IMG/VR virus record: IMGVR_UViG_3300044647_001141
Span: 1-54,235 of that record
Reading direction: 5' to 3' (one strand)
Length of the DNA: 54,235 nt
DNA from: a virus
Taxonomy: Duplodnaviria > Caudoviricetes
This document shows, piece by piece, positions 1-54,235 of this stretch. A program made the translations under genes and the position numbers. Below the pieces are notes generated by a model. It worked only from the letters and a program-made list of their open reading frames with translations, did not search any database and was not told the origin of the DNA. Position 1 is the stretch's first letter. The number at the start of each line of letters is the position of its first letter.

Positions 1-1
1 G

Positions 2-163
2 AAAGGCGGAAACTTTTATTCCGCCGTCACAAATCTTCTGGAATGGGGCGTCATCGCCCGGACGACTGAGCCGGAGGTGTACTACATAAATGCCAACATC
101 GTCTTCAACGGCGACAGAAGAAAGGCGCATCGGCAGACAAAGAAAAAAAACAAGAACCAATAA
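2..163 (+). CDS. RepL-like protein, C-terminal fragment (5' end outside window)
   Basis: Manual translation KGGNFYSAVTNLLEWGVIARTTEPEVYYINANIVFNGDRR...; the YxIN..xFNGDR ending is typical of RepL-family HTH proteins of Bacteroidota phages. Confidence 0.6.
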   Translation, partial: KGGNFYSAVTNLLEWGVIARTTEPEVYYINANIVFNGDRRKAHRQTKKKNKNQ

Positions 164-174
164 AAGCAGATCAC

Positions 175-1284
175 ATGTACACGGAACAAAAGCTATTTTC
201 TGAGGAGCAACACCCACAGGTCATCGTACCAAAATCGATGTCGCTGTCAACGACTGTACTGTCAACGACTGTTAATCAGTACGGCGACATCGGAGACCGC
301 AACCGCACCGAACTGCTCGAAAAGTTTGAGCCGTTCATGGCACAGGCCATCGAGTGGAAAAGAAGGTCGGAGTCGCTGGTGGTGACGGATGTCAGCCAGT
401 TACGCGAGATGAAGATGGCACGGGAGGCGAGACTCGCATTGCGCGATGTGCGAATCAACGCTGACAAGACACGCAAGTACCTAAAAGAGGAAGGACTCAG
501 GTATGGAAGGGCGGTACAGGGCGTGTACAATGTCATCGAATCCGCCATCGTCCCCATCGAGGCGCACCTGGAAAAGCAGGAGAAGTTCAAGGAAATTCAT
601 GAGATGAAGCTCCGCGAAGCCTTGCGCATCGAGCGTGAGCAAATAGTCGGCGACCTCAGGGAATACTTCATTGCAAACCTGAACCTTGGCGAAGTCACAG
701 AAGACGGGTTTCAGCAATTGCTCGAGGATGCCAGGCAGCAGAAGCAGCAAGTAGAGGATGCCGCACGAAAAGCCGAGGAGGAGCGCATTGCAAAGGAAAA
801 GGCGGAAGCAGAGGAAAGGGAGCGGCTGCGCCTTGAGAACGAGCGGCTGAAAGCGGAGCAGATAAAGGCTAAAGAAGAGGAAGCGCGTATCCGCAAAGAG
901 GCCGAAGCCAAGGCGGCGGAGGCAAGGATGCAAGTGGAGCGGTTGGAGGCTGAGTTACGCGCAAAGCAGGAGGCGGAAGTACTTGCGGCACAGCAGAAGA
1001 TAGAGATCGAGCGCATCTCAAATATGGCAAGAGAGCAACAGATGCGCAATGAGAAGGCGGAAGCAGATGCAAAAATTGTCATGACGCCTGTAATTGAACC
1101 ATGGTCTATCCTGCGTGACATCGTCATTGAACTGCCCAAGCGGATCAATTGTGACATCGATTCTGTATCACAGCAATTCCTTGACGGCATTGCAGCGGTA
1201 TTCTCCGGCATAGATGACATACTGAAGGAACACAGTGTCGATATTGATGAATTCAAAAAACAAGCAGAAGTTGAAAGTAATTGA
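175..1284 (+). CDS. Coiled-coil phage protein, function unknown
   Basis: 369 aa ORF with a long E/K/A/R-rich helical stretch; no catalytic motif recognised. Confidence 0.7.
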   Translation: MYTEQKLFSEEQHPQVIVPKSMSLSTTVLSTTVNQYGDIGDRNRTELLEKFEPFMAQAIEWKRRSESLVVTDVSQLREMKMAREARLALRDVRINADKTRKYLKEEGLRYGRAVQGVYNVIESAIVPIEAHLEKQEKFKEIHEMKLREALRIEREQIVGDLREYFIANLNLGEVTEDGFQQLLEDARQQKQQVEDAARKAEEERIAKEKAEAEERERLRLENERLKAEQIKAKEEEARIRKEAEAKAAEARMQVERLEAELRAKQEAEVLAAQQKIEIERISNMAREQQMRNEKAEADAKIVMTPVIEPWSILRDIVIELPKRINCDIDSVSQQFLDGIAAVFSGIDDILKEHSVDIDEFKKQAEVESN

Positions 1285-1903
1285 CAGGGGCATGCCGGTC
1301 GGTGACAAGGTGATACTGGCCGTGGATATGAAGCAGAAGTCAGACTTCGAGTTTACGACCGAGGGCGGTCTCAGGCTATGGGGCAACACCGACTTCGGCC
1401 ATGACGAGAAGAAGACAAGGCCGACGATTGCAGAGGTCGTGGCATCCCGGCACGATGACCTTCTGGCGGGCGATGTCGTGCTGTGCCACCACCACACTTT
1501 CAGCCGGGAAGTGAACAACGGCTATCTGCTTGGTGACATGGATACCGACACCGAAGACGGACGGCAGCTTTTTGCCATCGAGAGGGCGCTGATACATTTC
1601 AAGGTGGGTGCCAATGGGGAGGCGATACCGCTATCCGGGTTCATTACGGCACTGAGGATAGAGAGAAAGTATGAAGGAGTAGAGCATGTCGTAATTCCGG
1701 AGAGTGCGGTGACGACCTACGCCAACCAGTTCCGCGTGCTTGAGGTGGGTACCGACTGCGAGGGCGTGGAGCCGGGGGATGTCGTCATCGCGTATCCCAA
1801 GTCGGACTACAAGATGGAGTACACCTATAATGGCCGCATGCGCACCTGCATCCGGATAAAATACTCCGACATCCTGGCGACGGCAAAAGACGTGGTGGTG
1901 TGA
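1247..1903 (+). CDS. Tandem two-domain GroES/Cpn10-like co-chaperonin
   Basis: Two GroES-like units: PVGDKVIL..TEGGLRL..AEVVAS..LLAGDVVL and PLSGFI..VVIPES..RVLEVGTDCEGVEPGDVVI..IKYSDILA. ATG at 1247 preferred to GTG at 1235. Confidence 0.7.
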   Translation: MNSKNKQKLKVIDRGMPVGDKVILAVDMKQKSDFEFTTEGGLRLWGNTDFGHDEKKTRPTIAEVVASRHDDLLAGDVVLCHHHTFSREVNNGYLLGDMDTDTEDGRQLFAIERALIHFKVGANGEAIPLSGFITALRIERKYEGVEHVVIPESAVTTYANQFRVLEVGTDCEGVEPGDVVIAYPKSDYKMEYTYNGRMRTCIRIKYSDILATAKDVVV

Positions 1904-2115
1904 GGCAGTGGGTGACGATAATACATGCAGTGGATCCCTATGACGGCGTGCTGAAGACATGGTGCGGACCGAACGTCCCGGCGCCAACCTTTGAGCTGGC
2001 CGTAGAGTATTGCCTGAACAATGGCCTTGGATACTGCATGGTGATCGGGGAATTGGTATCAAGCCAAAGCGGTAATGAGGAAAGAATCGATCTGGACATC
2101 ATAAAAATGAACTGA
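1900..2115 (+). CDS. Hypothetical protein
   Basis: 71 aa ORF translationally coupled to both neighbours (GTGA and TGATG overlaps). Confidence 0.6.
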   Translation: MRQWVTIIHAVDPYDGVLKTWCGPNVPAPTFELAVEYCLNNGLGYCMVIGELVSSQSGNEERIDLDIIKMN

Positions 2116-2447
2116 TGGCAAAAGTAAGCGTGGCCATGCCGCAGATAGGTGAGGATGAGATAAGGGTGCTGAAGGAGCGTGTCGCGTTCATTGAGAGCGA
2201 CCCGTATGCCCGCATGTACGAGGGACTGCTGAAGCAATGGAACGACATCGCAGCCGACCTCGCCAGGGTGAAAATAAGCATCGACGGGGATGACAAGTCA
2301 TTCGACCGGTTCGCCAAACTTGTCGAGAAGCTCGGACCCATGACCGACAGCATCGAGAAACTGAGAAAGAAGATCGGCATTGAGGCGGAGGACAGCCAGA
2401 AGAAGAAGGCGGTAAATCCTATTGAATCAAGTCTTAAAAGCAAATGA
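2115..2447 (+). CDS. Hypothetical helical protein (candidate terminase small subunit)
   Basis: 110 aa helical ORF, coupled to the upstream gene and shortly upstream of terL; the function is positional inference only. Confidence 0.5.
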   Translation: MAKVSVAMPQIGEDEIRVLKERVAFIESDPYARMYEGLLKQWNDIAADLARVKISIDGDDKSFDRFAKLVEKLGPMTDSIEKLRKKIGIEAEDSQKKKAVNPIESSLKSK

Positions 2448-2448
2448 C

Positions 2449-2946
2449 ATGAAGGAATTCAGCATCTCCGACTGGGAGAGCGGATACGAGATCCGCACAC
2501 GCAACGGACGAAAGGTCATTAGGCTCGTTCGGTTCACCGGTGTCAAGTGGGAGTTCTTCGGGCAGGTGGAGGGTGAGCCGGAGGTGATTGCCTGGAAGCA
2601 GAACGGGCGGTGGCGGTCGATAGATGATGAGCGCAGCGAGATGGACCTCGTGGTGTGGTCAGGCGGTGACAGGCCGGGCAGCGACAGCACCTATGAGTGG
2701 AATATCGGGTACTGGTTCACCAGGGCGCTTTCAATGATGAACGAAATTGTCAATGCACCCGAGGAAAAAAGAAAGCCGATGCTCAAAGCTTTCGCCTGGC
2801 AGATCAACTGGGTGTCCAAGAGGCTTTGGTCGGGCAAGTGGGACAGAGAAACGGTGGAGCGGATATGGGAGGAGCATATGATAGTGCAGGTAAATGAATT
2901 GTTGGACCGTATAAACAGCGAACAACATGTTGGCAAGCAGGGATGA
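2449..2946 (+). CDS. Hypothetical protein
   Basis: ATG at 2449 (MKEFSISDW...) 1 nt after the previous stop; 165 aa. Confidence 0.6.
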   Translation: MKEFSISDWESGYEIRTRNGRKVIRLVRFTGVKWEFFGQVEGEPEVIAWKQNGRWRSIDDERSEMDLVVWSGGDRPGSDSTYEWNIGYWFTRALSMMNEIVNAPEEKRKPMLKAFAWQINWVSKRLWSGKWDRETVERIWEEHMIVQVNELLDRINSEQHVGKQG

Positions 2947-3421
2947 CAGGATACTTGACACAAAGACGTGGATGCGCACGTCGTATGCCATCAATGACAT
3001 CCTGAGTAAATACGACAAGCTGACCCTTATCAGGCTCATACTGATGATCGAACTCCTTGACTTTCCCTATGGCGCAAAGGTCGGGGAAATGGTGAGCCGC
3101 CTTGAGCTGGATGCGGAAGTGATCAGCGGGGGATTGGAGCGGACGGTATCCTCCACGCCGTGGATGGCCGTTGAAAGGGTAGGGGTGTCGGAGGGAAAGG
3201 TGATGAAAGTGTTCTATCTCACCGAGGAGGGGAAGATCTTCCTAAGAGGCGTAAAGAAGCAATTGCATAAGTCATACCGGAAATACAAGAAACTCGCCAC
3301 CTATGAAAGAGCAAATCTATGGCGTAACCGTGACGTACCCGCAGATCCCATCAGCAAACAAGATCGCGAACCGGGAACTTCCACCAAAACAGCAGTACTT
3401 CCGCAGGGCGGAGACGCCTGA
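2927..3421 (+). CDS. Winged-helix (MarR-like) DNA-binding protein
   Basis: HTH-like KVGEMVSRLELDAEVISGGLER followed by wing VFYLTEEGK; overlaps the terL start by 119 nt. Confidence 0.55.
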   Translation: MLASRDDRILDTKTWMRTSYAINDILSKYDKLTLIRLILMIELLDFPYGAKVGEMVSRLELDAEVISGGLERTVSSTPWMAVERVGVSEGKVMKVFYLTEEGKIFLRGVKKQLHKSYRKYKKLATYERANLWRNRDVPADPISKQDREPGTSTKTAVLPQGGDA

Positions 3422-5345
3422 GGTTTTCAACGAGCTTGACTACGACGACGACGGGGATCCGATATACACCGAACAGATGCTTGAGTTCATCCATCAGGAA
3501 CTCGACCGCATCGACAACGGATATTTCTTCTACAACAACCAGAAGCTGGTGTACATCACCGGTGAGCATTATTTCTACATAAACTACTGGACACTTGAGA
3601 ACGATGAGAGACCCGACTATCGCGACTGCGACCGCAGGTGGTTCCTGTTCAAGGACTACTGCCAGCAGCATCCGAGCATAGACGGCGTCATCCGTATCAA
3701 AAAACGCCGGGAGGGTGCTACATCCCAGGAGACCGCATGCCTTGTCAGGACGGCCCTGCGTAACCGCAAGGCGTTCTGCGGCATCATGTCAAAGACCGGA
3801 AAGGATGCCAAGGACTGTTTTGTGAAGATGGTAAAGAACGGATTCGATCAGCTGCCGATATTCCTGAGGCCGACCAACATCGAAGACCCGGACTCGCAGA
3901 TGCAAATTGTGTTCCGAAAGCCGAAGGAGCGCAGTGCCGCCAAGCTCAAACTGAAGCGAAGGAAGGGCCAGGTGTTCGAGGATGACAAGGGCATCGGCAG
4001 CCGCATAGACTTCAGAAATACCGAGCTGAACTCCTATGACTCCGGCAGGCTGACGGAGATACTTGTCGACGAGGGCGGTAAGTTCCCGCCGGATGTGCCG
4101 ATCAATGAATACTGGCCTATCGTCAGGCAGACCCTCCGGCAGGGCGGAAAGAAGGTCGGCTTCTGTGTCATGCCCTCGACGAGCAACAAGCTCACCAAGG
4201 GTGGCCGGGGGTATAAGGTGCTGTGGGACGAGAGTAACCATATCGAGTCTAAGATAACCGCCACGGGACTCTACCGGTATTTCTGTCCGGCACACGATGG
4301 CTACCCTCCCTTCATTGACAAATACGGCAACAGCATCATCGAGAAGCCGACGCGCGAGCAGCAGCTATGGATGAAGGAATACTACGGCGCCACCGATGAC
4401 CAGTGCGAGATGAGTGCAAAGGAATACATCCTGTACCGCCGTTCCCTCATCCGTAACATGGACGCACGCAACGAGGAGACAAGGATGTTCCCGCTCAACG
4501 AGAAGGAGGCGTTCGACTTCGACGACAATACCAATATCTACAACCTCACGGCCATCCGTGACCAGCGGGAATACCTCACAGAGAAGCGACCGGTGCTGCG
4601 GCGTGTCAGGTTCACCAGGGACCGGGATGGCAAGGCGACATGGATAAACGATCCCGACGGCATGTGGCTGGTACTTCGTTTCCCGGACAGCAGCGAGGAG
4701 AACGCAACGATGAGCGATGCGGTGACATCAAAGGTGTCGCCGGCCAACAGGTCTAAATACATTCTGACGGCGGATCCATACAAGAACACCATCGTGGTCG
4801 GGCAGGGGTCAAAGGGTGCCGCCATCGTATGGAGCAAGTTCAATCCGCTTGACCCGGAGAACACGGGCATGCCAATCGCCTTGTTCTGGGGGCGACCAAG
4901 GCGCAAGAAGGAGTTCCACATGCAGATGCTGCTTGCCGGCGAGTTCTGGGGGTGCGAGTTGTGCTATGAGAGCGACTACGATGACTACATCGAATTTCTC
5001 ATGGACGAGGGCAAGATGTCATACGCCATGAAAAGGCCGAAGAACACCATAGATCCGAACAGGAAGCGAAAGGTGATGGGAAAGGAGTATGGCGTCAAGT
5101 CGGGTGACGGGTTCAGCTATTCGATGATGATCGACCGGAGCGTGGAATACGTCGACCAGTACTGCCATAAGATCTACTTCGATGACATCCTCGATCAGCT
5201 CGAAGAATACAGCGAGGAGGAGCGGACACTCTATGACATCGCCGTGGCATTCCAGTTGGGAACCGTCGCCATCAGCGACCCGGTGAAGAAGACAAGGGCG
5301 GAGGCCAAGAAGATGAAACCGTACATGAGGACATACCAGTTGTAA
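3303..5345 (+). CDS. terL: Terminase large subunit (crAss-like type)
   Basis: YITGEHYFYINYW, Walker A variant KKRREGATS, Walker B ILVDEGGK, motif III PSTS, RNase H-fold acidic residues LTADPY / YESD / YDIAVA. Confidence 0.93.
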   Translation: MKEQIYGVTVTYPQIPSANKIANRELPPKQQYFRRAETPEVFNELDYDDDGDPIYTEQMLEFIHQELDRIDNGYFFYNNQKLVYITGEHYFYINYWTLENDERPDYRDCDRRWFLFKDYCQQHPSIDGVIRIKKRREGATSQETACLVRTALRNRKAFCGIMSKTGKDAKDCFVKMVKNGFDQLPIFLRPTNIEDPDSQMQIVFRKPKERSAAKLKLKRRKGQVFEDDKGIGSRIDFRNTELNSYDSGRLTEILVDEGGKFPPDVPINEYWPIVRQTLRQGGKKVGFCVMPSTSNKLTKGGRGYKVLWDESNHIESKITATGLYRYFCPAHDGYPPFIDKYGNSIIEKPTREQQLWMKEYYGATDDQCEMSAKEYILYRRSLIRNMDARNEETRMFPLNEKEAFDFDDNTNIYNLTAIRDQREYLTEKRPVLRRVRFTRDRDGKATWINDPDGMWLVLRFPDSSEENATMSDAVTSKVSPANRSKYILTADPYKNTIVVGQGSKGAAIVWSKFNPLDPENTGMPIALFWGRPRRKKEFHMQMLLAGEFWGCELCYESDYDDYIEFLMDEGKMSYAMKRPKNTIDPNRKRKVMGKEYGVKSGDGFSYSMMIDRSVEYVDQYCHKIYFDDILDQLEEYSEEERTLYDIAVAFQLGTVAISDPVKKTRAEAKKMKPYMRTYQL

Positions 5346-5376
5346 ATAGATTACAAACCAAAAACCAGTAAGCAAA

Positions 5377-5709
5377 ATGAGACATGTTGAAAAGGCGCTT
5401 GTCGCCATGAAGGAAAGCAATGAGTTGTCTAAATTTATCAAACTCGAAAATGCGGATGACGTATCCGGCATTGCGCCGGTGGTTAAGTTCACCGTACAGA
5501 GCGATCCGGTGAGTGCCGTAGGCGTGAACGGATTACAGGCCGTCGATATGCTTGAATACGTCAAGAACTTGTTCAAGAGCCTAAACGACACATTCCCCTG
5601 CCGGGAGAACAGCATTACAATCACAAAGATTGAGGAAGCCATTTTTTGGCAGGAGGCCCGGACAAGGGATCGGATGAAGCGCGGCGTAGAAGGACAAAAC
5701 AAGAACTAA
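5377..5709 (+). CDS. tad1: Tad1-like (Thoeris anti-defence 1 / Acb2-Tad1 hairpin family) signalling-nucleotide sponge
   Basis: C-terminal GVNG..DML..FPCRENSITITKIEEAIFWQEARTRDRMKRGVEG matches the Tad1 signature as I recall it (REN..ALTHVEEALMW..RR..DR..R.V.G). Confidence 0.75.
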   Translation: MRHVEKALVAMKESNELSKFIKLENADDVSGIAPVVKFTVQSDPVSAVGVNGLQAVDMLEYVKNLFKSLNDTFPCRENSITITKIEEAIFWQEARTRDRMKRGVEGQNKN

Positions 5710-5715
5710 TAGGGC

Positions 5716-6555
5716 ATGATAGGCTTTCATGAAAAGGGACATCGCTACGAGTCCATCTCAGAGGATCTTCAGGGCGTGGAGTGGATCAGCGCCACAGGCT
5801 TTGTGGGCCGATTTGAGACACCCTTCGACAAGAATGGAGTTGCGGACAAGGTGAGTAAGAAAAAGGGCAGCAAGTGGTACGGTATGCCCCCCTGGCGTAT
5901 TGTTGAGTTGTGGGATGCGGAGAACCAAAGGTCGACGGATATCGGCTCGATGCTTCACGCCCATCTGGAGCGCAAGTATCTGAGTATGGAAACCATGCCG
6001 CTGTTCGGAAAGGAACTCAAGGTGAACCCACCCTGGTACGACGACCTTGGCAGGAAGATTGACATGCTGCCTCAGATGTCCGAGGGTGTGTATCCTGAGA
6101 AGCTGCTGTTCAAGCGCATCAGCGAAACACTTGGCGTGTGCGGGCAATCCGATGTCGTGGCGATATGCGATGGCAAGGCGCACATCTCCGACCACAAGAC
6201 CAACAAGGAGATAAAGACCGAGAACCACTGGAGTAAACTGCTGCCGCCGTATAGCCATCTGGACGACTGCGAATACAGCAAGTACAACCTGCAGTTATCC
6301 CTGTACATGTGGATTGTATTGCAAAACAATCCGGAGTTAGAGCCGGGCGAGATGCTGATCAGGCACAACCTGTTCGAGATTGAGGCCGTGGATGACTACG
6401 GGTTTCCGGTAGTGGCCATTCGCGGTGGTGTGCCGGTGGTCAGGGAGGTAGTGAAGTACAGGATGAAATACCTGCGCGAGGAGATAGAAAGCGGCATCGA
6501 GTGGATTGTGCGCAATCACAACCGCAAGCAGGCAGCATTAAAAGTAAACCCATAG
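5716..6555 (+). CDS. PD-(D/E)xK superfamily nuclease (Cas4/exonuclease-like)
   Basis: F.EKGHRY, GSMLHAHLE, PEKLL, GVCGQSDVV, ISDHKTNKEIK, KYNLQLSLY motifs. Confidence 0.85.
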   Translation: MIGFHEKGHRYESISEDLQGVEWISATGFVGRFETPFDKNGVADKVSKKKGSKWYGMPPWRIVELWDAENQRSTDIGSMLHAHLERKYLSMETMPLFGKELKVNPPWYDDLGRKIDMLPQMSEGVYPEKLLFKRISETLGVCGQSDVVAICDGKAHISDHKTNKEIKTENHWSKLLPPYSHLDDCEYSKYNLQLSLYMWIVLQNNPELEPGEMLIRHNLFEIEAVDDYGFPVVAIRGGVPVVREVVKYRMKYLREEIESGIEWIVRNHNRKQAALKVNP

Positions 6556-6584
6556 GTTGACATTTCCGCTGGGGTTGTCAATCC
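6555..6584. terminator. Weak hairpin between convergent genes, possible bidirectional terminator
   Basis: GGTTGACA...TGTCAATC imperfect stem between stops at 6555 (+) and 6596 (-); no strong U-tract. Confidence 0.3.
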
Positions 6585-6595
6585 ATGAGTTTACT

Positions 6596-7171
6596 TTATG
6601 GGGTGGGTTGGAAGTCGTCCGAGACACTTTGGGATATCAATACACCAAAGGCATCTATGATCTGCCGCAGATGGGAGTCCCACGGCATGATAACGCTTTT
6701 CTCCGCCTTCCATTTGTCCTGGTTGGCCATTAAAATTTCCCGGTTGAGGGTTTCCGGCATGTCGAACAAAATCAGCAGACCCGGATTTTCTGCCGTATTG
6801 TTGCTTATCCGAACCCTGAATCTGTTCTCCCTGGCATCAACTGTCAGCAACCCTTTGCCGGCCAGATTGATCCTTGCGACGCCCGGCTTTGCGGAGAACA
6901 TGAAACTTATCTGTGTGCTGATGCTTCCCGAAACCCTGTCCTCATCGATCTTGCCGTATTTGTAATTTACGTTTTTTATGAGTGCCGCCTTTGCCGAGTT
7001 AAACACCTTGTCCCTGTCGTTCACTGAATCGAGCATGAAGACCTTCTCATAAACTATCCTCCCGTTTTCTATTGGAATTGTGGTCAATACTTCCGCCTCC
7101 GTGTTCTTTATCTGGGCAAATAGAAAGGACGGTAATAGTGACAAGAAGGCGATTGTCTTTACAATGTTCAT
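6596..7171 (-). CDS. Exported protein, DUF4468-like
   Basis: Start at 7171 gives a signal peptide MNIVKTIAFLSLLPSFLFA|Q; the pattern GRIVYEKVF..RDKVFNSAK..DEDRVSGSI..LTVDARENRFRV resembles Bacteroidota DUF4468. Confidence 0.65.
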   Translation of the reverse strand: MNIVKTIAFLSLLPSFLFAQIKNTEAEVLTTIPIENGRIVYEKVFMLDSVNDRDKVFNSAKAALIKNVNYKYGKIDEDRVSGSISTQISFMFSAKPGVARINLAGKGLLTVDARENRFRVRISNNTAENPGLLILFDMPETLNREILMANQDKWKAEKSVIMPWDSHLRQIIDAFGVLISQSVSDDFQPTP

Positions 7172-7205
7172 GTAACGATTGGATTTCTCAAGGAATTGAT
7201 GCAAA

Positions 7206-7748
7206 CTACTTCTCCTTGTGCGTGTTGCAGAATTTCGTGCCGGAGATGGCGCAGTTCTTGCACTGCACCTTGGTGGACTTAGCGATAGCCTCGCATTGCC
7301 CGAACTTGCAGGCGGCATCCACTTCTGTGCTATATGACCTTGTGAACAGGGAGAACAGAATGATGAACAGGACGACAATGCCGAGGCATCCGGACTTGTT
7401 GGCGGATACCGTTTTTTCGTCAATGGTCTCTCCGGAAAGCGCCTTGGATACAAGACCGAAGAACTTATCGACGATCTCATTGGCCTGGTTGCCGCTGTTG
7501 GTCGCCTTGTTCGAGGTCAGTATGATCTGTGTTTCGGTGTCACTTACTTTCTTGAGCTGTATGGTGGCCGGGACAATTACCGCAAAGCCGCCGACAAGGG
7601 CAACGGTGTAGGTGTTCATGACGGCGTCCCTACTCTCTATCTGGTAGAACTTTTTGCTTGCCGCACATACTTTTTCAATTGCTTCCTTAACATCTGCAAT
7701 GGGGAATGATACCTGTACGTCTCTGTTGATGCCGATTGATAATGCCAT
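7206..7748 (-). CDS. Membrane protein with C-terminal CCCH zinc-knuckle-like domain
   Basis: KSGCLGIVVLFIILFSLF TM segment, then QCEAIAKSTKVQCKNCAISGTKFCNTH; A-rich leader TTAAACCAAAAAAAC-ATG. Confidence 0.7.
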   Translation of the reverse strand: MALSIGINRDVQVSFPIADVKEAIEKVCAASKKFYQIESRDAVMNTYTVALVGGFAVIVPATIQLKKVSDTETQIILTSNKATNSGNQANEIVDKFFGLVSKALSGETIDEKTVSANKSGCLGIVVLFIILFSLFTRSYSTEVDAACKFGQCEAIAKSTKVQCKNCAISGTKFCNTHKEK

Positions 7749-7806
7749 GTTTTTTTGGTTTAATGGTGTTTATATGGATGCGGAGATGAAATTAATGAAT
7801 GAATGT

Positions 7807-7944
7807 TTACCGGCATGTGGCATTTATGACATATTTATTTTTGCTGCCGGGATTATCACGCAGCGCATCAGCAAAATGTTCCTTTGCCTGTCTTAATGCG
7901 ATCAAAGCATTGACTACACTACTTGCCCCTTTGTTCATTGCCAT
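7807..7944 (-). pseudogene. Truncated paralog (45 aa) of the 11666-12034 gene
   Basis: Manual translation MAMNKGASSVVNALIALRQAKEHFADALRDNPGS aligns with MKSGASDLVNAIHSVRQAYEHFGSFQRENPGT, then diverges and stops. Confidence 0.6.
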
Positions 7945-8161
7945 ATGTTTCGTTGTAGTGTACTGCTGCGTCTTTTATTTCTGATTCACCTTTAGCATAT
8001 TCATATCCATTCCATTTGCCCGCATGAAAGGCATCTTCAATCTGCTCCTTCTCCATTGCTTTTGCTTTATGATATTCAGCTATGGGCAATTTCTTAAAAT
8101 ATCCGTGTTCAACCAATATATCTAAAAGCCATTCTACTGCAGTCTGCTTGTTATTCTCCAT
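7919..8161 (-). CDS. Small phage protein, QTAVEWL...EKEQI...YNETY family
   Basis: 80 aa; paralog of the adjacent 8151-8360 gene. Confidence 0.75.
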   Translation of the reverse strand: MENNKQTAVEWLLDILVEHGYFKKLPIAEYHKAKAMEKEQIEDAFHAGKWNGYEYAKGESEIKDAAVHYNETYGNEQRGK

Positions 8162-8360
8162 ATGTTTCTTTATAGTATTGTTCTGGTCTAAATTCTTTAT
8201 CTGTCATATCGTAACTTCCCTGTGTGTAAGCATGCGCAATCTGCTCCTTCTCAATAATTTTAGCAAAATCAAACCATGCGTTAATGCTTCCCACTAATTC
8301 TTCCGATGATGCGGTTGAAAGTTTTTGGTATAACCACCCTACTGCCGTTTGTTGTGCCAT
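8151..8360 (-). CDS. Small phage protein, QTAVxWL...EKEQI...YYKETY family
   Basis: MAQQTAVGWL start at 8360 (alternative in-frame ATG at 8390); its end overlaps the ATG of the next gene. Confidence 0.75.
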   Translation of the reverse strand: MAQQTAVGWLYQKLSTASSEELVGSINAWFDFAKIIEKEQIAHAYTQGSYDMTDKEFRPEQYYKETYGE

Positions 8361-8390
8361 GTGTTTTATTTTATATATTTTATGTGCCAT

Positions 8391-8594
8391 TTAATTATAG
8401 GAACGAAACCAACTGCGTTTTGAATTAGCCATAAATTTAGTTTGGCACTTTACGCATTCGAATTGCCCTACCTCTCTACCATCAACCATGTCAATAAATT
8501 TACATTCTTCAATCGTTCTAATATGGTGAAAAATGGCACATAACAAGGTATTTATAAAAGAATGGCTTTTGTGCTTAATTGTCTGTTGTGCCAT
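8391..8594 (-). CDS. Small putative Zn-binding protein
   Basis: 67 aa with LLCAIFHH..FECVKCQ; begins MAQQT like its neighbours. Confidence 0.6.
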   Translation of the reverse strand: MAQQTIKHKSHSFINTLLCAIFHHIRTIEECKFIDMVDGREVGQFECVKCQTKFMANSKRSWFRSYN

Positions 8595-8597
8595 AAT

Positions 8598-8996
8598 TTA
8601 CTTTTTGAATAGTGTTTTAAAGTATTGTTTGATTGCCCACCATATAAGCATTCTAATTGCTTTTCTTTGATTGTGATATGGTAATTGAAAAAAATCTGGG
8701 AATACATTAATTAACACCTTACGAGTATTTGCATAGTAGTAAGTAGATTCTATTTTTTCATTGATAGGTGGATTGTTCCGCACGGAAAATGTAAATTCTG
8801 GATTTGAGCTAATTGAAAACTTACCATTATTTACAGGTATATTGATACGCATTGTGGAAACTAAATCTTGATTTGCAGTAACTGTAAACTTACCACCGAA
8901 TTTGTAAGTAGATTCCTTTTCCATTTGATTTGCACTAACTGAAAAATCACCGAAACTGTAAGTAGATTCTTCTTTTATTGGCGTTTTCTGTGCCAT
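8598..8996 (-). CDS. Hypothetical protein with internal ESTY repeats
   Basis: 132 aa; KEESTYSFGDFSVSANQ / EKESTYKFGGKFTVTANQ / KIESTYYY. Confidence 0.6.
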   Translation of the reverse strand: MAQKTPIKEESTYSFGDFSVSANQMEKESTYKFGGKFTVTANQDLVSTMRINIPVNNGKFSISSNPEFTFSVRNNPPINEKIESTYYYANTRKVLINVFPDFFQLPYHNQRKAIRMLIWWAIKQYFKTLFKK

Positions 8997-9006
8997 GTTA
9001 TTTGGT

Positions 9007-9270
9007 TTATAGTTTTTCTATTTCTTGTTTAACTTCTCGCCAATATTTATCAGCTTCTTCTCGTTGTTCTTCGTAATAATACTCATGAGTTCCACCGCAA
9101 TCATCCCAATCAACATTGGATGGATTACGAGGTTCTGAGTTTATTATCTTATCCACTACTAACAATGCAATTTTTTTACTTGCTAAAATATCAAGATTGC
9201 CACACTCAACAGATGGGATAATATTATAAATCAATGTTACAATTTGTACAGCTTCTTCTTTCGGTGTCAT
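9007..9270 (-). CDS. Small phage protein, MTPKE...YWxxVKQEIEKL family
   Basis: Start moved to ATG 9270 (MTPKEEAV), which overlaps the paralog's stop (ATGA). Confidence 0.75.
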   Translation of the reverse strand: MTPKEEAVQIVTLIYNIIPSVECGNLDILASKKIALLVVDKIINSEPRNPSNVDWDDCGGTHEYYYEEQREEADKYWREVKQEIEKL

Positions 9271-9509
9271 AGTTTTTCTATTTCTTGTTTTACTTGAAAC
9301 CAATAATCCATAGTCGAACAAACATCTGTATTGAGAGGTTTACTGTGTGGGTTTGATGCTATTATGTAATTAACAGCTGTCATTGCGCAAGCTTTAGCGT
9401 ACTGGTTCCTGTGAACGGGTTCACTCTCCCCAGTTTGCGTATTAATTATCGTATAAGTCGAAAACCCCATAGCGTGATATAGTTCGTAAGCCTGTTCTTT
9501 CGGTGTCAT
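9267..9509 (-). CDS. Small phage protein, MTPKE...YWxxVKQEIEKL family
   Basis: 80 aa tandem paralog of 9007-9270 with identical terminal DNA blocks. Confidence 0.75.
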   Translation of the reverse strand: MTPKEQAYELYHAMGFSTYTIINTQTGESEPVHRNQYAKACAMTAVNYIIASNPHSKPLNTDVCSTMDYWFQVKQEIEKL

Positions 9510-9510
9510 G

Positions 9511-9786
9511 TTATTTAGTTATGAATAATTCATACACGCTATTCTTTGTCCTAAACTTCACATGCGCTTCACTCTGCTCGATGATTTGCGTGACGGTTGT
9601 GGTCAGCCATCTGTACCCTGCGCTGAATGGGCCAAGGATGCACGACCTGCCCACTGCGATACTATCATGGATAGTATTAGCCGAGTCATCCTCGTTCCAC
9701 TCTACCCATCCAACCTTGTCCGATTGCTTGGTCAAGCCGTCACTTTCTCTAACCAGTTTGTATGTCGTGCTTGCGGGATTATCCAT
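9511..9786 (-). CDS. Small beta-rich phage protein
   Basis: 91 aa (YKLVRESDGL..WLTTTVTQII..KFRTKNSVYEL), coupled to its neighbours. Confidence 0.65.
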   Translation of the reverse strand: MDNPASTTYKLVRESDGLTKQSDKVGWVEWNEDDSANTIHDSIAVGRSCILGPFSAGYRWLTTTVTQIIEQSEAHVKFRTKNSVYELFITK

Positions 9787-9946
9787 TGTATGTTTTATGA
9801 GTTTTATACACCAGGATCCATAAAATCAAAACGAGCGTAAATAGCGTGGACACGGGAAAGTAAAATGCGCCAGCAACGAGAATCGCTGTCAGGCTTAACG
9901 TTATGAGCAAAAGTGCGGAGGCATAAAGAGCCGATTTGGTATTCAT
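9779..9946 (-). CDS. Small hydrophobic membrane peptide (55 aa)
   Basis: Manual translation MNTKSALYASALLLITLSLTAILVAGAFYFPVSTLFTLVLILWILVYKTHKTYNG; A-rich leader; absent from the ORF track (<60 aa). Confidence 0.55.
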   Translation of the reverse strand: MNTKSALYASALLLITLSLTAILVAGAFYFPVSTLFTLVLILWILVYKTHKTYNG

Positions 9947-10008
9947 GTTATTTTGTTTTTTGGTTTAACTGAAATGTAATCTGATGGCATCCGGGAATGA
10001 CCAAGAGA

Positions 10009-11688
10009 TCATAAATTCTTTTGAGTATTCTCGTATTCTTCAATAGTCTTGAAGATGGCATATGGAATCTGAGGTACTACTGCATTCCCGTATGCCTTGA
10101 TGGATTCGTTTCGCCACTTTGACCAAGCGGAAACTGTCCTCCTCTCGACTTCCATAGCAACCAGTGCAATTTCATGTGACAAGTACGGCATAGTGTCTGC
10201 AAATTGTTCCTTGAATTGTTTTTCCAATTCTCGTCCTTGTGGTGTATTTGCAAATGTTCCGTACTCCCGCAGTTTTCGCAGTAGTGCCTCCGATGTTTCC
10301 TCGCTAAATGCAGATGTCCCTTTCTCGTCTGTATTGGAGGGCGAACATAACTGCAAGACTTTGAGCAGTATTGTCGGCTCATGTATCTTGTATAATCCTC
10401 CCAGATATTCCCGAATTTCCTCCGATTGAAGGATATCCCACACTTCCTGCAATTCTTGATCGGTGTATCTTTCAGTGATTGTGGCATATATTTCCGGCTT
10501 TATATGTCTAACCATCCAGTCGGAAACCCCATCATACTTTCCACAAATTGGGGATTGAGTTGGGAACTCTTCCCAGTCTGGGCGAATGCATCCGGAAGTG
10601 AATTTGTTTCCGTTCTGCCCGATGCTTCCAATGCCTCCGAAGATCTCGCCCCCTTGTAATCTCTCGTTGCCGGTGTCGGCAGCATCCCCATTGCCATTGC
10701 TCTGCTCAATGTCACCGAATGCATTGAACCTTCCTTGACTTGACTGCTCTTCATCTTCGCAGTCGCATTCGTTGAATCCATTGCGGTCGGAGTCGGCAGC
10801 ATTTGTAACCTTGCCATTTGCTTCAATGGCATTTGTAAATTCACCCCCTTCTCTGCCCATTTCTCCTTGTCTATCTCCCATTTTTCGGGTGTCCTGGCTG
10901 AGTTCCAATCGAAGGCGTTCGGGGTCGGGAGCAATCCCATTGTTGCATAATCGTTCAGACCAAATGTCCATCCTTGTGATATTTTCCGTTTCGTTCTGCC
11001 ATCCTCCATTTTGCTGCCATACTTCTCGTCCCTTGTTTGTGGTGTCGGCAGCATCCCCATACTTGCCATCCGACCTATGTTGAGAGAATGACTGCTCTTC
11101 CCATCCGTTGTCTTCCGTCTTCCGTTCTCGTTCATCTCGCAATCCGATTCCGGTTCCTGGGTTGTTGGTGTGGGCAACAAACCAAACTCTGTCTCTGCGG
11201 TGGACAGAGCCGACACCTGCAGCTGGAAGTACATACGATTGTACTTCGTACCCTTCAGCTTCCAGGTCAGCTTGCACCTCGTGGAATACCAGTCCTCCCG
11301 ACCAATTAATAAGGCCGAAAACGTTCTCTCCCACGACCCATGTTGGCTGAACTTCCCGAATGACTCTAAGCATTTCCGGCCAGAGATGTCGAGAGTCTTC
11401 CTTGCCGAGTCTTTTTCCGGCTGCGGAGTAGGGTTGGCAGGGAAATCCACCGGTGAGAATAATGTCATCTGTTCTCCAATTGTCCCCAAATCTTTTTGAG
11501 AGTTCATAGTTTAATTTTTCGTAGGTGAGTGTATGTATGTCATCATGGTGGTACGCATCAGGCCAATGATACTGCAAGACATTATTTCCAAATGGATTTA
11601 TTTCGCACGAGGCAATGTTTGTCCAACCCATCCATTCGGATGCCAGATCAAACCCTCCGATTCCACTAAATAGACTTATGTGAAGCAT
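10009..11688 (-). CDS. DNA (cytosine-5) methyltransferase, alpha-type polypeptide (motifs I-VIII and X, no in-frame IX)
   Basis: FSGIGG (I), CEIN (II), DDI (III), GGFPCQPYS (IV), ENVFG (VI), HRRDRVWFVA (VIII), IKAYGNAVVPQ (X). ATG at 11688. Confidence 0.9.
   Translation of the reverse strand: MLHISLFSGIGGFDLASEWMGWTNIASCEINPFGNNVLQYHWPDAYHHDDIHTLTYEKLNYELSKRFGDNWRTDDIILTGGFPCQPYSAAGKRLGKEDSRHLWPEMLRVIREVQPTWVVGENVFGLINWSGGLVFHEVQADLEAEGYEVQSYVLPAAGVGSVHRRDRVWFVAHTNNPGTGIGLRDERERKTEDNGWEEQSFSQHRSDGKYGDAADTTNKGREVWQQNGGWQNETENITRMDIWSERLCNNGIAPDPERLRLELSQDTRKMGDRQGEMGREGGEFTNAIEANGKVTNAADSDRNGFNECDCEDEEQSSQGRFNAFGDIEQSNGNGDAADTGNERLQGGEIFGGIGSIGQNGNKFTSGCIRPDWEEFPTQSPICGKYDGVSDWMVRHIKPEIYATITERYTDQELQEVWDILQSEEIREYLGGLYKIHEPTILLKVLQLCSPSNTDEKGTSAFSEETSEALLRKLREYGTFANTPQGRELEKQFKEQFADTMPYLSHEIALVAMEVERRTVSAWSKWRNESIKAYGNAVVPQIPYAIFKTIEEYENTQKNL
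10077..10487 (-). CDS. HNH endonuclease overprinted inside the methyltransferase gene
   Basis: CRKC..YCSKSC N-terminal part, then CENCGSTEHLQIHHKDENWKNNSRNNLQTLCRTCHMKLH (Zn-bound HNH); same strand as the MTase, different frame. Confidence 0.8.
   Translation of the reverse strand: MPQSLKDTPIKNCRKCGISFNRRKFGNIWEDYTRYMSRQYCSKSCSYVRPPIQTRKGHLHLARKHRRHYCENCGSTEHLQIHHKDENWKNNSRNNLQTLCRTCHMKLHWLLWKSRGGQFPLGQSGETNPSRHTGMQ
10500..11507 (-). CDS. Methyltransferase beta-type subunit (motif IX plus five LPTP repeats) in an alternative frame of the MTase
   Basis: Ends LNPQFVESMMGFPTGW, which is motif IX-like; five (L/M)LPTP modules; layout as in M.EcoHK31I alpha/beta. Exact start uncertain. Confidence 0.75.
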   Translation of the reverse strand: MNSQKDLGTIGEQMTLFSPVDFPANPTPQPEKDSARKTLDISGRKCLESFGKFSQHGSWERTFSALLIGREDWYSTRCKLTWKLKGTKYNRMYFQLQVSALSTAETEFGLLPTPTTQEPESDCEMNENGRRKTTDGKSSHSLNIGRMASMGMLPTPQTRDEKYGSKMEDGRTKRKISQGWTFGLNDYATMGLLPTPNAFDWNSARTPEKWEIDKEKWAEKGVNLQMPLKQMARLQMLPTPTAMDSTNATAKMKSSQVKEGSMHSVTLSRAMAMGMLPTPATRDYKGARSSEALEASGRTETNSLPDAFAQTGKSSQLNPQFVESMMGFPTGWLDI

Positions 11689-12034
11689 CTTCTTTACTTT
11701 TTTCAACTGTTATGTCATCGCCGGCAATGATGCAATCGATGATCGTCTCGACTACCTCTCGCTCTTTCGGACTCAGCTTGGCGATCTTCTCCTGTATCGC
11801 CAGTGTGGTGAAGACATCCGACTCCCATTCTGCCCGTATGCCGTCTCGTATCACCTGGGGGAAAAGGGGGTATGTAATGATGTCGCCATAAATCCATTCC
11901 AATTTTGCGCAGTACTGCTTCATCAACCTTGCGCCAATGGTTCCCGGGTTCTCTCGTTGGAAAGAACCAAAATGCTCATACGCCTGTCTGACGGAATGGA
12001 TGGCGTTTACCAGATCTGATGCTCCTGATTTCAC
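11666..12034 (-). CDS. Hypothetical protein
   Basis: 122 aa, coupled to the initiator gene (ATGA) and overlapping the MTase start. Confidence 0.7.
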   Translation of the reverse strand: MKSGASDLVNAIHSVRQAYEHFGSFQRENPGTIGARLMKQYCAKLEWIYGDIITYPLFPQVIRDGIRAEWESDVFTTLAIQEKIAKLSPKEREVVETIIDCIIAGDDITVEKSKEDASHKSI

Positions 12035-12684
12035 ATTACGAATTTTCGTTCTTCAATTTTTGGCACAACCTTGAGGCTGCCCGGTCGGGTTCCCTGGCGG
12101 ATGTTCGGGAACCAATACCCCTTTGCATACGCCTTCCAGTCCATGATCTTTCTGCCGTTCTTGTCCACCCATCCGATGGCGGAATTCTTGTTGTAGAATA
12201 GTTCCGCCTGCTTGAGATCCTTGCCGTTTTCAAGGAAGTATGCCTTTACTTCTTCTTCCTCAGGCGCTAAAAAATTGTCTTTGCCTGTGTGTGTGTGTTC
12301 TGTATTTGTATTATGTATTACTGTATTAGTGTATTCTGTATTTGAAATGGAGGTTTTCCGCTGCGGATTATCCGTTGCGGATTTACCGCTGCGGATTATC
12401 CGTTGCGGAAAATCGCTATCGGTTAAGGGGGTAGGGTAGGCCCTAATGGAATATTCGAAAGTTCCGGCTGCGGTTTTATGGCAAATACATTCAGCGTAAC
12501 CCTTCTTTTCAAGTTCACTAAAGGCGGATGTAACGGCGGAATACCCGTCTTTGCAGTAGGACGTTAAGTCCTTTTTCCGGATGACGGTATGATCTTGGAG
12601 TAGAAGCATAATCTGAAGCAAGGACTTGGCCTTTAGGCTGATCCTGTTGTCAAAGGCGATATTCTTCAGAATGGTGATGTCCAT
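12031..12684 (-). CDS. Phage replication initiator (N-terminal HTH, internal origin)
   Basis: DNRISLKAKSLLQIML..KDGYSAVTSAFSELEKKGY N-terminus; C-terminal P.EEEVKAYF..AELFY..GWVDKNGRKIMDWKA; iterons in the linker. Start 12684, alternatively 12714. Confidence 0.75.
   Translation of the reverse strand: MDITILKNIAFDNRISLKAKSLLQIMLLLQDHTVIRKKDLTSYCKDGYSAVTSAFSELEKKGYAECICHKTAAGTFEYSIRAYPTPLTDSDFPQRIIRSGKSATDNPQRKTSISNTEYTNTVIHNTNTEHTHTGKDNFLAPEEEEVKAYFLENGKDLKQAELFYNKNSAIGWVDKNGRKIMDWKAYAKGYWFPNIRQGTRPGSLKVVPKIEERKFVM
12301..12413. repeat. Putative replication origin: four 14-bp iterons plus AT-rich TGTATT-repeat tract
   Basis: CCG(C/T)TGCGG-cored 14-bp units at 12358, 12372, 12386 and 12400, next to six TGTATT copies at 12301-12343, inside the initiator gene as in lambda O. 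Confidence 0.75.
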
Positions 12685-12721
12685 CTTGGGACTTCTTTGG
12701 TCGCTTCCAAGCATTGGAAAT

Positions 12722-12805
12722 AAAAACCCCGTTAGGACTTCAGGGCCGACACCCATCCGCCCAAACGGGGCCAAAATCAGTTCAGATACCGTGTCGGCGG
12801 TTCTA
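12722..12805 (-). promoter_or_regulatory. Structured leader/attenuator upstream of the initiator gene
   Basis: Minus-strand hairpin CCCCGUUUGG...CCUAACGGGG-UUUUU; loop segment GUGUCGGC is complementary to upstream GCCGACAC. Confidence 0.45.
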
Positions 12806-12810
12806 CAACA

Positions 12811-12855
12811 CAAACATACGTATAAAAAGCGTAAATTTGACAAAATTTAATTTTG
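12811..12855. promoter_or_regulatory. Divergent Bacteroidota-type promoters with central operator
   Basis: TAnnTTTG on - strand (TATGTTTG, 12811-12818) and + strand (TAATTTTG, 12848-12855); TACGT-N7-GCGTA at 12817-12833. Confidence 0.6.
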
Positions 12856-12857
12856 CC

Positions 12858-15332
12858 GTGAGTTACCAAGCGCCTTTGAGCCAAACCCTGTACGAGTTCC
12901 ATACCTCGACTCCGTCCAAGAAGTCGGACCCTGAGTTCGGGCGGACCGTTGCAAGGCAGATGGTCAACACGATCCGCGATGGCCTCAATGGCTACTACGT
13001 AAAGCGCAACCGGCGATTCGCCGACCTGAGGAAGATCGCCCAGGGGCGACATGACATGCGGGAGTTCCTTGACCTGATGGGCATAGACGGCAAGAACGCA
13101 TACGTAAAGCTCGACATGACACCGCCGGCCATCCTGCCCAAATTCCTCGACATCGTCGTAGAGCGGTTCATGGAACTGGAGGAGCGCCCAACGGTCACGG
13201 CCGTCGATGACAACTCCAAGCAGCAGCGGCAAAAGGAGATCAATGAGGCTGAATTCGCTATGAACATGGGCGGCGTCATTGCGGGACTGGAGCAACAGGC
13301 AGGCATCCCGCTGGTGGACCCCAACAAGTACATCCCTGAGAACTACGATGACCTGACGCTATACTTCGAGACGGAACACAAGCTTCCAGAGGAGGTAAAA
13401 TTCCAAAAACGCATACTCGACGCCCTTGATGACGGAGGCTATGAGGTCTTCAAGCGTTCGATGCTCTACGACCTGGTTGAGGTCGGCATGGCATGGGCGT
13501 TCGTCTACAAGGACGAGAACGGAGCAAAGAAATACCGCCGTTGCATACCGGAGAACACCATCTACTCGTGGAGCAACTACGACGACTTCAGGGATTCCAC
13601 GGTCATTGGAGAACTGGAAAAGATGAAGGTCTCCGACATCCGGGCCAGGTTCCCCAAGATCAACGAGCGAACCCTGTTCGACATGTTCAAGCGCACCGAT
13701 CAGGGTGGCAAGGCCGAACTTTCCTGGGCGGAGGAGTTCCGGGTGATGCTGATCCGGCCCTATGATGACTGCGTGGTGGAGCTTTTCCACTTCCAGATCG
13801 TCACCACCGAGGAGCGCATGTGGGTGGAGAAGCGCGACAGCTACGGAAAGAGCGTGCTGAACGAGAAGAAGGAAAGGCCAAAATACCTGGGCGACAACAA
13901 GACACTCATCGAAAAGCGCCTGAAGGTCGTGTACACCGGCTGCTATTCTCGCACCACGGACGAGATGCTTGAGTGGCGTGTCATGGAGAACATGATCAAG
14001 CCGCATTACGCCATGCACGAGGCGTTCACCAACTATGTCGGATTCATGCCCAACAACCGGGACATGGTCAACATCTCGCTCACCGAGCGGTCCATTACGG
14101 CGATAAGGATGCTCTCGCTCATCCAGCTTAAAAAGCAGCAACTCATCGCCAAGATGCGCCCCGACGGATTGCTGGTCAACACACGGGCCTTGCAGGGCGT
14201 ACACTTGGGCATGGGTCAGGATGCGGAGTCTCCGCTTGAACTTCAGGCCATGTACGACCAGACGGGCATCCAGTACTACACCGACCTCGACGAGGATGGA
14301 GAGACCCGTAACGGCGCACCCATCCAACCCATCGAGAGCAATGGCAACGCCCAAAGCCTCATGGCGCTCGACCGGGAATACAACTTCTGGATCGATAAGC
14401 TGCGCAGCGACCTCGGCACCAACGAATACGTAGAGGGTCAGTCCGTCAATCCAAAGCTCGGACTGGGCGTCATGAACAACCAGATCAGCGCCTCCAACCG
14501 GGCCACCAACTTCGTGTACCGTGGATTTCTGAGCATCCTTGAGGGCATCGCCAAGCGCATCGCCATCATGGACTGGTACGACATCGTCGAGACGGGTTCC
14601 AGGGAATACGGCATCACGCCTGATGAGATGGAGGGAAAAATCTTCGACATCAAGATTGACATGGCGCCCACCGATACCGACCGAATGTACATCGAGCAGA
14701 TGGCACAGACCGCGCTATCCGCCGGTCTGATCACTTTTGAGGAGGCTGTAAAGGTCAGGCGCATCGCAAAGGAGAACGTCAAACTGGCTGAGATATACCT
14801 TGGCAAGTACGAGGCCAAGCGCAAGCGGGAGCAGCAGGAGTCCGCACAGCAGAACTCAATGGTGCAGGCACAGATACAGGACCAGGTCGCAAAGAACAAG
14901 GCGCAAAGCGACGCCCTGCTGCTTCAGGGTAAAGGTCAATTCGACCTCAAAAAGCAGCAGATGCTCAATGAGGCCGCCAAGACACAGGTCATGGGTCAGG
15001 TGGTCAACACCATCCTCTCTGAGTGGATGAAGATGGGCAAATCGGTTTCCGAGATGCCGCAGGAATTCCAGTCGATGGTATCCGCCTTCATGCAGAACAT
15101 GGTAGGCTCGCAGCAACTGCAGGCGGCACGCAACGAGCAGGAGGCCGGTGAGATGCAGCAGGAGATGATGGAATCGCAACAGGAGGCAATGATGCAGCAG
15201 CAGGAAGGTCAGCCGGATATGGAAGAAGGCATGCAGTCGCCAGAAGGGCAGCAACCCGAAATGGAATCGGAGATGGAGATGCCGGAGTCAGAGGGTCCGC
15301 AAGAAGGGCAGGAGGCAGAGACCGAGGATTAA
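12858..15332 (+). CDS. Portal protein (crAss-like)
   Basis: LDMTPPAILPKFLDIVV, YSWSNYDDFRD and YDQTGIQYY motifs; acidic Q/E-rich tail; GTG start just after the promoter element; first gene of the head module. Confidence 0.88.
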   Translation: MSYQAPLSQTLYEFHTSTPSKKSDPEFGRTVARQMVNTIRDGLNGYYVKRNRRFADLRKIAQGRHDMREFLDLMGIDGKNAYVKLDMTPPAILPKFLDIVVERFMELEERPTVTAVDDNSKQQRQKEINEAEFAMNMGGVIAGLEQQAGIPLVDPNKYIPENYDDLTLYFETEHKLPEEVKFQKRILDALDDGGYEVFKRSMLYDLVEVGMAWAFVYKDENGAKKYRRCIPENTIYSWSNYDDFRDSTVIGELEKMKVSDIRARFPKINERTLFDMFKRTDQGGKAELSWAEEFRVMLIRPYDDCVVELFHFQIVTTEERMWVEKRDSYGKSVLNEKKERPKYLGDNKTLIEKRLKVVYTGCYSRTTDEMLEWRVMENMIKPHYAMHEAFTNYVGFMPNNRDMVNISLTERSITAIRMLSLIQLKKQQLIAKMRPDGLLVNTRALQGVHLGMGQDAESPLELQAMYDQTGIQYYTDLDEDGETRNGAPIQPIESNGNAQSLMALDREYNFWIDKLRSDLGTNEYVEGQSVNPKLGLGVMNNQISASNRATNFVYRGFLSILEGIAKRIAIMDWYDIVETGSREYGITPDEMEGKIFDIKIDMAPTDTDRMYIEQMAQTALSAGLITFEEAVKVRRIAKENVKLAEIYLGKYEAKRKREQQESAQQNSMVQAQIQDQVAKNKAQSDALLLQGKGQFDLKKQQMLNEAAKTQVMGQVVNTILSEWMKMGKSVSEMPQEFQSMVSAFMQNMVGSQQLQAARNEQEAGEMQQEMMESQQEAMMQQQEGQPDMEEGMQSPEGQQPEMESEMEMPESEGPQEGQEAETED

Positions 15333-15362
15333 ACCAAATATTTTACGCATAACTTTGTAAAA

Positions 15363-15379
15363 TACGCTATATTTGCGTA
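15363..15379 (+). promoter_or_regulatory. Promoter/operator TACGCTATATTTGCGTA
   Basis: TAnnTTTG embedded in a TACGC-N7-GCGTA palindrome 13 nt before the ATG. Confidence 0.7.
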
Positions 15380-15392
15380 GGAAATCCTTAGT

Positions 15393-16508
15393 ATGGCGGA
15401 AGAAGTAAGAAACGAACAAGGCGAATTATTGCTCCCACAGAGTCAATATGACGCATTGGAGCCGGTGAACGGAGCGGTGTATGTGGAGGACAGCCTGTAT
15501 GAGCAGGCAAAGGCCGCAGCGCCGCTGGCAACCGACGAGCAGAAGCCGGATGCACAGACTCCGGATCCTGCCGCACAGCAGCAGACCGATAGCCAGGCAC
15601 CGCAGATTGACTACGATGCCATACTGAAGGAGAAGACGCAGAACAAGTTCGAGAAATGGGATGACCTGCTTGCCCAGCTCGACAGGAAGCCTGAGATAGA
15701 ACTCAGCGAGAACAGCAGGAAGTTATTTGAAGCCATCAAAGAGGGTAAGGAGGACGAACTCGCCGACATACTGTACCAGCGAAAGCTGCTCAGTGGCGTG
15801 GAGTCCATGAGTGCGGAGGATGTGATCAAGCTCAAGATGCAGATCGACAACCCCGACTACACCGAGGAGGACATCAACGACGAGTACGAGCAGAAGTTCG
15901 GTGTCGGCGTGAGCAAGGATGATGTCGAGGAGTCCGAGTATGCCAAGTGGGAGAGACGTGCGCAGCGAAAGCTTACCGCGGAATCCAAGACCGCCAAGGA
16001 GTTCCTCTCCCGATTGAAGGACAGCATCGCGCTTCCGGATTTTGCGGCAAGTACTACGGCGCAGCCGAACCCGGAGGCGGAAAATTTTGTGAACCAATTG
16101 AGCAGTTTCGGAGATCAGTTCAACGAATCGCTCAGTGAAAATATTCGTTCTTTATCAAAGCTCGACTTAGGGATCAGCGACAAGGATGTTCAGTTCCCTC
16201 ACGAGTACACGATACAGGACGCAGAAAAAGCGGAATTGAGCAACAAGGCCAGCAACTACTGGTCTTACATTCAAAGTCGATACACCAAGGACGGAAAGTA
16301 CGACACCCAAAAATTGCTCAAGGACATCTACCTGGTCGAGAACTTCGACAAGGTCATGAAGTCCGCCGTGACTAGGGCCATGAACCAGGCCAAGGTTGAA
16401 CTTGTCAAGGGTGTCGCTAACGTCCAAGATACACGTATCGCAAACCCTGCCGGCAACTTCGCGGAAGACCAGTCCAAAAGAGACTACGAGAACTTCCTCC
16501 TTGGTTAA
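15393..16508 (+). CDS. Acidic head protein, putative scaffold/cargo
   Basis: 371 aa acidic and helical, between portal and MCP as in crAss-like head modules. Confidence 0.7.
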   Translation: MAEEVRNEQGELLLPQSQYDALEPVNGAVYVEDSLYEQAKAAAPLATDEQKPDAQTPDPAAQQQTDSQAPQIDYDAILKEKTQNKFEKWDDLLAQLDRKPEIELSENSRKLFEAIKEGKEDELADILYQRKLLSGVESMSAEDVIKLKMQIDNPDYTEEDINDEYEQKFGVGVSKDDVEESEYAKWERRAQRKLTAESKTAKEFLSRLKDSIALPDFAASTTAQPNPEAENFVNQLSSFGDQFNESLSENIRSLSKLDLGISDKDVQFPHEYTIQDAEKAELSNKASNYWSYIQSRYTKDGKYDTQKLLKDIYLVENFDKVMKSAVTRAMNQAKVELVKGVANVQDTRIANPAGNFAEDQSKRDYENFLLG

Positions 16509-16558
16509 GGTGAAATGGCGGTGGCGAACCCACACGTAACCATTTTAAGAACCTTAAC
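16504..16558 (+). promoter_or_regulatory. Long imperfect stem-loop in the major capsid leader
   Basis: Nested pairs GTTAAGGT/ACCTTAAC, AAATGG/CCATTT and GTGG/CCAC. Confidence 0.5.
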
Positions 16559-16570
16559 AATTTTACTCAT

Positions 16571-17929
16571 ATGCCAGCTCATTCCCCCAATCAACCCGGA
16601 CTCGTTGCAACAACGGCCAACAGGTCCTTCATCTCCGCTCTGCAAATTCTTGACCGCAGCTTCACCGAGAAGCTCGTCGAGAAATACGGCAGCGAAAACT
16701 ACACCTTCCTGCTCGACATGCTCGGCCGCAAGGTAAAGACAGAAAACCGCGACTTCTATCACTACGAGCGCCGCAAGCGCCATGCAGCCGTTCAGGTGGC
16801 TTCCATCACAGGCGGCGCCACTGCCGGTGCAGACGTGGTAGTGACCGTCATCGCAGGATCCCACTATGACTCCGGAACCAAATCACCCGGCCGTGTAGGC
16901 GAGGTAGTGATGTGGGCCAACACCGGCGCCCTGGGTAAGATCACGTCGATCACCACCACCACTGCAAGCGCACACACCTACACCATCAAGCCGCTCAAGT
17001 CCGACGTCCGCATCAACCCCGCCGCCAACGACTGGCTGCTGTTCCAGGGTTTGCAGCACGTAGGCGAGGCAAGTGATGTGCAGGCATCCATTCAGCCGCT
17101 GACCGACAAGATCAGCAACTCCGTGACGGAGATCCGCGAGGACTACCACATCACGGACAAGGCAGCGATGGAAAAGATCGAGTGGGCAGACCCCGCCACC
17201 GGCATGCGCTACTACAAGTACTTCGGTACTTCCGAGGCTGAAAAGCGTTTTCTGAACAACCGGGAACTCCTGGCCATGTTCAGCGTTGACGTGACCAACT
17301 CAGGCATCACCTCCAACGGCACCGTAGGCACCAAGGGCATCCTCCAGCAGATCCTGGCAGGCGGTTCCGAACTGACCTACACCGGCGGCTCCCTGAACTC
17401 CGTCACCGACTTCCAGTCCGTGACTCGCGAACTGGACTTCAACGGCGCCAACACCGAGATCCACCACCTCTGCGACACCTATCAGCACCAGGAGATCAAC
17501 GCCAAACTGTTCACGCAGTACAACCAGGGCGCGATCCTCTACGGCAGCGTAGGCGGCAGCAAAGAGGTCAGCGCACAGCTCGGCTTCAGCAGCTACTACA
17601 TCGACGGATTCAACTTCCACTTCAAGAAGTACGCAGGCTTCCAGCCCGAGAAGATGTTCGGTGTGGTTCCCAGCACTTACAAGTACAAGAACTACGGTCT
17701 GCTGATCCCGCAGGGTTTCGGTACCGACCCCGTAACGGCACAGAAACTCCCTACCATCGCTCTCCGTTATCAGGAAGTGAAACCCGGTATGGAACTCAAT
17801 GCCTACGAGTACGGTGGTCTCGCCGAAACCAACAAGACCGCGGTTCAGGAACTTCGTAACGTCATCGTCGGTCACTATGGTGTGCAGGTCCAGGCCGCAA
17901 ACCAGTGCGTGATCTTCAGAGCATCCTAA
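16571..17929 (+). CDS. Major capsid protein
   Basis: 452 aa with strongly biased codon usage; position after portal and scaffold; followed by a strong terminator; HK97-like ending YGVQV..ANQCVIF. Confidence 0.85.
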   Translation: MPAHSPNQPGLVATTANRSFISALQILDRSFTEKLVEKYGSENYTFLLDMLGRKVKTENRDFYHYERRKRHAAVQVASITGGATAGADVVVTVIAGSHYDSGTKSPGRVGEVVMWANTGALGKITSITTTTASAHTYTIKPLKSDVRINPAANDWLLFQGLQHVGEASDVQASIQPLTDKISNSVTEIREDYHITDKAAMEKIEWADPATGMRYYKYFGTSEAEKRFLNNRELLAMFSVDVTNSGITSNGTVGTKGILQQILAGGSELTYTGGSLNSVTDFQSVTRELDFNGANTEIHHLCDTYQHQEINAKLFTQYNQGAILYGSVGGSKEVSAQLGFSSYYIDGFNFHFKKYAGFQPEKMFGVVPSTYKYKNYGLLIPQGFGTDPVTAQKLPTIALRYQEVKPGMELNAYEYGGLAETNKTAVQELRNVIVGHYGVQVQAANQCVIFRAS

Positions 17930-17967
17930 GGCTTACCACTTCCAACCATACGGCCCACCAGCCAATC

Positions 17968-17998
17968 AACTCCCGGTTTCCACCGGGAGTTTCTTTTT
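17968..17998 (+). terminator. Rho-independent terminator
   Basis: AACTCCCGG-TTTCCA-CCGGGAGTT followed by TCTTTTT. Confidence 0.85.
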
Positions 17999-18045
17999 GT
18001 CGGGCTATCGCATGAACCATCTATAATTTTAAAAAATACGGCTTT

Positions 18046-18062
18046 TACGCTATATTTGCGTA
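18046..18062 (+). promoter_or_regulatory. Promoter/operator TACGCTATATTTGCGTA
   Basis: Exact copy of 15363-15379. Confidence 0.7.
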
Positions 18063-18090
18063 ACAATTAAGTAAACAAAACATTGTTCGT

Positions 18091-18930
18091 ATGGCTAAGA
18101 CGGAAGCAGCAGTGGCCGGTGGGGGCGCACTCAAGGAAGGCATGTATGTCTTCCAGTTACTCGATAAGATAACTCCCCGAACTCCGAATGAACCACCCTA
18201 CCAGCGCAAGCGCGTGCTGGCACCGAAGGTATTGTCCTATGACCCGGAGAGCGGACGCAGCCGTGTGATCCGGTTCATCCCCGGCATCAAGTCGATATGG
18301 ATGGATGACCAGGAGAAGGTGGATAAGAACTATGCGGATGCCAACGAATGGCGTCCGGAGTTCAACAACGGCACACTGACCCTACAGTATCCGCAGGATG
18401 CAGAGAAGATCGCGTGTCTGATGGCGCGTGATGAATACGATGGAAAGGAGGGAAGGATATCCAAGGAGCCTGCCGTGTACACCCTGGTCAACAAGGAGCA
18501 GGAGTACAGCAGCGAGGTGGACTTTATCCAGAACCGTCACAAGGCCGAAGGCATTGCACTGCAGGCCGATGATGAGGCCATGATGACGCATGCCGCATTC
18601 CTTGGTGTCAACACCAAAGAGGGTGACCGCGACAGGAGTCTGGCAGAGGTGAGGGCGGACTACATCCGCAAGGCGAGCAGCGACCCGAAACTGTTCCTCA
18701 AGACCGTCGACTCCCCGATGGCCAGGTATATCGGCATGGTCAACCAGGCCCTCAAGTCCGGCGCCATCGATCTTGGACATGTGCGCAACCAGGCACACTA
18801 CGGAGAGACCAAGGCGCTCATCATGGTACTTGACCCCAAACGGGAGACCGCCGAACAGCTTGCTGAATTTGCATTCAGCGACAAAGGAGTGGAGCTTAAA
18901 AAGAGACTACCCGCAATGGCGAAAAAGTAA
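18091..18930 (+). CDS. Conserved-position structural/assembly protein downstream of MCP
   Basis: 279 aa (IRFIPGIKSIWMDDQ..FNNGTL); same position as the conserved post-MCP gene of crAss-like phages. Confidence 0.65.
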   Translation: MAKTEAAVAGGGALKEGMYVFQLLDKITPRTPNEPPYQRKRVLAPKVLSYDPESGRSRVIRFIPGIKSIWMDDQEKVDKNYADANEWRPEFNNGTLTLQYPQDAEKIACLMARDEYDGKEGRISKEPAVYTLVNKEQEYSSEVDFIQNRHKAEGIALQADDEAMMTHAAFLGVNTKEGDRDRSLAEVRADYIRKASSDPKLFLKTVDSPMARYIGMVNQALKSGAIDLGHVRNQAHYGETKALIMVLDPKRETAEQLAEFAFSDKGVELKKRLPAMAKK

Positions 18931-19007
18931 TACTTTAGAGCCATAAGAATAGTATCTGCATAAGGGGGCATCGCCCCTGAATGTTGTGCTGTTTTTTTGG
19001 TTTAACC

Positions 19008-19039
19008 GGCCCCCGTTTCTACGGAGGGCCTCTTTTTTT
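19008..19039 (+). terminator. Rho-independent terminator
   Basis: GGCCCCCGT-TTCT-ACGGAGGGCC followed by TCTTTTTTT. Confidence 0.8.
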
Positions 19040-19060
19040 GGTGGCGTAAATTGCGTAAAA

Positions 19061-19077
19061 TACGCTAAATTTGCGTA
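19061..19077 (+). promoter_or_regulatory. Promoter/operator TACGCTAAATTTGCGTA
   Basis: Same palindrome, with extra GCGTA half-sites upstream; abuts the ATG at 19077. Confidence 0.7.
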
Positions 19078-19940
19078 TGCCAACTATTGTAGGTAAAGAG
19101 GCCAGTAGTTTCACCATAAACTATTACAAGGGGAATCCCTTTGTGCAGGACTTTACCATCTCCGGCAATACACCGGCTACCTACGCCATCGCACGCATCG
19201 TGCGCATCAACGATCCGGAGAAAGTATCTCTCATTCAGTTCACGAGCGGATCGGGGATGACCATCAACGGCCAGATCCTGGAACTCCGCAAGACCGCCAA
19301 CGACATGTTCCTTCCTCCGGGATGGTACGAGTTCGTCATGGAAGGCGTCATCGGAGGCCTCAGCCTGCCCTTTGTACAACGCAGCTACTTTATCGTCAAC
19401 GACGCCATCGGCTCACAGATTGCAACCCCGGGATCCATTACGGCTACGGCGGTATCGTCTTCCCAGGTCAACCTGGTATGGGCGCCGTCCTATCTGGCGA
19501 CATCCTACACCCTGCAACGCAGCGTGGATGGACTTACCTGGTCGACCGTATCATCCGGCAATCCGAATACGTATTACAGCGACACCGGTCTCAGTGCGCA
19601 GACCCTTTACTACTACCGGGTCTTCGCCTCCAGTGTGGGGTCGGCTGACAGCGGCGTGCTTGTAACCAATGTCACGACCTTGAATCCGGGCGTATCCGCC
19701 GGCGGTGTGAGTGTTGTGTACTACACCACCGTCGTTGGTGGCGAGTCGAGCTTTGTGCTGCCCGTACTCATCGGGCGCACGGTCCTTGACATTGTCAGAA
19801 GTGGCGTAACGATCAAGCTGGTGACAACCGGCATACCGGAGCAGTCCGAGGTATTGTTCACCAGTGCCACCGGACAGATAACTTTCCCGTATGCGCTTGG
19901 GCCTATGGAGTGGGTAAGGGTAATGTACACCACGACATGA
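19077..19940 (+). CDS. Fibronectin type III-containing virion accessory protein
   Basis: FN3 signature PGSITATAVSSSQVNLVW..YTLQRS..YSDTGLSAQTLYYYRVFA, flanked by two other beta domains. Confidence 0.75.
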   Translation: MPTIVGKEASSFTINYYKGNPFVQDFTISGNTPATYAIARIVRINDPEKVSLIQFTSGSGMTINGQILELRKTANDMFLPPGWYEFVMEGVIGGLSLPFVQRSYFIVNDAIGSQIATPGSITATAVSSSQVNLVWAPSYLATSYTLQRSVDGLTWSTVSSGNPNTYYSDTGLSAQTLYYYRVFASSVGSADSGVLVTNVTTLNPGVSAGGVSVVYYTTVVGGESSFVLPVLIGRTVLDIVRSGVTIKLVTTGIPEQSEVLFTSATGQITFPYALGPMEWVRVMYTTT

Positions 19941-22900
19941 GAAAGATAATCATAATCCTTCTGATGCTCTGCTCCTATGTGACGCAGGGCCAGGTTGTCA
20001 ACAACATGCCGGACTATATCTACCGGTACAGGCTTTCCATCGGTCGCCCAACCGGTACGGACAGCAGCGCGTATGTGAGCATCGGCCCGATAGTCGGGTC
20101 AGACAAGGGATTGATGATCCCAAGGGTAGCCGACACCTTGTCGGTACATCCACTTAGGCGCAACGGCCTGCTGATCTTCAGCAATCAGCGCAACAGATTT
20201 CTTTGGTGGGACTCCCTGAGTGTTAGGTGGAGTGACATGTCTGGAACCAACATCGACACCACGGTGCTGTCCACACGCGCTTGGCGAAAAAAGGGTGATG
20301 ACAGTCTTTTGCTGATCATCAATACGAAGGGAACAGTGCTGAAAGTCAAACCGGGCGTCGGCACCAACTTCACGGCATTCACCGACTCCGGACTGGTGTC
20401 GGTAGATACGGCGGCCATCGCCACAAAGGCACTTGTCTCAAAGAAGTCCGACAGCCTTTCCCTTGTCAAGCAGAACAGGCTGACACTTACGACCAATGGG
20501 AATACAGGCGCTTCAACGCTTTCGGGCGACACGCTCAACATTCCGATATACAGATCCGGTACGGTACGCTATGTGGGAGCAACGGGTTCGAGGGGCATCA
20601 CGGTCACGGGTTCTCCGATAACCGATAGCGGCACACTATCCATTGCCGGCGACACCCTTGTGCTGAGTACGAGAAGTTACAGGCAAAAGGGCATCGATAG
20701 CGTATTGAGCATATTGGGAAGCCTGGGCGGAGGAACAGTCCTAAGTGTGGCTTCGGGCCTTGGCATGAATTTTACGACCATTACATCAACCGGTACGGTG
20801 TCTGCGGATACGGCGGTACTTTCCTCTCGCCTTTGGCGGCAGAAGGGTGTCGACAGCCTTGACGCCATCAAGCAGAACAAGATCACCCTTACCACCACCG
20901 GCAGCAGCGGTGCATCAACCTTCAGCAGCAATACGCTCAACGTACCCAACTATACGCTATCCGGACTTGGCGGCGTGCCAACATCCCGTACCATCACAAT
21001 AAACGGAACTTCCTACGATCTTTCAGCCGACAGGTCTTGGACGGTCACCGCAGGTGGGACAGGGACGGTGACATCGGTATCGGCGGGGACAGGGATGAAC
21101 TTCAGCACCATCACGTCCGCCGGATCCGTCAATGCAGACACCCTCGTACTTTCCACCAGGCCCAACAGGCAGAAGGCTGCCGATAGTCTCGGAGCAATCA
21201 TAGCAACAAAGGTCAACATCAGCGACACATCCTCCATGCTTAGTAACTATGTGCGTGATGCGAGAAACGGGGTGCGCAAGGTGGCGCAGTATGTGGAGGC
21301 GGATACGGCGCTGCTCAGTACGAAATTATACAGGCAGAAAGGGATTGATAGCGTCATCAGCATACTGGGGAGCCTTGGAGGGGGAACAGTGATGAGTGTT
21401 GCTGCCGGAACAGGCATGAGTTTTACGACCATCACATCCACCGGATTTGTGAGTGCGGATACTTCCGTACTATCCACTCGCGCATGGCGGAAAAAGGGCG
21501 ACGACAGTCTCGGTGCAATTATCGCCACAAGGGTTCCGCAGACAAGGAATATAACCATCAACGGCACTACGCAGAATCTGTCAACTGACGTGACATACAA
21601 TGTCGGTACGGTCACCAGTGTCGGCGTTACTGCCGGAACCGGCATATCCGTATCGGGCAGTCCGGTCACATCAAGCGGGAATATCACCGTCACCAATACC
21701 GCGCCAGACCAGATCGTATCACTCACGGGTGCAGGGACAACCACGGTGAGCGGGAGCTATCCGAGCTTCACGATCACATCGGTATCGGATACTGGCCTTC
21801 TCAGTACACGCGCTTACAGGCAGAAAGGTGTCGATAGCCTTCTGACGCTCATTTCTTCCAAAGGTAGTGGCACAGTCACTTCCGTTGGACTTGCGTCCGG
21901 GACAACCGGCACTGACATCAATGTGTCTGGTTCGCCTATTACGACATCCGGGACATTCACGCTGAACGTGCCAACGGCAAGCGCCTCCAACCGGGGCGCA
22001 CTCAGTAGTGCCGACTGGAGTACGTTCAATGCCAAGGAGCCTGCAATAGCATTTGGAACGACATCTCAGTATTGGAGGGGTGACAAGTCTTGGCAGGCGC
22101 TGACAACATCGGTGGTGACGGAGAACACGAACCTGTACTTTACCGATGCCCGTGCGCGTGGAGCCTTTAGCCTTACTACTACGGGGTCGAGCGGCGCTGC
22201 CACCTATAGCAGTGCTACCGGGGTGCTGAATGTACCGAACTACACGCTCTCCGGTCTCGGAGGTGTTGTGCAAAGCCGTACGCTCACCATCAACGGCATC
22301 TCCTATGATCTGAGTGCAGACAGGTCGTGGACGATAAATACAGGCATCACATCACTCAATGGATTGTCAGCCGGAACGCAGACGTTTGCCACCGGCACAT
22401 CGGGAGCCGACTTCAGCATCTCAAGTGCCGGGTCGATACATACGTTCAACATCCCAACGGCATCGAGTTCAAACCGTGGGTTGCTGTCGAATTCCGACTG
22501 GAGCATCTTCAACAGCAAGGAGAATGCCATTGCGTTCGGTTCAGTATCGCAGTACTGGAGGGGTGACAAGTCCTGGCAGACACTGAATACCGCTGCCGTG
22601 CCGGAAAGCGGAAACCTGTACTATACCGATGGACGCGCAAGGAGCGCCCTTTCGCTAACCACTACCGGCAGCAGTGGGGCGGCAACGTATAATTCAACTA
22701 CGGGAGCGTTCAACATACCGAACTATACCCTGTCGGGTCTTGGTGGGGAGCCTGTCATTTCCGCTGGCACTACCTCGCAATATTGGAGGGGCGATAAGAC
22801 CTGGCAAACGCTAAACACTAATGCGGTTGCGGAAGGTTCAAATCTGTACTATACCGACGCAAGGTCAAGGGCGGCGATAAGCCTTACAACTACCGGCAGC

Positions 22901-23665
22901 AGCGGGGCATCGACGTACAATTCTACCACCGGCGCATTGAATGTTCCGAACTATACCCTGGCGGGACTTGGTGGCGTGTCTACATCAAGGACACTGACCA
23001 TCAATGGCGTCGCATATGACCTGAGTGCGGACAGATCCTGGACAATAGCAACGGGTAGTGGCACGGTGACAAGTGTTGGAACGGGATATGGTTTGACGGG
23101 CGGACCCATCACAACGACCGGAACCATCGTGGCGGATACAAACTCGATGTCGACAAGACTCAGAGTCAAAAAGCAGATAGACAGCCTGGCATCACTTATA
23201 GGTGGCTCCGCTGCATTCACCTCGTCCACGCTCACCGCTGCATCGGGATGGAATTTCGCTCGCGATATTGTTTGGAATATTACCGGCAACTACGTCAACA
23301 AGGTATCAAGCGGCGTGTATGGAACAGTGACCATGCACATAATAGTCTACAAGACGAGATCAACATTTACCACCGGATCCTGGGTGACGGTGGCGACACT
23401 TCCTGTTGGGTATTACAAGCCGTTACAGACAGTGTACTGTCAGCTTCCGGAATACGTGGAGGCTGCCGATTACAAGAACGCATCCGGCACAACTGATTTT
23501 GCATCGCAAGCCATCTATGAGGGGCGTAAGATATTCCGCATCACTCCCGCAGGTGATGTGCAGGTCCTGGTGGATACCGTCAATCAGTCATGCACCTTGT
23601 CAGGAACCAACTATGTCCTATTCCCCTTGACCATGACATGGAACATTGACACCACCCCATATTAA
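19937..23665 (+). CDS. Repeat-rich fibre protein 1 with N-terminal signal-peptide-like sequence
   Basis: ATG at 19937: MRKIIIILLMLCSYVTQG|Q. Repeats DTxVLSTRxxRxKGxDSL, GTVTSV, QYWRGDKxWQ, NLYYTDARAR and TINGxSYDLSADRSW. Confidence 0.75.
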   Translation: MRKIIIILLMLCSYVTQGQVVNNMPDYIYRYRLSIGRPTGTDSSAYVSIGPIVGSDKGLMIPRVADTLSVHPLRRNGLLIFSNQRNRFLWWDSLSVRWSDMSGTNIDTTVLSTRAWRKKGDDSLLLIINTKGTVLKVKPGVGTNFTAFTDSGLVSVDTAAIATKALVSKKSDSLSLVKQNRLTLTTNGNTGASTLSGDTLNIPIYRSGTVRYVGATGSRGITVTGSPITDSGTLSIAGDTLVLSTRSYRQKGIDSVLSILGSLGGGTVLSVASGLGMNFTTITSTGTVSADTAVLSSRLWRQKGVDSLDAIKQNKITLTTTGSSGASTFSSNTLNVPNYTLSGLGGVPTSRTITINGTSYDLSADRSWTVTAGGTGTVTSVSAGTGMNFSTITSAGSVNADTLVLSTRPNRQKAADSLGAIIATKVNISDTSSMLSNYVRDARNGVRKVAQYVEADTALLSTKLYRQKGIDSVISILGSLGGGTVMSVAAGTGMSFTTITSTGFVSADTSVLSTRAWRKKGDDSLGAIIATRVPQTRNITINGTTQNLSTDVTYNVGTVTSVGVTAGTGISVSGSPVTSSGNITVTNTAPDQIVSLTGAGTTTVSGSYPSFTITSVSDTGLLSTRAYRQKGVDSLLTLISSKGSGTVTSVGLASGTTGTDINVSGSPITTSGTFTLNVPTASASNRGALSSADWSTFNAKEPAIAFGTTSQYWRGDKSWQALTTSVVTENTNLYFTDARARGAFSLTTTGSSGAATYSSATGVLNVPNYTLSGLGGVVQSRTLTINGISYDLSADRSWTINTGITSLNGLSAGTQTFATGTSGADFSISSAGSIHTFNIPTASSSNRGLLSNSDWSIFNSKENAIAFGSVSQYWRGDKSWQTLNTAAVPESGNLYYTDGRARSALSLTTTGSSGAATYNSTTGAFNIPNYTLSGLGGEPVISAGTTSQYWRGDKTWQTLNTNAVAEGSNLYYTDARSRAAISLTTTGSSGASTYNSTTGALNVPNYTLAGLGGVSTSRTLTINGVAYDLSADRSWTIATGSGTVTSVGTGYGLTGGPITTTGTIVADTNSMSTRLRVKKQIDSLASLIGGSAAFTSSTLTAASGWNFARDIVWNITGNYVNKVSSGVYGTVTMHIIVYKTRSTFTTGSWVTVATLPVGYYKPLQTVYCQLPEYVEAADYKNASGTTDFASQAIYEGRKIFRITPAGDVQVLVDTVNQSCTLSGTNYVLFPLTMTWNIDTTPY

Positions 23666-23689
23666 GATGTCGCTCCAAAAAAGAACACA

Positions 23690-26600
23690 ATGCCTACGAT
23701 AACGCCAGTCATAAATAACCCGAACAACCCGACACTCCAGATCAACACCAATGCGGGTCCACAGGGTCCCGTCGGGCAGGGTGTTCCCGCAGCCGGTCTG
23801 ACGGGACAGGCGCTTGTCAAGAAGACATCGACGAACTATGATACCGAGTGGACGTATCTGATCAAGTCCATCAACGGACTTGAGGGCATGGCTCATCAGC
23901 TCGCCGTCGGATCGGCCGGCAATGACTTTTCCATCAACAGCAGCGGCACGACACACACCTTCAATATCCCATCGGCTTCAGCCGTGGCACGCGGACTGCT
24001 TTCGGCATCCGACTGGCAGGCGTTCAATTCAAAGCAGGTTGCAGGAAACTATATCACGGCACTCACGGGAGAGGCAGTGGCAGCCGGACCGGGTTCGGCA
24101 GCCGTAGTGCTTGACAACGGGGCGGTCATATCCAAGGTTCTCACGGGTCTTAATATCGCCGCCGGAACCATCACCTCCACCGACAGCATCCTCTCGGCGT
24201 TCGGCAAATTGCAGGGGACGGTATCGACTCTTGTCGGTGGTGTGAAATACATGGGGACATGGAACGCATCCACCAACACTCCGGCCATCAGCAGCTCGAC
24301 AGGAACCAAGGGCAACTACTATGTCGTCTCTGTCAACGGCTCGACCGCCATTGACGGGATCTCCGACTGGAAGATGGGTGACTGGATAATCTTCAACGGG
24401 ACGTCATGGGAGAAGGTGGATAACACCGACAGCGTTGTTTCCGTAAACGGATACACCGGGGTCGTCACGCTCACCACTTCCGATGTTGCTGAGGGGACAA
24501 GGCTTTATTACACCGATGCACGGGCAAGGGCAGCAATAACGCTCACCACAACGGGAACGAGTGGTGCGGCCACGTATTCCGGTGGCGTGCTGAATATTCC
24601 GCAGTATCAGGCAACGCTGACGAACCCTGTAACGGGGACGGGGACGACAAACTACATCGCAAAGTTCACGGGTACGAGTGCGGTGGGGAATAGCTTGATA
24701 CAAGACAATGGAACGAGTTTAGGATTTAATGCTGCACCGGATGCGACATTTAGATTCAATTTCGTGCAGACAAGTGCAGCGGCAGCATTGCGTATAAAAG
24801 GCGGTACAGCAAATGGGCAAGGAGCATCATTTTTTGTCACAAGTGCAGGAAGCAGCCAAACACTTTTGGCAATAGGCGATAGGGCAACTGCTTTTGGCGG
24901 GACGGTTGATCAGGCAGCAAGTATTTACACCGGGCCGGGGATACCTTTGATATTCGATATGGCCGGAGGTGAACGTGCAAGGATAACACCTAATGGCAAC
25001 GTCTCCATCGGCAATACCAATGACACCTACAAATTAGACATCTCCGGCACCCTCCGAAACACTACGGATGCTTACTTCGCGACGAGTTCGGGTGGCGTAG
25101 GAATAGGCACTACAACTTCTCCCGGAACAAAGACATTGCGTTTTGCAAATTTAGGTGCAGTCCGTTTTGAAACTGTTTTGGGAAGCACGAGCGGATACCT
25201 TGCAAGTGTCGGGGATTATGACATGCAACTCGGCAATAATAATGCGACATTGTTATTTGAGCGTGTTAGTGGTAACTGGGTATTCAATTCGGGCGGGACG
25301 GGTAATGTCGGCATTGGCAATACATCACCACTTGCGCTTCTTCATGTTGGAAACAGAAATAGCACCGGCAGCACAGATCCGCTAATTCTTGCATCACGCA
25401 CAATAAATTCGGGTAGCGGAAATTCACGGGGGTTCAGCGATAGTACCAACTATGCACGAAGTGGCGGTACGTCTTATGCGTCATATGATGCAAGGATAGA
25501 GATGACGGGAACCAATAATTTCGGACACTATGCGGCTTTTCAAGCTGGTGCAACCTTAAATTTCACGGGTACAATCACGGATGTATTCAATTACATTTCT
25601 GCGCCAACATACACTTCAGGAACAATCACAAATTCATACGGAACATATGTACAAAACCCCGTAAAGACAGGGGCAACTTTAACAAACAACTATGGGCATT
25701 ATATCCCTTCAGTATTCAACGCAGGAACAAACAACTGGGTGTGGTATAACGCATCCACTGCTCGTTCATATTCAGCAGGCGATACAATTTCAAGGAAGTT
25801 TTATGCGGGTTCCAATAGTGTTGCAGTCCCCGATGCTCAGTTTCATGCAGAGGGTACAGGTGATGTGATGATTAGAATCCAACAAACAGGTTGGAATTTT
25901 TGGGATTTTAAATCAGTAAGTAGTCAAACATACCTGACTATTGGTGATGTCAGTGGTACCTATGCTACATTCTTTAATCTTGGAAATGTTGCGATAGGTA
26001 CTACTACCAATAACGGATACAAATTTGATGTACAAGGTACATTTCGAAATACAACGGATGCCTATTTTGCGACGAGCAGCGGAAATGTTGGAATAGGAAC
26101 TACAAGTACAAGTTACAAATTAGATGTAAGAGGTGTAATTAGATCTTCGGATAGGATTACTGCTGTTGGAGAATATAGGTTGAACGATGCTACATTCATG
26201 CGTGTCGCAAAGAATGATGATGGTGGTGCTATTAGTGGTGGATATAACTTAGACGTCAGCGCAGCTGGCGTAGTATCTCATGCTGCAACTGGATCAATTG
26301 CTGGATATAAGTATGATTCTATTGGAGCAATAAGATTTTATACAGGATCAAGTCAATCAGCAGGAACAGCAGCAACAGAAAAGGTTACAATTACATCTGC
26401 CGGGGATATTGGTATCGGAACAAATTCACCCACTGCGCCATTGCACATTATCAAAACAGCGGGTAGTGTTAATAGTATAAACATTGGGTTGATTGTAGAT
26501 TTTGAAGCAACAGCAGCAGAGCAGGCTGGTGCTGGTACAGCAATTGAATTTAGAGGAAAGTCGGCTGGAGGTAATACGCCTAATTATTCGCAAGCAATGA

Positions 26601-28126
26601 TTGCGACAAATAATGATGGTACAAACAATTCACATGGGTTAAGTTTTTACACAAAACCAAATGGGGCAACTGCATTAACGGAAAGGGCAAGGTTAAATTC
26701 TAACGGTACTTTTTCTATAGGCAACACAAACGCTACCTACAATATTGACGTATCAGGTACACTAAGAAATACAACATCTGCCTATTTCGCTACAAGCTCA
26801 GGTAATGTTTCCATAGGCACTACAGGTGCAAATGGAAAATTATTTGTTGTAGATGATGTCAATAGTGATGTTAACATAAATTTCCAAAATAATAACGCAG
26901 GCACATCTGCAAGAGTTAGGCTTGGTTTTGCAAGTGCGGCAGGTACTTGGTATTTAAGCCATGCGAGGACAGGCGGTAATTTTTCCATATTCAACGAAAC
27001 TTCCGAGTTTGTAACTATTGCTCGGACGACTGGTAATTTTGGCATTGGAACTACATCGCCCGCTGGTATCTTTCACGTTCAAACCGGGAACCAAGAAGTA
27101 GGCAGATTTGTGTCAACAAATGTAAGTGGGCCATATCTTGTCATGTCCTATGGTGCAACTCCAACTACCAACGCAATATGGGGTGCTTATCCTGCAACCA
27201 GTGGTGGCGGCGCCAATTTTGCCATCAGCGATTTCATGATAAGAGCGCAAGGGCATTTGATTATTTCTACAGGAGGCGCATCGGAGAAAATGGTGCTATT
27301 TCAAAATGGAAACCTTGCGGTCGGAACTGTTGCAGATAACGGGTATAAATTAGATGTTCAAGGAACATTAAGAGCAACAAGTACTATAACCGCTGGTGGT
27401 GATATATGGATTGCATCTGGTAAAAACATAACAACATCAAGCAGTACAGGAAGCTTCTTCATTTTCGGTGGCGGCACAAATGAAGGAGGTCGAATTAATT
27501 TATACGGCGGTTCATCTGCAACAAATCCGGGAACATTAACATTTCTTAGTGGATTAACGGGTGGTGCAGTTGAGAGGATGCGCTTGCAGGCAAGTGGTAA
27601 TTTTTCTATTGGGAATACCAATGATACCTATAAGCTAGATGTCAGCGGTACACTCCGCAACACCACATCGTCATACTTCGCCACAAGCTCAGGCTCGGTC
27701 GGCATCGGAAATACAAACCCACTTGAGCTGCTTCAGGTCGGTGCCTTCACCGGATCTAACACGGTACTCATAGGTGCGGATCCGGTCAGCGGATTCAGTT
27801 CGGTGTATTTCGGAGACGGAACAGGAACAGACAGATATTCCGGCTATCTCCAATACGAACATGCCAATGATGCGATGGTCATCGGAACCAACAAGACAGA
27901 GAAAGTGCGCGTGACCAGTGCCGGATACCTTGGCATCGGTATCACACCCACTGCACACTTGCATGTCAATGGTGGTTTCAGGACAGCTGCCCCAACAGGT
28001 GGCACAGCTGCCACATGGAAGTTCGGTGCAGTGGCAACGGTAACGCCGACATCGCAGAACAGAACCATTGAAGTAGAAATAGGTGGAACGACATATTACT
28101 TAACCGCTAAAACAACAAACGATTAA
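23690..28126 (+). CDS. Long tail fibre / receptor-binding protein 2
   Basis: Short collagen-like GPQGPVGQG, YMGTWNASTNTP module, repeated GNVxIGxT and YKLDxSGTLRNTTxAYFATSSG units. Confidence 0.8.
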   Translation: MPTITPVINNPNNPTLQINTNAGPQGPVGQGVPAAGLTGQALVKKTSTNYDTEWTYLIKSINGLEGMAHQLAVGSAGNDFSINSSGTTHTFNIPSASAVARGLLSASDWQAFNSKQVAGNYITALTGEAVAAGPGSAAVVLDNGAVISKVLTGLNIAAGTITSTDSILSAFGKLQGTVSTLVGGVKYMGTWNASTNTPAISSSTGTKGNYYVVSVNGSTAIDGISDWKMGDWIIFNGTSWEKVDNTDSVVSVNGYTGVVTLTTSDVAEGTRLYYTDARARAAITLTTTGTSGAATYSGGVLNIPQYQATLTNPVTGTGTTNYIAKFTGTSAVGNSLIQDNGTSLGFNAAPDATFRFNFVQTSAAAALRIKGGTANGQGASFFVTSAGSSQTLLAIGDRATAFGGTVDQAASIYTGPGIPLIFDMAGGERARITPNGNVSIGNTNDTYKLDISGTLRNTTDAYFATSSGGVGIGTTTSPGTKTLRFANLGAVRFETVLGSTSGYLASVGDYDMQLGNNNATLLFERVSGNWVFNSGGTGNVGIGNTSPLALLHVGNRNSTGSTDPLILASRTINSGSGNSRGFSDSTNYARSGGTSYASYDARIEMTGTNNFGHYAAFQAGATLNFTGTITDVFNYISAPTYTSGTITNSYGTYVQNPVKTGATLTNNYGHYIPSVFNAGTNNWVWYNASTARSYSAGDTISRKFYAGSNSVAVPDAQFHAEGTGDVMIRIQQTGWNFWDFKSVSSQTYLTIGDVSGTYATFFNLGNVAIGTTTNNGYKFDVQGTFRNTTDAYFATSSGNVGIGTTSTSYKLDVRGVIRSSDRITAVGEYRLNDATFMRVAKNDDGGAISGGYNLDVSAAGVVSHAATGSIAGYKYDSIGAIRFYTGSSQSAGTAATEKVTITSAGDIGIGTNSPTAPLHIIKTAGSVNSINIGLIVDFEATAAEQAGAGTAIEFRGKSAGGNTPNYSQAMIATNNDGTNNSHGLSFYTKPNGATALTERARLNSNGTFSIGNTNATYNIDVSGTLRNTTSAYFATSSGNVSIGTTGANGKLFVVDDVNSDVNINFQNNNAGTSARVRLGFASAAGTWYLSHARTGGNFSIFNETSEFVTIARTTGNFGIGTTSPAGIFHVQTGNQEVGRFVSTNVSGPYLVMSYGATPTTNAIWGAYPATSGGGANFAISDFMIRAQGHLIISTGGASEKMVLFQNGNLAVGTVADNGYKLDVQGTLRATSTITAGGDIWIASGKNITTSSSTGSFFIFGGGTNEGGRINLYGGSSATNPGTLTFLSGLTGGAVERMRLQASGNFSIGNTNDTYKLDVSGTLRNTTSSYFATSSGSVGIGNTNPLELLQVGAFTGSNTVLIGADPVSGFSSVYFGDGTGTDRYSGYLQYEHANDAMVIGTNKTEKVRVTSAGYLGIGITPTAHLHVNGGFRTAAPTGGTAATWKFGAVATVTPTSQNRTIEVEIGGTTYYLTAKTTND

Positions 28127-28127
28127 C

Positions 28128-28379
28128 ATGGAAATTCAAGGAATTCAACTCTGGAAAGACGGCGCCAAGAAGACCGCCACGGAATTCGTGATCAACACGG
28201 AGTTCGATGACATGTCAACCCGCGCCAAGTTCGCATACCGCCTGCTGACAAAAGAAGGAGAGCAGGTGGCAAACGGCTATCTGGATATCGACGGGGATGA
28301 CTACAAGAACTGGAATGGCAACAATGAAAATGCTTACGCGTGGGCAACAAAACAGTTAAATCTAAAACCAGCAATATGA
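28128..28379 (+). CDS. Fibre-associated small protein (putative chaperone)
   Basis: 83 aa, starts 1 nt after the fibre stop. Confidence 0.6.
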   Translation: MEIQGIQLWKDGAKKTATEFVINTEFDDMSTRAKFAYRLLTKEGEQVANGYLDIDGDDYKNWNGNNENAYAWATKQLNLKPAI

Positions 28380-28672
28380 ACTTTCAAAAACCGCTGATCG
28401 GACTCGATGGAGAAGTAGTAAAGGACGCAGAAGGCAACCAGATCATCCTCGGCAAGATACTTGCCGGGTATCTCGTGGGGGCAAACAAGGGTGATGCACT
28501 CAAGATGTTCTCCTGGGCGCAGAAACTCTACAACGGCAAACCCGTTGACTTCGACAAAAGCGACAAGGAGACCCTCAAGGAATTCGTGAAGTCCAACGAA
28601 CAGCTCTCGATTCTGACCAAGGCGCAACTGCTTGAGATCATCGTCGAGGAGCCTGAGAGCAAGAAGGCGTAA
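28376..28672 (+). CDS. Fibre-associated small protein (putative assembly chaperone)
   Basis: ATGA-coupled start MNFQKPLIGLDG; 98 aa, helical. Confidence 0.6.
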   Translation: MNFQKPLIGLDGEVVKDAEGNQIILGKILAGYLVGANKGDALKMFSWAQKLYNGKPVDFDKSDKETLKEFVKSNEQLSILTKAQLLEIIVEEPESKKA

Positions 28673-28694
28673 GGCGACAGGTATGGTTGGTAAA

Positions 28695-28728
28695 TACGCC
28701 CTAAAAGCGTATATTATTTGTATATTTG
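28695..28728 (+). promoter_or_regulatory. Operator TACGC-N7-GCGTA plus TATATTTG promoter element
   Basis: TACGCCCTAAAAGCGTA at 28695-28711; TATATTTG at 28721-28728. Confidence 0.65.
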
Positions 28729-28746
28729 TAATGCAAATGACCATCC

Positions 28747-29406
28747 ATGACCATTAAACAGGTGAAGAACATTGTTGATTTCATTGCCAACAAGTACCAG
28801 CTTGGATACTTGAGCGGTGATGAATTCAACAATGTTTTCCGTTTAAGCGAGTTATCATACCTCTCATTCCTCATCGGCAACCTGCATCAGTATTCTCCCG
28901 GCAGGCCCGTACCCCGCGTCGGACTTGACATGACCAAGGCGAGCGTGGAGAAACTGTCCCCGTTCCGCTTTACCATCACGGTGAACAGCGGAGCAAGCGG
29001 CGAGGTGTACAAGCAGACCGACATGGCCGCCCTGGAAGCCATGAACAAGGCCGACGGCACAAGAGTGTACATGGTGGCACCGAACCGCCTGTCGTACTAC
29101 CTCAACTCATCGGTATGGGATCTTACGACCCAGCCGATATATGCCGAATACGACACCTACTACCAGGTATATCCCTCCGGCATCGATATCGTCATAACCG
29201 GCATCAAGTTCCCGCCCATGAGCAAGTGGGCCTATACCTATGCAGGGGATACCCAGGTATATGACAACATGAATTCGAGCGACCCTATCTGGAAGGATAT
29301 GGACACCGTGGAGATCATTGGTCGGATGTGCAAGCATATCGGCGTGAGCCTGAAGGATGGTGAACTGATGAACTATGCGCAATCAATCATAAACCAAGGC
29401 GAATGA
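28747..29406 (+). CDS. Tail ring/tubular (adaptor) protein
   Basis: 219 aa with ANKYQLGYLSGDEFN N-terminus; first gene of the tail operon. Confidence 0.65.
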   Translation: MTIKQVKNIVDFIANKYQLGYLSGDEFNNVFRLSELSYLSFLIGNLHQYSPGRPVPRVGLDMTKASVEKLSPFRFTITVNSGASGEVYKQTDMAALEAMNKADGTRVYMVAPNRLSYYLNSSVWDLTTQPIYAEYDTYYQVYPSGIDIVITGIKFPPMSKWAYTYAGDTQVYDNMNSSDPIWKDMDTVEIIGRMCKHIGVSLKDGELMNYAQSIINQGE

Positions 29407-30035
29407 CACGGAAGGAACTTTGTGAATTGGTGCAGTTCCGGCTTGCCGGAGGAGTCCCAACGGATGACTTCCCCATCACGCTCAGTGAGATCAACCTGTG
29501 GCTCGACCACGGTATCGCCGCTGCCGCCATGAAGAACTACGCCGACGGCGTGAACCTTGACGGCATTGAGTTCATCGGAGACGCATACTATACCACCTTC
29601 AAGAACCTCGCACTCTCGGCTGATGCTGTCAGCGGCTACTACAAGGCGACACTGCCGGCGATGCCCGTATCGGTTCCGAGAGGTTATGACATATCGAGCG
29701 TGTACCTGCAAGGTGCTTCGTCCTATTCCTCGACACCGATGGTGCGCACCAACCCGCAGCACATGGACTACCACTTCGACCTGCCGGCGCCCAAGAATGC
29801 CGTGTTCTGGTGGGTGGAGGGCAATACGCTCTATGTCAGACCGGGAGCCACCAATGTAGCCGGGGTATCGGTAGCGGTGAGGATGATAGGTTCGGCGGGC
29901 AGCAGGTCACTGGCAGATCAGCTGCTTGTGCCTAACGATGCCGTTCCGCAGGTCGTTGAGTATGTCCTGCGTCATTTCCTTCAGACCGACCAGCTGCCGA
30001 AGGATACCATGAATGACGGCGTAAATGTGAAGTGA
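29403..30035 (+). CDS. Tail ring protein
   Basis: 210 aa, coupled; helix-beta-helix layout like podovirus ring proteins. Confidence 0.6.
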   Translation: MTRKELCELVQFRLAGGVPTDDFPITLSEINLWLDHGIAAAAMKNYADGVNLDGIEFIGDAYYTTFKNLALSADAVSGYYKATLPAMPVSVPRGYDISSVYLQGASSYSSTPMVRTNPQHMDYHFDLPAPKNAVFWWVEGNTLYVRPGATNVAGVSVAVRMIGSAGSRSLADQLLVPNDAVPQVVEYVLRHFLQTDQLPKDTMNDGVNVK

Positions 30036-30418
30036 TGAGTACGGAGAGGGTTTTGCAAAACCAGTTATGCAAGTACCTGGCCATGAGATACCCCGGCGTG
30101 GAATACAGAACCGACAAGGACGGGCAGTTCGCCAAGGGCGGTGCGCTGTGGGACAAGGCAAGGCAAATGGGCAAGAAAGGATTTCCGGATATGATCATTG
30201 CCAAGCGCAGCGACAAGTACGGCGGTCTCGTACTGGAACTTAAAAAGGAAGGCGTAAAGGTATTCAAGAAGGACGGCACCCTAAAGAGTGACGATCACCT
30301 AAAGGATCAGGCTTGGTGGTTGGAGTGGTTCAAAAGCCTTGGATGCTATACGGCATTCGCCGTCGGGTTTGAGGAGGCGAGAAACATCATCGACAACTAC
30401 ATGACCGATAAATTATGA
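30032..30418 (+). CDS. VRR-NUC family nuclease (resolvase-like)
   Basis: E..LQ, GKKGFPDMII, GLVLELKK, Q..W..LGCYTAFAVGFEEA motifs. Confidence 0.8.
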   Translation: MMSTERVLQNQLCKYLAMRYPGVEYRTDKDGQFAKGGALWDKARQMGKKGFPDMIIAKRSDKYGGLVLELKKEGVKVFKKDGTLKSDDHLKDQAWWLEWFKSLGCYTAFAVGFEEARNIIDNYMTDKL

Positions 30419-31182
30419 AGACCACGGCAAAATATGTCCCGCTTGAGAAAGTCGTAAAGATGTTCATGTCGGAGGCAAACCTCACCGGAGCGCATTATCA
30501 GCGGCTCTATACCCTCGGACACCGTGGACTCACCGACATCGGCCTCGACATCACCCAGGAAACCAAGACGGCAAAAATCAATGTGGCGGCCAACAAGACA
30601 GCGGCACTGCCGGCGGACTACATCCAATGGATAAAGATCGGCGTACTCAATGACAAAGGCGAGGTTGCAACCCTCAGGCGCAATGACGCCCTTACGCAGT
30701 ACGGCATGCTTGATGCCGACAGGCTCAGTAAAAACTTTGGCGAAGGGGTGAGATCGGAGACGCCCTACTTCAATGACGCCTATCAGAACTACAACTATTC
30801 CGGATCATTCTTCAACCTCATGGGCGTCCGTGACAACATGGACTACTACGGGGAGTTCCGTGTGGATGATGCCAACGAGATCATTCTGCTTGACAACGAG
30901 TACAACTACAACCATGTCATCCTCGAATACATGTGCCTGCCGACAGCCGATGCCGACCTGGTCATCCCGGTACAGGCGCAGGAGGCGCTTATCGCATTTT
31001 TGAGGTGGATGGACATTCAGTCAATGCCGGCAAGCCGTCGGTCAAACCTTGGCGAGAAGCAACTCCGCCGCAAGGAGTACTACAATCAGCGCAGGCTGGC
31101 AAGGTCGAGGATGAACCCGATAAGGCTGTGGGATGCCAACGAAACCATAAGGCTCAATAACAATATCGCACTGAAAGCATAA
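30415..31182 (+). CDS. Tail ring protein
   Basis: 255 aa with LPADYIQWIKI, VILEY and AQEALIAF; precedes the muzzle gene. Confidence 0.65.
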   Translation: MKTTAKYVPLEKVVKMFMSEANLTGAHYQRLYTLGHRGLTDIGLDITQETKTAKINVAANKTAALPADYIQWIKIGVLNDKGEVATLRRNDALTQYGMLDADRLSKNFGEGVRSETPYFNDAYQNYNYSGSFFNLMGVRDNMDYYGEFRVDDANEIILLDNEYNYNHVILEYMCLPTADADLVIPVQAQEALIAFLRWMDIQSMPASRRSNLGEKQLRRKEYYNQRRLARSRMNPIRLWDANETIRLNNNIALKA

Positions 31183-31183
31183 C

Positions 31184-34100
31184 ATGGCAATACGTAGAAT
31201 GCTCACCGGCAAAATGGATCTCGAGACGTCGCCCTACATGGTGGCGCAGGGAGACTATACGTATGCCAAGAACATTTCATCGACCGTAACGGACGGCACC
31301 ATCAAGCCTGTCCAGGGCAACCGCATAGTGAACTATGTCCTTCCGTCCGGGACCAACAAGGTCATAGGCTTCAAGGAGGATGTGACACGGGAGCGGGCAT
31401 TCTATTTCGTGCATAACTCAACGGGCAAGCATTCCATTCTGATCTTCAACAAGGTCAGCCGGAGCGTTCAGAAGCTCATAGAGAACCTGACAGATAGCGG
31501 CGGAGTCGATATCCTGAAGTTCAGTGCGGACAAGAAGATCCTGCATGTCGACATCCTCTACCGGGAGACCGCAGAGGGCGACATCCTCTCATGGACCTGC
31601 AACAACGCCTCTCCCAGGGAGGTCATCATCAACAAGCTGCTCAACAACGAATACGGCGTGGTCCTTGAGGAGTACCTTGAGGCGGCAAAGCGGCCGCCCC
31701 TCGGATGCCCGTCATGTACCTACATCAATGACCCCTTGCGAACGGTCAACTCCCTGCGCAAGAAACTTTTCCAGTTCAAGTACCGCTGGGTGTATGATGA
31801 CTTTTCAAAGTCGACATGGGGTCCAATCTCAAAAATCCCGATGCCGACGGGCCTGTTCACTTCCGCCGATCTTGACAACGACCCGACGAAGAACAACGCC
31901 ATCGACATCACCTTGAGTACCGGCAACAAAAAGGTCAAGCGCATAGAGGTTGCGGCACGCATTTCACTGGGCAGCTCATGGTCGGATTTCTTTCTGATCG
32001 ATTCCATTGAGAAGGCTGCGATAGCACTTGGCGACAACCTTGAATACGTATACCGGTTCTACAATGATGCCGTCTATCCGTATGCCGATGTCACGGAGAG
32101 CAACCTGCTGCATGACTGGGTGCCGAGATACGCCCAGGCACAATGCCTTGCCAACGGCAACGTGAAGGTATACGGCAACATCACCGAAGGATACGACAGG
32201 GTAGCGGGCCTCAATATATCAGTGACCTCTTCCACAGTCACCAACAGCAGCTCCTCTGCGGAGCCTCCGTCGGCAAGGTGGGTGGGCAGTAATTTCACCA
32301 CGGGATATGTTGAGATCCTTGGTACTCCGATCCCTGGAACAAGGTATCAGGTCTTGTGGCGAGCCTCAAACCTTGTCGGCCCTACTACGTTCATGGATTA
32401 CAGGGCAGTGGCCGGCGATACCAACAACAGCGTCGCAACGGCTCTCGCAGCATCCGCCATTGTTGCCATGCGGGCAACGGCATCGGCCAACAGGGTGAAC
32501 CTGAGTTTCATCAACCAGGAGGTGTTCTTCCAGGTATATGTTTACCCCGGCACCATTGCATCGTCATACAGCTATGAGTCGACATGGAACTGGTGGAGCA
32601 GGTATCTCATAGGCGTGGTGTACTTCGATGAGCAGGGTAGGACCAATGGGGCGCATATCGACAGGACATCAACCAGGACAAATTCCGATGTGATAACATC
32701 CGGATACGCCATCTCCTCCAATGTCGGACTGACGCCGATACTCAATGTGAGCATCAACCACGCAGCACCATCATGGGCCAGGAAGTATCAGCTTGTCAGA
32801 AGCCGGAACATGGCGATAGGAGACTTCCTTTTCTGGAGGTCAAATCTTGTCATCACCGATTCGCAGTACTACTATTTCAGCGTCCAGACACTTTACGATA
32901 AGCGGGATGCGCAGTCATCCTATGTGCCGAACTGGGACTTTGCAGAAGGAGACAGGGTGCGCATTGCCATCGCCAATGTCGGCGGCACTCAGACATACCC
33001 CGGCACCGACTACCTTGTAGTGGGTGTTGAGGAACTGGATCTTGCCGCCAACCCCGGAAAGAAAAAGTACGTCAAGGTCAAGAAGCCATCAACCTCTGCG
33101 CCGACATACACGGGTGATACGCTCCTGCAGCTGTGGCGGCCTGCCGTCACCGGTGGCCAGGTGGAGAACGAGGTGTTCTACGAGTTCGGTGAAGTCTACG
33201 ACCTTTATGAGTCCGGTGGTGTCAGATACCACAAGGGAACATCTCAGGATCAGACGGCGGCCCAACCGGCCAACATCACGCTCTACAACGGAGATGTGTA
33301 TTACAGGTCGAGGACATTCAGTTCCAATGACGCCCTGTGGGTCATGGACAACCATTATTCAGACGACTTCACCTCCCGCGTCAACGCCAACGGACGGGGA
33401 CAGGCGATAGACTTCAATGCACGGGAGACGGTATATCAGACCCTTGTTAGGTTTGGCGGAACGTATCAGAGCGGCACATCGATTAATGACATCAACCGGT
33501 TCTACTTCGATGACCTCGATGAGTACGACCGGCAGTTCGGCAGCATCCAGCGACTGAGGATCAACGACCGCTACATGCGTGTCTTCCAGGAACTGAAATG
33601 CGGAAGGGTTCCGGTGTATCAGCAGGTCATCAAAGACTCCGTGGGCGGCGATGTCATGGCGCAGAGCAACAAGCTTCTCAACAACATCCAGTACTATGCC
33701 GGCGAGTTCGGCATCGGCAAACATCCGGAGTCGCTGGCCTCCAACAATTTTGCGGACTATTTCGTGGATACGAACAGGGGAGCGGTGGTACGCCTGTCGC
33801 TTGACGGCCTTTCACCTATATCCGTTCTGCACAGTGCAAACAATTACTTCGTAACCGAACTCTCAGCAAGGCGAGAGACGAACTTCATCTACGGCGTGTT
33901 CGATGCGGCGGAGAACCGATACATCCTATCAATGGAAGCCGTGGGCGACCGCAGGGCCGTCACGATAGCCTTCAACGAGCAGAACAAGGGATTCGAGTCC
34001 TTCTATGATTATTTACCCGAATTCATGGGCAACCTTGGAACGCTCATGCTCACCTTCAAGCTGGGTGCGCTGTGGACGCATGACAGTCCGACCTACTGCA

Positions 34101-34456
34101 ATTTCTTTGGTGTGCAGTATAAACCCCTTGTCAGGGTTGCCTTCAACGATGCGCCGATGGTCAAAAAGACCTTTCAGGCGGTATCGCTCATTTCAGGTGC
34201 CAAGTGGTACATACCGGCTATTACCACAAGCATCGGCAAGGCAAGCCGTGTTCCGGCGTCGTACTTCATCAAGCGCGAGGATGGCTATCATGCACCGCTG
34301 TTAAGAGACCAGGGGAGCAATGGCGGACTACTGAGCGGGTCGACACTCAAGGGGAACTATATCCTCGTGGACTTCGAGAAAGAGAACGGCAGCACCGGTG
34401 AGGAGTTGCAGTATGTCGAGATCAAATATTCAGTTTCAAACTTAAACGCACGATAA
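31184..34456 (+). CDS. Tail stabilization/muzzle protein (P22 gp10-like)
   Basis: 1090 aa beta-rich; GKMDLE..GDYTYAKN start, FQFKYRWVYDD, YYAGEFGIGKHPES, YFVDTNRGAVVRLSLDGLSPIS. Confidence 0.8.
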   Translation: MAIRRMLTGKMDLETSPYMVAQGDYTYAKNISSTVTDGTIKPVQGNRIVNYVLPSGTNKVIGFKEDVTRERAFYFVHNSTGKHSILIFNKVSRSVQKLIENLTDSGGVDILKFSADKKILHVDILYRETAEGDILSWTCNNASPREVIINKLLNNEYGVVLEEYLEAAKRPPLGCPSCTYINDPLRTVNSLRKKLFQFKYRWVYDDFSKSTWGPISKIPMPTGLFTSADLDNDPTKNNAIDITLSTGNKKVKRIEVAARISLGSSWSDFFLIDSIEKAAIALGDNLEYVYRFYNDAVYPYADVTESNLLHDWVPRYAQAQCLANGNVKVYGNITEGYDRVAGLNISVTSSTVTNSSSSAEPPSARWVGSNFTTGYVEILGTPIPGTRYQVLWRASNLVGPTTFMDYRAVAGDTNNSVATALAASAIVAMRATASANRVNLSFINQEVFFQVYVYPGTIASSYSYESTWNWWSRYLIGVVYFDEQGRTNGAHIDRTSTRTNSDVITSGYAISSNVGLTPILNVSINHAAPSWARKYQLVRSRNMAIGDFLFWRSNLVITDSQYYYFSVQTLYDKRDAQSSYVPNWDFAEGDRVRIAIANVGGTQTYPGTDYLVVGVEELDLAANPGKKKYVKVKKPSTSAPTYTGDTLLQLWRPAVTGGQVENEVFYEFGEVYDLYESGGVRYHKGTSQDQTAAQPANITLYNGDVYYRSRTFSSNDALWVMDNHYSDDFTSRVNANGRGQAIDFNARETVYQTLVRFGGTYQSGTSINDINRFYFDDLDEYDRQFGSIQRLRINDRYMRVFQELKCGRVPVYQQVIKDSVGGDVMAQSNKLLNNIQYYAGEFGIGKHPESLASNNFADYFVDTNRGAVVRLSLDGLSPISVLHSANNYFVTELSARRETNFIYGVFDAAENRYILSMEAVGDRRAVTIAFNEQNKGFESFYDYLPEFMGNLGTLMLTFKLGALWTHDSPTYCNFFGVQYKPLVRVAFNDAPMVKKTFQAVSLISGAKWYIPAITTSIGKASRVPASYFIKREDGYHAPLLRDQGSNGGLLSGSTLKGNYILVDFEKENGSTGEELQYVEIKYSVSNLNAR

Positions 34457-35076
34457 TGGATCCAATTACAATGGCGATGATGGGAGCAAAGATGGTCGGT
34501 GGCATCATCCAGACGGTCAAGGGCAACCAGATCCTGAAGAACACCAAGATGCCGGACTACATGATACCGACACAGCTCAACGAGAACCTTCAGCTTGCCA
34601 AGGACCTCAAGAACATGGGCGGCATGCCATCCGCCTCCATGAATGCTTCCACGCAGAGTTACTTCCGCAATGCCAATTTCGGCATGGGTCAGTTGCAGGG
34701 TCGCAGGGCGGCTGTTGCCGGTGTGGCAAGTATCCTGCAAAGGCTCAATGACGCCTCCACCAATCTCGCAATGCAGGACGCCAACATGGCGATGGGCAAC
34801 AGAAGGGCCGGCATATCGATGCAGTCGCAGGCCAATAACGCAATGGCGCAGCAGCAGCTCGCCAAGCAGCAGTGGGAGAAGTTCAATCCCTACCTGCGTA
34901 AGATGTCAGAAGGCCAGGCGCTTGTGGGTGCGGGCATGCAGAACATGTTCGGTGCAGTAACGGGTGCAGCACAGGCGAACATGTACGAAAACATGTATGG
35001 GGATTCCAGCGCACCGGGCAATCAATCATTCAGAAGCATTTTACGGCAAAACAACAGAGCCGTAAAAGGACTATAA
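34456..35076 (+). CDS. Small internal virion/ejection protein
   Basis: 206 aa, G/A/Q/M-rich, MDPITMAMMGA start; position after the muzzle gene. Confidence 0.65.
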   Translation: MDPITMAMMGAKMVGGIIQTVKGNQILKNTKMPDYMIPTQLNENLQLAKDLKNMGGMPSASMNASTQSYFRNANFGMGQLQGRRAAVAGVASILQRLNDASTNLAMQDANMAMGNRRAGISMQSQANNAMAQQQLAKQQWEKFNPYLRKMSEGQALVGAGMQNMFGAVTGAAQANMYENMYGDSSAPGNQSFRSILRQNNRAVKGL

Positions 35077-35090
35077 ACGATCTCAAAATC

Positions 35091-36707
35091 ATGGCAAATC
35101 CATCAACAACGGGTATTGGTCAGGGCGCAGCGCAGATATTCGACACAAGGGATGTGCTAAACACATTCGCGCGGGTATCGATGTACAAGCAGCAGCAAAG
35201 GCAGTTGGAGGAACAGGCGCTTGCCAAGATGATGACGCAGTTCGATCCCAAGAAATTACGGGCGGCAGATCAGTCAGAGTTTCTTGAAAAGTACAACAGG
35301 CTGCAAAACCTTTACGTACAGAACAGAGGGTTGTATCGCCAGCCGTTGAAGTTTCCACAAGCATACCGCGAGGCGCAGCAATTACAGAACGAGTTGATGA
35401 CGATGACGGCTGAAAGCAAGAGTACTGAGACTTTCCTTTCTGATTTCAGCAAGGAGGCGATGCGAGATCGAAACAAGTTCAGTCCTGAGTCTATTTCCGC
35501 AGTACAGCAATGGACAAGTATGCCTACATCCCAAATAAAAAAGAACCTGGAGGAAATGGGGAAAGGGAACAGGCTGCCGACATTCGCCGATCTTGAATTC
35601 ACGCCAAAGCCGCTTGATGATGAAAAAATGAAAAAACTTGTGACCGCTGCGGCCATGAGTCAAAATGCCATTTCAAAGAAGCCGGAATATCTGTATCCAT
35701 CAAAGGATAACAATATACCTCGGTTCGAGAAGCGTGAGATATACACGGAAAAGATTGATCCGAACGCAATGCCAGGTATTGCGCAGACGCTGATTGCTGC
35801 CAATCCCGATCTAAATCAGCACTATGATTATATGAACCGCCATATGACTCAGGATCAGCGTATGAGTCTTCAAAAACTAATGGACGAAAATTTCAATGGC
35901 GTTAAAATTGATCTCAACACACCCTCAGGAATAGCAACGGCTGACCTTTTGAGCAGATATCATATTCTAAATACTAAGATAGAAGACAAGCCGGATACGG
36001 ATGCAATAAAACGCCATGAAGACGCAATGAAGCGTGAAGGATGGAAAAGACAAGAAATAAGGGATGCCAAAAAAAGCGCAGCTGCTGACCGAAGGGCGAT
36101 GATGTCGGTAGGCTCTCCGGCACAGGACATGAACTACACACACGCCCAGCAATTTGTCGGGGTGGCAGCAAAACCAGGCATGTCTAAAACCACTTTCCAG
36201 GCATTCGAGCCGTTCCGAAAAATTCCCGGATATGACAGGACGCTGATCCATGACCCAAGCATAGTAAAGGATTATGCCACATTCCGAAATGGCGTCATGC
36301 TTGCCACTCAGGCAAACGCAAAGGCTGGTCAAACAAATGTTGACGGAAGCGCATTCAACATAAACGAGGAGGACATCAAATCGGCATGGAATACGAAGAC
36401 GCCTATCTATACCGTATCAATCAAGTACACTCCGCAGGCCTCCTCAGAAAATCCTAATCCTAAATCTCAAACATCCCTGTACAACATCTTGCCAACAAAA
36501 TCCGGAACACCTGAGGCGGTTGCAACCATGTGGAGTTTTTACGGCGTTGGCAGCAAGGAGACGGGTGCAGGAATAGGCAACCCAATCTACACGCAGGTAA
36601 TCAACAAAAAGAAGTACAGCCAGCCATCCGGTAAAGTGGCTGTCGAAAATACCAGCAATGCTGAAATGACCGACTACGAAGCAATGAGTTCCAAAAAGAA
36701 AAATTAA
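35091..36707 (+). CDS. Internal virion/ejection protein
   Basis: 538 aa with a helical N-half, between the small and giant cargo genes. Confidence 0.6.
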   Translation: MANPSTTGIGQGAAQIFDTRDVLNTFARVSMYKQQQRQLEEQALAKMMTQFDPKKLRAADQSEFLEKYNRLQNLYVQNRGLYRQPLKFPQAYREAQQLQNELMTMTAESKSTETFLSDFSKEAMRDRNKFSPESISAVQQWTSMPTSQIKKNLEEMGKGNRLPTFADLEFTPKPLDDEKMKKLVTAAAMSQNAISKKPEYLYPSKDNNIPRFEKREIYTEKIDPNAMPGIAQTLIAANPDLNQHYDYMNRHMTQDQRMSLQKLMDENFNGVKIDLNTPSGIATADLLSRYHILNTKIEDKPDTDAIKRHEDAMKREGWKRQEIRDAKKSAAADRRAMMSVGSPAQDMNYTHAQQFVGVAAKPGMSKTTFQAFEPFRKIPGYDRTLIHDPSIVKDYATFRNGVMLATQANAKAGQTNVDGSAFNINEEDIKSAWNTKTPIYTVSIKYTPQASSENPNPKSQTSLYNILPTKSGTPEAVATMWSFYGVGSKETGAGIGNPIYTQVINKKKYSQPSGKVAVENTSNAEMTDYEAMSSKKKN

Positions 36708-36711
36708 TCCA

Positions 36712-39700
36712 ATGGATGAAGAACAACTGAAGTATCTGTTCGACAAATACGGAACAAAGGGCGGATTCCCAAGTTTTGATGCTTTCAAGTCCTTGATGTC
36801 GGATGGAGAAAGTCGAAAGGTGTTCTTTGATCGTAGAAATGCCGAGATGAAGTTCCCGGACTTTAACGAATTCGAGAGGATTCTTGGAGTTCGGCAGCAA
36901 CAACAAGTAGCTGCCGGAAATTTGCCGGCGTCTACTCCAACAGATCCGACTATCCAGGTAGCAAACCAAGCAATGCCTGGCATGCAGCAAATACCGGGAC
37001 AAGAACTTTTAAAACTCACAAAGGACTATGTCAAGTCCCTTGATCAGAGCGGGCAGCCTGGCAGCCAGTCTATACCAAGCCAAATGGGTGCGAACAGCAG
37101 TGCGCCTGGTTTTATCCCTTCATTGCCATCTGCGCCCGTAGTGTCCAATCAGAAGACATCATATGATTATAGCAATGAATTGAATTCTCTTGGATACAAA
37201 CCCGAGAAGATTGCAGCACTCCTTGGCGACTTGCCGGACAATACGCCAGACTACACTGTAAACGAACTCCTGTCGCTTACCGATCCCATTGATATAAAAC
37301 GCAAAAAGGCGGCAACCATATGGCAGGCCAATGTCAATGACTATATCGAGCGGATCGAGGATCCGGTCAAGAAGCAACAGGCTTCCGAACTATTTGCAAC
37401 AGCGTTGCAAAAATATGAGAACGCACCTTCTTATGAAGATGCCATTAATGGCATAAGGGCATATGCGCTTCCGCTCATAAATTCATACGAGGGTAGTGCA
37501 GACATCTCCGAGATGCGCAACGCATTGCGTATTGATGCTGAGTACGGCATTGCAAAGTCCATGCTCAAAGATCCCAAGTCATTCACCAAGTACCAGGGCA
37601 TAGGACTCAATCCCTTGCAGGGCCTTGCACTTGATGTCACCCTTCTGTTCGACCCAAAGGGGGAGGAGATAAAAAGGCAGATAACCGACAAGTACACGGA
37701 TCCGGATGCCATCGCCATGCAGCAGGTAAAACTTGCACAACTTGAAAACGAGGGTCTCAGGATACTCGGCAATGAGGTTGGCCGCATGCTTGGCAAACTA
37801 TCAAAGGGAGTTATCCAGTCCAATGATTTCTACGAGCAGAACAAAGGCAGGATTGATGCCCTTGTTACTACCATCAAGTCGGACGATAGCGTACCGGAGC
37901 AGATTAAGGCTTCCGCTGAAGCGTACAAAAAAGAGTATGACGCCATCGTGTCCGGGACAAGCGACGGGGCGTTCACGAGTCCTTATGATTTTGCGGTACT
38001 CAAAGAAAAGATAGACAACAAGACCATCTCCGGGGCAGAAGTAAAAGACTACAATAAAAGGGTTATTCAGATAAAGGAGCTGAACAGCAAGTATGCTGAC
38101 ATATTTGGGCAGTTCAATAGTGTCATCGACCAAAGAAACGAGGCCGTCAGGGAATACGGCAGCCTGGTTGACAAGCTGGACAAGATGTCAGAGGGTAGTG
38201 AAGACTACAAGCAGCTTCAGTCGTGGATGAACTACATCAATGACCAAAGGAATACGCTCATAGACAGGTATCCGGCCTATGGCTCCGACTATGTGCATCA
38301 ACTTATTCAAGAGCAAACCGGCGCATATACCGGAACGATGGACAGGGCGTACATGACCTTTGTCGACAATGCGGGCGTAGAGGCAACGCAGCTCGTCAAG
38401 AAGGTTGTCAATAATTTCATGGGGATCTGGATGGGCGACAAGTATGTGCGCGAGGTCGAGATGTCGGATGCCCGAAAAAGAATGGTGGACGACCTGACTT
38501 TCAACTATCAGACCGGAAGTCAGATGATGTTTGATGAGCGGACTATGGTCCCGGTCATGGAAAAAAAATACCAGCAGCGCATTGATGAAGTAAAGGCCAG
38601 GGGGTACTCAAAGAGAGAGGAGCAAGCGGCACTCTACCCAATCATTGATGAGGCGGTAAGGAACGGGGGCGTTCAGTACGTCTATAATCCGAACAAGGGT
38701 AAATATAACTTCACAGCGGCCTCGATTGGAAATGCCGTAGCAACCGTGGTGCCGCAATTCCTCGGCCAAATGGCACAGACGGCCTACCTCGGCGGCTTTG
38801 GGAATATAGGCAAGGTGCGCAGGATGGCCACACTGGGCGCATCCGTATTTGCCAATACATTCCCAAGGGCCTATGACAATGCCGTACAGATGGGCATCAG
38901 CCATCCGGGTCAGTATGCAACGGCACAGTCATTGGTTGAGGTGGCCTCTGAAAGTATGTTCGACAACATCAAGATGATCAAAAGCGTAGTGCCTCAGATC
39001 AGGCAGATGTTCTCCGGATTGTCCAATGGGGAATGGAAGATGATTGTTAGCGGAGTGGCAAAAAAGAATTTCAGTGGCGAGGCTGCCAAGGTGTTGATGG
39101 ATTACGGCAAGGAGTCGGTGATTGAAGAAGGTGCGGCGAATATAATGGGCAACGTCTCCGACAAGTATGTATTCAACATCGACAAGAAATGGAATGAGGG
39201 ACTGAAGCAGACCCTTTCCACCAGTGTTGTAGGAATGCTTCCGCTTGCAGCGATCGGCATACCGCTTCGCATGCGCAGTGCCAATATCGTCAACAAGATG
39301 AATATCTATGAGGCTGCCGCGCGTTCCGAGCAAGTCATCTCGGATATAAACAGCCAGGTGTCGGAGGGCAGGATGAGTTTCGATGAGGCACAAAAGCACA
39401 TCAAGGCCATCAAGCTCATGAGCGATGTCATCCATACCATGCCGACCACCAATGCCATTGGTAAACCATTGACCGACGGCCAGAAGGCCAAATACGCATG
39501 GAACGAGTATGTCATCCGGCTCGCGAAGATAGATGAGAGCAATGCCCCTACCACCGTCGTAAGGGAGATAGCAGACAGGGTCAATGAGGCCGACAAGGAG
39601 AATGCCGACATCCTAAATGACGATGACATCAAGACATTCACCGAACTGTCCTTGCAGGGCGAGAACCCGGTAGCCGCTCAGAGCCAGCCTGTCATTGAAT

Positions 39701-42700
39701 TCCTGCACAAAACCATTGTGGATAATGTTGCAGATCTTGACATCAACGATGAGGATGCCGGATTGATTGCAGACATGGTCAAGCGTGGGGAGTCGATGAT
39801 GGACATCGTTGACGAGGCCAAGTACCTCTACCAGGAGGATCCGCAAAGGGCCTACAAGATACTTGGGCCGCGCATCTATGATGCCATCAGACTCAATATG
39901 GTTGAGTCTATCCGGGGCAAAAAGGATGCCGTGGCGCAACCTGGTCAAGAGGACAAGGGGCAGGGTGCAGCAGGGACATTTGTACAGATGCCGGCAAGTG
40001 AAGATGAAATACCGGGCCTGGTCGTCACCGTAAAAAGACCGAAGCCGTCCGCGCCTGTTGAAACGCAGAAACCTTTTGTCTCATTACCGCAGGAAAATAC
40101 TCAGGAGCTTACAACAAAAGGCAATATTGCAATCATCCCCCCAACACAAAACGATGGCAAAGGGCAAGAAGAAGGGCGGCAAGAAAATGTGCTGACCCAA
40201 GACAATCAAGCATCCAATCAGCAGGGGCAGGGTTCTAAACCTGCTCCTGCAATCAGTGTCCAGATGCCGGGCATGACACCCGAAACGAATGTCGTGACCA
40301 TTGCAGGACGTCAGGAACCCGCGACTGGTGCGCAGCCTGCTGCCACCGCGCCCTCTCAGCAGGAGGCCGGGCAGGTTAAGGAGGATGCGGCAAGGTTAGG
40401 AAAGGCGGACTTTGTCAATAAATTCAACAACGATCTATCCATATACCCCAAGCTGTCAACCGACGAGGGGCGTGACAAGAAGCTCACGGCGATGATGAAC
40501 AGGCTGATAGCAGCCAAGAATGAGGGCCTGCTGTCATTCGATGAGTTCAATAGCCTGTATGACCGGATCCTGGAGAAGCGTGTCGCCCTATCCGCAAAGA
40601 ACCCCAAGTTCAAGGCAGAGACCAACAAGGCCATGAAAGAGGCGGAGAAAATGGCACAAATGGATAGCGAATCACCCGTAACTTCACCCAAACCAAAAAT
40701 AGTTAGTGATGCAGCAGAAAACGACAAGCTCACAGAAAAACTCACAGAAGAAGATAACACTGAGCAAGAACCAAGTGTCGCGGCTGTTGAAGGCAAAGCA
40801 GAAAGCGATAGCAAAGCTGAACTCAATGCAGCAGTCCGACAAGCAGACGAACTGATCAATGCCGCCACGGATGTGCAGGTTGTTCCGTTGAGCAGCCTAC
40901 ACACCGATGAGAAGCGGTTTCAGAATAGAACAAAACTTGTACAGGAAACCCTGAACAATATTATAAACAAGTGGAATGATGCGACCCAGGATCCAATCCA
41001 TGTTTGGCGCGATCCAAAGGACGGCAAATTGTATGTTCTTAGCGGGCATCACAGGTATTACGGCGCCAAGGGGGCAAACAGGAAAACGGTAAAAATCATT
41101 GATAGAACCAATGACTTTACCGAAGAGCAAGCCATTGAATTCGCAAAAGATGAGGCAAACTCTAATCGCAATATGGACACTTTGCTCGATAAGGCAAAGC
41201 GTTTAAGAGAGTTGATAAAAGGCCGTGCTACCAAGGAAAAAATCAATGACTACCTAAGTACCGAAGGCAAGAATAAAACCTTCATTCAGAATCTTGCGTC
41301 CCTAAACCCTGCAGGAAAGACGATAGGCAACCTTTTAAAGTTTGAAGATGCTCCTGACCGGCAAACACAAAAAGAAAATGAGCAACGAGCTGATTGGATA
41401 GGTGAGGCGCGTCGAACAATTAACGGTTTGACAGATACGCATGAAGACGAATTGTTTAATTTCCTGTATGACAAAAATGCGTCAAAGCGTATCACGACAA
41501 AGAATGATTTTCTACAAAAGGTAAGGTCGGTAGTCAATCCAATGCTGCCGGACCAGCCACTTAATATCGCCAGGTTCAAGTTCAAGACACAGGGCGAGGC
41601 GGCATATGACGAGGAGGTTGCCAACAAGAAAGCCGAGATACTTGATCGACAGGATCAGATCAATGCGCTCAATGACAGGTTCAACAATCCGCAGAACCCC
41701 AACTACATCTCCACCGAGAGCAGAGACTACGAAAGCGCAAGGCGCATAGCGGATGAAAAGATAGCCAAACTGGATGCCGAGCGCAAGGCGCTGCAAAAGC
41801 AGCTGGAGGACATTTACCGCAATAAAGGAAAGTTCACCGGAGCGCCCACCACTGGATCCTTGTTCGACGTCTTTGAGCCTACGCCAACCTATTCGGAGAG
41901 TGCGCAAAAACTTGCTGACGGATTTAGGTCACTGAAGTCGGGTGGAGATAAGCTGCTTGGTGGCCTTGGCATCTTTGTTGGCATCTGGGATGGCATGATG
42001 GAAACCATCGCCACACTCATCGAGGCCGGTGGATCACTGGCTGACGCCATTACAGCCGGCGTGGAATACGCACGTGCCAACATGCAGGGGGAGAAATACA
42101 CCGACAAGGAGATCGAAGCATCACTTCGCCAGGTACTCATCGATAACGGTATCATGGCCGCCCCGACAAGGCGCAGGCAGATGGCCGACAACATCAAGGC
42201 GGCAAACAATGACTTCAAGGGAGAAGGCGGCAAGCGGTCATTCACGCCGGGTGAGCGGATGTCATTCCGGGAAATGTTCAGCAAGATCAATTTTGCGCAG
42301 AGGAAAACCGCCGGCATCATCGAGGATATATTGCAGGAAGCAAAGAAGTATTTCCGAGAGAACGGGATTGACCTCACCAAAGGCAGAGTGGCAAAACTCA
42401 TCAATCAATTATCACATTTAGCAACAATGCCGAATGTGGATGCGTGGGTGGCTGATGCGCTTGACATTGCCGAAGCAATAGACAACATTATCATTGAGCA
42501 GAAAAATGCGAATGACATCAAGGCGTATAACGAAACGCTCAAGAAGTTTCAAAAGTTCAGGCGCAAGTCAAAGACACTGAACGCATCGTATCAGGCGTTG
42601 CTCGCCACTATTGATCTGCTGTCTCCAACGAAAATTATTCGTGCCGGGATGACCAACCAGGCAAACCCTGGATTCCCGAATATCGATACCGTTAGGAATA

Positions 42701-45700
42701 TCCGCGATATGCTTGAATTGGTTATGCAGGAGTACGGAACCAAGCAGGGCGTAAGGAAAATGGATCAGGTATTGATGGAGAACCTTGCCAAATTTATTGG
42801 TGACATAAAGGCTGAGATTGCAAGAGACGAGTCCGAGCGTGACATGGCAAAGTACCAGGCGAGCGTAAGTGCCGGATCATTCACGGGGACATACGATGAA
42901 TGGGTAGAGTATCAGCAGGATCTCAGGGACGCAAAGGAACTCAATGCCAAGCAGGCAAAGAGCGCCAAGAACGATGTTCCGCTTGACAAATTAAAGGCGC
43001 TCATAGATATACAGCGCGAACGCCTTATAGACTATCTGAAGGATCTCGATGCTATGTATGCCGGAGACCCCGGTAATCCGGACTACAAGAACAAGCGGAA
43101 CATTGCAAGGACACTGCTGACGCTCGACACTTCAATAATGAAGGCCGAGGACATCAACGACCTAAACATCCTGCTGAACAATATCGTACTTGACGGAAAC
43201 ATCATGGGTGCGGGCAGGTTCATCGCGTATCATACCGCACTGAACAAGAGGCTGTCACTTAAAAACAATCCGATACGCATTCGCTATGCGAAATACAAGA
43301 AGGCGAAGACCATTGGAGCATTGTTTGCCGGTCTTACTTATAGCGAGAATGATGCTGCAAAATTCAGGGAAAAGATATGGCTTGATTTCCAGCAAAAAGT
43401 AAACAAGGTTCAGCGCATATTCCATGACAAGAACGGGGTGCAGGAGCAGGTACAAAAAATCATAGCAAAGTTCAGGGATCCTCAGATGTCCAATATCCGT
43501 GTAGGCGTATTTCAATTCCTCAACCAGTCAACAGAATCGCCCGAATCAAAACCGGGAGCCGGAGATGCCATCAGTGCCGAGACGGATTTCAGAAGCAGGC
43601 TCAACAACATGGTGCAGGGTGCAGTACAAAGGCTGTTCAAGGAGGGAAAAGACAACGAGAGCGCAGGCAAGAGGTCACACTACATGATGGACGAAGCATT
43701 GCGTACGCTTGAGGCATTGCAGTCTATGGGCCTTGTCTCTCAATGGAAGATAGATAACACCGCCGGAAAGCAAGTGCTGCTTGACCAGCTCAATCGAGGC
43801 GTGATCAGCAGGGAGCAGTACAATGAACGTCTTGCCAACCTCAAACTATACATTGAGGATGTCCAGTTTACTGACAAGGTCGTAAATATGACCGATGCTT
43901 CTCAGATGCTTGATGACCTAAAGAGGCAACTTGTGCAAACCGAACTTGAATTGTACAATTACATTGCCGACAAGTTCAGCAATCCGGAACATCTTGCACA
44001 GATGCGCCATGTATCGGAAAGCCTGTATGGTATTCCATTCGATGGACGCAAGAACTATGCCCCTCAGATACCGATATCATTCAAGAGCAGCAACCTGACC
44101 GGTGCTGCACAAATCGAGGAGATTGGTAACGGAAATTTTGGTGGCGGTGGCGGAAGGCACAAGGTAAGCTCAAGGCCATCGGATCGTTTTCAGATGCGCA
44201 CCAGGCTGGCGGATCCGAACAACTTCTATTATTCAATGGATGCCACCAACAACTTCATGTCGGCGTACTTCGAGTCCAACATGGCAGTGGAGGCGGGCAT
44301 GACATTGAAGACACTATCATACCTCATAAATTCAAACGAGTTCCGGGATTTCATCAACGGCGTGTACAATGAATCCATATATGGTTTTGAGGACAGGTTC
44401 GAGGTGATCAAGAACAAGTCACGCGGTGAGGCATCTCAGTACGATCAGGTACTGTCAAGGCTTGCCGATGTCATAAGGGATCGTGTACAGGCGCCCTATC
44501 TGTACAAGGACTTCAGGGGTTTTGGTATCAGGCTACTGCAATGGGGCATGTCCGGCATGACAAAGACGATACTGAACAACACCACGCAAATCGTTAAGCA
44601 AATCGTGCCGAACCTTGGGGCGGGCATGCTTGTATCCGGTCCGAAGTCCACGGCGGCGGCGATTCGTGTGTTCACCGAAGCCATGTTCGACAGGGCAAAG
44701 CATGACGCACTGATGGAGTTCATGAACAACTTTGAGGCGGACTTCCGCTCGACAATGGGTGAGGAGTATCTGGACAAGATGAACAAGATGTTCAGCGAAT
44801 ACGAGAAGTCCTATGAGTTCCTGCTGAAGGCGTCGGAGATAAAGGATAAGTACACGCCTGCAAGGATTGGTGAATGGGCGATGAAGAAGTCTGACCGGGC
44901 AGCCTATATGATCAACGCACTGACGGCCTACATCGACTACGAGGTAAACCAGGGGAACCTCAAGACGCCTGGAGACTTTGATATCACAAAGGTTGGAGCC
45001 GCTGACAGGCTATCTGTTGCCCATGCGCTCAACATTACCGAGATGCTGAATAACTCATCTGTTGCAGCTGAACGCGCACCATACACCAGGGTGCAGCAGA
45101 TAGATGCCGATATAAATGACCAAATATTCAAAAACCTTATGTTCCTAAAGGGTTTCTCCCTGAACGCCGCCATGCAGTTCCAAAACAACTGGAGCATATT
45201 CATAACAAAGGAAGGGAAAATCAGCAACGATGAGCGCATGGATGCTGCTAAAAAGGCAATGTCATACTTCACACAGATCCTCATATTTAACGCATCAAAG
45301 GTGGCGCTTGGATATTATCTGATGGATCCCGTGGGCAGAATGCTTACGGAACTCATTTTTGGCATAGCGCCCCAAGAGGATAGCGATGAGGAAAAAAAGA
45401 AGAAAGCTCAGAAGGTGCGCACAAAATTCATAATGAACGCCATTGCGGACGCATTTGTAGGATGGATGCCAACGCCCATAGAAGGTCTGGCTAAAGTGGC
45501 AGGTAATGAAGCATACAACGTATATGCGAACATTGCTGCCGGCGGTGAGGAGCAGCGAAAGAAAGACAGCAAGACAACGCTAAAGGGTACTGCCTTGGAG
45601 ACAAGGTACAAGCCATATTACATCGGATCATCCGCCAACCTGGGTGCCGCCGATCTGTACTTCGGATTGTTTGACACCTTTGTTGAAGCCTTCAAGGAGC

Positions 45701-45933
45701 GCAGCAACAAGGAGATGACACCGGAAGCCAACGCCGCACTTGACCAGATGGACAAGGTAAAGCTGGCCACCTGGATGCTTGGACAAGGCGACTTGCTGAA
45801 CATGGAATACGCAATGGAGAGGGCCATCAGGGATGCCGGCACCAAGTCCAATAACAAGCCGGAGATCCGCAGGGCGAGTCCAAGAATGCGGCGTGCTGTA
45901 AATGCACTCAGCGGAAGAGCAAGAGGGCTGTGA
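36712..45933 (+). CDS. Giant internal virion (polyvalent) protein with ParB/Srx-like module
   Basis: 3073 aa, mostly helical; ParB-like DEKRFQNR..DPIHVWRD..LYVLSGHHRY at ~40870-41170. Confidence 0.75.
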   Translation: MDEEQLKYLFDKYGTKGGFPSFDAFKSLMSDGESRKVFFDRRNAEMKFPDFNEFERILGVRQQQQVAAGNLPASTPTDPTIQVANQAMPGMQQIPGQELLKLTKDYVKSLDQSGQPGSQSIPSQMGANSSAPGFIPSLPSAPVVSNQKTSYDYSNELNSLGYKPEKIAALLGDLPDNTPDYTVNELLSLTDPIDIKRKKAATIWQANVNDYIERIEDPVKKQQASELFATALQKYENAPSYEDAINGIRAYALPLINSYEGSADISEMRNALRIDAEYGIAKSMLKDPKSFTKYQGIGLNPLQGLALDVTLLFDPKGEEIKRQITDKYTDPDAIAMQQVKLAQLENEGLRILGNEVGRMLGKLSKGVIQSNDFYEQNKGRIDALVTTIKSDDSVPEQIKASAEAYKKEYDAIVSGTSDGAFTSPYDFAVLKEKIDNKTISGAEVKDYNKRVIQIKELNSKYADIFGQFNSVIDQRNEAVREYGSLVDKLDKMSEGSEDYKQLQSWMNYINDQRNTLIDRYPAYGSDYVHQLIQEQTGAYTGTMDRAYMTFVDNAGVEATQLVKKVVNNFMGIWMGDKYVREVEMSDARKRMVDDLTFNYQTGSQMMFDERTMVPVMEKKYQQRIDEVKARGYSKREEQAALYPIIDEAVRNGGVQYVYNPNKGKYNFTAASIGNAVATVVPQFLGQMAQTAYLGGFGNIGKVRRMATLGASVFANTFPRAYDNAVQMGISHPGQYATAQSLVEVASESMFDNIKMIKSVVPQIRQMFSGLSNGEWKMIVSGVAKKNFSGEAAKVLMDYGKESVIEEGAANIMGNVSDKYVFNIDKKWNEGLKQTLSTSVVGMLPLAAIGIPLRMRSANIVNKMNIYEAAARSEQVISDINSQVSEGRMSFDEAQKHIKAIKLMSDVIHTMPTTNAIGKPLTDGQKAKYAWNEYVIRLAKIDESNAPTTVVREIADRVNEADKENADILNDDDIKTFTELSLQGENPVAAQSQPVIEFLHKTIVDNVADLDINDEDAGLIADMVKRGESMMDIVDEAKYLYQEDPQRAYKILGPRIYDAIRLNMVESIRGKKDAVAQPGQEDKGQGAAGTFVQMPASEDEIPGLVVTVKRPKPSAPVETQKPFVSLPQENTQELTTKGNIAIIPPTQNDGKGQEEGRQENVLTQDNQASNQQGQGSKPAPAISVQMPGMTPETNVVTIAGRQEPATGAQPAATAPSQQEAGQVKEDAARLGKADFVNKFNNDLSIYPKLSTDEGRDKKLTAMMNRLIAAKNEGLLSFDEFNSLYDRILEKRVALSAKNPKFKAETNKAMKEAEKMAQMDSESPVTSPKPKIVSDAAENDKLTEKLTEEDNTEQEPSVAAVEGKAESDSKAELNAAVRQADELINAATDVQVVPLSSLHTDEKRFQNRTKLVQETLNNIINKWNDATQDPIHVWRDPKDGKLYVLSGHHRYYGAKGANRKTVKIIDRTNDFTEEQAIEFAKDEANSNRNMDTLLDKAKRLRELIKGRATKEKINDYLSTEGKNKTFIQNLASLNPAGKTIGNLLKFEDAPDRQTQKENEQRADWIGEARRTINGLTDTHEDELFNFLYDKNASKRITTKNDFLQKVRSVVNPMLPDQPLNIARFKFKTQGEAAYDEEVANKKAEILDRQDQINALNDRFNNPQNPNYISTESRDYESARRIADEKIAKLDAERKALQKQLEDIYRNKGKFTGAPTTGSLFDVFEPTPTYSESAQKLADGFRSLKSGGDKLLGGLGIFVGIWDGMMETIATLIEAGGSLADAITAGVEYARANMQGEKYTDKEIEASLRQVLIDNGIMAAPTRRRQMADNIKAANNDFKGEGGKRSFTPGERMSFREMFSKINFAQRKTAGIIEDILQEAKKYFRENGIDLTKGRVAKLINQLSHLATMPNVDAWVADALDIAEAIDNIIIEQKNANDIKAYNETLKKFQKFRRKSKTLNASYQALLATIDLLSPTKIIRAGMTNQANPGFPNIDTVRNIRDMLELVMQEYGTKQGVRKMDQVLMENLAKFIGDIKAEIARDESERDMAKYQASVSAGSFTGTYDEWVEYQQDLRDAKELNAKQAKSAKNDVPLDKLKALIDIQRERLIDYLKDLDAMYAGDPGNPDYKNKRNIARTLLTLDTSIMKAEDINDLNILLNNIVLDGNIMGAGRFIAYHTALNKRLSLKNNPIRIRYAKYKKAKTIGALFAGLTYSENDAAKFREKIWLDFQQKVNKVQRIFHDKNGVQEQVQKIIAKFRDPQMSNIRVGVFQFLNQSTESPESKPGAGDAISAETDFRSRLNNMVQGAVQRLFKEGKDNESAGKRSHYMMDEALRTLEALQSMGLVSQWKIDNTAGKQVLLDQLNRGVISREQYNERLANLKLYIEDVQFTDKVVNMTDASQMLDDLKRQLVQTELELYNYIADKFSNPEHLAQMRHVSESLYGIPFDGRKNYAPQIPISFKSSNLTGAAQIEEIGNGNFGGGGGRHKVSSRPSDRFQMRTRLADPNNFYYSMDATNNFMSAYFESNMAVEAGMTLKTLSYLINSNEFRDFINGVYNESIYGFEDRFEVIKNKSRGEASQYDQVLSRLADVIRDRVQAPYLYKDFRGFGIRLLQWGMSGMTKTILNNTTQIVKQIVPNLGAGMLVSGPKSTAAAIRVFTEAMFDRAKHDALMEFMNNFEADFRSTMGEEYLDKMNKMFSEYEKSYEFLLKASEIKDKYTPARIGEWAMKKSDRAAYMINALTAYIDYEVNQGNLKTPGDFDITKVGAADRLSVAHALNITEMLNNSSVAAERAPYTRVQQIDADINDQIFKNLMFLKGFSLNAAMQFQNNWSIFITKEGKISNDERMDAAKKAMSYFTQILIFNASKVALGYYLMDPVGRMLTELIFGIAPQEDSDEEKKKKAQKVRTKFIMNAIADAFVGWMPTPIEGLAKVAGNEAYNVYANIAAGGEEQRKKDSKTTLKGTALETRYKPYYIGSSANLGAADLYFGLFDTFVEAFKERSNKEMTPEANAALDQMDKVKLATWMLGQGDLLNMEYAMERAIRDAGTKSNNKPEIRRASPRMRRAVNALSGRARGL

Positions 45934-45960
45934 TATGTTGCCTTTTTTTTAATGCGTATC

Positions 45961-45983
45961 TACGTAAAAAATGAGTAAATTCG
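45961..45983 (+). promoter_or_regulatory. Lysis-module promoter with degenerate operator
   Basis: TACGT-N7-GAGTA (45961-45977) overlapping TAAATTCG (45976-45983); extra GCGTA at 45954. Confidence 0.5.
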
Positions 45984-45987
45984 CACC

Positions 45988-46248
45988 ATGAGCGTAAAGT
46001 TCGGAACGGACCAGATCAATTCCCCGGCACCTAAATGGTGGAGGAATTTCGAGCGGGCGTACATCATAGTACTTGCGCCAGCCACAACCGGATTTCTTGT
46101 GCTTATCGGCTCCAATCTCAACTGGCCGGACAGCGTGGCCAATATAGCCGGCGGTACGGTCATGTTTACCATGTCGGTCGTCAAGGCAATTGGTATGTTC
46201 CTTGGAACGGGAGAGGAGTACCCTGACGAAAAACAGATAAATCAATAG
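45988..46248 (+). CDS. Holin-like membrane protein
   Basis: 86 aa with two hydrophobic segments after APKWWR; first gene of the lysis region. Confidence 0.55.
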   Translation: MSVKFGTDQINSPAPKWWRNFERAYIIVLAPATTGFLVLIGSNLNWPDSVANIAGGTVMFTMSVVKAIGMFLGTGEEYPDEKQINQ

Positions 46249-46250
46249 CA

Positions 46251-46514
46251 ATGGATACAAGTACCAAACCTTGGTGGCAGAGTAAAACCATTTGGGGCAT
46301 CCTCATCGCACTCGCAGGATTCGCCCTGCAAAAGTTCGGGGTCAGCCAACCCGTGCTGCCGGACAATCCGGACTTTGACCAGATCAAAGACCATGTCGAC
46401 GCCATCAATGCAGCAAAGGGGTCATGGGATGCCGTAGTAGGCTTAGTCCTGCAGGCGCTTGGTTCCCTGTATGCCATCTGGGGTCGGGTAAAGGCAGAAA
46501 ACAAGATAGGATAA
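46251..46514 (+). CDS. Holin-like membrane protein (KPWWQSKTIW type)
   Basis: 87 aa, two TM segments, ends YAIWGRVKA. Confidence 0.55.
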   Translation: MDTSTKPWWQSKTIWGILIALAGFALQKFGVSQPVLPDNPDFDQIKDHVDAINAAKGSWDAVVGLVLQALGSLYAIWGRVKAENKIG

Positions 46515-46536
46515 CAACTGCTGAAACCACGGGGAG

Positions 46537-46764
46537 ATGACTAACGACATGATCCTGACCATCGGAATCCAATCCGTAACCTTCGGGGTGGGTCTGTTCA
46601 AGCTATGGAGCGACATACAGATCAAGCTCCGGGAGATCGATGTGAGACTAAGGGCGGTAGAAAAGCAGGACGACGAGATATACTCAAAGTTCGACAAGGT
46701 CATGGACAAGCTCAACGCCATCGAGATCAAACTTGAAAACAAAGCAAACAGGGATAGTCTATGA
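46537..46764 (+). CDS. TM plus coiled-coil protein (XhlA/holin-accessory-like)
   Basis: N-terminal hydrophobic helix followed by a heptad coiled coil. Confidence 0.55.
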   Translation: MTNDMILTIGIQSVTFGVGLFKLWSDIQIKLREIDVRLRAVEKQDDEIYSKFDKVMDKLNAIEIKLENKANRDSL

Positions 46765-47042
46765 AAAAGAGTACAGCCGTAGTGGGCGCACTCATATCGC
46801 TAATTGTTGTTGCGGGACTGGTCTATGGCCTTGTAAGTCCCGACTCTGAGTTCCATCAGAATATGGTGCTGACGCCTGTGTGGATGGTGGTACTGAGTAT
46901 GTTTTGCTTCGGAGGATCCCTGGCAGTATTTGTCGCCCTTGTCCGTGGCAGAGTGGAAGGCATCGGATATGTCGTCCTTATGGGGGCATTGGTCGCACTT
47001 GGACTTGCGATGCTGATAAATTTCGGAAACAACACCTACTGA
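46761..47042 (+). CDS. Small three-TM membrane protein
   Basis: 93 aa with three hydrophobic helices, coupled to its neighbours. Confidence 0.6.
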   Translation: MKKSTAVVGALISLIVVAGLVYGLVSPDSEFHQNMVLTPVWMVVLSMFCFGGSLAVFVALVRGRVEGIGYVVLMGALVALGLAMLINFGNNTY

Positions 47043-47527
47043 TGGTTTACAGGGTCAAAAAGGGCAATCATTGGTTCTTCCCGATTTTCCCTATGCTGAC
47101 ACTGCGCAGGGTATTCAGAAAGACCGTGTATTTCCATGCCTCGGCAAAGTACATACTTGGCGATGGCGACCAGGGTGACATCAACAAGCTCTTTGGTGTC
47201 GGCTATTTGCCACATCTGCACCGGTACTCGGCGAGGTTCGGATGGGTCTATAACCCGGAAACCGAGAAGATAGAACTGCATGCGTACTGTTATGATCGTG
47301 GCGAAAGGCTTACGCAGCTTGTGGCCAGCGTCGGCATCGGAGAGTACGTCAAGTGCGAAATCAAGGTAGGATTCAAGAACTACATCTTCACTGTAAGGCA
47401 GCAGAACAAATCAACCTACAAGATCATCCGGGTATCGGACTTCAACAAATTGATAGGCTACACCCTGCACACCTACTTCGGCGGTAACAAGGCTGCTCCG
47501 CATGAGATTAAAATCGAAATGAAATGA
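47042..47527 (+). CDS. Hypothetical beta-rich protein
   Basis: Coupled start MVYRVKKGNH at 47042; DINKLFG..SARFGW..YFGGNKAAPH. Confidence 0.65.
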   Translation: MVYRVKKGNHWFFPIFPMLTLRRVFRKTVYFHASAKYILGDGDQGDINKLFGVGYLPHLHRYSARFGWVYNPETEKIELHAYCYDRGERLTQLVASVGIGEYVKCEIKVGFKNYIFTVRQQNKSTYKIIRVSDFNKLIGYTLHTYFGGNKAAPHEIKIEMK

Positions 47528-48039
47528 CCCTCCAGGATAAGATCATATCGGTCGCCGAAGGATACCTGGGTCAGCAGGAGATACCGGGTAATGCAGGTTT
47601 CGTTGATTCAAAATTCGAGGCACAGATGCGCATGGTGGGTTGGGACAAGGGGCAGTCCTGGTGCGCATACTTCACTGAGCTGGTATGGAAGAGGGCGTTT
47701 GGGAAGCCAAGCACCTTTGCGCCGGCTCTTGATAAACTATTCAGTCCATCCGCCACGGCGACATGGGCGAATTTCAAGGGTTCCAACATCTTCAAGACCG
47801 GTGCAGTCCCCAGGCCCGGTGCGCTTGTGGTATGGCGCTATGGAACAGGGTGGCAGGGGCATATCGGAATTGTCACCGGCGGCATGAATGCGGCCACGGG
47901 TAAGTTCCCGACAATAGAGGGCAACACAAACGCATCGGGGGCAAGGGAAGGGTTATACGTAATGCGAAAAAGCAGACCGCTACTCTTTAACCAGACCGGA
48001 TCCGGACTCAACCTGATCGGTTTCATATATGCGCCATGA
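47524..48039 (+). CDS. CHAP-domain endolysin
   Basis: SWCAYF (catalytic Cys), GHIGIV (His), TIEGNT. Confidence 0.88.
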   Translation: MTLQDKIISVAEGYLGQQEIPGNAGFVDSKFEAQMRMVGWDKGQSWCAYFTELVWKRAFGKPSTFAPALDKLFSPSATATWANFKGSNIFKTGAVPRPGALVVWRYGTGWQGHIGIVTGGMNAATGKFPTIEGNTNASGAREGLYVMRKSRPLLFNQTGSGLNLIGFIYAP

Positions 48040-48686
48040 AGAACCTTGGTCAATACCTAAAGTACACTTTAATCTGCGTAGGCATCCTTTTCACATCGCT
48101 GTTCGTCTGGAAGTCCTGTCACCCTGACAAGGACAACGGGCCTGTCATCACCCAGCAGCAATATGACATGCTCAAGAAGGCGTATGAGCAGAGTTTAGAG
48201 GACTACAATATCCGCATTGGGGAATTTATGGACTCGCTCAAGCTCAACGACAGCACCATTGGTCTGCTGGAGATGCAGCGCGACTCGCTGCGCAGGGAAA
48301 CCATAGCGAATAAAAACAAGGCCGACAAGTTTGCGATACTATACCGCGATGCCAAGAAGGCGCTTGACACCCTCAGGATGTTGCAGTCCTGCGACTCGCT
48401 CTCCGAGCAGTACGGGATATTGTCCCAGGCGATTGTGGACCTGGACTCCCAGTACACCAGGTTCATCACGGCGAAGAATGAAACCATAGAAATCAAGGAC
48501 AGCATCATTGCCATCAAGGACGTGATTATCGATTCGCAAACCGTGAAATACAAATCCGCCGACAGCACGATAAAACAAATATCGACGCAATATACCGAGG
48601 AGAAAAGTCGCCACAAGAAAAGCAAAGAGACTGGCTGGTTCGGAATACTTGTGGCCTTTATCCTTGGTTTGCTGATCGGCAACTGA
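48036..48686 (+). CDS. Spanin-like protein
   Basis: N-terminal hydrophobic segment ending WKSC, long coiled coil, C-terminal TM GWFGILVAFILGLLIG; directly after the endolysin. Confidence 0.6.
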   Translation: MKNLGQYLKYTLICVGILFTSLFVWKSCHPDKDNGPVITQQQYDMLKKAYEQSLEDYNIRIGEFMDSLKLNDSTIGLLEMQRDSLRRETIANKNKADKFAILYRDAKKALDTLRMLQSCDSLSEQYGILSQAIVDLDSQYTRFITAKNETIEIKDSIIAIKDVIIDSQTVKYKSADSTIKQISTQYTEEKSRHKKSKETGWFGILVAFILGLLIGN

Positions 48687-48696
48687 AAACAATCCA

Positions 48697-49695
48697 ATGT
48701 CTGAGAAATTCACCATTACCAATCTTGCCAGGGAGTATCGTGAAAAATACGGCAATAAGATGCCGACACTCAAGCTCGCAAGGATCATGGCAAAGGAGAA
48801 CCCTCTTTTGTTTTCCGGTGTTGAGGCGGCAAGAAGCGCACTAAGGTATATCGAATTCAAAATTGGGAAGCCTACCCCCAAAAAGTTAGCACTCATGGGG
48901 CCAGAAAGACCCAGGGCGCCGTACAACATCCCGGAGTCAAGCCGGGCGGACCGAAAGCCGTTCCTACTTCCCGAGTCCTGCAACAACATACTGCTCATAA
49001 GCGACCTGCACATCCCGTACCACGACGTCAAGGCCATTGAGATTGCACTTGACTACGGCCTTGACAATGACATCAACTGCATCTTCATCAACGGCGACCT
49101 CATAGACTTCCACATGCTGAGTAAGTTCGACAAGGATCCCCGCAAGCGCAGTGTGAAATACGAACTCGATACCGCCAAGGAGGTCCTTCGCATATTCAGA
49201 AGGACATTCCCGGAGGCTGCCATCTATTGGCTAAAGGGCAACCATTGCGTCAGGTACGAGAAGTGGCTGATGACAAAAGTCTATGAAATATTCGATGACG
49301 AATACTACCACCTGGAGCAGCGCCTCAGGCTAAACGAGGAAGGCGTAGTGATCATCGACGACAAGATCCATGTCAAGGCCGGGAACCTGTCCATCACGCA
49401 CGGCCATCACCTCATGCGCGGATTCTTCAGTCCCGTGAATAGTTCAAGAGGCGCCTGGATGAAGGCCAAGCAGAGCGTGATCATAGGACACGTCCACAGG
49501 CACAGCAGCCATACCGAGGTCAACATGGATGGCGATATAACCGGCACATGGTCGACCGGATGCCTGTGTGAACTCAAGCCGGACTACAATCCGCTGGTCT
49601 CAAATTATCAGCACGGCTTTGCGCATATCAAGGTGTTCCAGAACAAGAAGGTGCAGGTGCGCAACTTTCAGATCCAGGACTACAAAATATATTAG
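48697..49695 (+). CDS. Calcineurin-like metallophosphoesterase
   Basis: SDLH, NGDLID, KGNH, THGH and GHVH motifs. Confidence 0.9.
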   Translation: MSEKFTITNLAREYREKYGNKMPTLKLARIMAKENPLLFSGVEAARSALRYIEFKIGKPTPKKLALMGPERPRAPYNIPESSRADRKPFLLPESCNNILLISDLHIPYHDVKAIEIALDYGLDNDINCIFINGDLIDFHMLSKFDKDPRKRSVKYELDTAKEVLRIFRRTFPEAAIYWLKGNHCVRYEKWLMTKVYEIFDDEYYHLEQRLRLNEEGVVIIDDKIHVKAGNLSITHGHHLMRGFFSPVNSSRGAWMKAKQSVIIGHVHRHSSHTEVNMDGDITGTWSTGCLCELKPDYNPLVSNYQHGFAHIKVFQNKKVQVRNFQIQDYKIY

Positions 49696-49697
49696 CG

Positions 49698-50450
49698 ATG
49701 CCGCAAAACTACAAGTACGGATGGCTGCCGGACATACCGGACATCAGGGATCTGAAATTCAGCGGCATGGTCAAGGGTGCGCTCCCAAAGAAAGTCGATC
49801 TCCGCTCCCTTCATTCACTGGTTTACGACCAGGGCGCACTGGGATCATGCACTGCCAATGCCCTCGGCTCCGCATACGACTTCGGCAGGGTACGTCAAAA
49901 ACTCAAGGCGACAAAGCCATCCCGGCTATTTATATATTATAATGAGCGGGCCATCATCGGCACGATCAATTCGGATTCCGGGGCCTATATCCGGGATGGC
50001 ATCAAGACGATGGCCAAGCAGGGTGTCTGCGAGGAGACCCTATGGCCCTATGACATCACAAAGTTCAAGAAGAAGCCTGCCGTTGCCGCCTATAAGGATG
50101 CCAAAAAAAGTACGGTCAGGGAATACCTGAGACTCGACAACCGGGTTCTGCGTGACCTGAAGCAGTGCCTTGCCGATGGCTACGGATTTGTCTTTGGGTT
50201 CTCCGTGTATGAGACGATAGAGTCTGAGGAGGTCGCAAGGACCGGGGTCGTGCCAATGCCGAAGCCGGGAGAACAAATGCTGGGCGGACACGCCGTCTTT
50301 TGTGTGGGGTATGATGACGATAGGAGGGAGTTCATCATCCGCAATTCATGGGGTAGCGGATGGGGCGACAGGGGCCATTGCTACCTTCCATATGATTATG
50401 TGACAGACCCGAACCTTGCTGATGATTTCTGGACGATAAGGTTGGTATAA
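49698..50450 (+). CDS. Papain-family (C1A) cysteine peptidase
   Basis: DQGALGSCTANA (Gln/Cys), GGHAV (His), RNSWG (Asn), plus SRLFIYYNER. Confidence 0.92.
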   Translation: MPQNYKYGWLPDIPDIRDLKFSGMVKGALPKKVDLRSLHSLVYDQGALGSCTANALGSAYDFGRVRQKLKATKPSRLFIYYNERAIIGTINSDSGAYIRDGIKTMAKQGVCEETLWPYDITKFKKKPAVAAYKDAKKSTVREYLRLDNRVLRDLKQCLADGYGFVFGFSVYETIESEEVARTGVVPMPKPGEQMLGGHAVFCVGYDDDRREFIIRNSWGSGWGDRGHCYLPYDYVTDPNLADDFWTIRLV

Positions 50451-50500
50451 GGCTGATGTGTTGGAAGGGTGACATTCACCTTAACATTAAAGCATTTCGT

Positions 50501-50713
50501 ATGCCAATAAAATTCAAATTCGACCTGGAATGGTATCAGCCGCTTTACCTTAAAACAGACCCCGAACAGTCACCTTTTTTGCTGATAGGAATTGCTATAT
50601 CTCCAAATGGCCCTATCTTTACATTGGTAAATCAAGGCGAGGAAATCTCCTGTTATGAGGGTGAATTCACCACTGAAATAGATGATTCTCTGAAGCTTGG
50701 AATACAAAGTTGA
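50501..50713 (+). CDS. Small hypothetical protein
   Basis: MPIKFKFD..LYLKTDPEQ, 70 aa; alternative ATG at 50456. Confidence 0.55.
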   Translation: MPIKFKFDLEWYQPLYLKTDPEQSPFLLIGIAISPNGPIFTLVNQGEEISCYEGEFTTEIDDSLKLGIQS

Positions 50714-50715
50714 TT

Positions 50716-50948
50716 TTTGGTCACACTGCGGTCACAGATGCGTATAAGTTATTGACAATCATATATTTATTAATTAGCGACTCGACTTGTAATTATACGC
50801 AAATACAACATATACTGGTTATTTAGCCTGAAAATCGGATAACTAATTTACTTATTTCTTTTTTAGAATTGAATTTACGTAGTATATTTGGTCACACTAC
50901 GGTCACATAAATCAACCTGGTCACATTGTGTGACTAAAAATCGTGACC
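50716..50948. other. Putative attP (arm-type repeats around an AT-rich core)
   Basis: 21-bp direct repeat TTTGGTCACACT(G/A)CGGTCACA at 50716-50736 and 50887-50907; further GGTCACA at 50919 and inverted copies at ~50929 and ~50942; directly upstream of the integrase. Confidence 0.7.
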
Positions 50949-50977
50949 AAAGTCCAAAAAAAACCAAAAAAGCAGCA

Positions 50978-52204
50978 ATGAAAATCACTTTCTATCTCCG
51001 TGATACATCGGACAAAGAATCAGCAATTTGGATACAAGGCTACTGCTCCGATGGCCGCATCAGAAAATCAATAGGGAAGATCATACCGACATCCGCATGG
51101 AAGGATGGCTGGGTATCATACAAGGGGGTCCACCCAAAGGATAGGGCGTCAGTGGAAACCGCGGAGGCATACATGCGATACATCCGCTCGACCATAGACA
51201 ACCTTCTGCTCAATACACGCATGAAGGATGGCCTCATAATGAAGTCGGATATATTGGCAATCATCTCCGGCGAGGAAAGTGTGAAAGCAGAGAAAAGGGA
51301 TCTGTCTAAATCCTTGTTTACAATCATCCAAAAGATGGGACGAGGAGAGATACTGACGCCGGCCGGCAACAGATACACCGACAATACAATCAAGACATTC
51401 ATGATTGCCTACAAAAAGATCATCAAATATTTTGAAGGAAGATCGCTTGATGAAATAACTGAAAATGACATTACAAATTTTAAGAACTATTGTTTCTCCA
51501 GAAAACTGTCGTTCAATAGCACGACATTGGTCATGAATAAATTCAAGGTGTTGATCAATGAGTTGACAAAACTTGGAGAGTACAGCGGTCCGCTCAGTGA
51601 TGTTAAGATGAGCCAAAGGAACAGAAAGGTGCAGAAGATATTCCTAACCGAGGAGGAAATTGAACGCATACACAATGTCGATCTCTCGCATGACGAAAGA
51701 CTTGTGAAATACCGGAACTTATGGTTGACGATGTATTATACCGGACTTAGATTCAGTGATGCCGAGAAACTGAAGCCAGATAACATTGTCGGAGATACCA
51801 TCCAGCTGATGAACAAAAAGACCAAAAAGATAGTCGTGATTCCTATCATGCCTAAACTAAAGGAACTGCTTGAAAAAAACAAAGGCATGTTTGTTTCTGC
51901 CATCGCCATATCAAATATGAACATTACCATCCGGGAAATATGCCGACTGGCAGGCATCAACGAGAAGGTGACAATTAAGAAAGACCGGGCCGGTGTCATA
52001 CATGAGATCACCACTGAGAAATGGAGGCTTGTAACATCGCATACGGCAAGAAGAAGCATCACAACGAATATGCAGAGAAACCATATCCCTTATGAGATTG
52101 CAGGGGATATGTTAGGCATGAGCCGGAATACCTGGGATCATTACAACAAGATGACACCACAGGAAAAAGCATCGGAACTAAAGAAACTGGACTTCTTCAA
52201 ATAA
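50978..52204 (+). CDS. int: Tyrosine recombinase/integrase (Bacteroidota type)
   Basis: Arm-binding N-terminus MKITFYLR; TGLRFSD (R), KKTKK (K), SHTARRS (HxxR), C-terminal Tyr in DHYNK. Confidence 0.9.
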   Translation: MKITFYLRDTSDKESAIWIQGYCSDGRIRKSIGKIIPTSAWKDGWVSYKGVHPKDRASVETAEAYMRYIRSTIDNLLLNTRMKDGLIMKSDILAIISGEESVKAEKRDLSKSLFTIIQKMGRGEILTPAGNRYTDNTIKTFMIAYKKIIKYFEGRSLDEITENDITNFKNYCFSRKLSFNSTTLVMNKFKVLINELTKLGEYSGPLSDVKMSQRNRKVQKIFLTEEEIERIHNVDLSHDERLVKYRNLWLTMYYTGLRFSDAEKLKPDNIVGDTIQLMNKKTKKIVVIPIMPKLKELLEKNKGMFVSAIAISNMNITIREICRLAGINEKVTIKKDRAGVIHEITTEKWRLVTSHTARRSITTNMQRNHIPYEIAGDMLGMSRNTWDHYNKMTPQEKASELKKLDFFK

Positions 52205-52218
52205 GCAAAAGACCCATA

Positions 52219-53898
52219 TCAATTATGGGTCTTCTTGTATTGCCTCGTTTGGGTGTCGAACAGATACTCGATCCTTCCGAGCTGCCCAAGCCATGACCGC
52301 TTAATCTTTTGGATGTGGATCTCCACCACTCCGGTCTCAAAATCCCTCCATACGGCGAACCCGTTATCGGCATGATTGAAAAAGTGTGCGCTGCCGCTGA
52401 TTTGGTACATGGTCGGAACCTCGTACTTCCCGTTCTCTTTCTTCAGTTTGGTAGGGTGGGCGATGAGGAAGATATGCACGCCGTACTTGCGGGTGAAGAC
52501 CTTTATCTTCTTGAGGCATTGGTTTATGTACTGCGTCTCGCTCTGCCCGGGTTCCAGGGCGGCCTCAATATAGTTCCAGGGGTCGATGACCACACCATTG
52601 ATGCCGCGCTGAACCACAAGCATCCTGCACTTCTCCAGTATGGCGTCAATGGTGAACTCGGTCTCGTCGATGTTGACAAAGAAGAAATGCTCGTCTATCA
52701 TGCCTGCCGCATACTCGGCCTCATGCCGGAGCATCATCTTGTTGGCATCCGCCCTCGGCTGGAACGACTTGCCGACAATCTTCTGCATGAGCAGGGTGAC
52801 GTGTATGGCAGGCGGCTGTGTCTCAAAACTGAACACGCCCCACTTCCAATCATGTTTGATCCGCATCTGAGCCATGATCCAGTCTACGAACTCGCTCTTT
52901 CCGGATCCCGGACTACCGGTCACAATCCACAGCTCCCCGTTGCTCTGGTTAAAGGAGGCGTGTTCATCAAAGCCGTCGATGCCCGCCTTGAGACCGGGCG
53001 GGTATCCATTTGTGTACAGCTCCTGCACATCATCGTACATGTCCTCAAGGGTCACAACGCCTTCCACCGGGAACGGCTTGGCTTCCGAAAATAGTTTCTT
53101 GACCGCGTCCCTTCCGTGGTTGAGCAGCACCTCATTGGAGTCCTTGCAGCCTTGAGGATATTCCACCTTGTAGCACCTGTGCTTTCCAAGACGGCGAGCC
53201 AGCTCATCACGCAGGGCATGGCCTGCCTGGTCACCATCGGTGGCGATGACAATCTTGTCCATCACCTCAAAGTACTCCCAGCAGTTTTCCAGGTACTCCA
53301 GTTTGGCATTGGATGAAAGCGATGCGCCGTTCGGCACCGAGATGGCATTGAATATCCCGGATTCCACGGCGGTAAGAACATCAATCTCGCCCTCCACTAT
53401 GATACATTCCCGCTCGTGCTTGATGGCGTCAAGGTTGTAGAAGATGAGTTCCGCACCGCTGACCATCTTGAACTCCTTTTGCGGTCCCCGGTATTTGATG
53501 TTGATGAGCTGCTCATCCCGGATGTAGTTAAAGCATACGCACAGCAGTTTGTCGTTCACCTGCGGCATCCACTCCAGGGTCTCCGTGATGCCCATGCGCA
53601 GCAGCGTGTTGTTGCTGATGCCTCTTACGCCCTCGAACCAGGCGACAATATCATCGCTCAGATGCTGAATGCGCTTCTGCGGGCGGATGTATTCCCTGGC
53701 CTCCCTTTTGACGTACTTATCGCCGGCGAATCCCTTGAAATCGCATGGATGGTTGTGGCACCTGAATAGTCCGGTCTCAACGTCGACGGAGAGCGACCGG
53801 TCATGGCGATGCTTGCGGGTATGATGGCATTTGGGGCAGAAAGTCTTGCCGCCGGCCACCTTTGAGATGTCGATGTCGTACTTCGCCCACTGAAACAT
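52219..53898 (-). CDS. Primase-helicase (T7 gp4/Twinkle-like)
   Basis: Zn finger CPKC..CHNHPC; TOPRIM VEGEID, DGDQAG, KDSNE; Walker A TGSPGSGKS; VIDPWN; IAHPTK. Confidence 0.93.
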   Translation of the reverse strand: MFQWAKYDIDISKVAGGKTFCPKCHHTRKHRHDRSLSVDVETGLFRCHNHPCDFKGFAGDKYVKREAREYIRPQKRIQHLSDDIVAWFEGVRGISNNTLLRMGITETLEWMPQVNDKLLCVCFNYIRDEQLINIKYRGPQKEFKMVSGAELIFYNLDAIKHERECIIVEGEIDVLTAVESGIFNAISVPNGASLSSNAKLEYLENCWEYFEVMDKIVIATDGDQAGHALRDELARRLGKHRCYKVEYPQGCKDSNEVLLNHGRDAVKKLFSEAKPFPVEGVVTLEDMYDDVQELYTNGYPPGLKAGIDGFDEHASFNQSNGELWIVTGSPGSGKSEFVDWIMAQMRIKHDWKWGVFSFETQPPAIHVTLLMQKIVGKSFQPRADANKMMLRHEAEYAAGMIDEHFFFVNIDETEFTIDAILEKCRMLVVQRGINGVVIDPWNYIEAALEPGQSETQYINQCLKKIKVFTRKYGVHIFLIAHPTKLKKENGKYEVPTMYQISGSAHFFNHADNGFAVWRDFETGVVEIHIQKIKRSWLGQLGRIEYLFDTQTRQYKKTHN

Positions 53899-54230
53899 TA
53901 ATTGCCTTTTTTAGTTAGCTCCTCCATGATTGCCACCACCTTTCTGCGGAACTGCTTTTCGGCATTCTTTCGGTTAAGGGCGGAGCAGTACAGGCATCCG
54001 TCTTTTGTGATCACGCGGGATTTACTGCCGCCGCCAAGGGTCACATGCGCCTCAAATTTGGCGAGGCTAATCTCGTTGGTGTTGCTGTCCCATTCCCAGA
54101 TCTTATGTCCATCGCCGGGGATGATGCTGCCGACAAATACCATCTTCTTCTCAACCGGAATCTCCTTCACCACCTCGGTGCGGTGTTCTTTTGGCTTTCT
54201 GTTCAGCAGGTGCTGGAGTAGCTGCTTCAT
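53898..54230 (-). CDS. Hypothetical protein
   Basis: 110 aa, coupled (TAATG) to the primase-helicase. Confidence 0.65.
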   Translation of the reverse strand: MKQLLQHLLNRKPKEHRTEVVKEIPVEKKMVFVGSIIPGDGHKIWEWDSNTNEISLAKFEAHVTLGGGSKSRVITKDGCLYCSALNRKNAEKQFRRKVVAIMEELTKKGN

Positions 54231-54235
54231 GGTTT

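Follow-up and report, generated by a model that had tools for sequence, protein, structure and literature searches.

Background

In integrons, small genes that mostly lack promoters of their own are lined up in one orientation, with a content that varies, accompanied by an integrase gene (intI), an attI site and attC hairpins. Short repeats and conserved coding motifs have also been described in other settings. In part of their account, Trojet et al. (2011, PMC3157838) describe conserved glycine-rich coding motifs in the T-even gp38 adhesins, which form a structural core and separate hypervariable segments from one another. The PeSL cassettes found in the hyperplastic regions of T4-type genomes are presented, in a portion of the paper by Arbiol et al. 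(2010, PMC2839356), as intergenic units that combine a promoter with a stem-loop terminator. For temperate phages, part of the study by De Paepe et al. (2014, PMC3945230) concerns relaxed homologous recombination by Rad52-like recombinases, an exchange that, in the portion concerned, tolerates diverged substrates and leaves traces of homology at the borders of the exchanged fragments (PMC3945230).

The DNA considered here, the whole of which we refer to as the window, is a stretch of 54,235 nucleotides from a virus assigned to the Caudoviricetes (IMG/VR record IMGVR_UViG_3300044647_001141). A sequence-only reading of the window had drawn attention to an array of small genes at 7807-9946 and proposed that short repeated strings at the gene ends act as sockets through which genes are inserted, swapped or excised, in the manner of an integron without attC sites. 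On the evidence given below, we consider it likely that the array reflects ordinary homology-driven shuffling at conserved coding motifs, within a hyperplastic, AT-rich operon of accessory genes in a temperate phage of Bacteroidota. The phage is taken to be temperate because an integrase gene is present in the window.

The array and its setting

Nine tightly packed minus-strand genes of 45-132 aa are present in the ORF list, as had been described, with lengths of 55, 91, 80, 87, 132, 67, 69 (or 79), 80 and 45 aa and with neighbours that overlap by as much as 26 nt or lie as much as 30 nt apart. The first is a hydrophobic 55-aa ORF (9779..9946, GC 41%) whose sequence reads as membrane-like and for which the Pfam search returned DUF6463 only, weakly and below the cutoff (E 0.0063). 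It is followed by a 91-aa protein of unknown function that matches phrog_38150 (9511..9786, E 4.8e-20) and by two copies of a MTPKE..KQEIEKL family (phrog_21441, alignment A2), of which copy 1 (80 aa) lies at 9267..9509 and copy 2 (87 aa) at 9007..9270, the start of the latter overlapping the stop of the former (ATGA). Then come a 132-aa ORF with internal repeats (8598..8996; repeat families D1, D6 and D8), a 67-aa Cys/His-rich protein that belongs to a separate family (8391..8594; alignment A3, 12 homologues), and two genes found by the A1 family HMM, namely a QTAVEW..EKEQI..YYxETYG copy 1 (8151..8360, 69 aa from the ATG at 8360) and a QTAVEW..MEKEQI..YYNETYG copy 2 (7919..8161, 80 aa). The array ends in a 45-aa ORF (7807..7944) which, by comparison with the related locus L004, is the truncated N-terminal remnant of a gene of ~113-122 aa.

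The neighbours of the array are a DNA methyltransferase and a 180-aa protein without assigned function, for which our searches found no relatives. The C5 methyltransferase locus lies just upstream on the minus strand (10009..11706; Pfam DNA_methylase, E 3.4e-35) and has an HNH endonuclease ORF nested within it (10077-10487; Pfam HNH, E 4e-5; phrog_1271, E 2e-12); relatives of the methyltransferase are 48-65% identical and a MTPKE gene adjoins one of seven. A full-length 122-aa paralogue of the 45-aa remnant is found on the minus strand at 11666..12034 and is 62% identical over 113 aa to the 113-aa protein of L004 (E 2e-52). The GC content is 37.1% over 7807-9946 and 33.6% over 7900-9300, as compared to 51.0% in the remainder of the window, and the 163 loci that bear the two families have a median GC of 34.9%; because of this contrast, the operon is regarded as foreign in origin and was probably acquired horizontally.

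The 132-aa ORF has diverged internal repeats in its N-terminal part and a conserved C-terminal core of ~40 aa; its homologue in L002 is only 54 aa long and lacks the repeats, and other short relatives (43-104 aa) match residues ~90-131 only. Tandem Repeats Finder reported nothing over 7500-10300, the internal repeats of this ORF being too diverged. Close homologues of the 67-aa gene open with MQNRITEQTIKH and the window gene opens with MAQQTIKH; the homology with L002 extends through ATGGCACAACA(G/A)AC and then ends, and to judge from these alignments the first codons (MAQQ) look as if they were swapped in from the start of a QTAV-type gene. The 45-aa ORF shares 32 residues, all identical, with the first 32 positions of the 113-aa protein from L004; the two proteins diverge thereafter, with DNA homology stopping at 7842. 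Since the array thus ends inside a truncated gene, that junction used no linker.

The repeated strings as motifs of two protein families

The four exact repeats on which the sequence-only reading was built are where it placed them. Each occurs at exactly two sites in the 54-kb window: TTCTTTCGGTGTCAT (MTPKE) at 9256-9270 and 9495-9509, ATAGTTTTTCTATTTCTTGTTT (KQEIEKL) at 9009-9030 and 9269-9290, CCATATGTTTC (ETYG) at 7941-7951 and 8158-8168, and CAATCTGCTCCTTCTC (EKEQI) at 8038-8053, which is the central-motif DNA of QTAV copy 2, and 8237-8252. Two matches were reached in 0 of 100 shuffles for each of them. The string ATGGCACA occurs nine times in the window against 3.24 expected, and the four gene starts attributed to it are indeed all on the minus strand (ATG at 8360, 8390, 8594 and 8996), except that the ATGs at 8390 and 8360 share one frame and open the same ORF, for which the family alignment favours 8360 as the start of QTAV copy 1. 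The suggestion that ETYG supplies the next ATG, at 7944, did not hold up as well. The L004 homologue of the 45-aa gene has TAC rather than TAT at the equivalent position and begins at the equivalent of 7938, so 7944 is probably not a start; family-wide, the Tyr codon of ETYG is TAT in 50 cases and TAC in 47.

Rather than generic sockets that join unrelated cassettes, the repeated strings are motifs from the N-terminus, centre and C-terminus of small proteins that belong to two virus-only families. In the whole window, the family HMMs detect two copies of each family and no more. Both MTPKE genes match the phrog_21441 profile over its full length (1-75/75), 9267-9509 with E 1.3e-6 and 9007-9270 with E 9.2e-5, and they align with each other whole length (32% identity, E 1e-7, blastp). 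The conserved blocks of this A2 family follow the order MTPKE..AKxCALIAV..SNPHSNP..YWxEVKQEIEKL, with MTPK invariant and the YWxEVKQEIEKL tail conserved, and the family has 51 homologues in the database, none with a Pfam domain. The A1 HMM matches 7919-8161 (E 6.9e-36) and 8151-8360 (E 3.7e-21) and no further ORF in the window; the two QTAV genes align at 31% identity (E 7e-5) and both possess all three conserved blocks in order. Near-invariant motifs of A1 are QTAVEW, AKxMEKEQI and YYNETY, and none of its 73 database homologues has a Pfam domain; at the thresholds applied, neither PHROG nor Pfam gave a match for the family itself. The middles of these genes, which had been described as differing between conserved ends, are not unrelated: the MTPKE pair and the QTAV pair each align as homologues, although the nucleotide identities of the window paralogues are only 55% and 58%. 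The ESM Atlas places both families in virus-only clusters of hypothetical proteins. On AlphaFold2 models (pLDDT 87.6 for MTPKE copy 1 and 84.7 for QTAV copy 2 at 7919..8161), both families are confidently predicted to fold into small helical domains, with the motifs in helices, which in the QTAV model are predicted at H8-19, H27-56 and H65-79 as regards helix placement only.

Breakpoints and mosaic genes

Comparison with related loci suggests where exchanges have taken place. QTAV copy 1 is 94% identical in nucleotide sequence to L004 over 8380-8043. As far as EKEQ, the N-half of QTAV copy 2 is the same as L004 gene 2; from YNETYG onward the copy equals L004 gene 3 together with the gene downstream of it, so that it reads as a mosaic gene. 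MTPKE copy 1 has 94% amino acid identity to L002 and L003, and MTPKE copy 2 has a C-half that is nucleotide-identical to that of L002 and an N-half that is 37% identical, the switch being the central motif. Against L002, L004 and L006, the junctions of the window fall at MAQQT, EKEQ, YNETYG, the central motif of MTPKE copy 2 and start codons, with the distal end of the array, inside the truncated gene, as the exception.

The same pattern is seen across the A1 family. Mosaics were scored on variable columns only. Of the 39 mosaic pairs in A1, 37 have their switch between variable column 28-30 and column 41. Among distinct group pairs (half-gene mosaics) the switch lies in columns 28-41 for 22 of 24, where 45 positions were feasible, with nucleotide identity of 88% or more to one side of the switch and of 55% or less to the other. 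The binomial P is 9.5e-10 if pairs are taken as independent, and 8.5e-6 if each of the 10 connected components is taken as one event at the motif. Mosaic pairs are non-independent events. One identical C-half carries five different N-halves, and in the raw codon alignments shared sequence starts or ends within the conserved block. The proposal that breakpoints fall on the motifs is thus borne out by the A1 mosaics and by the window junctions; in A2, 4 of 6 breakpoints are at motifs, which is not significant (P = 0.15). The EKEQI central block appears from these alignments to be the main crossover block of the A1 family. All four combinations of halves were seen on inspection of A1 at the level of protein motifs only, and a four-combination test at the DNA level gave 0 cycles among half-type clusters of at least 85% nucleotide identity.

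Two other measures of clustering were set aside. A first change-point scan over all columns yielded 827 and 1159 'mosaic' pairs and was circular, being driven by the 30-nt terminal motifs. Endpoints of all-against-all BLAST matches were enriched 10-14x at motifs relative to the locus average, for loci that had been preselected for containing the families; within genes, motifs and variable parts differ only ~1.7x under a rough normalisation.

The motifs might instead be constrained as protein and have no part in rearrangement, in which case the mosaics would be products of illegitimate recombination filtered by selection. Conservation of the motifs at the protein level and their position in helices accord with such an origin, as do the many junctions exactly at start codons or ATGA overlaps, which selection-filtered random joins predict, and the downstream end of the array, which is an illegitimate junction within a gene. 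We nonetheless hold it to be improbable: intragenic switches are packed in a block of ~14 columns, the ends of shared sequence lie within that block, and motif remnants persist at the ends of genes outside the families (MAQQ in the 67-aa gene and an EQY stop relic in a 79-aa gene of L002). The clustering could in part reflect selection on the recombinants, if these are foldable only when joined in conserved helices, rather than where exchange originates.

Codon usage in the motif DNA

In 806 kb of sequence, GAGAAGGAGCAG occurs 43 times inside family genes and 0 times outside them, and two further motif strings occur 30/0 and 43/0 times inside and outside, respectively. Whether synonymous sites at the linkers are over-conserved had been put forward as a check. 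Between distant pairs the codons at conserved residues are identical at a frequency of 0.58 (A1) and 0.65 (A2), where 0.50 and 0.56 would be expected, so that among distant members some 40% of the codons for conserved residues are not the same. Position T6 is encoded by ACA 85, ACG 39, ACT 13 and ACC 4 times, and L11 has six codons in use. Synonymous change at the motifs therefore appears, from these counts, to be largely free. In support of the sequence-only reading, some motif codons are biased in a site-specific manner. In GCC AAA nnn ATG GAG AAG GAG CAG of the central block, G-/C-ending codons are used by 61-79% of de-replicated members as compared to 6-23% family-wide (z 5.7-16), and the bias holds against locus-specific codon usage (z 8.4-18.9). 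This MEKEQ bias exceeds what protein constraint predicts and may point to selection on the DNA itself. An out-of-frame internal ATG that lies 10 nt past AAGGAG in both window copies was considered as a sign that the motif serves as a Shine-Dalgarno-like site, an idea that was dropped because gene leaders here have no such site and the ATG is unconserved in codon alignments.

The bias is one ground for thinking of a family that shuffles itself, with the motifs, above all the central block, kept at the DNA level as recombination joints that yield N-half x C-half variants. That the bias survives de-replication and locus-specific backgrounds speaks for this, as does an exact 12-mer that is present 43 times in family genes, and the codon-biased block is the switch block of 22/24 mosaics. 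Diverged paralogues at the same locus also share slightly more motif codons than members at different loci do, 0.65 vs 0.58 (p = 1.6e-4) and, in a second such comparison, 0.72 vs 0.65 (p = 0.004), although genes of one locus have their codon usage in common, which confounds this excess. Motif codon identity is only modestly above expectation, and in A1 it is no higher (0.577) than at chance-identical residues of variable columns (0.627). Moreover, the N-terminal motif differs at three synonymous sites between the window paralogues, and translational or mRNA-level causes could also underlie the codon bias. Weighing these points, we find a self-shuffling family unlikely. We are nearly as doubtful of the broader proposition that the arrays might serve Bacteroidota phages as a recombination-based generator of diversity for intracellular host-takeover or counter-defence factors; if it were true, tandem arrays would go on joining N-halves and C-halves of small early proteins in new ways, much as gp38 adhesins are shuffled, though with effectors inside the cell as the object.

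Relatives, copy number and host

The two families recur often in phages of Bacteroidota, and hundreds of confirmed loci with them are found in IMG/VR. The A1 family is present in 105 of 164 sources, with 2-4 copies in 43 of those, and the A2 family in 99 of 164, with 2-4 copies in 20 of those. Homologues of the 91-aa gene, whose metagenome relatives are at most 57% identical, adjoin genes of the two families in 16 of 22 metagenome loci, and loci found independently through this gene contain 0-5 A1 copies in differing orders. Near-identical half genes have unrelated upstream flanks in 15 pairs vs similar ones in 11, and unrelated downstream flanks in 25 pairs vs similar ones in 12. Order and copy number (0-5) thus vary widely among relatives, and the objection that gene order might be fixed falls away. 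No near-identical relative of the phage was recovered by a distant search of INPHARED, which gave one 77-nt match, and a literature search with the motif strings and phrog_21441 returned a single, unrelated paper on keratin. Among 18 matches to genome contigs, 12 are titled as Flavobacteriia, Chitinophagaceae, Sphingobacteriales, Cytophagales or Bacteroidia MAGs, which we take to be Bacteroidota, and the host of the phage is very likely a member of that phylum.

Searches for cassette machinery and function

The sole integrase in a PHROG scan of 36 ORFs is at 50888-52204, 41 kb from the array, and that scan found no IntI adjoining the array. Among 18 inverted-repeat pairs there is no recurrent hairpin at gene junctions, and repeats of the attC type were not found. 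Rfam at E <= 1 gave a chance U4 match only. With a sigma-70 consensus, which may not suit Bacteroidota, 18 promoter-like sites were scored, as compared to 13.2 +/- 3.1 in shuffles; terminator-like sites came to 3, where shuffles gave 6.4, and the minus strand had none of them. No Erf, RecT or Rad52-like recombinase was identified in the window, which amounts to ~76% of a genome.

A dedicated integron-like system, in which the linkers would be recognition sites of a site-specific recombinase, has in its favour that the small genes are co-oriented, packed and poor in promoters and that short repeats recur where they end, as well as the variation in gene content among relatives. We give it hardly any credence. 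The only integrase is too distant to adjoin the array; gaps of at most 30 nt contain no recurrent inverted repeats; there are no promoter/terminator cassettes and no noteworthy Rfam match; the repeats are in-frame coding motifs that no gene outside the two families carries; and most breakpoints are mid-gene at the central motif, which produces chimeric genes and not excised cassettes. Dedicated cassette machinery is not involved.

As to function, PADLOC gave 0 matches for 12 proteins with models of defence systems, not counter-defence, a result that bears little on the idea of anti-defence payloads; Pfam gave sub-threshold matches only for the array proteins, and Foldseek comparison of both family models with the PDB returned no match at E <= 0.001.

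Interpretation

Ordinary shuffling at the motifs would operate on an operon that comprises tandem pairs of both families, the phrog_38150 gene, the 67-aa and 132-aa genes, the membrane-like ORF and the truncated remnant. Tandem and inter-phage copies would recombine at the motifs by ordinary homology or micro-homology; exchange is placed there because all family members carry the same three short conserved blocks. The outcome would be half-gene chimeras, gene gain and loss, and variable gene order. The clustering of breakpoints is observed, and the recombination enzymes that would act on them we infer. From their context, the proteins might tentatively be seen as early accessory factors for host takeover or counter-defence, with specificity residing in the variable halves, and they are candidates for counter-defence screens.

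The locus offers a quantifiable case of how hyperplastic regions of phage genomes evolve, in which families would diversify through half swaps at a central motif and through expansion and contraction of tandem arrays. This looks like homology-driven mosaicism of the ordinary sort rather than a mobile-cassette system of a new kind, and the synonymous bias at MEKEQ is the one feature that could lift the case above the ordinary. Annotation also gains two families and the motifs they carry, along with one gene recognised as a truncated remnant and another whose start is chimeric.

Comparison with known systems

By profile match the MTPKE genes belong to phrog_21441 and the 91-aa gene to phrog_38150, for which PHROGs gives no function. 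The array resembles integrons in being a co-oriented set of small genes with variable content; unlike them, it has no intI beside it and no attI or attC hairpins, and its junctions lie within coding motifs. With the mosaics attributed to Rad52-like recombination, as far as part of that account goes (PMC3945230), the window shares its temperate character and homology borders of the kind described; it departs from them in that the homologous stretches are ~15-30 nt long and that no Rad52-like, RecT or Erf gene is found in the 54-kb record.

The working of PeSL cassettes, as given in a portion of their description (PMC2839356), is what the sequence-only reading resembles: there, too, small non-essential ORFs are inserted, deleted or replaced through short repeats. 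The repeats in the present array are instead coding, the gaps between genes are at most 30 nt, and promoter- and terminator-like sites are not enriched. Relative to gp38, within what part of that source describes, these are not tail-fibre adhesins but cytoplasmic-looking helical proteins of ~70-90 aa encoded in an early/accessory operon of Bacteroidota phages, in tandem arrays of up to 5 copies, and they are not known to be linked to host range. The likeness to gp38 lies in the way that QTAVEW, MEKEQI and YYNETYG separate variable halves, with switches that map to the central block; exchange within or next to the motifs, as in gp38, is found for A1 (22/24), and the corresponding 4/6 in A2 is not significant.

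The Repeated Strings and the Families That Carry Them

Nine co-oriented minus-strand ORFs run from 9946 to 7807 and encode, in that order, products of 55, 91, 80, 87, 132, 67, 69/79, 80 and 45 aa, with junctions that range from a 26-nt overlap to a 30-nt gap and include an ATGA stop-start overlap at 9267-9270. A sequence-only reading had pointed to this tight packing and to four short "linker" strings repeated within it, and on both points it was right: by exact count each string occurs exactly twice in the 54,235-base window (MTPKE at 9256-9270 and 9495-9509, KQEIEKL at 9009-9030 and 9269-9290, ETYG at 7941-7951 and 8158-8168, EKEQI at 8038-8053 and 8237-8252), two matches per string were reached in 0 of 100 dinucleotide-preserving shuffles, and the repetition is real and far beyond chance. 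The start string ATGGCACA occurs 9 times in the window against 3.24 expected; 4 of the 9 are minus-strand copies, whose ATGs lie at 8360, 8390, 8594 and 8996.

The genes at 9267-9509 and 9007-9270 can be aligned from end to end (31/96 identical, E 1e-7) and both match positions 1-75 of the 75-position profile phrog_21441 (E 1.3e-6 and 9.2e-5, respectively), while those at 7919-8161 and 8151-8360 are also alignable (25/81 identical, E 7e-5). We refer to these pairs as the MTPKE and QTAV families. Of 311 candidates retrieved with the 80-aa QTAV protein, 73 passed E <= 0.001, and all of these lack a Pfam domain; the MTPKE protein recovered 51 among 54. In an alignment of 42 QTAV homologues with both window copies (44 rows), QTAVEW, AKxMEKEQI and YYNETY are invariant or at least 90% conserved and the stretches between them are variable; the corresponding alignment of both window copies with 45 of the 51 MTPKE homologues has an invariant MTPK and strong conservation of AKxCALIAVxxIIxSNPHSNPFNT and YWxEVKQEIEKL. 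HMMs of the two alignments pick out these two copies of each family and no others anywhere in the window. MTPKE, KQEIEKL, EKEQI and ETYG are thus N-terminal, central and C-terminal motifs of the two families, and the middles, which had been taken to be unrelated, are themselves partly conserved.

AlphaFold2 models built with these alignments predict confident small domains for both families, with helices at 8-19, 27-56, 65-73 and 76-79 for QTAV (pLDDT 84.7) and a helix, beta-hairpin, helix, helix order for MTPKE (pLDDT 87.6). The conserved motifs sit in predicted helices, which would give a protein-level reason for the conserved gene ends. Foldseek found nothing in the PDB at E <= 0.001 for either model, and matches in the ESM Atlas were confined to virus clusters of hypothetical proteins, of which the largest has 2280 members and is 99% viral. 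Pfam gave only sub-threshold matches to the array proteins, PADLOC, whose models describe defence systems and not counter-defence, gave 0 hits for 12 proteins, and a full-text literature search with the motif strings and phrog_21441 produced no relevant paper.

Synonymous Variation in the Motifs

The HMMs were run on 163 fetched loci and the window segment, and the hits were codon-aligned (152 unique QTAV and 114 unique MTPKE genes). Nearly all motif codons vary synonymously: Thr6 is ACA in 85 genes, ACG in 39, ACT in 13 and ACC in 4, Leu11 uses six codons, and the Tyr of ETYG is TAT in 50 and TAC in 47, so the suggestion that ETYG supplies the next ATG (via TATGG) does not hold family-wide. 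Among distant pairs (<25% amino acid identity in variable columns), codon identity in QTAV motifs is 0.577, as compared to 0.498 expected from family usage and 0.627 at chance-identical residues of variable columns; the MTPKE values are 0.648, 0.557 and 0.564. The window paralogues, 55% and 58% identical in nucleotides, use the same codon at 22/29 and 15/26 identical residues, with three synonymous differences in the QTAV N-terminal motif. Nor do the linkers act as general sockets, since GAGAAGGAGCAG, ACAGCAGTAGAATGG and TACTACAACGAAAC, with 43, 30 and 43 occurrences in family ORFs, are absent from the 806 kb outside these.

Linker conservation is therefore mostly explained by protein constraint, with exceptions at some sites. 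The central motif (8038-8053 and 8237-8252 in the window; loci L002 to L164) is mostly GCC AAA nnn ATG GAG AAG GAG CAG, with Ala32 as GCC and Met-Glu-Lys-Glu-Gln as ATG GAG AAG GAG CAG, whereas the same residues prefer A-ending codons family-wide; the exact 12-mer of this motif is among the strings counted above, with 43 copies in family genes and none elsewhere. This strong site-specific preference (z = 8.4-18.9 against locus-specific codon usage, and 5.7-16 after collapse to 49 representatives) counts against pure protein constraint. Thr2 of MTPKE is ACA in 91/93 genes, and a CTATGA stop-start overlap arises from the frequent use of CTA for the last Leu. Given the G-ending codon bias in MEKEQ, the bolder reading, in which the motif joints would be maintained at the DNA level, keeps a small probability.

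Crossover Points

A first change-point scan was circular, being driven by the motifs themselves, and was discarded. Half-gene mosaics were then defined on variable columns only, as pairs with at least 85% nucleotide identity on one side and at most 55% on the other. In 37 of 39 such QTAV pairs the switch falls between variable columns 28-30 and column 41, i.e., in the QAKAMEKEQI block, and in 6/8 MTPKE pairs at the central block. A second count, with near-identical genes collapsed and a wider feasible range (after columns 16-60), places 22 of 24 QTAV group pairs in columns 28-41 (binomial P 9.5e-10 if pairs are independent, 8.5e-6 if each of 10 connected components is one motif event), so the prediction that breakpoints fall on linkers is borne out for the QTAV central motif; the MTPKE count, 4/6, is not significant (P = 0.15). 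In raw codon alignments, five distinct N-halves (loci L035, L065, L017, L008 and L052) stand on one identical C-half, where shared identity begins at CAA GCC AAA GAA ATG GAG AAG, and several N-halves are joined to differing C-halves, identity ending after GAG AAG GA(G/A) CA. Clustered at 85% nucleotide identity, half-types are joined beyond one-to-one in 23 (QTAV) and 9 (MTPKE) extra cases, and these clusters contain no closed four-combination cycle in either family.

Junctions in the window array were also located by comparison with two of its nearest DNA relatives, L002 and L004. Over 8380-8043 the window is 94% identical to L004; this homology breaks off within GAGAAGGAGCA of gene 7919-8161, restarts (91%) at ACTACAACGAAACATATGG, the YNETYG block, and reaches 7842, the distal end of the array. 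This end is inside a truncated 45-aa gene (7807-7944, minus strand) and is an illegitimate junction in which no motif was used. Residues 3-34 of the remnant equal the first 32 residues of an L004 113-aa protein and diverge thereafter, and a full-length paralogue of this ~113-aa type is found 3.7 kb upstream (11666-12034, minus strand; 62% identical to the L004 protein, E 2e-52). Homology to L002 spans both MTPKE genes, with the N-half of copy 2 replaced (C-half 100% and N-half 37% identical, the switch being at the central motif). It also extends across 8720-8581 through ATGGCACAACA(G/A)AC and then ends; this start opens a QTAV-family gene in L002 and, in the window, an unrelated 67-aa Cys/His-rich gene (8391-8594, minus strand) from a separate family of 12 database members. 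In closer homologues the 67-aa gene opens with MQNRITEQTIKH, in the window with MAQQTIKH, so the start of the window gene looks to have been swapped at a micro-homology. A non-family 79-aa gene in L002 ends in an EQYY..ETYG relic with TAT changed to TAG, and other junctions are at start codons, as where L002 carries two extra genes inserted after AAACCAAATAACATG.

A Fluid Neighbourhood

A gene order fixed among relatives, which would have counted against the sequence-only reading, is not seen: flanks, order and copy number all vary. Pairs with a near-identical N-half have unrelated upstream DNA in 15 cases and similar DNA in 11, pairs with a common C-half have unrelated downstream DNA in 25 and similar DNA in 12, and junctions are typically at ATG, ATGA overlaps or motif edges. 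Copies range from 1 to 4 per locus in the family-ascertained set. An independent set was found through the 91-aa gene (9511-9786, minus strand; phrog_38150, E 4.8e-20) and comprises 26 metagenome loci, 22 with a full match; same-strand QTAV and/or MTPKE genes accompany it in 16/22, in 0-5 and 0-3 copies, respectively, before, after or on both sides. Up to 5 tandem QTAV copies are seen in L200 and L210, among metagenome contigs L190 to L211. The phrog_38150-type gene and the two families thus form a recurrent but fluid neighbourhood. The 132-aa ORF (8598-8996, minus strand) combines a conserved C-terminal ~40 aa, the only portion that related short proteins of 43-104 aa share with it, with an expansion of 3-4 diverged internal repeats (ESTYxFG..F[ST]V[ST]ANQ) that TRF does not pick up; its L002 homologue has 54 aa and no internal repeats.

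Genome Context, Hosts and Base Composition

The record, an IMG/VR virus contig estimated to be 76% complete, encodes by PHROG scan a terminase large subunit (3303-5345), an exonuclease (5716-6555), a portal (12714-15332), tail and virion proteins, an endolysin, an integrase (50888-52204) and a primase/helicase (52219-53898). A 110-aa protein (5377-5709, plus strand; phrog_2428, E 1.7e-17) may be a counter-defence sponge, with a weak Pfam match to the Acb2/Tad1 hairpin domain (E 5.2e-4) whose 20.6 bits stay below the cutoff of 27. The minus-strand block consists, in order, of a replication-initiator-like gene (12031-12843), a 122-aa gene, a C5 DNA methyltransferase (10009-11706) and, distally, the array. 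Three overlapping minus-strand frames with family matches occupy the methyltransferase locus: a 565-aa frame (10009-11706; Pfam DNA_methylase at residues 9-210, the last 170 aa matching phrog_363 at positions 269-319 of 327), a 335-aa alternative (10500-11507; phrog_1008 "DNA methyltransferase", E 7e-36) with five [LM]LPTP repeats, and a nested HNH endonuclease ORF (10077-10487; Pfam HNH E 4e-5, phrog_1271 E 2e-12) ~130 nt upstream of the array. This arrangement may reflect frameshifts, insertion of a homing endonuclease or an assembly error. Of 7 loci fetched through the methyltransferase, only L183 has an MTPKE-family gene (6020-6268) immediately after its methyltransferase gene, as in the window block.

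The hosts are probably Bacteroidota. Twelve of 18 genome contigs hit by the QTAV family carry Bacteroidota-type names (Flavobacteriaceae, Flavobacterium, Flavobacteriales, Flavobacteriia, Sediminibacterium, Chitinophaga, Chitinophagaceae, Sphingobacteriales, Emticicia, Bacteroidia, Bacteroidetes), the genera among which we take to belong to that phylum, and the AAATAACATG leaders of the array genes, which have no Shine-Dalgarno sequence, are consistent with such hosts. GC content is 37.1% over 7807-9946 and 33.6% over 7900-9300, as compared to 51.0% in the rest of the window. The 163 family-bearing loci have a median GC of 34.9% (IQR 31.8-38.3%), and in 83-85% of them the family genes are AT-richer than the locus they sit in. 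The island is therefore most plausibly DNA exchanged among low-GC phages that has entered this phage of 51% GC.

Comparison with Known Systems

The sequence-only interpretation is partly supported. Its linker strings are motifs of two protein families present as tandem paralogues. The same motifs mark the places where crossovers preferentially fall, MTPKE clustering being short of significance, in an accessory operon that is fluid and exchanged horizontally. There is no evidence of a dedicated cassette system: the PHROG scan shows no recombinase beside the array and the gene junctions no recurrent hairpin, so that the likeness to an integron fails on defining features. Promoter-like and terminator-like sites are not in excess in the array (by a sigma-70 consensus, which may not suit Bacteroidota), Rfam gave no match of note, the incomplete record yielded no recognisable Rad52, RecT or Erf-type gene, and searches of INPHARED and with the methyltransferase, 180-aa flank and 91-aa proteins found no near-identical relatives of the phage. 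In the array, two uncharacterised families illustrate well an evolutionary mode that is already known. It behaves as expected from homology-driven mosaicism in phages (De Paepe et al. 2014, PMC3945230), it can be likened to motif-mediated shuffling in T-even gp38 adhesins (Trojet et al. 2011, PMC3157838), and its outcome resembles PeSL-mediated shuffling of small ORFs in the hyperplastic regions of T4 genomes, although its repeats differ in nature from those of PeSLs (Arbiol et al. 2010, PMC2839356).
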